From a virus (taxonomy: Duplodnaviria; Caudoviricetes): a DNA stretch of 38,811 bases. Each line of letters starts with the position of its first letter. Position 1 is the first letter of the stretch. The stretch spans positions 1 through 38,811 of IMG/VR virus record IMGVR_UViG_3300008255_000238; one strand, 5' to 3'. The translations under genes and the position numbers were made by a program. Under the pieces are notes generated by a model, which ran no database searches, was not told where the DNA came from, and saw only the letters and a program-made list of their open reading frames with translations. Positions 1 through 38,811 of this stretch are shown piece after piece.

Positions 1-71
1 GTACCACTGGTTGCCGGAGACGGCGCAACTGAGATAGGAACCCTTGAAAGATCGGTATGAATGCGTGTCAT
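1..71 (-). CDS. N-terminus of a gene running off the left edge (MTRIHTDLSRVPISVAPSPATSG...), probable late/structural protein
   Basis: ATG at 71 lies 6 nt downstream of the -10 box of the repeated TTGCCT promoter; frame is open to position 1. Confidence 0.6.
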   Translation of the reverse strand, partial: MTRIHTDLSRVPISVAPSPATSG

Positions 72-77
72 ACCTCA

Positions 78-107
78 ATGATAAAGTAGAAAACTATGTT
101 AAGGCAA
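78..107 (-). promoter_or_regulatory. Repeated late-type promoter, copy 1 (TTGCCT-N18-TATCAT-N6-ATG)
   Basis: Shares TTGCCTTAACATAG with three other copies; the -35 overlaps the last codons (TTG CCT TAA) of the upstream GT gene. Confidence 0.7.
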
Positions 108-1748
108 GAGATATTTTATATTATCCCATCCGGGAACAGTAGTACTTTCGGTCCACCCTTGAGTAAATCTTTGATTTCTGAATTGATCCTTTCTCCATCT
201 TGAAGGAGTGAGATTCCCTTCATGGCGAATATCAATATTAGGATATTTTGATTGATAACTATCTGAAGTAAGATCATCAACTCGCTCAGCTCTGTGATGT
301 GTTCCCGGCTCAAAACCCATTGCTCGAACATACTTTCCATAATCCTCCACTCCATCCTCAACTAAACGAACCGAAAGGAGTCGCACGCGCTCCCGATAGT
401 GCTTTATAAGCGTTTCTCGGTAAGCACACAAACCACTCAACTGCTGAAGTCCGTTCACATACAACGCATGGCCATCTGATGCCCTCACTCTCCAAACGTT
501 TGTATTGTAATAAATCACATCCATTCGAGGAGGAACAAAATCAAAGTGTGATGGATGATAGAGAACATCATGCTCACAAAAGAATATAACTTCAGCTTTG
601 GAAGCCTCAAGTCCTGCAAGGATCTGCTTTGCCATTGTTAAATATCCCGGAGCCTCATTCAAAACAATATTATGACCGAATTTAATTGACTTGAGTGAAA
701 CACTTACGATATGCTTCTCTTTGATTCCCTTCTTAATTTGACTGCGACACGATTCAAGTATTTTTTCATCCCCTTCATTATGCGTGTAGTACACAACGCC
801 CTTCGATGGCTTTGCCTTTGCTTCCTTCACCTCATAGTCCCATTCTGGGACCGGAGCAAATTTATTGAGAAGCCATTTGAGATCGTGTATCTTGTTTGGA
901 TTGTCCCATTTATTCTCAAGAAATAATTCTCGAGAATACTTTCGTGCTTTGTCAACATCAGATCCGGAAAGAGGAAAGCTGAATCCAAAGTCTCCTCCTT
1001 GAGTCCGGAACATATGCGAATACCACGTTTTCTTATTCACCATCACCTCACCACCTGAAAGCCATGTCTTGCACGCCACCTCGACGCCTTGCTGACCCCA
1101 TGATCCATGAGCCTCGTCACATATGTCAAGCGCCCAATATCTCTCGCGTGTGAGCATAAAACATGAGCCCTGAAGCGATAGAGTTGGAGCAACGTCCGGC
1201 TTTCCTTCCGGTCTATTATTAAAGTCTCCCCAATATTTGAAATGAAGAGTCTTGTCGAAGCGATAGAACGTTGAACGACGAGTCCAGCGTGGTTCCATTT
1301 TTATATCTCGCTTTACAGGCTTTCCGCATTGTAAACAACCTTTCTTTGGTGTTGGTCCTTGATATTGTCTGTGACCATTCTCACAAAGCCAATCGAATGC
1401 ATGGAGATTGTAGAGCATAGGAACCATCGTATAATGATCTTTCATCTCTGCCATCATCTTGACATCAAATCCTTCATCGACCATACAATGCGCATCGATC
1501 TTCATCACATACTTTGCTTGAGATAGTCGAACGCCTTCATTCTGAGCTCCACGTTGACCAATTGAAGTATTGTGATAAATTACAGTTACATTTGGAGCAT
1601 CAGGAACGCCGGGATTTGCCCATTCACCATCAAGAATGACGATGATTTCAGTTTTTCCTCTGATATTTTTGAGTATATTCTCAACTGTGAGAGAAAGAAA
1701 CATTTCATTCCGCGCGGGGATAATGATGGAGAGGTCATAATTTACCAT
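99..1748 (-). CDS. Two-domain GT-A glycosyltransferase: N-terminal GT2/GT27 (ppGalNAc-T)-like domain with Zn-ribbon-like insert, plus a C-terminal second GT-A domain
   Basis: LSIIIPARNE start, DAHC (DxH) metal motif, WGQQGVEVACKTWLSGG...SHMFR motif; CENGH...CLQC insert; C-terminal VIFFCEHDVLY motif. Confidence 0.85.
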   Translation of the reverse strand: MVNYDLSIIIPARNEMFLSLTVENILKNIRGKTEIIVILDGEWANPGVPDAPNVTVIYHNTSIGQRGAQNEGVRLSQAKYVMKIDAHCMVDEGFDVKMMAEMKDHYTMVPMLYNLHAFDWLCENGHRQYQGPTPKKGCLQCGKPVKRDIKMEPRWTRRSTFYRFDKTLHFKYWGDFNNRPEGKPDVAPTLSLQGSCFMLTRERYWALDICDEAHGSWGQQGVEVACKTWLSGGEVMVNKKTWYSHMFRTQGGDFGFSFPLSGSDVDKARKYSRELFLENKWDNPNKIHDLKWLLNKFAPVPEWDYEVKEAKAKPSKGVVYYTHNEGDEKILESCRSQIKKGIKEKHIVSVSLKSIKFGHNIVLNEAPGYLTMAKQILAGLEASKAEVIFFCEHDVLYHPSHFDFVPPRMDVIYYNTNVWRVRASDGHALYVNGLQQLSGLCAYRETLIKHYRERVRLLSVRLVEDGVEDYGKYVRAMGFEPGTHHRAERVDDLTSDSYQSKYPNIDIRHEGNLTPSRWRKDQFRNQRFTQGWTESTTVPGWDNIKYLLP

Positions 1749-1749
1749 A

Positions 1750-2604
1750 TTATTCTTTCTGTTTTGGTTCTGAGAAGTCTGTATTTATCCAAGTATCATT
1801 CTTTTCGAGAATAGCTCTAGTGATCTCAGGAGTATAACCTGCTGATTCAGCCCATGAGCACCATGCATATATATCTTTTGGAATGCATTTGCTGTTGAAT
1901 CCACGCTTCTCAGGATAGATAAACGTCCACCATAAATTGAAACGAGGATCATCACCGTACACGGCATCTCGAACGGTGTAATAATCTATATTATGAGCTT
2001 GGCATACATCATATAATTCCTGCATCTGAGCCACTTTGAAAGCAATTGCTCGATTCTCAGTAAGTTTGATAATCTCAGCCGCATAATTTGTAACTTGACG
2101 AATATTCACATTTGAATTGAATACTGTTGTGTATAGTTCGATTAGTTTCTCACGATTACTCTTATCTCCGCCAATTATCATAAACGGACTCTTTACAGTA
2201 TCAAGAAGAGGATGCTGAGGAGTTTCACCCAAATATTCAGGTTGCATACAAATATTTTTTTCATACTTTGCTTTTAGAAAGTCACAATCGCCCGGATTCA
2301 TTGTTGATCGTATGACAATAAGATCAGTCTCAAGCCATGCAACAACTTCCTCAACGATTCTTGTATCTAGTTTTGATTGATTAGGGCATGGAGTCGGAAC
2401 ACATACGAAAGCGATATCAGCCTTTTCATTGATTTCTTTTTGCAATGCTTCCTTGTCCTTTTCCCATTGTATTTTATTTCCCTCAACATATTCATCGTCT
2501 GAATCGCGAACAACTCCCGGAGAATAAATAAGAGCATCAGGAAATAATTCCAACATTGCTCCTCCTACCCATCCAAGACCAATTATTGCGACTTGTTTTT
2601 TCAT
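1750..2604 (-). CDS. UDP-glucose/GDP-mannose dehydrogenase family protein (NAD-binding and central domains only)
   Basis: IIGLGWVG Rossmann motif, FVCVPTP, VIRST, PEYL, AEIIKLTEN, D.R, GFNSKCIPKD catalytic Cys motif. Confidence 0.85.
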   Translation of the reverse strand: MKKQVAIIGLGWVGGAMLELFPDALIYSPGVVRDSDDEYVEGNKIQWEKDKEALQKEINEKADIAFVCVPTPCPNQSKLDTRIVEEVVAWLETDLIVIRSTMNPGDCDFLKAKYEKNICMQPEYLGETPQHPLLDTVKSPFMIIGGDKSNREKLIELYTTVFNSNVNIRQVTNYAAEIIKLTENRAIAFKVAQMQELYDVCQAHNIDYYTVRDAVYGDDPRFNLWWTFIYPEKRGFNSKCIPKDIYAWCSWAESAGYTPEITRAILEKNDTWINTDFSEPKQKE

Positions 2605-2921
2605 TTTGCATCCTCCTGCTCAGGAAGAACGATCCAATCAATAGCATTGAGATCACCATCATTGACCAACCATTTGTGATATTCACCTCTTATAAATATT
2701 TGAAGGAATCCTTCAAATAGTAATCCGAAATTATCATTTGTTTCCCATGCAAGGCGAGTAACTCTTTTTTTATTAAGAACCTCACGCATAGCATCGGGAA
2801 ATGATAATTCCTTTGGACCTTTGTTTGGAACCGGAGATGTTTTCAGAGTTGAAAGAGGATCATTTCCCAACATTTCATTTGTAACTGGAGATGTTGGATA
2901 TTTTGGAGTTTGATTATCCAC
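2601..2921 (-). CDS. DUF2829 / Thoeris anti-defence Tad2-like protein
   Basis: LSFPDAMREVLNKKRVTRLAW...WLVNDGDLNAIDWIVL pattern; likely GTG start at 2921 preceded by AAGGAG. Confidence 0.65.
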   Translation of the reverse strand: MDNQTPKYPTSPVTNEMLGNDPLSTLKTSPVPNKGPKELSFPDAMREVLNKKRVTRLAWETNDNFGLLFEGFLQIFIRGEYHKWLVNDGDLNAIDWIVLPEQEDAK

Positions 2922-3087
2922 GTTTAACTCCTTTCGATGGAGAAACTGAAGCATCCATATTGCGTTTTTTATCCATATACTCATCAATAGCTCGGCGAAT
3001 ATGTTCCGATACGGTAAGTTCTTTTTGTTTTTTCAAAAAGACGTTTTGTTCTTGTGTTAAGTAAAAATTCTTTCTAATCATTGTCAT
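2914..3087 (-). CDS. Ribbon-helix-helix DNA-binding protein, 57 aa (not in ORF track)
   Basis: Hand translation MTMIRKNFYLTQEQNVFLKKQKELTVSEHIRRAIDEYMDKK...; RKNFYL strand and SEHIRRAIDEY helix are typical of CopG/RHH; own promoter directly upstream. Confidence 0.75.
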   Translation of the reverse strand: MTMIRKNFYLTQEQNVFLKKQKELTVSEHIRRAIDEYMDKKRNMDASVSPSKGVKRG

Positions 3088-3095
3088 ATACACAC

Positions 3096-3125
3096 ATCAT
3101 ACTTATAAAATATATGTTTTGTCAA
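3096..3125 (-). promoter_or_regulatory. Sigma70-type leaderless promoter TTGACA-N18-TATGAT
   Basis: Near-consensus boxes 8 nt upstream of ATG 3087. Confidence 0.7.
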
Positions 3126-3129
3126 GTCT

Positions 3130-3828
3130 TTATTGATGAATCTTATCTCCGGATCCGGGCTTAACTGTGTATGGTTCCGGCTTCACATAGAACCATGAGC
3201 GAGTATTATCTCTTATGCCAAGAGGCGGCTTTGGATCTGATTTGGAGCCGAGAATGAACAATGGGCGTATGTTGTAGCTCTTGCAATAACCTTCAACAGC
3301 CATCGGAACATGCATCAAATATCCCGGATCATTCCTAAGTATATAGTCATGTCCTGCAACAATTCCGCCCACCTTGACCTTTTTATGCCATTCGGCGATA
3401 TCGTTGACTGTTTGTTGAAATTCGTGATTGCCATCTATGTATACAAAATCAAGAGAGTCATCTCGAAAATCCTTTACAACATCTGTTGAAAATCCTTTTA
3501 TGAGCGTGCATCTTCCATCAAGCATATATCTTGAAAGTCGAGCTTCAGCCTTACGTTTCAATTCATCAACCTTCTCTTGACTCACATGATCCCGATACCC
3601 TTTATATGCGGTCCATGCATCAATTGAATAGAGATCGAGCTTTGGATTTGCTTTGAGAAGTATCTCTGAATAAATACCGGTCTCAACTCCCATCTCAGCC
3701 CCAATATTAAATCCTAGCTCTGCAAGAAGCAAAGCAAATGTATTTCTATTTGTTCCGAGTATTTCAATGACATCCTCATTGAATGAATTTAATCCGTACT
3801 TATCACATATATATCCAAGTGTTTTCAT
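3130..3828 (-). CDS. Class I SAM-dependent methyltransferase (Methyltransf_24-like), possible sugar O-methyltransferase
   Basis: GAEMGVETG motif I, LYSIDAW, SLDFVYIDGNH, VKVGGIVAGHDY; ATGA coupling with the upstream gene gives start 3828. Confidence 0.85.
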   Translation of the reverse strand: MKTLGYICDKYGLNSFNEDVIEILGTNRNTFALLLAELGFNIGAEMGVETGIYSEILLKANPKLDLYSIDAWTAYKGYRDHVSQEKVDELKRKAEARLSRYMLDGRCTLIKGFSTDVVKDFRDDSLDFVYIDGNHEFQQTVNDIAEWHKKVKVGGIVAGHDYILRNDPGYLMHVPMAVEGYCKSYNIRPLFILGSKSDPKPPLGIRDNTRSWFYVKPEPYTVKPGSGDKIHQ

Positions 3829-4724
3829 AGTATTTTTTTGTAGAAATTTGTAATAATAGTCTCCCAATTAAATCGTTCTCTAATTATTGCTTTCTCATCG
3901 TATGATACCCAAAAAGATCCATGATTAAATATCTCCTCGAGATTGTCAATGACCTCTTCCCTTGGTCCTTCCGGTATGAATATAGCAAAATCTCCAAACC
4001 ATTTTCGATAATGAGGACGATCAAATACAATAGGTCTTGCCCCGCACAAAGCCCCCTCAATCACCGGCAATTCAAATCCCTCAACTCTTCGAAGACCTGA
4101 GATGTATTTGCATTGACTCCAATATTCGCCAACCTCTTCATCACTTATGTTTTGACGGCAAACAATATCCGGACCACGGCGAAGTTCGTGTCCTAGAAAA
4201 AACATCTCTCGATCCACTCTCTTTGATGCAAACGCGCATTCGCGAACACCTTCTGCAAGAGCGTGCTGAGAAGTTGCTCCGATTATGAATCTTTTAATTA
4301 CTGATGTCTCTTGAAATACTTCCGGATCAACTCCAAGAGGAGCGTAATAAAATTCAAAAGGAGGATATTCCATCATCTTCACTAAACTGGGATAATCTCC
4401 AAGATCTTCTTTCAGTAATTGAAAAAGATCATAATAACTCCAAACAACCTTTGCTCTTGACCACATATATTGCCAATCGGTCGCTTTTGGACGAATAGTT
4501 GATCTGACCGCATACTGAATCATCGCATATGGTTTTCCCTTCTTCTGAAGCTTATTTGTTTGCCTCTCTATTGCATCATGGCGTCCATATGCATGGATTA
4601 TCTCAAAATCAGATTCAGATTGATTATCAACCACCTGAACGTTACTAGGAGCGTATTTATAGAGTGCATCAACTACACGCATGATTCCTCGAGAGTCTGT
4701 ATCTGGATTAAGGTATAGTTTCAT
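3825..4724 (-). CDS. GT-B fold glycosyltransferase (GT4-like)
   Basis: PLGVDPEVF and EGFELPVIEGALCGARPI (EX7E) motif, terminal RFNWE; ATG 4724 preferred over GTG 4766. Confidence 0.8.
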   Translation of the reverse strand: MKLYLNPDTDSRGIMRVVDALYKYAPSNVQVVDNQSESDFEIIHAYGRHDAIERQTNKLQKKGKPYAMIQYAVRSTIRPKATDWQYMWSRAKVVWSYYDLFQLLKEDLGDYPSLVKMMEYPPFEFYYAPLGVDPEVFQETSVIKRFIIGATSQHALAEGVRECAFASKRVDREMFFLGHELRRGPDIVCRQNISDEEVGEYWSQCKYISGLRRVEGFELPVIEGALCGARPIVFDRPHYRKWFGDFAIFIPEGPREEVIDNLEEIFNHGSFWVSYDEKAIIRERFNWETIITNFYKKIL

Positions 4725-4731
4725 AATTTTT

Positions 4732-4828
4732 TGGGCAAAAAAGTCGGAGTCGAACCGACTACACACAAGTATTTACCGGTTGCTTGTGATCTCCTTTGCA
4801 GGCGAGGTCACCGTGCCTCTCTTTTGCC
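4732..4828 (-). ncRNA. tRNA-like RNA (atypical tRNA or tRNA mimic)
   Basis: Perfect T-arm GTCGG-TTCGACT-CCGAC, acceptor CAAAAGA/TTTTTTG followed by C-CCA, GG-containing D-like hairpin; central part non-canonical; fills the gap between two GT genes. Confidence 0.6.
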
Positions 4829-4829
4829 A

Positions 4830-5726
4830 TTACTTTTTTCTCACTTTCTCAATAAGCTCCGGAGTCCATCCGGGGACCGACATGAATCGTTCAATAAGCC
4901 ATGCAAGATCATGGACTGCACCTTCTAGTCTATTATTGAACCAAAAATCATCACAATATGCATTACCCTCCTGTACCTCTCTTTTATTGAGAAAATACAT
5001 CCGACCATATCTCGGTCCCTTGTGGAGATGTGCATACCATGTTTTTTTGTTTGTTATTACCTTACCACCGAGAAGCCATGTCTTGAGTCCTATTTCCTGA
5101 GCTTCCCGGACAAATGTTCCATATCCAACTTCGCTCATTCCTTTGAGCCGATCTGTGTAATGAGAGCGCGTCATAAACCAACAGGATCCTTGAAAGGTTA
5201 TATTCTCATCAATATCATACTTGGGATCTGTTCTGTCGAGAGCTCTCTGAGTCCAGATGTTTCCTTTTGCTCCATCATCTGCCGGAGAGGATAAGTATTC
5301 ATAGTCAACATCGGGCTTTCCTACATCTTGAATACACCAATTTTCAGCATCGAGGCGCTTCCGGCGAGGAATAACGATCCAATTATCCGGAGAGTTGGTC
5401 ATTTTAGAATAGATATATCCTTCCCTCTGAAGTTTCACATCAAATCCCTCATCAAACATCACATGAGCGTCACATTTCAAAAGATATTGACCTCTTGCAA
5501 TTCTGACTGCAGAGTTTATTACTTCTCGCATACCGCGAGACACACCAAAATGAAGATAATGAACGCGGGGATCCTCAACGATTTCTTCGGCAGGACACCA
5601 ATATCCATCAAGGACCGGAATTACTTCAATAGGACCTTTAGCTTTTGCAAGGATATCTTTTATAGTATGTGAAAGGAAGATCTCATTTCGAGCGGGGATG
5701 ATAATAGATATTAGATTTGTGGTCAT
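4830..5726 (-). CDS. GT2/GT27 (ppGalNAc-T)-like glycosyltransferase, paralogue of the N-domain of 99..1748
   Basis: ISIIIPARNE, CDAHVMFDEGFD, FQGSCWFM, EIGLKTWLLGG...NKKTWYAH. Confidence 0.85.
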   Translation of the reverse strand: MTTNLISIIIPARNEIFLSHTIKDILAKAKGPIEVIPVLDGYWCPAEEIVEDPRVHYLHFGVSRGMREVINSAVRIARGQYLLKCDAHVMFDEGFDVKLQREGYIYSKMTNSPDNWIVIPRRKRLDAENWCIQDVGKPDVDYEYLSSPADDGAKGNIWTQRALDRTDPKYDIDENITFQGSCWFMTRSHYTDRLKGMSEVGYGTFVREAQEIGLKTWLLGGKVITNKKTWYAHLHKGPRYGRMYFLNKREVQEGNAYCDDFWFNNRLEGAVHDLAWLIERFMSVPGWTPELIEKVRKK

Positions 5727-5768
5727 AATATACTCATATTACCATAATGGGGAACGATTAGTCAACTA

Positions 5769-6674
5769 TTATATGAACGGTGTCGGCGATGGTGATGGGC
5801 TCGTTGAGCTTGAAGGGCTGGCTGATGAGCTAGGTGATACCGATGCCGATGGACTCTTCGATGCCGATGGAGAGACTGATGGACTCGCTGAGCTTGATGG
5901 ACTTACTGAGGCTGATGCCGAGACTGAAGGACTTGATGAGCTCGATGGGCTGGCTGATTTCGATGCGCTAGATGATGCCGAACCTGATGGGCTGATGCTC
6001 CTTGAGGCTGAGCTTGATGGACTGACTGAAGGACTTGATGAGCTCGATGGGCTGGCTGATTTCGATGCTGATCCTGAAGGTGATACTGATGCGCTTGGTG
6101 ATATTGATGGACTCTCAGAAGATGATGGACTGACCGATGTGCTAGGTGATACCGATGCACTAGGTGAATTAGATTGCGACGCACTTGGCGATACCGATGC
6201 TGAGGCTGATACCGATGGACTCTCAGATCCCGATGGACTTACTGATGCACTCGAGGAAAACGATGCACTTGATGAACTTGATGGACTAACTGATGCTGAG
6301 GCTGATGCTGATGGGCTTATGGATGCTGAAGGTGATGGTGAGACTCCGGCTGTATTGCCAACCAATGACCAAACAGCAGAATCTTCATCTCCAATATTTA
6401 CATATAGATTGCGACCAATTTCATCAAGATCTCGAAAGAATGCTCCTTGTTTGAATCCTTCATAACCTGTTGGAAGAGTATTTCCTTCAGCTTCTAAAAT
6501 GTTTCCATCTGAATGGGTTCTGATTACTGCGTTTACTTGATATGGTCCGCGAGCGTCAATGAAAGCTTGCTCAGATGTAGAAAGAAGCCCGCCTGCTGTC
6601 TCTTTAGCGAGAATTTCAGTAAGCCTGAGCTGTGTTGCTAATGGTAACGCCGTATTGACTTCGAATATTGCCAT
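5769..6674 (-). CDS. Probable virion/decoration protein with about 190-aa Ser/Pro-rich C-terminal tract
   Basis: Lies downstream of the capsid gene; GAFFRDLD...LYVNIG...W module typical of phage structural proteins, then (SPSxSx)n to the C-terminus. Confidence 0.6.
   Translation of the reverse strand: MAIFEVNTALPLATQLRLTEILAKETAGGLLSTSEQAFIDARGPYQVNAVIRTHSDGNILEAEGNTLPTGYEGFKQGAFFRDLDEIGRNLYVNIGDEDSAVWSLVGNTAGVSPSPSASISPSASASASVSPSSSSSASFSSSASVSPSGSESPSVSASASVSPSASQSNSPSASVSPSTSVSPSSSESPSISPSASVSPSGSASKSASPSSSSSPSVSPSSSASRSISPSGSASSSASKSASPSSSSSPSVSASASVSPSSSASPSVSPSASKSPSASVSPSSSASPSSSTSPSPSPTPFI
5778..6345 (-). repeat. Coding repeat (SPSxSx)n, including an exact 45-bp duplication (5922-5966 = 6024-6068)
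   Basis: Direct reading; serine at alternate positions. Confidence 0.95.
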
Positions 6675-6676
6675 AA

Positions 6677-6823
6677 TTATCTTTGACCGTATTTAGATCG
6701 TAACATTTGTAATTTTCTCAATTCAATCTGCTCTGCGAAGGAGAGATCTCCGGGATGTGCTCGCTGTAATACTAGAAGTCTTTCAACGTCTTTAGATTTC
6801 AATGATCGTTTGTGTGGTTTCAT
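6677..6823 (-). CDS. Hypothetical 48-aa protein (not in ORF track)
   Basis: MKPHKRSLKSKDVERLLVLQRAHPGDLSFAEQIELRKLQMLRSKYGQR; TACAAT 5 nt upstream of ATG; stop 2 nt before the next ATG. Confidence 0.55.
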   Translation of the reverse strand: MKPHKRSLKSKDVERLLVLQRAHPGDLSFAEQIELRKLQMLRSKYGQR

Positions 6824-6882
6824 GTTGTATTGTAATGCAATAAAAAAGCCTTCATTCTATCAAAGCCAAAATATTATTTTTA

Positions 6883-6917
6883 TAAAACTTCAGGCTTTAT
6901 TAAAACTTCAGACTTTA
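6883..6917. repeat. Tandem 17-bp direct repeat TAAAACTTCAG(G/A)CTTTA
   Basis: 6883-6899 and 6901-6917, one mismatch, intergenic. Confidence 0.8.
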
Positions 6918-6921
6918 ATAT

Positions 6922-7194
6922 TTATTTGTTCGATTGTTCTTGTAGGTCTAAAATTCGGCGTACCGAATCTCCACCTGCAACTATTTTCTCTTTCAATTCA
7001 GGATGCTTTACTCCATTTTTGACATAAGCTTCTGCTTGTTTAACGGCTTCCTCACATCCTTTGATATTATCGCCATCTTTGTCTGCATCTCGAAGATCGT
7101 TAAGAGCGGCGAGCAATAATTCCTTTTCAGGAGTCAAAGCCGCATCATTCTCGAGTTCGAATCTTTTTGTTTTTCGTTCGTCTGTAAATGCCAT
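6922..7194 (-). CDS. Hypothetical protein
   Basis: 90-aa ORF directly after the capsid gene, same strand. Confidence 0.7.
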   Translation of the reverse strand: MAFTDERKTKRFELENDAALTPEKELLLAALNDLRDADKDGDNIKGCEEAVKQAEAYVKNGVKHPELKEKIVAGGDSVRRILDLQEQSNK

Positions 7195-7236
7195 GTTTGT
7201 TTAGTTGTTGTAATTATTAAGTGTTCCAGCTATCGA

Positions 7237-8358
7237 TTAGAGAGTGAATATTGCGAACAGTTCAGCCGCTTGATGGCGTCTAGAGTCTGCAACCTTAGCT
7301 CCGTATACGAATAGATCCTTGAATGCTGATCCAAAGTTTCCGATCAGATCTTCTTCAATTGTTGCTTCAAGTAATTTCTCAGCGAATGTGATCCAGTTCT
7401 TATGTCCGCCGATAAGATGATAACCGTCTGTATTGTCTCCGGTTAGTCTATTACTCACCATGATGTTAAATCCTTTGAGTTGAGTTAACATTCCTTTTTT
7501 GACTAATTCTGTATATACCTCTGGTACATGGAGTGTGATTCCTGATGCGCCATTAGTTACAACATCTTCAAATTCAGGCGGTACTATTAAGAATCTTCCT
7601 TGTGCTGGGACTGAGTTATATCCATTCTTCTCAGCTTTATCAAGTACCAATTTCAACTTACCAACTTGAGTTAGAATATTGCTTGTGGTGATCGTGACAG
7701 GTGTGACTGCTTCAACTGTGAAAGTTGCGCCTGCTTCAATTGCTCCGCCTGTGTAGGCTGAGGTCGTGTCATCAAAGTCGTCTTCAATAACCATGTTTTC
7801 AGTATCAGCAACAGATTTGACTCTGTACCAAGTTGAATGTCCGGTTGCTTGGAATCCTCTCCCAACCATTGCGGCGGAGAAAGCTGTTCCCGATCCGACT
7901 ACTGCTCCGGTTCCTGTGGTTATTGTTACAGTTCCAGTCGTGACATCTGTCCCAACTCTGTTTCCTGCGCCAATATCTCCATAGAATCCAAGAACGTATA
8001 GGTCCATGTTTTTATTTCGTTCGTCTGCTTTTTGAGTAACAACTTCAGAATGAGGATCCTTGATGTAGGAAGCCCAATTATCAATTGTAAGCTCTTGCCA
8101 ATAGAATGATTTCTTTTTTTCTATTGTGAGAACGCAATTGTCTTCATAGAGATTATCCGGTGAGCCAAGATTAGCTCCGGTATAATTTTTTTCAGTTATA
8201 CGATTAATATTCAAGATATTCAGGACTGAACCAACCTTGTTGATTTCACCTTCATATTGTCTATTAACTACATAATCCAAAAGAGAGATGTCGTACATCT
8301 CGATTAGTAAGCGGTTTGAAAAGCCCTGTGCTAGTGTGGTTGCTCGTGCTGATCCCAT
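7237..8358 (-). CDS. Major capsid protein (P22 coat-like HK97 fold) with inserted beta-rich domain
   Basis: VNRQYEGEI...G, VPAQGRFLIVPP, GFNIMVSN, FGSAFKDLFVYGAKV; follows portal and scaffold. Confidence 0.85.
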   Translation of the reverse strand: MGSARATTLAQGFSNRLLIEMYDISLLDYVVNRQYEGEINKVGSVLNILNINRITEKNYTGANLGSPDNLYEDNCVLTIEKKKSFYWQELTIDNWASYIKDPHSEVVTQKADERNKNMDLYVLGFYGDIGAGNRVGTDVTTGTVTITTGTGAVVGSGTAFSAAMVGRGFQATGHSTWYRVKSVADTENMVIEDDFDDTTSAYTGGAIEAGATFTVEAVTPVTITTSNILTQVGKLKLVLDKAEKNGYNSVPAQGRFLIVPPEFEDVVTNGASGITLHVPEVYTELVKKGMLTQLKGFNIMVSNRLTGDNTDGYHLIGGHKNWITFAEKLLEATIEEDLIGNFGSAFKDLFVYGAKVADSRRHQAAELFAIFTL

Positions 8359-8400
8359 AGTGGTAAAAGTAATTAAATATTATTAGATACTTAGATTTCT

Positions 8401-8428
8401 TTTACCGTCCCGAAGAGGGGTTAGGAAG
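8401..8428 (-). promoter_or_regulatory. Conserved leader hairpin, divergent copy before major capsid
   Basis: CC-UAAC-CCC-UCUUC-GGG-AC-GG, same architecture as the copies at 9363 and 14312. Confidence 0.55.
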
Positions 8429-8442
8429 TTGTCTATGACTAG

Positions 8443-8471
8443 AGATTATCAAATAGAATTTCGTTTGTCAA
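8443..8471 (-). promoter_or_regulatory. Promoter for major capsid, TTGACA-N17-TAATCT
   Basis: Consensus -35 and TAnnnT -10 in the scaffold-capsid intergenic region. Confidence 0.55.
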
Positions 8472-8499
8472 TAGGTATTTAACCAAACGAGCTTGAAGT

Positions 8500-9354
8500 T
8501 TATTCTTGACGTATATTTCCAGCCTTTAGCTGAACGAGATACGCTTTATAATCTGATTTTCTGAGAGCATCTCCTTCAGCGAGCGAGAGTTTACTATCTT
8601 TTGGTTGTGGAGCTATTGCTGGTCCTCCGGAGCCGGGCTCAAACATTTGACCCTTTGATGGAGCTGGTTTAGCCTTTGCCTGCTCTCCTGAAAAGGCGAG
8701 AACAAGATCGTCAAATTCAACGCCCTGTCTTGTTTCTTTACTAGCGAATAATTTGAAATCATCGATCTTTCCTTCAAGTTCCGGATGAGTAACGAGAGTG
8801 GTTGGATCTTCAATGTAAGTATCGACCTTTTTATTCCAATCGGAAACGTTCTTGAACTTATCTCTTGCTGATTTTAATAATGCTAATTTCTTTCTATTTA
8901 GGACCCTATCCTTTGCGAGATCTCGGGTGAGCTGATCTTTATCGTCCCAATCTGCATACATCTCTTTCATCTCATCATCTGTTGGATCTTGTAATAGATC
9001 AGCCTCTTCTTGAGCTTTTGCCATCTCTTTATCCTTGAATCCAAGAACCTGAGCCTCTCTTGATGAATTTGAGAATTTCTTTTTTGCATCCTCAGCTTCT
9101 TTTTCCAATCGAGCGATCTTCTGTTCAGATGTTTCCTCAACCGGTGGAGTTTCTACTGGGATTTGTGGAGGTTCAACTGGTGGTGTAACCGGAGGAACTA
9201 CTGTTGGTGGAACTACAGGTGTGACAACCGGAGGTTCAACTGGTGGTGTTTCTACTGGAGTTTTTAGTTCAGGTGGAAGAGTCTCTAATATCTTTAGAGA
9301 TCTATCCATTTCTGCCTGCATTTGTGCTTTTGTTGGTTTGGTATGATTTGCCAT
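8500..9354 (-). CDS. Capsid scaffolding protein with Pro/Val/Thr repeat
   Basis: Immediately upstream of capsid; charged coiled coil, KKKFSNSSREAQ, PVETPPVEPP repeats at about 9133-9260. Confidence 0.7.
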   Translation of the reverse strand: MANHTKPTKAQMQAEMDRSLKILETLPPELKTPVETPPVEPPVVTPVVPPTVVPPVTPPVEPPQIPVETPPVEETSEQKIARLEKEAEDAKKKFSNSSREAQVLGFKDKEMAKAQEEADLLQDPTDDEMKEMYADWDDKDQLTRDLAKDRVLNRKKLALLKSARDKFKNVSDWNKKVDTYIEDPTTLVTHPELEGKIDDFKLFASKETRQGVEFDDLVLAFSGEQAKAKPAPSKGQMFEPGSGGPAIAPQPKDSKLSLAEGDALRKSDYKAYLVQLKAGNIRQE

Positions 9355-9362
9355 AATTAAAA

Positions 9363-9391
9363 TTTGCCGTCCTATATTTTAGGGTTTGGCT
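9363..9391 (-). promoter_or_regulatory. Conserved leader hairpin before scaffold
   Basis: 28/29 identical to 14312-14340; GCC-AAAC-CCUA-AAAUA-UAGG-AC-GGC. Confidence 0.7.
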
Positions 9392-9394
9392 CAA

Positions 9395-9802
9395 TTATTT
9401 CAAAGACTCTTGTGCTTCTTTGATTGCTTCAACGACTGAAGCAATATTTTTCAGTTTGTGTGGTTCTTCGATTCCTAGTTCTAACGCTTTTTTATCTAAC
9501 TCAATTCGAGTAAGATCTTCAAGTTGTGGTTCAACAGGCTCAGCGCCTTTCTCCGGAATGTAGTAATTCGCCTTGATTATCTTGGCATACTCTTCTCGTT
9601 GACCCTTAGTAAGATATGATGCTCTAGCTTTGAGGAATTTTTTATCCTCAAGTAGTAATTGACCCTCTTCTTTGCGCATTATTTTATGAAGTCTGATTCT
9701 AATGGCTCGATTAGCGTCCCTTTCGCGTTGACCAATTTTCAATTTCATTTTATCCTGTTCCTCTTCGAGATCAAATTCCTCGTCAAATTGATTATTATTC
9801 AT
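9395..9802 (-). CDS. Hypothetical protein with C-terminal HeH/Rho-N-like helix pair
   Basis: LEDLTRIELDKKALELGIE...VVEAIKEA; leaderless promoter TTGACA-N18-TACACT upstream (9811-9840). Confidence 0.6.
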   Translation of the reverse strand: MNNNQFDEEFDLEEEQDKMKLKIGQRERDANRAIRIRLHKIMRKEEGQLLLEDKKFLKARASYLTKGQREEYAKIIKANYYIPEKGAEPVEPQLEDLTRIELDKKALELGIEEPHKLKNIASVVEAIKEAQESLK

Positions 9803-9836
9803 ATGTGTATAGTGTAAGTATAATTTCTATGTATTG

Positions 9837-10001
9837 TCAAGTCTTATTATTTCGAGCTGTCTCAGCCGCCTTTTCAGCGTTCTCTCTATAATTTATAGAC
9901 CTTCTAGCTTTCGATCTTGAATCAGATCGAGCCGTTGTCTTACCGGTTATTTTATTAACAATAAGATATTTATCTCCTGATTGTCTAATGATGTATGGCA
10001 T
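9837..10001 (-). CDS. Small basic phage protein, 54 aa (not in ORF track)
   Basis: MPYIIRQSGDKYLIVNKITGKTTARSDSRSKARRSINY...; starts 1 nt after the upstream stop. Confidence 0.65.
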   Translation of the reverse strand: MPYIIRQSGDKYLIVNKITGKTTARSDSRSKARRSINYRENAEKAAETARNNKT

Positions 10002-10002
10002 A

Positions 10003-10398
10003 TTATTTTCGATTACTTACAATTCCAGCAATTGCGCGATCAAGAGATTCCTTTGCTTTCTTTGGTCCAATGAGAAATGATTCAATAAGCATATAATTTC
10101 GAAGTCTTGCTTCAAGAAATAACCTGTGCTCGTCCTGATACCATTTTTTTATCAAACCATAGAATGGAATAAATAGAGCCATAATTGACATCCAACTTCG
10201 CGGTGTTTCGCTTCGTAGACTTTCGAGCTCTGTTTGAACTGATGTTTTCAAGCTATGAATGAAGCGCCTGATTGAGTCAACGTCTAATTGATTACTATCA
10301 AGGACCTGAGTCCATTGCAAGAGAGTTTCACGTTCCGCAGAGTTAAGATCTTCAAATTCAATTCCAACCTTAGTTAGTATTTCGTCAACTATTCCCAT
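10003..10398 (-). CDS. Hypothetical head-module protein
   Basis: 131-aa ORF directly after portal. Confidence 0.7.
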   Translation of the reverse strand: MGIVDEILTKVGIEFEDLNSAERETLLQWTQVLDSNQLDVDSIRRFIHSLKTSVQTELESLRSETPRSWMSIMALFIPFYGLIKKWYQDEHRLFLEARLRNYMLIESFLIGPKKAKESLDRAIAGIVSNRK

Positions 10399-10417
10399 AT
10401 GTGTATATTATACCTGT

Positions 10418-12301
10418 TTATTGTTGCCCTGCAACCTGTACCGGAGGTAATCCTCCCGGAGCCGGCGTTGCACCTGCTGGCATGTTCTCAGGTGGTGTTG
10501 GTTGTCCTGCTGGAAGTTGAGGTTGTGAAGGATTCTGTGGGGCTCCTTCCGGTCCAAGACCCATCTGAGCCTGCATCTGTGCTTGTTCGATCATCATCTG
10601 TCGTTGCTCTTCCTCCATCTGCATAATTTCATTGATTTCGTCCGGTGTATAATCCGCCCATTCAAGAAGCTTTCTTTGATAGATCTCATTTACCTTTTGA
10701 TTGTTTGGCATTGCGACCTTCACGGCATTCTGCTTCTGAAGAGTGTTCACATCTGCCATATCCTTCTCATCTTGGCTCCAAATTTTTACTCTATATCCGA
10801 GAGCTGTTCTCCAATCCTTTGAAGTAATTTCGCGTGAATATATCTTATCGGTATTGCGTCCTTTCTTGTAGATCATAACTGCATCGAGTTTATCAGGAGC
10901 CGCTTCAACCAATTTTTCAAACATCAATCCTCGTTCCTTCCATACCGGAGTATAGAATTTACTCATTCCCTTGACGCGTTCCTTTGCTTCTGTGAGCGTT
11001 GCTTTGAACTCTCCAAGGGTGATCTGCTTCTCGCTTGGAACTCCTTGCTGTCCGGCTGATGCTCCGGTTGCTTTCTCCATAACCTGAATCAAGAAATTCA
11101 TTTCATCAAGAGACTCTGATAGATCAGGTACATCGACCTTTTGCATTACTGTATCAATACTCCCATTTGTTGGTACTGGTATTCCATACCATCCCCACGG
11201 AACCGGCTGTAATGTTTGAGGATTGAATCCTTCAATATTACTGTTGTAATAATGCATTCCGAAGTTTCGAAGAGTTCGATTCTCAACAAGTTGTGAAAAC
11301 CATGAATTGAGGATCTTGTTTGGTGTTCTTATGATATCTCCAACAGCATCGGACCAAAAGTCTTGACGCTCAAGATCATCAGCCCATGAACAATATGGAA
11401 AATGATTTCTCCAAAAGTTATCCTTGGTAACTCCAATAACTTTTTCAAGAGGCTTTTTCATTAATGTCCTATTATTCTCAGCTAATACATAAAGGTATAT
11501 CTGTGTTGGAATCTCTTTTTTATTTATCTTGCCGGTCTTTTTATCAACCTCATCTTCAAATTCATTGTCTCGATATACAAAATGCATTGCTAGTTCAACA
11601 TACGTTTCTCCTAGTACCGGATCAGAAACATCCGGAACGCCCATATCTTGCATCTTTTGATTCTTTTCAATTGACTGCTTCTCATTCCGCTCTGCTTTTA
11701 CAATACCGAGCTTTGAGGAGAAGAACTCTTCTAATTCTGCAACCTCAGTCTGATCGTAATCCTTATTTTTCTTGAGTGATGAAAGCGGAACGAATATATT
11801 TACATGAATCAAATACCTTGAGGAGTGAAGATCAAACGGATTGACATATCGGCTGACGAGTATATCCTCCGGATCCTGAACGGTCATAACTACACGACCA
11901 TCGATTATCTGCCATTGATCGAATGATCTGCCAAATAAGAGGACCTGACGCTTATCAACGATATCCTGAAGCTCCATCCTGTTCACTTCAACAGTCCATT
12001 TCCAATATTCATTCTTGAATAGTTCTGCTTGTTTATCATTATCAAGGTTCTCGAAGTAAATAACAGGCATATCGTCAATATCTTTGATGAGAGTCTTGAT
12101 TTGACCCTTCATAATAGGAAGATTGACAGATTGACGCTGAGTGAGTCTGTTGACGATTACTTTATCCCGATACAGTTCATATGTTTCGGTCCAATCAATA
12201 GATCGGCGATATTTATAGTTATATCCTTCGTTACGATTATTTTGAAGCATCGTAACTTCAGGATCAATAGTATCAATTTGTTGTACAGAAGATTCTGACA
12301 T
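10418..12301 (-). CDS. Portal protein (P22-like)
   Basis: 627 aa directly after TerL; EKATGASAGQQG...TLGE motif, Q/M/P-rich tail. Confidence 0.85.
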   Translation of the reverse strand: MSESSVQQIDTIDPEVTMLQNNRNEGYNYKYRRSIDWTETYELYRDKVIVNRLTQRQSVNLPIMKGQIKTLIKDIDDMPVIYFENLDNDKQAELFKNEYWKWTVEVNRMELQDIVDKRQVLLFGRSFDQWQIIDGRVVMTVQDPEDILVSRYVNPFDLHSSRYLIHVNIFVPLSSLKKNKDYDQTEVAELEEFFSSKLGIVKAERNEKQSIEKNQKMQDMGVPDVSDPVLGETYVELAMHFVYRDNEFEDEVDKKTGKINKKEIPTQIYLYVLAENNRTLMKKPLEKVIGVTKDNFWRNHFPYCSWADDLERQDFWSDAVGDIIRTPNKILNSWFSQLVENRTLRNFGMHYYNSNIEGFNPQTLQPVPWGWYGIPVPTNGSIDTVMQKVDVPDLSESLDEMNFLIQVMEKATGASAGQQGVPSEKQITLGEFKATLTEAKERVKGMSKFYTPVWKERGLMFEKLVEAAPDKLDAVMIYKKGRNTDKIYSREITSKDWRTALGYRVKIWSQDEKDMADVNTLQKQNAVKVAMPNNQKVNEIYQRKLLEWADYTPDEINEIMQMEEEQRQMMIEQAQMQAQMGLGPEGAPQNPSQPQLPAGQPTPPENMPAGATPAPGGLPPVQVAGQQ

Positions 12302-12344
12302 ATAGTCAAATCATAAAGAAAGAAACTATGTTAAGGCAATAGCG
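12302..12344 (-). promoter_or_regulatory. Repeated late-type promoter, copy 2 (TTGCCT-N18-TATGAT)
   Basis: 43 bp identical to 33645-33687; fills the TerL-portal gap. Confidence 0.8.
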
Positions 12345-12345
12345 T

Positions 12346-13716
12346 TTATCCAAGACCCTCAATATAAGGAAGTACACCTCCGGAAGACTGTTGCTGTCTT
12401 GCTACGCGTGGAGGAACAAAGCCGGTTGCAAAGGTTCGAAAAGCATCTGCTCCATGAGAAGCCCAATCGTGTTTTGGAGTCTTTCGAAATACTCCATTGA
12501 TTTTATCCCAATCCTTTCGATAGTTTTTCAAACAGTTTATTCCACGGAAACATTTATCCTCATCAAACGCACACATCCGGAGAACTGATCGTCCGGCATT
12601 AATCCCATCCTCAATTCCCAGCTTCGGTCCAACCTCAAACTTTATTCCAAGCTTTCCTGATACCTCGAGCCTACTCTTACCGGTTCCCAATTCACGAACT
12701 GCTATATCATGCGGGGCGAAATGCTTTCCATAGAGATACCCCCTATCTTGCAATACTTTCGCATAATGAGTGAATCCTTCTCCTGACGATTCATAGTAAT
12801 CAATGAACCGGTATTGCATTCCGTATTGTTGCATAAACCAAATACTCATCGAGTCATCCATTCCAAGATCCCAAAAGGTATGGACCGGCAGTCCTTCATT
12901 CCAAGGAATCTTTGTTATCCTTCCTTGTTGAGTTGCGAGCCTGATGGCTTCTCCATAATACGAACCAACAACCGGAGAATCAAAAGAACACATATATTCC
13001 TGTTGGAAATATGCTCGAGCCTCAGCTTCAGATCTTCCATTTGCTGAGAATCTCTTGATGATATCGTGCTGAATCTCATCCAACTGTTGGAGAGTCCATA
13101 TTCCGGTCTGCTCTGCTGTTAACTTTTCGGTATACCATAAAGGACTATTAGTAGCATATTCAAACAATCCTCGAGCATGATTGTCACCCTTTGGAGTTGT
13201 GTTGAATATCGCGATACCATCGTTTTCTTTTAGAATAGGTTCTACAACATCCCATGCATATGGATCTTGATCCGCCCATTCTGAAAATACAACCATCTTT
13301 GGATTACCTCCGCGAAGTGAGTCTGGACGATCAGAGCCTCCTATTTGAAACAATGACTCGCCGCCATCCTTTGTTCTAACCTTCATCTTCATCGTTGTCT
13401 CATTTGGCTGTCCGATCCTGAGTCCTTCCGGAATATGATCTCGGTACTTGAATCCATCTCCACCAATACCATCCCATAGGTTCTCGCGTCCCATGACAAG
13501 AGTTGGATAAATAAACTTCACGAGGCAAGGATCCTGAATAAGCCTTCTTGGTACACAATCGGCAATGTCGGTCTTATCCTTTCCGGCGCGTCTATGCCAA
13601 ACATGAAAAAAGAATCTAACCTTGCTCTTGCCCTTTATAGCATCATTGACCGCTCGAATAAACGGTCTTTGATATTCACGCGAATCAAAATGATATGGTA
13701 TTTTTTGCTCATCCAT
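12346..13716 (-). CDS. terL: Terminase large subunit
   Basis: YQ motif, WHRRAGKD Walker A, SLRG, VVFSEW Walker B, NTTPKG, FWDLGMDD nuclease, HDWASHGADAFR; likely start 13716. Confidence 0.95.
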   Translation of the reverse strand: MDEQKIPYHFDSREYQRPFIRAVNDAIKGKSKVRFFFHVWHRRAGKDKTDIADCVPRRLIQDPCLVKFIYPTLVMGRENLWDGIGGDGFKYRDHIPEGLRIGQPNETTMKMKVRTKDGGESLFQIGGSDRPDSLRGGNPKMVVFSEWADQDPYAWDVVEPILKENDGIAIFNTTPKGDNHARGLFEYATNSPLWYTEKLTAEQTGIWTLQQLDEIQHDIIKRFSANGRSEAEARAYFQQEYMCSFDSPVVGSYYGEAIRLATQQGRITKIPWNEGLPVHTFWDLGMDDSMSIWFMQQYGMQYRFIDYYESSGEGFTHYAKVLQDRGYLYGKHFAPHDIAVRELGTGKSRLEVSGKLGIKFEVGPKLGIEDGINAGRSVLRMCAFDEDKCFRGINCLKNYRKDWDKINGVFRKTPKHDWASHGADAFRTFATGFVPPRVARQQQSSGGVLPYIEGLG

Positions 13717-13718
13717 AA

Positions 13719-14306
13719 TTATTTTGGAGATTCTTCTTTCCAAATCAAACTGCCGGTGTGCTCCGTTTCTTGTTTATCCTTCCATCCATAATTATTTTTT
13801 AGATTGAATATTGCACCTGCGGGGTTCTTGCCAATGAACAACGATTCCTCAGCATATTGCTGACACATTTGTTTTGCTCTTTTTATAGTGCCGACAAACT
13901 TCTTCTTTTTTGAGTAGTTTAGAAGAGTATCTCGGTCAATACCGAGGGTAACTGCAATTCCTGATAAAGTATATGGCTTGAATTGCACCATTACCTTTTT
14001 ATTAGTCTTTTTGCCCTTTTTATCCTTAATATAGATCAAATTGCCATACAAATCGACTTTTTGCGTCCAACAAGACTTGAAATACTTTTTAATCATCCTT
14101 TCCAGCTCTTCAACGGAATCATACTTCGGAGGTCTTCCACCAAGAGGATTGTATGTACGTCTCTTTTTTTTTGGAGGGCTTATACGCGATTTTATGGGCT
14201 TGTTTTTAGCCTTGTTTCGCGCTTTTTGTAATTTTTTTGGTTTTTTTGCCGATTTGATTATTTTCTTTTTTTTCTCAACCGGTTTCTTTGCAACTGGCTT
14301 TTTCAT
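13719..14306 (-). CDS. terS: Terminase small subunit with Lys-rich N-terminal extension
   Basis: GRPPKY, YTLSGIAVTLGIDRDTLLNY HTH, GAIFNLKNNYGWKDKQE; adjacent to TerL. Confidence 0.9.
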   Translation of the reverse strand: MKKPVAKKPVEKKKKIIKSAKKPKKLQKARNKAKNKPIKSRISPPKKKRRTYNPLGGRPPKYDSVEELERMIKKYFKSCWTQKVDLYGNLIYIKDKKGKKTNKKVMVQFKPYTLSGIAVTLGIDRDTLLNYSKKKKFVGTIKRAKQMCQQYAEESLFIGKNPAGAIFNLKNNYGWKDKQETEHTGSLIWKEESPK

Positions 14307-14311
14307 AATGT

Positions 14312-14340
14312 TTTGCCGTCCTATATTCTAGGGTTTGGCT
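14312..14340 (-). promoter_or_regulatory. Conserved leader hairpin before terS
   Basis: GCC-AAAC-CCUA-GAAUA-UAGG-AC-GGC, 8 nt before ATG; TATACT -10-like box at 14347-14352. Confidence 0.7.
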
Positions 14341-14352
14341 AATATGAGTATA

Positions 14353-14745
14353 TCAATTTTTTATGAGCGCCACGGCATCAAAAAATTTGACGATGTTTCC
14401 ATAGAGAGGGCTTGAGAAATCATGGGCGAGTCTTACAAGAAATCTAGTTCGCGCATTTCTATCTTTTACCTTTCCACAATAAAATTTGTATTGACTTCGA
14501 TATGCTTGAAGTTCCTGAACATAGCGATATTCAGGATCGAATATATATCTATCCCACCATAACTCAGGATCATCGCCTTGCTGTATCTTGTGAACAGTCT
14601 CATGCTCAATAAGGTCCGGAGGTATTCTGAAAGTAACTAGAGGAGCGTATAGAGTATCACCATATGTAAAAACGGTATTTACATCAATGGGAAATGCATC
14701 TCTTATTTTCTTAATGTTTGGAGGATATTCTTTTGATATATTCAT
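14353..14745 (-). CDS. HExxH zincin-like metallopeptidase-fold protein
   Basis: FTYGDTLY, LIEHETVHKIQQ, ELQAY. Confidence 0.65.
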   Translation of the reverse strand: MNISKEYPPNIKKIRDAFPIDVNTVFTYGDTLYAPLVTFRIPPDLIEHETVHKIQQGDDPELWWDRYIFDPEYRYVQELQAYRSQYKFYCGKVKDRNARTRFLVRLAHDFSSPLYGNIVKFFDAVALIKN

Positions 14746-15005
14746 ATAGTTCTCAACTGTACATAAGTGCTTTTGTTCGTTCCTGTATAGCCTCGGCGAA
14801 TATATCCTTTACGCAAAAGAGCATTGACAGCTCCTTCAACAGTAATAGGCGGGTGCCTACCTTCTGACTTCTTTCCAGCAAAAGCTTTCATTATCTCTTT
14901 TCTCGGAACCGGAACCTTTTCTGTTCTAACCCAATTATCAATAAAAACCATAATTTCCTTTTGGATTATATTTATCTCCTCGAATGGAGAGTATTTTGTT
15001 TTCAT
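14742..15005 (-). CDS. Winged-helix DNA-binding protein (LexA N-domain-like, no peptidase domain)
   Basis: QKEIMVFI...PVPRKEI...TVEGAVNALLRKGYIRR. Confidence 0.7.
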   Translation of the reverse strand: MKTKYSPFEEINIIQKEIMVFIDNWVRTEKVPVPRKEIMKAFAGKKSEGRHPPITVEGAVNALLRKGYIRRGYTGTNKSTYVQLRTI

Positions 15006-15034
15006 AATGGTTATTTTGCTTTTCCGACTTGCAC

Positions 15035-15068
15035 AACCTCACCGGACGAATAAACGTCCGGCAAGGTC
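15035..15068 (-). other. Intergenic 14-bp RNA hairpin
   Basis: GACCUUGCCGGACG-UUUAUU-CGUCCGGUGAGGUU with G-U pairs that form only on the minus strand. Confidence 0.6.
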
Positions 15069-15077
15069 TAACTATTT

Positions 15078-15389
15078 TCAATTTACTGTTGCTTCTTTTG
15101 GTTTCTTTTCTTCTTCTTTCTTTGATTCCGGGGCTTTTGGTACATCGCGAACAATGAGTTCGTCCGAATTTGGATCGAAGTCAACATTTCGGATATATCC
15201 TTCCGGAGCATCAGAATCTTTTATTCCCATACGAACTCGGGCTTCCATGAGCGCGAGGGTCATACTGTGATTCATACCCTTTCGAAGTAATGATAATATT
15301 CCCATTACTGACTGAATGTTCTGGACCCCTTCTCGCTCCTGCTTTGATAACGAGAATCTCTTTGTTTTTATCGTTTTTTCTTCTGCCAT
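15078..15389 (-). CDS. Hypothetical protein
   Basis: 103-aa ORF with AGGAGG upstream. Confidence 0.7.
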   Translation of the reverse strand: MAEEKTIKTKRFSLSKQEREGVQNIQSVMGILSLLRKGMNHSMTLALMEARVRMGIKDSDAPEGYIRNVDFDPNSDELIVRDVPKAPESKKEEEKKPKEATVN

Positions 15390-15392
15390 ATA

Positions 15393-15599
15393 TTATTCAC
15401 CTCCTTTGAGTGTTTTCAATTCTTGTAAACAATTCCTCAATATATACCTATTATACACATCTATTTGAGATTCGGAAATAGGCGCTTTCTCTTTTGGTAT
15501 TTTTCCGGTGACTTTTACAACGATATAAAATCCACTCACAACAAAGAGCATCGTAATGTAAACAATAATTATAAATCTAAATATTCTGAACCATTTCAT
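15393..15599 (-). CDS. Small membrane protein
   Basis: MKWFRIFRF then hydrophobic IIIVYITMLFVVSGFYIVV; GGAGG upstream of ATG 15599. Confidence 0.55.
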   Translation of the reverse strand: MKWFRIFRFIIIVYITMLFVVSGFYIVVKVTGKIPKEKAPISESQIDVYNRYILRNCLQELKTLKGGE

Positions 15600-15942
15600 A
15601 CAATTCCACCTCCACCCTAGGATTTTTCTTATCCTTGAAAATTTTAATATACATAATTTCTCGTATCTGCCGATCGTTTGCATAAATACGTTGAGTCTCT
15701 AGCAAATCAAACAATAGCTTTTGACCCGCATCAATGTCTCGATCAAATTCATAATACCAAGTGATACCCATCTTAACCGGTCCTGTAATAGTGTCAAATC
15801 CGGGAAATTGCTCCTTTATTGACCAACCCGCCTCTTCCTCCCAATCTTTAGCCTTCTTGCGCTTATACAGAGGAAATTCAGCATCTCTGTTAATTCCATA
15901 GGTCCTATTAATACCCGGCGGCAATGGAAGTGTAATGTTCAT
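15577..15942 (-). CDS. rusA: RusA-family Holliday junction resolvase
   Basis: LPLPPGINRTY, RDIDAGQKLLFDLL, IYANDRQI, NPRVEV; ATGA-coupled start 15942. Confidence 0.8.
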   Translation of the reverse strand: MNITLPLPPGINRTYGINRDAEFPLYKRKKAKDWEEEAGWSIKEQFPGFDTITGPVKMGITWYYEFDRDIDAGQKLLFDLLETQRIYANDRQIREIMYIKIFKDKKNPRVEVELYEMVQNI

Positions 15943-16079
15943 GAATACTTGAATGCAATTGCTAAAAATAGAGCTCCTATAAATAAGAACCAATACTGCC
16001 AAGTATAAAATTGAAATCCAACGACACTTAACATTATTCCAAATAATGCTCCGGCTATATAAACCATCCTGTGATTCAT
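15939..16079 (-). CDS. 46-aa two-TM membrane peptide (not in ORF track)
   Basis: MNHRMVYIAGALFGIMLSVVGFQFYTWQYWFLFIGALFLAIAFKYS; stop overlaps the rusA ATG. Confidence 0.6.
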   Translation of the reverse strand: MNHRMVYIAGALFGIMLSVVGFQFYTWQYWFLFIGALFLAIAFKYS

Positions 16080-16095
16080 ACCCTGAGCGCGAGGG

Positions 16096-16281
16096 TCATA
16101 ATATTAATATAAGCCAAAGCTCAAAATTGTTAGTATTCACATCAACGTCGATATATATCTTTTCTTTTTTATCACTTAACCAGAAGCCATAAAAGTGTTC
16201 TAATTCTCCTCGATCATTAAAATCGACCGAAAGAATATTCCAATATAACTCCAATTCCTTATCCCACATTCGAATTTTCAT
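16096..16281 (-). CDS. Hypothetical protein, YopX-like N-terminus
   Basis: MKIRMWDKE...SVDF start pattern. Confidence 0.45.
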   Translation of the reverse strand: MKIRMWDKELELYWNILSVDFNDRGELEHFYGFWLSDKKEKIYIDVDVNTNNFELWLILIL

Positions 16282-16420
16282 ATTTTACTTCAGAAATAAT
16301 AAACCCTTTTCCTTCACATTTATAACATTGACCGGCAAAACTTCCATTCTCCTTTGATCCACGGCATACAGGACATATGTTTTTTTTACAAAGAATATAT
16401 CCGGGCTTAATGTTTTTCAT
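16259..16420 (-). CDS. DnaJ-type Zn-finger miniprotein, 53 aa (not in ORF track)
   Basis: CPVCRGS...CYKCEGKG. Confidence 0.65.
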   Translation of the reverse strand: MKNIKPGYILCKKNICPVCRGSKENGSFAGQCYKCEGKGFIISEVKYENSNVG

Positions 16421-16421
16421 A

Positions 16422-16883
16422 TTAGAACAATGTAACTTGCGGATCTCTATAACGCGCTATATAATTTTTGTTCTTATCAAGAAAAGACCACAATTTAGGA
16501 ATTTTATGTATATAACTATACTCCTCAACGTGGATGGCTTCCTCACCCTGTTTCAATGGATGCTTCGAGATCCTGATGGGAATCTTTATTTTTCCGGCGA
16601 AGAAATCTCTACATCTTTGCATATTGAGTCCATAGTGACCCGCTACATCATCAGGATTGTATACGAGACCACCAAACCATCTCCAATAGGCGAAATTTGC
16701 GCTTACAACGTCGTTTGTAATCAAATGCTTAACTTCCTGCTTTGTAAATTCATGTCGATTCTTTTCCTCACACCATTGCAATATATTCCAAAGAGTCTCA
16801 GCCATACCGTCAAAAAGTGTTATTTGCCTTTCATTTATTGATCTCCCGCAAGTCGGGCAAGATTGCTTGTTTATTGTGCTCAT
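16422..16883 (-). CDS. Hypothetical protein (N-terminal CxxC, C-terminal QVTLF)
   Basis: 153-aa ORF; CPTCG; ends DPQVTLF. Confidence 0.65.
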   Translation of the reverse strand: MSTINKQSCPTCGRSINERQITLFDGMAETLWNILQWCEEKNRHEFTKQEVKHLITNDVVSANFAYWRWFGGLVYNPDDVAGHYGLNMQRCRDFFAGKIKIPIRISKHPLKQGEEAIHVEEYSYIHKIPKLWSFLDKNKNYIARYRDPQVTLF

Positions 16884-17056
16884 ATATTTTGTTGTTCAAT
16901 GAATAATGTTGGTTGATTCGGATCCGCTTGTATTCTCCGGCAATTTCTACAAAGTCCACCCTTTACTCTGGACCTTTTGAATGATTGAAATATCTTTCCA
17001 CATTTATCGCAATCATTATTGAAATATAGCCGGCGCTCTTTATATTCTCTTCTCAT
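16880..17056 (-). CDS. Zn-ribbon miniprotein, 58 aa (not in ORF track)
   Basis: CDKCG...CRNC...QPTLF; ATGA-coupled at both ends. Confidence 0.65.
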   Translation of the reverse strand: MRREYKERRLYFNNDCDKCGKIFQSFKRSRVKGGLCRNCRRIQADPNQPTLFIEQQNI

Positions 17057-17403
17057 AAGTTATCTAAATCAGGTATTAAAAAGTAACCATTTCTCCATTC
17101 ATTTCGCTTGAGATCGTCAACATATAGGACCAAATACAGATCTTTGACCTTTCTACAATTGCCATAAAATTGACATACCATGTATGCATGACGCCCATTA
17201 TATGTTCGATCAATAATACAGACTTCCCCCCTTAGTATTAAATGGTTCCTGTCGGTCTTTTTGTCCGGGAATAAAAGAAAGTCGCCCCAACTGTCGGCCT
17301 CATTATCTTCTGAAAAGAATATATTCGGATTTTTTTTGATCCACTTCTCAAGTCTATTACAATAATCTGCTGTTATTAATTTTCTGTCTTTTATGCTTCT
17401 CAT
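17053..17403 (-). CDS. Hypothetical protein
   Basis: 116-aa ORF with ATGA overlaps at both ends. Confidence 0.65.
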   Translation of the reverse strand: MRSIKDRKLITADYCNRLEKWIKKNPNIFFSEDNEADSWGDFLLFPDKKTDRNHLILRGEVCIIDRTYNGRHAYMVCQFYGNCRKVKDLYLVLYVDDLKRNEWRNGYFLIPDLDNL

Positions 17404-17585
17404 ATTCTCTTCAATAAAAATCTAATGGCTGTTACAAGACTTACCTTATTCTGACACATCGGATGTATCATTCCCTCCTCTGAAAACGTTCCCTTGAAAT
17501 ATTGACGTCCTGAATACCATCCAAAGTCAACAAACCCGCCCTTTGGTTTTTTAATATCAAATTCGTATTCGCTGTAAATATTCAT
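17400..17585 (-). CDS. Small protein paralogous to the N-terminus of 31723..32916
   Basis: IKKPKGGFVDFGWYSGRQYFKGTFSEEGMIHP vs IKPPSGGFQEGGWYSGRQYWAGTLSDPGAIHP. Confidence 0.7.
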   Translation of the reverse strand: MNIYSEYEFDIKKPKGGFVDFGWYSGRQYFKGTFSEEGMIHPMCQNKVSLVTAIRFLLKRI

Positions 17586-17665
17586 ACTTATACACAAATG
17601 TTTATAACTCGTGGAGAACTTTGCTCAAGGTAGTCATTAGCTCCTCGAGCAAAGTCCCCTCCACA

Positions 17666-18508
17666 CTAAAAAGGTTCATCTCCCGCTTCAACCGTATCAC
17701 TTTCCGGTTCTTTTTTAGAATCGAGAAAATCCCCATTACTACCTGCCGCCTCATCGCCCTTTATAGCTTTCGCTGAGATGAGTGACTCAATAGTATCTTC
17801 CACTATTTCCACATGATTTTTCAAGAATTTGAACTCTTCCGGATCCATTACGAGGACCGGAGAGCCGTCTTCAGTTTTTTCGATTTCAAAGTCAATGACC
17901 CAGCTCTTGCCGTATGCATTCGCTACTTTCTTGGTTGTAAATTTAACCGTTAACGCAAACATAGGAATTGCAACTGGCTTCATTTTCGTATACTTTGATG
18001 CTTCCTTTCCAAACTCCCACATAGGTGAAAGCTTCAATCCTGTCATGTACATAATAAACGGTTTCATTTCTGTACCGCTAATAATCACGCCTCCCATGAC
18101 CTGATTGAATATCGATTTCTTTTCCATTCCTTCAGCTCGGAATCCTTTTGAGATTGTTAAGATATGACATCTGACGCTCTCAAACTGTTCTCCTGTCTGT
18201 TTATAAAAGAATGCTCCATCCTTTGGCTCATCACCATTTGAAAGCTCGTTCTTTGTGCTTTTTCCGACTGAGTGAACTTTTAGAAGAGGTAATTCTCCGG
18301 AGAGATTCTCCGATCCCAATTGAGCGCTTTCTGAGTACATCTCAGATAATTCCCTATTGTCTCGAAGTTGTTCAAGTTGGCTAAGAGCCAATTGATTTCC
18401 CTTCTCTTCTGCTTTCTCAGTCTTTTGCTTTTCGATTCGATTCTTTTCGTTGACCTCATGTAGCATTTTTACTGCTGATGATTCTTCTTTGTTTTCTTCC
18501 TTTGACAT
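17666..18508 (-). CDS. Putative ssDNA-binding/recombination protein
   Basis: Beta-rich core with aromatic residues and acidic tail ending DEPF, as in SSB C-termini; GGAGG upstream; function is inference. Confidence 0.45.
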   Translation of the reverse strand: MSKEENKEESSAVKMLHEVNEKNRIEKQKTEKAEEKGNQLALSQLEQLRDNRELSEMYSESAQLGSENLSGELPLLKVHSVGKSTKNELSNGDEPKDGAFFYKQTGEQFESVRCHILTISKGFRAEGMEKKSIFNQVMGGVIISGTEMKPFIMYMTGLKLSPMWEFGKEASKYTKMKPVAIPMFALTVKFTTKKVANAYGKSWVIDFEIEKTEDGSPVLVMDPEEFKFLKNHVEIVEDTIESLISAKAIKGDEAAGSNGDFLDSKKEPESDTVEAGDEPF

Positions 18509-18515
18509 ATATTAT

Positions 18516-18704
18516 TCACCTCCCTTCATTTTTAACCTTCATTTTTAATTTTTTATACTCTTCACTACTTTCAAAAATACGTTCCCATCGAAATATTGTT
18601 TTATCCGGATCAAGCATAAAATCCTTAATTAATATATGTGTTCCTCCGTTGAAGTCAATGCAAATTGTTCCAATCTCTGAAGCAATTATCTTGTCTACTA
18701 TCAT
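18516..18704 (-). CDS. Hypothetical protein
   Basis: 62-aa ORF tightly packed in the operon. Confidence 0.55.
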   Translation of the reverse strand: MIVDKIIASEIGTICIDFNGGTHILIKDFMLDPDKTIFRWERIFESSEEYKKLKMKVKNEGR

Positions 18705-18708
18705 ATTT

Positions 18709-18900
18709 TTATTTCAACCTATCCTCAACTAATAACGGCGTACTGCAATCCTCTTGATACCCATATACTGCACATTGATACTTGTTATGCCTATCAAGGC
18801 GCTCATCCTGTGATTTCAAAACAAAGACAGCCAATACAAGGAAAATAATGACACATAGTACAAATATTTTTCCGATGTTATTATGAATAAAATCTTCCAT
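18709..18900 (-). CDS. Small membrane protein
   Basis: IFVLCVIIFLVLAVFVL TM segment. Confidence 0.6.
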   Translation of the reverse strand: MEDFIHNNIGKIFVLCVIIFLVLAVFVLKSQDERLDRHNKYQCAVYGYQEDCSTPLLVEDRLK

Positions 18901-18901
18901 A

Positions 18902-19108
18902 TTACTTTTTTACTTTAACTGTTATTGCACCGCCTCCACTGCATCGAGCACAAGTTGACTGAGTACCATAATCATAATAATCTGATACGCCTTCCCCACT
19001 ACAAAGAGGACAAACAATTATTGCTCCATTTTTGATAACCTTTATTACAACTGGTGAAGCTTCAACCTTGATATCGTTTTTTTGTATTACATCTGTAAAT
19101 AATCCCAT
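18902..19108 (-). CDS. DnaJ-type Zn-finger miniprotein
   Basis: CPLCSGEG...CARCSGGG; likely start 19108. Confidence 0.65.
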   Translation of the reverse strand: MGLFTDVIQKNDIKVEASPVVIKVIKNGAIIVCPLCSGEGVSDYYDYGTQSTCARCSGGGAITVKVKK

Positions 19109-19109
19109 A

Positions 19110-19268
19110 TTACTTTTTTGAATTGAAACTTTCAGATATTCTCTCAATCAATCCTCTTACAATTGAACCAATTGATTCCCCGGATTTGTATGATATTTTT
19201 CGAAGCTTCGAATGCTGATCTTCGGAGACCAATATGTGAAGTTGTTTGCTTACTTTTTTTGTTTCCAT
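19110..19268 (-). CDS. Ribbon-helix-helix DNA-binding protein
   Basis: KQLHILVSEDQHSKLRKIS...SIGSIVRGLIE; ATG 19268 just after a promoter. Confidence 0.65.
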   Translation of the reverse strand: METKKVSKQLHILVSEDQHSKLRKISYKSGESIGSIVRGLIERISESFNSKK

Positions 19269-19275
19269 ATGTATA

Positions 19276-19304
19276 ACTGTACATGAGTATACAGATGTTG
19301 TCAA
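19276..19304 (-). promoter_or_regulatory. Leaderless promoter TTGACA-N17-TACAGT
   Basis: 7 nt upstream of ATG 19268; overlapped by repeated TGTAYA-like boxes. Confidence 0.65.
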
Positions 19305-19531
19305 GGGGTATTTTTTCGCAATAGGAGGCTCATTATTTCAGGAGGCGCGTTTAGAACTCCATCTTGAAACCATCCAAGATCTGTTGCTTCAACTATGGCT
19401 CTATTTCTGAAATCTTCATCTATTAATGGAAAGGTATCAGGATTCAAAATCGTTCTTATTCCATGTATTGCAAGCGCAACACTCGCCGCATTGAGTAATT
19501 GTTTTATTTCTGGTCTTCCATCTGTTTCCAT
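19301..19531 (-). CDS. Hypothetical protein
   Basis: 76-aa ORF. Confidence 0.55.
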   Translation of the reverse strand: METDGRPEIKQLLNAASVALAIHGIRTILNPDTFPLIDEDFRNRAIVEATDLGWFQDGVLNAPPEIMSLLLRKNTP

Positions 19532-19899
19532 ATTTTTTGACGATAATTGAAAATGGTTTTTTGAATTTTCGGATTTCCGGCGTTTATTCGAGAAAGACCT
19601 ATTGATTTCTCATAAATACCTTGATCTCGTATTTGCTCCGGTTCCATCTCTGTAATATCTATTCCGCCGTACATCGTTCCACATACCGCCATATTATCAT
19701 GCACAACGTGGCAATTTGGGCATAGTATAACAAGATTTGCAATGCTTGTCTCTCCTCCCATACCGTAGGGCAAGATATGATGAGCCTGACAGTAACCAAG
19801 TACTTCCTGCCAAAGATCCGCACCGCATTCTCCACACATGAACTCCTGTCTTACTAGACCAATCTCTTTTTCTTCAGGTGTATAGAATCTTTTTTCCAT
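19504..19899 (-). CDS. HNH endonuclease
   Basis: CGECG, AHHILP, GG, NLVILCPNCH...H. Confidence 0.9.
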   Translation of the reverse strand: MEKRFYTPEEKEIGLVRQEFMCGECGADLWQEVLGYCQAHHILPYGMGGETSIANLVILCPNCHVVHDNMAVCGTMYGGIDITEMEPEQIRDQGIYEKSIGLSRINAGNPKIQKTIFNYRQKIWKQMEDQK

Positions 19900-20203
19900 C
19901 GGCGGCGATTATATATATTGAAAACACATTCTGCTCTTAATAGTAACAAAAAAAAAGAATACAGTTAATAGTAAGGAAGTAATATGCGGGTAAGACGCAA
20001 GAGGGACCGTACCCCCGTCAAAAGAGTATGTATTTTCGACGATTTTTTCCGTTTTCTCTCGGATCGCCTAAATCAACCTATCAGCTCCGGCGTTTTTCAT
20101 CCGGAGGGGAAGGGACTTGTTTGATGTGAGTACCCCCTTCCATTTCGTACATGCGGTCTAAGACGATCTCGATTGCTGTCGAGATAGCATCAGGACTTTA
20201 TGC

Positions 20204-20557
20204 TCAGGCGCTTTTCTGTGATGCGACACCGCCTAATTTAACCCCCCTGTCGCGAGAACCATGCTCATCTAATATTGCGATTATCTGTTGAAAGGTTTCT
20301 GCGATCTCGTGTTGTGCTTTGAGATCATCTTTGAAGAAGTTACTGAGAATAAAATTACGAACCGAGCGAAGAAGCTCTTTACATTTCTTTATATTGAGAG
20401 TGTTAGTTTGTTCCATAAAAAAACCTATTTGTACTTTGGAGAGTCGCCGGAAAAGCAACTTTGGAAAGTTTGTCTCTCCAAAGAACAAATAGGTCTGTTC
20501 CCATTGCTTTTCACCTAAGCGTTTATAGTCCTCTTTCCGTAGGACTGCCGGTTTCAC
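20204..20557 (-). CDS. Hypothetical protein (start uncertain)
   Basis: 117-aa ORF downstream of TTGACA-N18-TATATT (20568-20597). Confidence 0.45.
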   Translation of the reverse strand: MKPAVLRKEDYKRLGEKQWEQTYLFFGETNFPKLLFRRLSKVQIGFFMEQTNTLNIKKCKELLRSVRNFILSNFFKDDLKAQHEIAETFQQIIAILDEHGSRDRGVKLGGVASQKSA

Positions 20558-20604
20558 CGTATATATGAATATACACGATGACTGTACTTATTGTCAAACG
20601 ATTA

Positions 20605-20838
20605 TCAATTGCCGCCTATTTTCTCACCGACTCTATAGAATCCTGATGATGCAAGCGCAACTATAATTCCTGTTTCAACATTAAGACCAAACATACTAAG
20701 AGATCCAAGAATGACTCCTGTTAAGACTGCCATTCCAAAAAAAGCAAATCCCCAATATCCCATTGTTTGTGCATCTTTCAAAAGTCTAAATCCATTTACT
20801 AATCCGACTATTACTGCCATTGCTTCAAGGTTTTCCAT
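20605..20838 (-). CDS. Holin-like membrane protein
   Basis: Two to three TM segments, GIIVALASSGFY motif, near the endolysin. Confidence 0.65.
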   Translation of the reverse strand: MENLEAMAVIVGLVNGFRLLKDAQTMGYWGFAFFGMAVLTGVILGSLSMFGLNVETGIIVALASSGFYRVGEKIGGN

Positions 20839-21091
20839 ATTTTTTACCTTTCTTTTTACTGAACCAAATATTAATTTTTGTGAAAACGATTTTCCATCCG
20901 TTATTTATTAAGTTATCGAACCTTTTTCTCCAATCCCTTATGAGTCGTTCATAGCTCAGGATCAACCTTTTTTCTTGCTCCCGATGTTCTCGCAATTCTT
21001 TTCTCAGAGTGCTAATGCGTTTCTTCAATTTTTTTTCTTTTTGAGTTTTATCAACAAGGTCCTGTTGGATTTTTTTATACGCCGTTCTCAT
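20825..21091 (-). CDS. Basic coiled-coil protein in the lysis cassette
   Basis: K/R/E-rich heptads; likely start 21091. Confidence 0.5.
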   Translation of the reverse strand: MRTAYKKIQQDLVDKTQKEKKLKKRISTLRKELREHREQEKRLILSYERLIRDWRKRFDNLINNGWKIVFTKINIWFSKKKGKKYGKP

Positions 21092-21977
21092 AAAGTATAT
21101 TTCGTAATTTTGTTCTCTTTTTTTGCCATGAATTTTTACCAATCCACCACCACGGTTTTCGAATTTCAGCGATCAATTCATTTAATATTTTTTCACAATC
21201 AACCGGAGCCGGAATTTCTTGGCTTGGTGAGACTGATGGAGACGGTGAGATGCTAGGACTCAAAGAAGCCGATGGTGAGAGAGATGCTGATCGCGATGCC
21301 GATGGGCTTGGAGACGATGATCTGCTCTTTGAGCTTGATGGACTTATGCTAGGACTCTCAGAGGATTGTTCTTGTCTAGGAAGTCCATACTTTTTGAATT
21401 GTATTGCATCTCCAAAAAACCAACACCCATCTGTTTTCCCGACAATACCCGGAACTATTTGTGAGCTGGTCCATTGTTGCATTGCCATCATTCCCCATTG
21501 ACCTGTATTTACTTCACTAATAGGAACATATGCAGCAAGCCATAGAGCAAAGCTTCCATCAATGACCGGTTGCCAATCAAATTTCTTTACTTGTGATTGA
21601 TTCAAATATATGAAGCATTTGATTCCTGTTCTATAACGGACCCGATTGAGAAAGTCATTACACCATTGAACAACTGGAAAGGGATTTGAATTTGGTTCAT
21701 AATCTAAGCAAAGAACCTCACCTTCCTTGAGCGGAAATACAGTATTAACAAACCAATCAGCCTCATTTAGAGCGCTATTATTAAGATCCGGACGGGCAAA
21801 ATGGTAATATCCGACAAGTAATCCAACACGACGAGCTTCTGCTCTATTTCTTGAAAATTTTGGATCAATGTAACCGTTTCCTTCTGTAGCTTTTATAATA
21901 ACGAAGTTTGAGTTATTTTTATAAATATCGAAATCAATGTTTCCTTGCCAGCTTGATATGTCATTTCCTACAATCAT
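21075..21977 (-). CDS. GH25 muramidase endolysin with Ser/Pro linker and basic Trp-rich C-terminal helix
   Basis: GNDISSWQG, IKATEG, GYYHFA, LDYE, LWLAAY, QWTS; SP tract at about 21222-21365. Confidence 0.9.
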   Translation of the reverse strand: MIVGNDISSWQGNIDFDIYKNNSNFVIIKATEGNGYIDPKFSRNRAEARRVGLLVGYYHFARPDLNNSALNEADWFVNTVFPLKEGEVLCLDYEPNSNPFPVVQWCNDFLNRVRYRTGIKCFIYLNQSQVKKFDWQPVIDGSFALWLAAYVPISEVNTGQWGMMAMQQWTSSQIVPGIVGKTDGCWFFGDAIQFKKYGLPRQEQSSESPSISPSSSKSRSSSPSPSASRSASLSPSASLSPSISPSPSVSPSQEIPAPVDCEKILNELIAEIRKPWWWIGKNSWQKKRTKLRNILYENGV

Positions 21978-21985
21978 ATACAGAT

Positions 21986-22015
21986 ATTATAATCCTATTT
22001 TATATAATAAGTCAA
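21986..22015 (-). promoter_or_regulatory. Leaderless promoter TTGACT-N18-TATAAT for the endolysin
   Basis: Consensus -10 8 nt upstream of ATG 21977. Confidence 0.7.
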
Positions 22016-22308
22016 ATGTTTTTATTGATCTTTGTACTTCCGTTTGTTTTCTTTATTGTATCTGTGTTTTCACCAACAGCATCGGTGAGGTCCTCAGTAG
22101 CAGGAGTATTTTTTCTTACTTCAATCACACTCCTATCAACAGCATCGGTAAGTTTTTGAAGCGCTCGTGCAAGAACAATTCGTTCCTTTCCCGAATCAAT
22201 CATTACCTTCGTAACAGTATCATCCCTTTTTACGAGATACCAAATGAATGCGATGGTAATAAAAACCGTTGAGCCTAATTGTACAGAGGGTAATATGAAT
22301 TGTTCCAT
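22012..22308 (-). CDS. Holin-like protein (N-terminal TM plus coiled coil)
   Basis: QLGSTVFITIAFIWYL then coiled coil; upstream of the endolysin. Confidence 0.5.
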   Translation of the reverse strand: MEQFILPSVQLGSTVFITIAFIWYLVKRDDTVTKVMIDSGKERIVLARALQKLTDAVDRSVIEVRKNTPATEDLTDAVGENTDTIKKTNGSTKINKNI

Positions 22309-22309
22309 A

Positions 22310-22651
22310 TTAATATTTTATAAAAATGAAAGCAAGAATTGCTCCAACTACGGCAAGAATGATATATTCAATGATTTTGTTTGCAATATTAATTGTTGGC
22401 TTCTGTTCTGCGTCAATGATCCGGAGTTCTGCTATCTTGGCATATATTCTCGCTACTTGAGTATTTATTGAGGTTCCTAGATCAAGTATGGACGTATTCA
22501 TTCCCATCAGAGTATCGTTTATGTGAATGAGATGATTTGTTTTGATTTCAGTAATCCCTTGAGTAATATTGTCAAGTTTTACGTCCAAAACGGCTTGATG
22601 CTTCTCGAGTTCTGCAATTTTTGTGCTTTGCTGTGTTTGGTCGTCTACCAT
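22310..22651 (-). CDS. XhlA-like membrane protein (coiled coil plus C-terminal TM)
   Basis: KIAELEKH...; C-terminal IILAVVGAILAFIFI. Confidence 0.55.
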   Translation of the reverse strand: MVDDQTQQSTKIAELEKHQAVLDVKLDNITQGITEIKTNHLIHINDTLMGMNTSILDLGTSINTQVARIYAKIAELRIIDAEQKPTINIANKIIEYIILAVVGAILAFIFIKY

Positions 22652-22692
22652 ATACATCAATCGTACCAACTGAAACCATGTAAACACAACCG

Positions 22693-22851
22693 CTAATCTG
22701 CCATATAGTAGTCACCGCGCGATCCATACATCCCCACGCCATGCGAGTCACGAAATAACGTCTTGAATGCTGTATAAAAAAAGGACGCTATAATAAGCGA
22801 TATCAATATACCTGCAAATATATTCCCAACTATTTTTTCGAACTTCTTCAT
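22693..22851 (-). CDS. 52-aa membrane peptide (not in ORF track)
   Basis: MKKFEKIVGNIFAGILISLIIASFFYTAF... Confidence 0.45.
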   Translation of the reverse strand: MKKFEKIVGNIFAGILISLIIASFFYTAFKTLFRDSHGVGMYGSRGDYYMAD

Positions 22852-22875
22852 GTTTATTCATATTCGCTTTTCCGG

Positions 22876-25800
22876 TTATTTTTTCCTGCTCTTTATTTCA
22901 GCAAGTGTTTTTTGTGCAATTTCAGTTTGAAGTGTTTGAATTTTCTTGATACGATCAGCTTTCTCCTGCGGATTCATATTTTCTGACTGTTTTATTAGAT
23001 CAACTGCTTTGTTGAGTGTTGAGAAGGTATCAACAGCTCCTGTGTATGTAATAGCGTCAATAGCGTTTGGATGGTTCTTGGCATACGCCTTCGCTTTCTC
23101 AACATCTCCATCTTTGACCATTTTCTTGATATAGGTCCATTCAGCGTTTGTTTGTGCGTATTCGTTATATACACGGTTAACTGATTCTGATCCTGAGCCT
23201 ATCGGATCCCGAACCATGAACGCCTTTATTACTGGCATCTCTTCAAGTGTCTTTGCTGGCTTTGGTGGAGTGACTACAATTCCGGTCCCTACAAGTATTG
23301 CATCCATTCCGCTCATTGCGTATTTTCCAAGCCCTGCGCCATAACCATTGACTAGATTGTCAATCTTTGCCGGAGAGTAATTTACTACTTCTCCAAGTAT
23401 TTTTGACGTCTCAGTTGTATATGGACCGTATTGCTGAGCCGATGGATAAGATTCTTTTCCACGACTTACAATCGGACGATCCAAGAATATTGAGTAGTTT
23501 GATAAATTTTCTACTATCGGAATAATTGCTGTTGGCATCCAGCCCGGAGTAAAGCCATCCGCGATATTATTTGCAAGTTCATTCATTATGGTTGGATCCT
23601 TTGTATCTATAGCCTCCATCACGCGTTCCGGTACTGATGCAAAGAGTGACCCGAGCTCGAATGGCTTTGGGATTCTCCAAATATGATCAGGAGTCATTAT
23701 TATCCAAAACATATTCTTTTGCCATTGTGGTATTTCCTTCCATCTCTTATCTTTGCGATTTGCAAGATAGAGGAGGATTGATGGGAGTGTTAAGAGAAAT
23801 AACGCTTTCCATAATGTTTGAAACGGTCGATTCTTGAAACTTCTAACCATTGTGTCGGTTCCATTGAGATTTGCTCCAAAAAATGCAATGATTCCATTAG
23901 CTCCACGCGTCCACGAACCAAGTCGATTAAAGTCAAGAGTCACGTTTCGAGAAGCAAATGCTGATTCAATAGGATCTTTTCCACGAGCAAGCGCATTCCT
24001 CATCTCTCCAAGTCTTGTTCCGGCTTCTCCTAGTTCTGAGAGCATTTGAAGAACTTTGAGGGGATTTTTTATATTTGTGATAATCCTTTCACCATTAGTC
24101 GCAAATAGTTCCTTCATATCCTTTTGAAGTCCCTTGCGGTCCATAGAAACAAGCATCGCCTGTTCTCCTCCTCCTGCCTTCCATAAATTATATGTATCTC
24201 TTCCAAATTTCTGAGGTTGTATCAATTCCCATACTCCACGAATCAAGTCAACTCCGGGAACAAATCCATGTTCTGAGTAAACGCCGGCTGTGAATTGATC
24301 TCGCAATGGATTTCTTACTGAGAAATCAGGGGATAAAGTTGCTCCGGCTCTTAGAGCTTTTGCCGGAAATCCAAGAATCTTCATAATCATCGAGACATCC
24401 TCAACGTTCATTCCTTGAATTGACTTGAATAGATCCGGATCAACTTCAAAGACTTTTTGTTTATCGCCCATATTGACATTGAGCATATTTGGTCCGGTTG
24501 CATAGGTTGGTCTGAAAAGAGTGACCATCATTTCACCAAGCTCTTCAGGAAAGTCTATATCCTCAAGCTCAGTTCCTTTTGTTACCTTATCCATTACCTC
24601 CTGAACGTTTACCGTGACAGGCTTCATAGGCTTGACCACTTCTTCAAACAACCGTCCGAGTTCGTGATTTGCACCTGAGACGTTTGCCATTGCGACTCCT
24701 ATGTTATTTCGTTCAGCGGCGTTTATGATTGCGTAGGTGTCTTTTATATCACTTTCAAGAGGATCGATAATCTCACGCTCTGATCCTTTTATTTTCTTAA
24801 TAGGATTGTTCAAATTTCCACCGATTTTTGATTTGCCAAGGAATTTCGCTCCACTCTCTTCCATTACGCGATAGAACGGTACATGGTATTTATTGAACTT
24901 TTTGATTTTCTTCAATCCCTCTTCTCCAATGAGTCCATTATCTTTTGCATAATCAAGCAATGCATCTTTGTATTGCCTTCTCTCTTCGGCAACGCGTTCA
25001 AAATTTGGATATTTGTTTTCAAGCTCTGTAATTGCGGTCTTCGCGTCCTTGAGATCGATTCCTGATACTATTTCACGAGGAGCAAGGTCGTTGACTATGC
25101 GTTGAGATACTATGTATACTCTGAAATCATCGAGATGGTCCATGACCGGATCCATGATCTCGGTGTACCCTTTACCGGTGAAATTCATTCTAGTCTTACC
25201 ATCTTTGTCTACCTTCCAGAACTCTTTTCCAAATGTTCCACCGTTTAGAAATAAATCAGCTTTTCCCATCCATCCTTTGAGATTGCGAGCGAGAACATAT
25301 GGATCTTGAGGTGAAGGTAACTTCTGACCTGTTTGTTTTTTATATAGACTCGAAAATTCATTGAGAGGGTGAAGGTCGTCGAGTGTTAGTGTATAAAGCT
25401 CATGTAATTTATTTACAACACGATCCTTGAGAGGTCCGGGCTTTTCTCCTCCAATTGACAGATGAGAAAGTATCTTTGCAACTGCTGGCTGTTGGTTCCA
25501 GCGTTTGAAATCTTCTGTTGCTGTATTTATCACATTATCAACTTCCGGAATCTCTTTTATCTTCTCATTGAACACTTTGTCAAATTCCGGTCCCCATTGA
25601 TTGATCTTCTCGGTCTGACCGGTCATCCTGAAGCGCATGTATTCAGCGAAAGCTTCCTTCTTTTGTTTCTCAGGCTGTCCTGAATAGGATACTCCATATT
25701 CGCTCATTAGAAGTTCGCGTTCTGTTATTGAAATATCTTTGGAGAAACCGATTGTATCATCCAAGTAATGAGCCACTTCATGGAATATTGTATTGAGACC

Positions 25801-28800
25801 TCCTGATTTGATGCGAACGACTTTATTCTTTGGACTATATATACCAATTGCTCCGGCATGGCGAAATTTTCCCCTTCTTATCGGAACGTTGAGCTTTTTG
25901 GATAGTTCTTTTGCGATTTCTGATTGTTTGATTATTTTATCAGTCTCTTTTTGTGCCACTTCTGAGAAAGGATTCTGAAGATTCTTTGGATTGAATCCCA
26001 ATACACCCTTATCATCTGAGATCCGCATCTGTTGTGTTCTGCCTTTGAGAGCATCAACGTCAATCTTTACCTCATCGCCTTCTTTTATATTATTTGTTGA
26101 GATCTGCAATGCTTCCGGATTGAGAGTAAAATGAACATTCTCTCCATCAAATACGAGGTTTTTATCTTTATCAACTTTGAGGACCGGATTGTTTCTCAAT
26201 TCAGAACTATTATCAACCAATATCTTGAACTCTGCCTTGCCGATACTTGGTCTTATATATACCATTTCCGAGCTGTCTCTCTTTGTTTTCCATACTGTAG
26301 CCGGAAGATCGAGCTTTCTGATCTCTTTTGAAACCTTATCCGGAGTATCAGCCTCACTTGGACCAATGGATAATTGTTGTGGCACTCCCCCGCCGGTATT
26401 ATCGGGAAGAGGGGGGTTAACTTCTTGAGAATTAATCTCAACGGGGGGGTGTTTCTTTAGAAAGTTTGGTGGATTGTTGTATCGCTCTATAAGAGCCAAT
26501 ACAAATTCATTATGATATACATGATTATGGGCGAGAGATAAAGCGGTATTGAGCATTTCCTGATCCGGATTTGGATCAGTAAGCGCGTCCATACCATTAT
26601 CAACGAGTTCTTTATACTTGGCTGTGGTTGTTTTCAGATCAGCTTCCTTGAGCGTTGCTAGATTCTCAAGAACTTTATCGGTTAACTTTCCCTTTGGAGT
26701 AAAAAATGCCAGTTGCGATTCTGTTTGTTCAGGATCAAACATTGAGACATCGTTTTGAGCTTCGATCTTTATTTCTGAAGGTAAGAGAGGAATTTCTCCT
26801 TCTTTATAGAACCACGGATGAGCCGCTCCATAACCTGAAGAGCTTACTCTGAGGGCTTCTCGGACCGTTTCAGTCGACTGTCCGGATATCTCTCTTTCAG
26901 TCCCGCTTGGAGATTCTTGCGCAATTTGCTCGCCAGTTTGTTCTCGATCGGATCTGAGGGCTTCATATTGTAATTTTGTGATTTGTTGTTTTTCATATGC
27001 GTTTTCTGTCGCGTTGGCTATCGCCTCCGCTAATATACTCCTATCATACAGATGTTCTTTTATTTTGTCAAATGATACTTCTGAATGTGATTGATCTGAA
27101 GTATTCTCAACAAATGTAAAAGTTACCTTCGAATTAGTCTTATATTTATTATACGCTTTGATTATATTTTTTTGTGCATTGATGTGAGACTTTAGGAAAT
27201 ATCCTTCTGAGACGACTCGTCCCTCTTCTCCAACACGTTTCAAAGCTCCATCGGTCCACGCTTCAGCCGGATTGCGAAATGTAAAAGCAACGTCAACCTT
27301 ATATCCTTTGTTAAGCGCTTTTTGAATATCTTTTATAGCTGAATTATTTGAGAATGTAGTATCAAGAACAATTGAATATTCATCTTTTAATGGCTCGCCT
27401 TTTTGAATTGCGGTTGTTTTTCCGGATCCTGACCCGCCGGATGTGAGCAATACTATATTGTTCTTTATTCCTTGCTGAGTATCGAGAAGGTCATTATATA
27501 CAATCTCCTTTGCCGTTCCTGTTGCTCGTGCAAGCTCTCCGGCATTGTGACCCTGATATCCTTCAAATAGAGTGAGAGCAAGATCAGGACTGACTTCATT
27601 TTCAAAAGCCTGCTCATACTCGCTGATAAACTTCTCCGGATCGTTTGTTATTTTTGTGAATGCTTTCTCTTCTAGGGGATTCTTGAATACTGTTGGAGTA
27701 TTGATCTTCATGGTTGGCTCTTTGATTCCCTTGGCTTCATTATATGCTTTGGTAAGCTCTTCTTTTGAATATCCTATTTGACCACTTGTTTTAATGTCCG
27801 GCGCTTCTCCCTTGATCTTTGCTTTGATTTCCGGAGTGATCTTTATTCCTTGTTGAGTTGTGGTTTTCTCTAAAATATCGAATGTTTCTATCGAGCTAGG
27901 ATTATCTTTTGCCCATTTGACCATATCCTTATTTGATAATTGCCCTTGACCCTCGAACTTACTAATTGCAATTGCCTTGAACTTCCCATCTCCAAGCACA
28001 TCCGTAATAATCCAAGACTCAGTGCTTTTTGCTATTTCTTCTCCAACTTTTAGATCTTCTATTTCTAGTCTTACTTTTCCTCCGGGCTTTTGTATAAAAA
28101 GATCGGTCTGACCTTTTTCAATAGGAAGTCCCAAATCAATCACTTCAACCTTCTCACCTGTCAATTTCTCAACAATATTTTTAACCTGCTTATCATAGAG
28201 ATTGACAGCCCACTCTCCGCCAAACTTGAGTCCTTCTCCGGAAAGTTTTCCGGTCTCATCAGCCATAATCTTGTCTGCGAGACCTTTGCCAAGGACCTCA
28301 TCAAGTTTTTTACCGACTGCGTTCATCTGTGCGGGTGCGGATAACACCTTTCCATCTTTGTCGACTTCAACCAGTAGATTATAATTTTGATTATTTGGAA
28401 TAATTTTAATTTGCTTTATTTCTTTAGGCTCATGTGATGCTCTGTTTTCTAATTTCCAACTGACATCTTTAACGTGTGTCGCCAAATTATACCTCGCGCT
28501 CGTTTGTTCTCCATTAATCCATACAAAGTATTCAGAGCCATTTGTAATTGCCTCAATGAGTGCTCGCTTGACTGCTAGTTCTTGCCATTTGTTTCCTTGA
28601 ATTAGTGAGTTGAATGGTACACCTGCTCTTTTCTTATCCAATACCCTTTGAATTGCTTTTTCCTTTGTGGGATATTCTGATTTTGCTATTTGCAATTCAT
28701 TATCGGGAACTTTGTATCTCCAAAAAAATTTATCTTCTCCTATGAATTTTATCTCATCCTTTTTATAGCTCGTATTAAATCCCTGTTTTCTCCCCTCTCT

Positions 28801-31707
28801 CGCCCAATCACTTTGAATCTCCTCCAAGAAAGTCACATTTTGCCCTTTGTACGTTCTCTCATTCAATCGAATATGAGCAATGACATTTGGTTCGTCCCAA
28901 TGTGAAGATTTGAATCCTTTGATATCTGGATTGTAATCAATCTTGAGAGATGGATCTTTGAGCATTCGGTCATATAGTTTGTCGTGATTTGTTGATTCTT
29001 CGATTATTTTTCCAACACTATTTTTTAATTGATATGTGGTTTTAGTTTCCGGAGCCCTCACCAGTATCTCCTTGTAATTCTTTCCCTTCGGGAGAGTGTA
29101 ATTTGAGTATCTTGTTCTTGGTGTTTGCTCTTTGAGATATCTGTTCAATACTTCGATCACATCTGTATAATTTCTTGCGGTCCTTCCAAGTAATCCGTCT
29201 TTTTCTGCGACATAATATCCATCTTGTTCTTTTTTGATTAAAAAGGTCCTATCTCCTAATTTTCCAGTAAGATTATCTTTACTTCCGGTCCATTTTATAT
29301 CCGCTTCTGTTTTTGCTAACACATCGCCTTTCATCGTCTCCCCCAATCCTTTCATTTCCGGAGCAAATGGCTTTGCTTCTCCTGAGATTGATTGACCTTT
29401 GATATTTGCATATTGATTTTTTGAAACGATGTACGTTTTGCCGTCCTGCAAGAGTACCTTATTCCCTTTGAGCTCATATGGCGTGAGCGATTCACCTTCT
29501 GGAATCTCAACTTTATTCCCATAGATATCTTTTGCCGGAACATCCTTCTTGAGTTGTATATCCGGATATTTTTCCATGATCTGATCTGCCGTAAGACCAT
29601 TGGTCCCCCGGATTATCTTTGTTGTGTCCTGTGAGTCTATAAATTCATCAAGCGTGGCGTGTTCTTTTGCCTTCTCTACAAGGGGAGAGCCCTTGGGAGC
29701 CGGTGTACCCTTATCGACTGTAAGAAGGTCCTTGTTAGTTACTACAATTTCATCTGCGCCTGCTGTACCATATGCATATCCTTCAGGCTTCACAATTTTC
29801 AATCCATCGTATTTATTCCCAACGAGAGTTTGAATATAGTCATCCTTCTCTTGAGCTTTTAATTTGAGTATTTCTTTGAACTCAGTTTCTGATGGAGTAT
29901 AGAGATTGAGATTTTTTGTTGATTTTATCGTCACAACATTATCTGAGAAATCCTGTGCGTTCTGTGATCTCTCAAATAAATATACTCCGGACCCGAATGA
30001 TCCTGATTTTGTAGTCATAAGCGGATCCTTTACTGAATCCATTCCTCTATAATAAGTATTTGGAACTATCTCTCCTTTTGGAGCAACCGGAGAGGTTGTC
30101 TTTGGCGCCGCTACTTTTGGCGGCTGTGTACCATCTACAAGCTCGATCTGAGTAATACGACTTCCATTTGGAGTATCAAGATTCAAAAGACCGGCTATTT
30201 TCGATTTTGTTGCTTTTACCAAATCAATTCTGAGATTTTTTCCAAATCCTTCAGCTTCCAATGCTCTTCTCATTATTTCTCTTCCGGCTGGCGTATTCTC
30301 AATATCTGAGCCAACGACTACGCTCTTTGCTTGCTCAGGTGTGAATGTGAACGTTCCTTCTTTGAATTTGGATCTCGTTAGATACTCTCCGGTTTTTGCT
30401 CCGGCTTTTCCTGTAATCATAAATCCATGAATACCAAGAAGAATGAGCATTGAATCCTTGACCATTTCTTTTGCTTGTTCGTCTGATGCTCCAACAGATC
30501 GCGCATCAAGATATGTTTGAGATGAGAGAATCGTCATTGACTTTGAGAGTTGTTTTGTATATGTAACACCCTTTTCAAATACTTTCATTTTTTGAAGGTT
30601 TGCAAGAGGCTTTATATATTCAAGAAGCGTCCCTGATACGGTATCAACAATCAAATTTCGAGCTCTTGCTTCTGCTGGTGTACTTGATGGGAGAGAGGTT
30701 TGACCGAGAGTTGCAAATGTAGCCGGAAGAGCAATCTTTCCAAATTTGAGTCCTGCCAATATTTCTCCTCCAAGAATAAACGATCCAATCATTCCAATAA
30801 TGTTTCCGACTGTATTTCCTGCTATTTGCTGATCTGTTCCATTCTCGGCAATGGAAGCAAGTTCCTTGTCAAGAAAAGATTCAACTCTTGGATTCCAATT
30901 AGCATATGTTCGAAGAGCTCCTTGCATAATACCCTGTATTCCTGCCTCTTCAAATTTATAAATATCACTATCTTCAATTTTTTTATATAGCTCAGGATTC
31001 GCTTCTTTTGTATATCTGAGTACCGATCCTTTTATTCCGGGAGTCATTGTTTCGATAGGGCTGTTATATAAATCAGATGCAAACTTTTTTATTCCTTCTC
31101 CTATGGGTCCGGTATCATTCAGAATATAATCCGCCGGTTTATTAATCAATCTATCCATTAAATTCAAATTAGCGATCTTCTCATTCATCTTTTTTGTTCG
31201 GTCTGTTGATATTTTCTGCGCTTTTGGAGTGATCTGAGCTGATGATCCGGACTCTTTTGGTTCAAATCCGGGGAGTTTTTCTCCTATTTTTATTGACTTG
31301 ATTGATTTGACCTGCTTTGGATTCATCATTATTGTCGGACTATCTTTAGGAGGTGATAATATCTCAAATCCTTTTCCGTTCTTTGGTGTAAAAAATCCCT
31401 TGAGCTGTCTCTCGGCTTGTTGTGTAAATTCGCCAAGTCCTGAAAGAACACTTGATCCAAAACTTGCCGCATTCTGACCTGTTTGTTGTAGAAATGTTGG
31501 TTTCGGAACCGACATTGAGGCTGAAGAGGTGCGTATCGGAGTCGTTGTTTTTATCGGAGCTGAATATATTTGCTTTCTTCGTTGTTCAAAAGATGAATCT
31601 ACAAATCCCCCTCCACTAGAAAAGCCGCCGGATGATGGTTGTGTCGTTGGCGTTCCTTTCAGAAGCTTTGCCCTTCTTTGTTCGAAGGTTGTATCTGTGT
31701 ATGGCAT
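22876..31707 (-). CDS. Large polyvalent / DNA-ejection protein: ART-like, zeta-toxin-like P-loop, HExxH metallopeptidase and LPD38-like domains
   Basis: YRG...FGSGVY...YDG...EIVV; SHWDEPNV...LEEIQSDW; GGSGSGKT...VLDTT...GRVV; FHEVAH...EAFAE; WRIPKPFELG. Confidence 0.8.
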   Translation of the reverse strand: MPYTDTTFEQRRAKLLKGTPTTQPSSGGFSSGGGFVDSSFEQRRKQIYSAPIKTTTPIRTSSASMSVPKPTFLQQTGQNAASFGSSVLSGLGEFTQQAERQLKGFFTPKNGKGFEILSPPKDSPTIMMNPKQVKSIKSIKIGEKLPGFEPKESGSSAQITPKAQKISTDRTKKMNEKIANLNLMDRLINKPADYILNDTGPIGEGIKKFASDLYNSPIETMTPGIKGSVLRYTKEANPELYKKIEDSDIYKFEEAGIQGIMQGALRTYANWNPRVESFLDKELASIAENGTDQQIAGNTVGNIIGMIGSFILGGEILAGLKFGKIALPATFATLGQTSLPSSTPAEARARNLIVDTVSGTLLEYIKPLANLQKMKVFEKGVTYTKQLSKSMTILSSQTYLDARSVGASDEQAKEMVKDSMLILLGIHGFMITGKAGAKTGEYLTRSKFKEGTFTFTPEQAKSVVVGSDIENTPAGREIMRRALEAEGFGKNLRIDLVKATKSKIAGLLNLDTPNGSRITQIELVDGTQPPKVAAPKTTSPVAPKGEIVPNTYYRGMDSVKDPLMTTKSGSFGSGVYLFERSQNAQDFSDNVVTIKSTKNLNLYTPSETEFKEILKLKAQEKDDYIQTLVGNKYDGLKIVKPEGYAYGTAGADEIVVTNKDLLTVDKGTPAPKGSPLVEKAKEHATLDEFIDSQDTTKIIRGTNGLTADQIMEKYPDIQLKKDVPAKDIYGNKVEIPEGESLTPYELKGNKVLLQDGKTYIVSKNQYANIKGQSISGEAKPFAPEMKGLGETMKGDVLAKTEADIKWTGSKDNLTGKLGDRTFLIKKEQDGYYVAEKDGLLGRTARNYTDVIEVLNRYLKEQTPRTRYSNYTLPKGKNYKEILVRAPETKTTYQLKNSVGKIIEESTNHDKLYDRMLKDPSLKIDYNPDIKGFKSSHWDEPNVIAHIRLNERTYKGQNVTFLEEIQSDWAREGRKQGFNTSYKKDEIKFIGEDKFFWRYKVPDNELQIAKSEYPTKEKAIQRVLDKKRAGVPFNSLIQGNKWQELAVKRALIEAITNGSEYFVWINGEQTSARYNLATHVKDVSWKLENRASHEPKEIKQIKIIPNNQNYNLLVEVDKDGKVLSAPAQMNAVGKKLDEVLGKGLADKIMADETGKLSGEGLKFGGEWAVNLYDKQVKNIVEKLTGEKVEVIDLGLPIEKGQTDLFIQKPGGKVRLEIEDLKVGEEIAKSTESWIITDVLGDGKFKAIAISKFEGQGQLSNKDMVKWAKDNPSSIETFDILEKTTTQQGIKITPEIKAKIKGEAPDIKTSGQIGYSKEELTKAYNEAKGIKEPTMKINTPTVFKNPLEEKAFTKITNDPEKFISEYEQAFENEVSPDLALTLFEGYQGHNAGELARATGTAKEIVYNDLLDTQQGIKNNIVLLTSGGSGSGKTTAIQKGEPLKDEYSIVLDTTFSNNSAIKDIQKALNKGYKVDVAFTFRNPAEAWTDGALKRVGEEGRVVSEGYFLKSHINAQKNIIKAYNKYKTNSKVTFTFVENTSDQSHSEVSFDKIKEHLYDRSILAEAIANATENAYEKQQITKLQYEALRSDREQTGEQIAQESPSGTEREISGQSTETVREALRVSSSGYGAAHPWFYKEGEIPLLPSEIKIEAQNDVSMFDPEQTESQLAFFTPKGKLTDKVLENLATLKEADLKTTTAKYKELVDNGMDALTDPNPDQEMLNTALSLAHNHVYHNEFVLALIERYNNPPNFLKKHPPVEINSQEVNPPLPDNTGGGVPQQLSIGPSEADTPDKVSKEIRKLDLPATVWKTKRDSSEMVYIRPSIGKAEFKILVDNSSELRNNPVLKVDKDKNLVFDGENVHFTLNPEALQISTNNIKEGDEVKIDVDALKGRTQQMRISDDKGVLGFNPKNLQNPFSEVAQKETDKIIKQSEIAKELSKKLNVPIRRGKFRHAGAIGIYSPKNKVVRIKSGGLNTIFHEVAHYLDDTIGFSKDISITERELLMSEYGVSYSGQPEKQKKEAFAEYMRFRMTGQTEKINQWGPEFDKVFNEKIKEIPEVDNVINTATEDFKRWNQQPAVAKILSHLSIGGEKPGPLKDRVVNKLHELYTLTLDDLHPLNEFSSLYKKQTGQKLPSPQDPYVLARNLKGWMGKADLFLNGGTFGKEFWKVDKDGKTRMNFTGKGYTEIMDPVMDHLDDFRVYIVSQRIVNDLAPREIVSGIDLKDAKTAITELENKYPNFERVAEERRQYKDALLDYAKDNGLIGEEGLKKIKKFNKYHVPFYRVMEESGAKFLGKSKIGGNLNNPIKKIKGSEREIIDPLESDIKDTYAIINAAERNNIGVAMANVSGANHELGRLFEEVVKPMKPVTVNVQEVMDKVTKGTELEDIDFPEELGEMMVTLFRPTYATGPNMLNVNMGDKQKVFEVDPDLFKSIQGMNVEDVSMIMKILGFPAKALRAGATLSPDFSVRNPLRDQFTAGVYSEHGFVPGVDLIRGVWELIQPQKFGRDTYNLWKAGGGEQAMLVSMDRKGLQKDMKELFATNGERIITNIKNPLKVLQMLSELGEAGTRLGEMRNALARGKDPIESAFASRNVTLDFNRLGSWTRGANGIIAFFGANLNGTDTMVRSFKNRPFQTLWKALFLLTLPSILLYLANRKDKRWKEIPQWQKNMFWIIMTPDHIWRIPKPFELGSLFASVPERVMEAIDTKDPTIMNELANNIADGFTPGWMPTAIIPIVENLSNYSIFLDRPIVSRGKESYPSAQQYGPYTTETSKILGEVVNYSPAKIDNLVNGYGAGLGKYAMSGMDAILVGTGIVVTPPKPAKTLEEMPVIKAFMVRDPIGSGSESVNRVYNEYAQTNAEWTYIKKMVKDGDVEKAKAYAKNHPNAIDAITYTGAVDTFSTLNKAVDLIKQSENMNPQEKADRIKKIQTLQTEIAQKTLAEIKSRKK

Positions 31708-31722
31708 AAGTATATTGTACTA

Positions 31723-32916
31723 TTATCCGCCGGCTAATTTCATCATTACCTGATCTGTTGCCGATAGCTTGTTTGGATCCTTTATACCATATCCTGAAAG
31801 CTTGCTGACGTCTCCCTTGTCCGGACCATACTTGCTATTTGCATTATAGAGTTGATAAATAGTATTCGGATCTAAATATCCAGTATAGAGCGAGAGTATT
31901 TGAGACAATGTGAGTCCATTTTGAGCATCACTTCGAAGAGCGTTTGCATAATACTCTTCCTTATCTGCTGTTGTTGCCTTGGTTGCGGCGGCTGGTTTCG
32001 ATTTTGAAAGGACCTGCTTGTTGATTATCTCACCTGTTTGACTATCAACAACGACTGAATATATACTTGTGCCATCGTCAACCGTTGTGACTGATGTTTG
32101 ACGATCCTTTTGCTTCTGAGATCCAATAGCAGATTGAATCATGGAGCTTGAGATACCGGTTGCTCGAGTAATGGATGCGATATCAGCTCCCGATGCTCCT
32201 GAAAGAGCTCCTGACTGTAATAGGACGTTAAACTGATCGAGAGACTGTTTTGATGCTTGTGAGTTTATATCAAATTGTTTTGTTGCAATATCAAGCTGAG
32301 TTGCGATGTCTTGTTTATCCATTGCAAGTTTATCGAGATCGTTTTTGATATTGGCATTATAGTCTGTTGTGAGCTTCTGAATCCTTCCAGTTCTTGTTGA
32401 TTCAGATAAGAATGGATTGTCGTTTATTTCCGACTGTACTTCTGCAAATCTCTTTGCCTTGTCATTCAGTCCTGTTTCAAGCGTTGTAATTCCTTTTTCA
32501 TCATAGAGTCCTTGATACAAAGATTGAAGATCAATAGATGCGGGTGGTGATATACCTACTCCTTTTCCATCTGCTCCATATCCTCCGGGGATTCCCGAAT
32601 AATCAACAGCTCCTTGAATTGGTGCTTGAGCTTGTGCTGGGGCTGGGGCTACATTTTGCTTTGCTTGTAAGTCTCTTTGCTGTTGAAGGTATTGTTCAAG
32701 TTGTTGAGAAGATACGCCTTGAGCCTGTGCTGATTGTGCGTTTACTTCTTTTGATACTAACTGACCGGCGCCTTGCTGATTACTTGATGGATGAATAGCT
32801 CCGGGATCTGAAAGTGTTCCAGCCCAATATTGACGTCCTGAATACCATCCACCCTCCTGAAATCCTCCGGATGGTGGTTTGATACCTAGTGATTGTGGAT
32901 TGTATGTGTTTCCCAT
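31723..32916 (-). CDS. Probable internal virion / ejection (pilot) protein
   Basis: Q/S/G/A-rich coiled coil, INDNPFLSE motif; between adaptor and polyvalent protein. Confidence 0.55.
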   Translation of the reverse strand: MGNTYNPQSLGIKPPSGGFQEGGWYSGRQYWAGTLSDPGAIHPSSNQQGAGQLVSKEVNAQSAQAQGVSSQQLEQYLQQQRDLQAKQNVAPAPAQAQAPIQGAVDYSGIPGGYGADGKGVGISPPASIDLQSLYQGLYDEKGITTLETGLNDKAKRFAEVQSEINDNPFLSESTRTGRIQKLTTDYNANIKNDLDKLAMDKQDIATQLDIATKQFDINSQASKQSLDQFNVLLQSGALSGASGADIASITRATGISSSMIQSAIGSQKQKDRQTSVTTVDDGTSIYSVVVDSQTGEIINKQVLSKSKPAAATKATTADKEEYYANALRSDAQNGLTLSQILSLYTGYLDPNTIYQLYNANSKYGPDKGDVSKLSGYGIKDPNKLSATDQVMMKLAGG

Positions 32917-32920
32917 AGTA

Positions 32921-33646
32921 TTAAAAATTTCCTATATTTGTATTTTTTCTCGCTGAGCTTGTTGATGAATAATAATCCGGAACGTCAAATTGAGGAGTCG
33001 TTTTCACCAATCTCGATCGTTCTTGAGTAATCTTGGTCCATGTTGTTATAACGATTCCTTTTGCTTGTGTTGATATAAGCTCAGCTCCAATGACGTTTCC
33101 GCCTCTTTTCGATTGTGTGACTTCTGCTTTATTTTTTAGAATCTCTCCGGCTTCAAGAACTATTGCCTCATTGATTTCCGGCATCGAATACGAGAAGATT
33201 GTAATATCACCATCGAGAGTTAGTTTATCAACAAATTTATATCCAAATATTGCGAGATTTTTATCTCCGTTTATTGTTGGAGTAGGATCAATAAAATATT
33301 TCTTACCATAATTTGACCATTTTCTTGTTAGTCCTGAAGGATCATTGTTTTCTTTTTCGTATTGATAGTCTTTGAATATGAGAGGATTACCATAATCGAC
33401 TCCATCAATTGTGAGCTTCCAAATTGAATCAGGACGCCAATTCTGAGGATAATTATAATATTCGTGATCGTTGAGAGTAGATGTCTTCTGAGCATCACGC
33501 GTCTCACTCCATTTGAACATTGCTCCAATCTTCCGGTATGCACGATTAAGAGCGAGGTCTATTATTGTCGGTGTTATGAGCGAGCTCTCATCGCCAACGG
33601 TAAGATCTGACTGAACAGCGATTCTGAGTTCTGATAATTGATCCAT
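32921..33646 (-). CDS. Probable head-tail adaptor / tail tubular protein
   Basis: LSELR...IDLALNRAYRKI...W...YYNYP pattern; ATG 33646 just after the repeated promoter. Confidence 0.6.
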   Translation of the reverse strand: MDQLSELRIAVQSDLTVGDESSLITPTIIDLALNRAYRKIGAMFKWSETRDAQKTSTLNDHEYYNYPQNWRPDSIWKLTIDGVDYGNPLIFKDYQYEKENNDPSGLTRKWSNYGKKYFIDPTPTINGDKNLAIFGYKFVDKLTLDGDITIFSYSMPEINEAIVLEAGEILKNKAEVTQSKRGGNVIGAELISTQAKGIVITTWTKITQERSRLVKTTPQFDVPDYYSSTSSARKNTNIGNF

Positions 33647-33687
33647 AGTCAAATCATAAAGAAAGAAACTATGTTAAGGCAATAGCG
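33645..33687 (-). promoter_or_regulatory. Repeated late-type promoter, copy 3 (TTGCCT-N18-TATGAT-N6-ATG)
   Basis: 43 bp identical to 12302-12344. Confidence 0.8.
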
Positions 33688-33695
33688 CTTATTGA

Positions 33696-34844
33696 TTATG
33701 AGAGTTTCAGATCGTTTTTGAATATAAAAAATATAAAATCAAAATGCCATACTGAGGTAGACATGCCATTGATTGCTCCGTATACTGAAATTCCTGTTTC
33801 GGTCAATTTGACATTTGCTCCATATTGTACCGAAGCTCCTGATCCAACAAAAGGACAGTATTCGTATACGCCAGTTGGAGCCCCAATATATACTGAAACA
33901 TAACATTCAATAAAAGGATAATATCCAAGATTGTGAGAATATGAACCAACACAAGAAATATCACCCGTGCTTGCATCTATCTCAAGAGCAAGGGATTGTT
34001 TATCAAAATATTTTAGTGTTCCATATTCTGAACTAAACTTTAATTTTTCAATATCTGAGTTTGTAAGAACATTTACTTCGGGCTTTCCGATCTTCATTAC
34101 TGCTGAAATTGGATCGGGAGCGGGAGAAGGAGATGGGGACGAGCTTGCTGATGCTGATGGACTTGGAGAGGCTGAACTTGAAGGGCTTGCTGATGCTGAT
34201 GGAGACTTTGATGGACTGGCTGAACTTGAAGGCGATAATGATGCGGATCCAACCTCATATGTAATTGTTAAAAGAGGAGTATAGCTTGGATAAGAAGAAT
34301 AATAACCAAAATTGATATATTCATCATTGGCTGTTGCGTCATTATAGAAATATATTCCCAATGCGTTTCCACTAGACCAACCACCTCGATCAATAATTTC
34401 TTGTATTACAGATGATATGTCTGGACTATCATAGGGCTGATGTTGACTGGTTGGATTTATGTTGGCGGTCCAATCAACAACGGCGGTTGTGTGAGTCCTT
34501 GTTCTTGCCGTGTCGGGAGTTCCTGTATTAAATTCTGCTGTATTATCTTCATCTACCCCAACAATTTTATAATCAATATCGCTATTCCATCCCCAACTAC
34601 TACTTGCATAAAAAGTTATTTTTGCAGAAGTGATAACTGCACCACTTGGAATAGTTACTCCAGTAAACCTGAAACTTCCATTTATTATCCCTCCGTAATA
34701 CTCCCCCGGAAATGGTTCTTCCTCGGCATACTTAGCAAGGGATGAAACATTTTCAGTCGCGACCCAATTCGGAGTACGGATTGAAATATAATTATCTCGA
34801 ACCATCCTCAATCCAGAATCAATTTGTTTTGTAAATGTTGCCAT
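33696..34844 (-). CDS. Tail-associated protein: DNRLRE/CBM-like beta-sandwich, Ser/Pro linker, C-terminal tail module
   Basis: FRFTGVTIPSGAVITSAKITF, SPDISSVIQEI...GWSSGN; SP tract at about 34113-34248; HNLGYYP shared with the next gene. Confidence 0.6.
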   Translation of the reverse strand: MATFTKQIDSGLRMVRDNYISIRTPNWVATENVSSLAKYAEEEPFPGEYYGGIINGSFRFTGVTIPSGAVITSAKITFYASSSWGWNSDIDYKIVGVDEDNTAEFNTGTPDTARTRTHTTAVVDWTANINPTSQHQPYDSPDISSVIQEIIDRGGWSSGNALGIYFYNDATANDEYINFGYYSSYPSYTPLLTITYEVGSASLSPSSSASPSKSPSASASPSSSASPSPSASASSSPSPSPAPDPISAVMKIGKPEVNVLTNSDIEKLKFSSEYGTLKYFDKQSLALEIDASTGDISCVGSYSHNLGYYPFIECYVSVYIGAPTGVYEYCPFVGSGASVQYGANVKLTETGISVYGAINGMSTSVWHFDFIFFIFKNDLKLS

Positions 34845-34848
34845 ATAT

Positions 34849-35634
34849 TTATATAACCTTTTCCAATACGAAATACCTCACATACACCGTTATTGATGTA
34901 CCGTTAGTATTATCAAAATTGAAAATAATGTTTGTATCGTTCGCCTCAGCATAATTAAAAATCACCCCTGTATCAGTCCATCCAAGTTTTGGACCATATA
35001 AATCAACATTACCGGAATTTGCAAGGAATACTTGAGCTTTTGTTGATTGCTTCGCGAATGCATGTATAAGAGGAATAAATCTTTGATTGTGCGCTTGTGT
35101 GAAGCTTTGATCTGTAGTCGATGCCGTTAGTGTAATTTCTTTTGTTGCTTCAACAATTATTTTGAATGTATTGAAATCTGAATGAAACACAAAATCATTT
35201 GGATCAGTTGCCGTTTCAGCATTGACCCCAAGCTTTGCAATTGAAAACCCAAGATGTGGTTCAGTATTTGGAAATACTCCAACACCCGAAGTAACATTAT
35301 CAAGAAAGATATGATAAGAAAAATTTCCTGTTCCGTATATATGAAGATCGGTATCATCAACATCATAAAATGAAGAGTACGCTCCAATATCTCGAGAGTA
35401 AAGTCTTCTCCAAACTCCGGTTGAGACTTCACCAAATACTAAACAAAGAGGAACATATCCGAGATTATGAGGGATTGTTTGACCACCTGAAACCGCTATT
35501 GTTGCCGTTGCCAGCTCTTTTATAAGAACATAATCAACAGGATCATCCTGATCCACATATAAAGCGAAATGATCCGGATCTGTATCGTTAAATGCATCAT
35601 ATCCCGGCAATGCTATTTTTATTCCTCTGCCCAT
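34849..35634 (-). CDS. Tail protein with two internal repeats
   Basis: GIKIALPGYDA...DP...HNLGYVP repeated as GFSIAKLGVNA...DP...HNQRFIP. Confidence 0.6.
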   Translation of the reverse strand: MGRGIKIALPGYDAFNDTDPDHFALYVDQDDPVDYVLIKELATATIAVSGGQTIPHNLGYVPLCLVFGEVSTGVWRRLYSRDIGAYSSFYDVDDTDLHIYGTGNFSYHIFLDNVTSGVGVFPNTEPHLGFSIAKLGVNAETATDPNDFVFHSDFNTFKIIVEATKEITLTASTTDQSFTQAHNQRFIPLIHAFAKQSTKAQVFLANSGNVDLYGPKLGWTDTGVIFNYAEANDTNIIFNFDNTNGTSITVYVRYFVLEKVI

Positions 35635-35637
35635 ATA

Positions 35638-36162
35638 TTAAGAGATGGTTCCAATTATTATTGATGGTATGCCATTCTCATCATAGAACAGCATCCTCTT
35701 TGTGGCTCCATCTATCAATATATTACCATCTCCAACAGCAACGGCTCCGGTAATGAGCGTTCCCGCTTGAATAGTTCCGGAAAATGTTGCATCTCCAAGA
35801 AGTCCATCCATGCTAATCGTTGTATTGCCGTTCTTATCTTTTACAACAATCCCATTTGGAGAAATGAGAATCTCTCCACTTATACCTTCCTGATAATTTC
35901 CTATCTTTATTGCTCCTGATGGTGTGAATGAAAATTCCCCGAGAATCTTTCTTGTTTGTGTATTCAATTTACTACTAATAAGCTCAGTTGCGATCTTTTT
36001 AGTTGGAACGAGTTGTTGTTTGATTGAAGCCGGAGAGATGGGAGATCTTGAAGCGTTTACATTTGTGCTTTGATCTGTTACTGCATATGAGATAAGCCCA
36101 TCCTGATTAGGAAGCGGCGATTCTTGAATTACTTCTGGTGTATAAACTTTTTCAGCATCCAT
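35638..36162 (-). CDS. Tail spike/needle-like protein
   Basis: ISPNGIVV...ISMDG...GDATFSGTIQAG beta-repeat; likely start 36162. Confidence 0.5.
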   Translation of the reverse strand: MDAEKVYTPEVIQESPLPNQDGLISYAVTDQSTNVNASRSPISPASIKQQLVPTKKIATELISSKLNTQTRKILGEFSFTPSGAIKIGNYQEGISGEILISPNGIVVKDKNGNTTISMDGLLGDATFSGTIQAGTLITGAVAVGDGNILIDGATKRMLFYDENGIPSIIIGTIS

Positions 36163-36163
36163 A

Positions 36164-37813
36164 TTAGGTGAAAAAATATCGTTGTCGGTAAATCTCCGGA
36201 GTAAGATTACCAACCGGAATGAGTTTTAATCGAGGTTCGAATATTTCACCCTTTGCTCCTATCTTGAACGTGGCTTTCTGACCGCCTGCATAAGTATATT
36301 GAGTATTAGTTGATCCGGCAAGTGTTGATTGAATAAATTCACCATCCTTGTCTGCTCTATACCAAAACTCAACCTTTGCTCCATCAGGAAGCGGAGCCAT
36401 GAGAAATTCTGCTGTTTTCCATTCAGTTATTTCAAGTGTTTTCTTAACCGGAGCCCTCAGATCAATTCCTTCATATATTGCCGTTGCTTTGTTATTTGGA
36501 TCAACTGCCATTACACCAAATGTTGATCCGATCTGATATGAGAATAAAGTTGTGCCGTCAACATTCACTACTGCTCCAATCTCATCAGCGTCAAATTGAT
36601 ACTCAAGATTCAAAACAAAAGGATGATCTTTGCGTCTTCTGCCAAATGTATATACTCCTCCGCGACCTGTATCAGCTCCAAATACTCCCATGAGAGCCAT
36701 ATTGCCAATGGATTGCTTATCGATCCATGAGAGGGCTGTCTGTTCCCAATCGAAAACGTTTATTTGTGATATTTCGTTTACCATTCCGCCGGGATTGACT
36801 CGTCCTCCTCCGGGTAGAATTTTAGTTGCAATTGAATTTGAAAAGTCTGCATAGAATATTTCACCTTGATCTCCAACCTGCATTAATGGAATTTCTGAAT
36901 CAACAGCTCCATTCACGCCTTTTGTTGGATCTGAAGCACGATATGTTCCAATAACAGCTCTTCCATTACGTTCAACAAGAGTTTTTCCTAGATTTCCCGG
37001 AATAAGATCGAGCGCTTCGTTAGTATAAGAATCATCATATGCACTCATAGCAAGGAAGGATCGATTTGTAATCATTACCGAGCCACCCACTTGGACCATT
37101 GTGTGATAATCAGAATCGGAAAGGTTAGTCTTTGGAAACTCATCACCTTGGACGGTTCCTGCGGCATCAACATCGTTCCATGATGTATCTCCGGGCAATT
37201 CTTTTCGATGAAGCTCTGTTCTTGTAGCCCATTCAAGATATATCTTTCCTCCTGATGATGGCTTTTCACATGCTCCGGTTAATTGCGCTTTTTGATCGTA
37301 TACCTGAATCCAATATGAATCTGAATTTCGTTTATATATTTTGCCAGTCCTGCCGAAACCATACGTTCCACCATCTGTTGCTTTGACGAATGCAATAATC
37401 AGGTCCGTAAACACCGTTAACAAGCCCGCAGAGGGACTTGGAGATGGTGAGGTACTAGATGAAGGCGAAACTGATGCTGATGGACTTACTGATGCACTAG
37501 GGCTCTTTGATGCACTCGGACTCTTTGATGCCGATGGTGATGCAGGTGATGGACTTGGAGAGCTTGATGGGCTGACTGATGCTGATCCTGATGGACTTGG
37601 AGAACTTGATGGTGAAGTTGATCCGGATGGAGAAAGCGATGCACTAGGAGAATCATTAGTTACACCCTCCTCAATAAGAGCCTGACCTGCCGAAACAGTA
37701 TCTTTTAATTTTCTAATATCGAGATTCGCTCCGAATTTGAATGATCCGGGAATTCCTTTATCTTCATAATCCGCAAGACCGCCTCTCGATGAAACAATTT
37801 GATATACGCCCAT
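36164..37813 (-). CDS. Probable tail nozzle/stabilisation protein (beta-rich) with Ser/Pro insertion
   Basis: N-terminal GGL...NLD pattern, beta-rich body, SP tract at about 37428-37652. Confidence 0.55.
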   Translation of the reverse strand: MGVYQIVSSRGGLADYEDKGIPGSFKFGANLDIRKLKDTVSAGQALIEEGVTNDSPSASLSPSGSTSPSSSPSPSGSASVSPSSSPSPSPASPSASKSPSASKSPSASVSPSASVSPSSSTSPSPSPSAGLLTVFTDLIIAFVKATDGGTYGFGRTGKIYKRNSDSYWIQVYDQKAQLTGACEKPSSGGKIYLEWATRTELHRKELPGDTSWNDVDAAGTVQGDEFPKTNLSDSDYHTMVQVGGSVMITNRSFLAMSAYDDSYTNEALDLIPGNLGKTLVERNGRAVIGTYRASDPTKGVNGAVDSEIPLMQVGDQGEIFYADFSNSIATKILPGGGRVNPGGMVNEISQINVFDWEQTALSWIDKQSIGNMALMGVFGADTGRGGVYTFGRRRKDHPFVLNLEYQFDADEIGAVVNVDGTTLFSYQIGSTFGVMAVDPNNKATAIYEGIDLRAPVKKTLEITEWKTAEFLMAPLPDGAKVEFWYRADKDGEFIQSTLAGSTNTQYTYAGGQKATFKIGAKGEIFEPRLKLIPVGNLTPEIYRQRYFFT

Positions 37814-37819
37814 GTGTTA

Positions 37820-37849
37820 ATAATAAAGAAGGAATCTATGTTAAGGCAA
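37820..37849 (-). promoter_or_regulatory. Repeated late-type promoter, copy 4 (TTGCCT-N18-TATTAT-N6-ATG)
   Basis: TTGCCTTAACATAG core; ATG 37813. Confidence 0.75.
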
Positions 37850-38811
37850 TTAGAGATCGTCTTGTGGGTTCTTGTGGGGATATTTTGGAGTGTATTCTGG
37901 GGTTGAAATATCTGGATAAACGTCATTGTAATTTACCGAGACTGAATCGTAACTATCTGAATATTTATTATCTGTTGCAAGGTATGTATTTTTGTATTGA
38001 GCAATAAATGATATGCGAATCTGATCGATCGAAAGCGTGTGTGTATCACTTGAATTATTCTGCTGATATACCCGGATCGCAATTTGTTCTTCAAAGTCAT
38101 AGTAATTGCTGTCGTTTGTTAGGATCTGAGCATCAAGGCTCAACTTCACATTTGCACCCTTTGTATTTTCAGAATCAATAGTCTCCCATGAAAGCGTTGT
38201 ACCATTCCATATCTGCAAATAAACGATTGAACTTGTTGGAGCATAGGATGATTTTACAACTGCCCGAATATTTATATCATCAACCCGATTCTCATTTCTC
38301 TTTTTGAATTGATGGATTAAGTAGTTGCCAGCTGTCCCTGCTAATCCAACAAACACATCGTCATTGGAATAAACATCTCCTTCTTCCAGAGTCGTATAGA
38401 TTCCTGAGAGATTAATCGTATTATTTGGTAGTGATCCATTCGCCTCTCTTGTAAAGTCATTTTCTGAGATTGCCGGACTTGGAGATGGTGATGGGCTATT
38501 TGATGGGCTATTTGACGAACTCTCAGAGCTTGATGCACTTGTTGATATAGAACTACTTGGTGATATTGATGGTGAATTTGAACTTGATGGTGATGACGAT
38601 TGGCTTGGACTCTCAGAATGAGAGGGCGATACTGATCTTGACAAACTCGAGCTAGGTGACTCCGATGCACTTGGTGATATTGAGGCTGAAGGCGACACAG
38701 AGGCACTTGGTGATATTGATGGAGAATCGGAACTACTAGGGCTTATTGATGCCGATGGTGATACTGATGGAGAATCGGAACTACTAGGGCTTATTGATGC
38801 CGATGGTGATA
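37850..38811 (-). CDS. C-terminal part of a Ser/Pro-repeat structural protein, truncated by the right edge
   Basis: Frame of 37850..38698 stays open to 38811 (SPSASISPSSSDSPSV...); C-terminal jelly-roll-like domain (LQIWNG...W...IAIRVY...IDQI). Confidence 0.75.
   Translation of the reverse strand, partial: SPSASISPSSSDSPSVSPSASISPSSSDSPSISPSASVSPSASISPSASESPSSSLSRSVSPSHSESPSQSSSPSSSNSPSISPSSSISTSASSSESSSNSPSNSPSPSPSPAISENDFTREANGSLPNNTINLSGIYTTLEEGDVYSNDDVFVGLAGTAGNYLIHQFKKRNENRVDDINIRAVVKSSYAPTSSIVYLQIWNGTTLSWETIDSENTKGANVKLSLDAQILTNDSNYYDFEEQIAIRVYQQNNSSDTHTLSIDQIRISFIAQYKNTYLATDNKYSDSYDSVSVNYNDVYPDISTPEYTPKYPHKNPQDDL
38717..38811. repeat. Exact 48-bp tandem repeat (16-aa unit) running off the window end
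   Basis: 38717-38763 is identical to 38765-38811. Confidence 0.95.

Follow-up and report, generated by a model that had tools for sequence, protein, structure and literature searches.

Glycosyltransferase cassette downstream of the capsid gene

The analysed stretch of viral DNA (the window) is record IMGVR_UViG_3300008255_000238 over its full 38,811 nucleotides. All of the genes described here lie on the minus strand, and those named in the original prediction are at the coordinates it had assigned. The gene of the major capsid protein (7237..8358) provides the context of the cassette. Beyond a tract-bearing, likely head gene (5769..6674), the gene at 4830..5726 encodes a soluble glycosyltransferase of 298 residues that resembles family GT27 (ppGalNAc-T), belongs to clade A, matches PF00535, and contains the residues D86-A-H88, E208, and H233. 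It is followed by a GT4-like enzyme with a GT-B fold (3825..4766; phrog_2170), whose EX7E motif reads EGFELPVIE, and by a SAM methyltransferase (3130..3867; Methyltransf_24, weak TylF match). The methyltransferase is likely a sugar O-methyltransferase; its family bears the PHROG label "DNA methyltransferase". The short nucleotide-sugar 6-dehydrogenase (1750..2604) consists only of the N-terminal and central UDPG_MGDP_dh domains and carries the motif GFNSKCIPKD. The last cassette gene (99..1748) encodes a PF00535 protein of 549 residues. Residues 1-305 form a GT27-like domain of clade B with DxH, WGQQGVE, HMFR, and a cysteine-rich insert, and residues 312-549 form a second, GT-A-like domain, which has an invariant E-x-D and is similar to GT2-like models (TM 0.67-0.69). 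A fibre-like gene begins immediately after the cassette; its initial 23 codons (1..71) lie in the window, and the residues they encode share 91% identity with the beginning of a 456-aa ORF in locus L365. All the enzymes that had been predicted are present; a 128-aa ORF at 2601..2987, a cassette passenger with a weak Tad2-like match under the cut-off (E 2e-4), had been overlooked. Contigs of run X1, possibly the source sample, match window positions 1-5951 without differences and are not independent of it; no RNA run was listed as containing the sequence.

The genes between the two GT27-like paralogues vary. Among 80 viral loci, the methyltransferase occurs in 56, the dehydrogenase in 18, and the GT4-like gene in 11; the GT4 cluster is present in 10 of 74 cellular loci. 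Some loci (L022, L074, and L250) contain little besides the two GT27-like genes. The "methylated, uronic-acid-containing" glycan that had been proposed may thus apply at best to this phage, and its uronic acid is not general because the dehydrogenase and the GT4-like enzyme are accessory.

The resemblance of the GT-A pair to ppGalNAc-Ts is supported by sequence profile, motif, and predicted fold, and ppGalNAc-T is the top structural match for both paralogues. Every Foldseek match listed for the model of the 298-residue protein is a ppGalNAc-T. In VIA comparisons the model superimposes on GalNAc-T1 with Z 26.6 and an rmsd of 2.9 over 272 residues, and on Toxoplasma T3 with Z 24.9; the next fold scores 18.5. 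The clade B profile aligns with GalNAc-T1 at E 1.1e-12, pairing WGGENLE and HVFR, and a Foldseek search with clade B reaches a ppGalNAc-T at E 1.1e-14. DxH is present in 100% of 283 domains from both clades, and the C-terminal histidine in 99-100%. Together, DxH and a C-terminal metal-binding histidine make up the GT27 metal site (PMC4202792, PMC11074326). DxH is described as restricted to GT27 and GT60, both of which are polypeptide Ser/Thr transferases (PMC7185993). Measured against the WGGE-x-x-E and HVFR motifs, clade B retains W-G, the last glutamate, and H-x-F-R and has glutamine or methionine in place of the first glutamate. Clade A retains both glutamates, with W mostly replaced by F, and FR by HK. 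The sequence identity of the pair to GT27 is 15-20%.

A ricin-type lectin domain was found in neither enzyme; the shorter protein stops at the catalytic domain and the longer one continues into its second GT-A-like domain. Both proteins also lack a membrane segment or anchor (maximal 19-residue hydropathy of 0.90 and 0.97). Searching solved structures with a single sequence yielded nothing beyond a weak GT2 match, and profiles were required. Current annotation places GT27-like enzymes of this kind under generic GT2. The family comprises at least 3,039 proteins and 280 viral loci, and the enzyme has no match in 50,697 records of cultured phages.

Serine tracts and their coupling to the enzymes

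The five alternating Ser/Pro tracts of the window are real, as confirmed by their coordinates and serine periodicity. One is in the likely head-associated protein (5769..6674), in which a conserved N-domain of ~110 residues is joined to a 185-residue (SxSx)n tract (5787-6341) with serine at 93 of 93 alternate positions, encoded by a mixture of TCN and AGY codons. In a tail-module protein (33696..34844), a 41-residue tract (34125-34247; serine at 21/21 alternate positions) separates two domains. A second, conserved tail-module protein (36164..37813), which its position and size suggest to be nozzle-like, has a 73-residue tract with 39 serines inserted at 37430-37648. Of another large tract protein, the window encodes just the C-terminal portion, its gene (37850..38811) being truncated by the window end (tract 38465-38809, serine at 57 of 58 alternate positions); the cassette precedes the counterpart of this gene in relatives. 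The remaining tract, of 47 residues (21222-21362; serine at 24/24 alternate positions), is in a GH25 endolysin (21075..21977). The endolysin gene lies outside the virion module, which counts against decoration of head and tail proteins as the role of the tracts.

Serine makes up 53% of the tract residues and threonine 1%. Shuffling of the window's minus-strand proteome produced a tract in 0 of 200 shuffles. The DNA periods detected by Tandem Repeats Finder in the window are short and weak, apart from one 48-mer that is present in 2.2 copies where the window ends, so the pattern is maintained at the protein level. The strict alternation of serine, written with both codon families, suggests selection for hydroxyl spacing. 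A placement of the tract proteins in the virion is predicted from gene position and homologues. PHROG searches matched 0 of the window's five tract segments and gave no structural label; 14 of 76 segments lie on virion proteins that carry a label, in phages other than this one. Neither the protein encoded at 36164..37813 nor the N-domain of the head protein matched a solved structure or a PHROG. Atlas hints of fibre identity scored below 0.9 and were left unused. Relatives of the endolysin in the fetched loci amount to one distant match, too rare for a comparison of tracts.

The original prediction proposed testing whether tracts and cassette occur together; they do so in both directions, and also inside the phage family. 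The coupling is tight in each of three selections made independently. A tract is present in 71 of 80 viral enzyme loci, and the enzyme in 22/23 near-complete tract-bearing viral records (versus 0/7). Relatives selected by their capsid protein, without regard to cassette or tracts, comprise 35 with both, three with neither, and none with one alone, and the three joint absences represent three lineages of a quick capsid tree. The p-values of the coupling are uncorrected for relatedness. Physical linkage accounts for much of the coupling. Of 71 tract genes, 67 are at most two genes from a GT27 gene and 41 abut one. Relatives that lack the cassette encode orthologous proteins, including those of 36164..37813, without the tract insertion.

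The coupling has exceptions. Locus L036 has the cassette and lacks the insertion in the tail protein, and in L037 (113 kb, 76% complete) the cassette is present but nothing matches the tract pattern. Conversely, the enzyme is missing from G015, which is rated 100% complete and encodes a 508-residue tract, and from G274, which has an SP tract. Two further candidates, G067 and G102, were rejected as enzyme-free exceptions, as these records end within or just past the tract block, and a 53-residue "tract" in L131 was dismissed as a chance pattern antisense to another gene. Most of the 8 and 15 loci found through terminase and portal searches were short fragments, and neither search entered the family count.

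The module is also found in chromosomes of Patescibacteria, upstream of a giant tract protein, often with TatC following. A tract signal was detected in 12 of 17 enzyme-positive and 6 of 234 enzyme-negative bacterial genomes; the remaining 5 of the 17 have fewer than nine pattern matches. The pattern used for bacterial genomes also picks up Thr-Pro tracts, and thresholds of 9 and 21 matches were therefore both applied. None of the seven giant tract proteins checked has a signal peptide.

Proposed mechanism and alternatives

We consider it probable (roughly 0.78), from sequence comparison and structure prediction, that the two soluble enzymes with a predicted GT27-type fold attach HexNAc to the alternating-serine tracts in the cytoplasm; the particle would thereby bear a glycan brush on its tagged head and tail proteins. 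Across related phages, tracts and enzymes are nearly always retained or lost jointly, so the phage likely glycosylates its own particle by means of a portable serine tag. One or both GT27-like domains would initiate on serine with Mn2+ and UDP-HexNAc in a retaining reaction, at a late stage of infection and inside the host cytoplasm. The chain could be extended by the fused second GT-A domain (99..1748) and the GT4-like enzyme; the dehydrogenase may supply a uronic-acid donor and the methyltransferase a cap. The tract would be a tag grafted into unrelated proteins, and variable tailoring genes between two fixed paralogues could diversify the glycan. The brush may serve in attachment to the host or the host of the host, as a shield against proteases or adsorption, or as mimicry of the host surface. 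In Patescibacteria, a giant fibre-like protein would be glycosylated before its export, likely by Tat.

In one unlikely alternative, the tracts are fibre spacers, stiff or flexible, that carry no modification and are inherited with the cassette by linkage; the enzymes would then act on a glycan or protein of the host surface, for receptor masking or support of the episymbiotic host. The occurrence of the cassette in host-like chromosomes would suit such a role, as would the 41/71 tract genes that adjoin a GT27 gene, and nucleotide-sugar genes reported from groundwater Patescibacteria phages are interpreted as auxiliary host genes (PMC12911398). However, the endolysin tract is 15 kb away from the cassette, clean insertions are missing where the cassette is missing, the enzymes are soluble, no flippase or polymerase was found among 30 neighbour clusters scanned, and the serine spacing described above suggests selection on hydroxyl groups. 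Slightly less probable still is that the tracts are glycosylated but primed by the GT4-like enzyme, in the manner of GtfA on serine-rich repeat adhesins, or by a host enzyme, with the GT27-like pair only extending or decorating the chains. GtfA/GtfB prime serine-rich repeat proteins (PMC8498110), the window has a GT4-like gene, and G015 retains a tract without a GT27-like gene. Against this, the GT4 cluster is scarce in both viral and cellular loci, some loci have nearly nothing but the GT27-like pair, and the DxH clade acts on polypeptides.

Hypermodification of phage DNA bases against restriction, with tracts unrelated to the enzymes, is very improbable. Some phage GT-A enzymes are known to glycosylate bases, and the methyltransferase's PHROG label would fit, but the cassette sits in the late structural block and no label of a hydroxymethylase, TET/JBP, or nucleotide kinase occurs in the window genes or the neighbour clusters scanned. 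Base modification also leaves the tract coupling and the chromosomal operon with TatC unexplained.

Beyond glycosylation of the particle itself, a broader reading is tentative, and we rate its odds somewhat short of even. The window may represent a widespread "tag and write" system: a prokaryotic, cytoplasmic GT27/GT60 branch with a portable serine tag and a hypervariable cassette bracketed by GT27-like paralogues. Patescibacteria would use it for Tat-exported, glycosylated giant fibres, phages would have captured it for host-like mucin brushes, and some, such as G015, would carry only the tag and borrow host enzymes. If the proposed glycosylation is true, virions and the cytoplasm of bacteria would both be places where mucin-type protein O-glycosylation machinery works. 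Such a system would be relevant to the origin of GT27, be a candidate route by which Patescibacteria construct their attachment surface, and offer glycoengineering small soluble ppGalNAc-T-like enzymes together with a portable peptide tag.

Comparison with known systems

A literature search found no description of this module, with most subscription papers outside its reach. The phage enzymes share with eukaryotic ppGalNAc-Ts (CAZy GT27; PDB 1XHB, 8V9Q, 4D0T, 8UHV) the catalytic fold (Z 26.6), DxH and the C-terminal histidine, in clade B a partial match to the WGGE-x-x-E and HVFR motifs (WG..E and H-x-F-R), and predicted Ser/Pro-rich acceptors. In contrast to the eukaryotic enzymes, they are presumably cytoplasmic, have no ricin lectin or membrane anchor, and are only 15-20% identical in sequence; their predicted acceptors have strictly alternating serines instead of Thr-rich PTS domains and are encoded alongside.

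GT60 enzymes are cytoplasmic and lectin-free. The family, comprising Skp1/Gnt1-type polypeptide GlcNAc-transferases of prokaryotes and protists, is the DxH sister of GT27 (PMC7185993). BFVD matches include viral models named "Glycosyltransferase, GlcNAc" (E 1e-11 to 1e-12), and GT60-type Pfam families matched none of the 82 and 67 members of alignments A1 and A2. No GT60 structure is among the fold matches listed, so affinities to GT60 and GT27 are unranked.

The mycobacteriophages Che8 and Rita are reported to glycosylate virion proteins with their own glycosyltransferases (PMC11256854, on Freeman et al. 2023). The phage described here likewise encodes glycosyltransferases, but its predicted acceptors are tracts inserted into many proteins, and its genes are in the structural block.

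Accessory SecA2/Y2 export is a feature of serine-rich repeat adhesin systems; labels of GtfA/GtfB or accessory Sec were found neither in the window genes nor in the 30 neighbour clusters. The adhesins (Fap1, GspB, SraP, PsrP; GtfA/GtfB) combine alternating-serine tracts, linked enzymes, and cytoplasmic glycosylation; the tracts and the linked enzymes are present here too, and the cytoplasmic glycosylation is predicted. The chromosomal module resembles the adhesin systems in that an export gene accompanies a giant tract protein. The present system differs from them in that its predicted primer is GT-A/GT27-like, its tracts are proline-rich, its predicted use is on the virion, and TatC is the export gene in cellular loci.

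Phage record and its alternating-serine tracts

The window spans an entire virus record of 38,811 bases, and the minus-strand genes for a terminase, portal, capsid protein (phrog_267), GH25 endolysin, and a 2,943-aa LPD38 protein indicate that the virus is likely a short-tailed phage. The LPD38 protein (22876..31707) also contains a Zeta_toxin-like kinase domain (residues 1441–1522) and is probably an ejected polyvalent protein. Terminal repeats are absent from the window. The gene order in relatives is capsid, tract protein, GT27-A, tailoring genes, GT27-B, tract proteins, and tail genes, which indicates that the record was opened directly past the cassette. Bases 71-1 form the start of a fibre-like gene, and at its right end the record breaks off within a tract gene (37850..38811). 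The portal-capsid-tract-glycosyltransferase block is also present on a contig titled Woesebacteria (L296), and 40 of the 74 cellular loci of the enzyme carry Patescibacteria titles; judged from these sequence records, the host is likely a member of the Patescibacteria. A Shine-Dalgarno-like core precedes only 7 of 26 checked genes.

The five tract-bearing genes of the original prediction were all recovered as open reading frames of the window. Serine occupies alternate positions of the tracts in 93/93, 24/24, 21/21, 19/19 (longest in-phase run), and 57/58 cases, encoded by intermixed TCN and AGY codons, and none of 200 shuffles of the window proteome yielded a tract. In the window and 80 enzyme loci together, the tracts are composed of 53% serine, 17% proline, and 1% threonine, with SPSVSP and SPSASV as the commonest units. 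The non-tract parts of the tract proteins form 319 segments in 113 clusters, where one protein may yield several segments. PHROG matches were obtained for 23 of 76 scanned segments (14 labelled head, tail, or virion, seven unknown, and two hydrolase or peptidase), and for none of the five segments from the window. Tracts are also present on the endolysin (21075..21977) and, in relatives, on a scaffold-position protein and a peptidase-like protein (L005:6763-7617, L054:8309-9220). Therefore, the tag is not confined to the outer parts of the virion.

Two GT27-like enzymes and their cassette

The 298-aa protein GT27-A (4830..5726) has at least 3,039 relatives. Its own profile aligns with ppGalNAc-Ts across positions 6–252, whereas other GT-A hits are limited to the first 90–130. 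Its predicted structure (pLDDT 96.6) retrieved exclusively ppGalNAc-Ts among the Foldseek matches listed, and among 48,161 compared chains two from GT27 reached Z-scores of 26.6 and 24.9, against 18.5 for the next. The 549-aa protein GT27-B (99..1748; pLDDT 93.7) is 36–37% identical to GT27-A within the shared domain and is also best matched to the ppGalNAc-T family by profile and predicted structure. The 283 distinct GT27-like domains separate into clades A and B, each mixing viral and cellular sequences; both clades are present in 92 of 155 loci, many of which end early.

The DxH motif is invariant across the 283 domains. In clade B, W-G, G-x-E, and H-x-F-R are invariant as well, aligned with WGGENLE and HVFR of GalNAc-T1. 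According to PMC7185993, DxH is confined to families GT27 and GT60, both of which glycosylate serine or threonine of polypeptides; GT60 may be an alternative placement. The features defining GT27 were taken from PMC4202792 and PMC11074326. The enzymes, as modelled, are predicted to work like GT27. However, they are not filed as members of that family, because both lack the lectin domain and the membrane anchor.

A cysteine-rich insert of GT27-B (residues 122–141), with C122, C138, and C141 invariant in one of two enzyme alignments (A2), was seen in 66 of the 90 domains of clade B and in no clade A domain; it may bind zinc close to the acceptor cleft. Among the tailoring genes, the dehydrogenase (1750..2604) is missing the C-terminal UDP-binding domain that such enzymes usually have. 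Its cluster comprises 25 members, all of 217–318 aa, which makes the short form a trait of the family. The gene 2601..2987 within the cassette has a weak Tad2-like (Thoeris anti-defence) match, and homologues in three viral loci and one cellular locus.

Coupling of enzyme and tract in viral relatives

Eighty loci were kept from 280 viral relatives of the enzyme, and 71 contain a tract within 10 kb, with a GT27 gene at most two genes from the tract gene in 67. The remaining nine records, without a match to the tract pattern, are 13–76% complete and end at or shortly past a GT27 gene. In the opposite direction, a DNA pattern for a single tract unit matched at least 131 loci; with one locus taken per contig (116 contigs), the enzyme is present in 65 of 115 searched contigs. 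Thirty of these records, of 34–175 kb, are at least 90% complete. After L131 had been reclassified as a chance match, the enzyme was found in 22 of 23 records with a real tract and in none of seven with chance matches (Fisher p 3.9e-6, not corrected for kinship). The sole exception, the 33.8-kb phage G015, rated 100% complete, encodes a 1,076-aa tract protein 3' of the capsid gene (L229:16038-19265) and no GT27-like gene. The N-terminus of this protein resembles that of a chromosomal tract protein, which suggests that the phage may rely on host enzymes.

Relatives were also selected by capsid protein (the best 80 of 377, plus those of another capsid search). Because most sequences in the alignment used came from phages with the cassette, the set may be biased. 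Counting only non-duplicates with at least 3 kb downstream (L423 repeats L091), 35 have both enzyme and tract, three have neither, and none has one alone, as the proposed co-occurrence had anticipated. Cassette and tract are absent across the whole records of L091 (94% complete) and L389 (29 kb, with terminal repeats); the third, L392, is an 8-kb fragment. A quick capsid tree places L389 and L392 on separate branches among cassette-bearing phages, with modest support. The tract of the tail protein (36164..37813) is a clean insertion, absent from L389, L392, and also cassette-bearing L036. The L091 counterpart of the head protein (5769..6674) keeps the N-domain (43% identity over 110 aa), and a non-repetitive tail replaces the tract.

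Chromosomal version and comparison with known systems

In prokaryote genomes, 144 enzyme relatives were found and 74 loci kept, with a tract no more than 10 kb away in 20; a genome-wide search for 48 of the other 54 identified 24 genomes with at least nine pattern matches. Among 251 genomes sampled at class level around a Woesebacteria genome, 17 encode the enzyme. At least nine matches occur in 12 of these 17 versus 6 of 234 enzyme-negative genomes (5 of 233 without G230, flagged as unpublished), at least 21 matches in 9 versus none, and TatC in 9 versus 13.

Chromosomal Patescibacteria operons at L259, L268, L282, L314, L316, G138:C2, G164:C2, G239:C5, and G331:C3, flanked by genes of housekeeping type in appearance, comprise a membrane protein bearing a twin-arginine-like motif, the GT27-like cassette, fibre-like genes, a giant tract protein of 1,100–1,960 aa, and often TatC. 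All seven mapped genomes contain the membrane protein, GT27-A, and tailoring genes; six contain GT27-B and the giant protein, directly followed by TatC in three. Searches of the seven loci for capsid, portal, and terminase clusters gave no match, and their flanks appear housekeeping-like by eye. The membrane protein carries [RK]RxF[LI] in 28 of 28 sequences (RRxF in seven), and none of seven checked giant proteins has a twin-arginine-like motif. We infer that a glycosylated fibre would be exported by Tat. A gene that neighbours TatC at 12 cellular loci, exemplified by L270:4888-5919, has a weak match to the N-domain of the Bdellovibrio mosaic adhesive trimer (NF053851, E 6.6e-5, under the cut-off).

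The module is real and widespread. With a probability of roughly 0.78, the GT27-like enzymes are predicted to glycosylate serine tags of virion proteins in the host cytoplasm. No description of the module was found in the searched literature. Virion glycosylation by phage enzymes is already known from mycobacteriophages (PMC11256854), alternating-serine adhesins are primed by GtfA/GtfB (PMC8498110), and sugar genes of Patescibacteria phages are treated as host-auxiliary (PMC12911398). The module combines known kinds of system in a new variant form.
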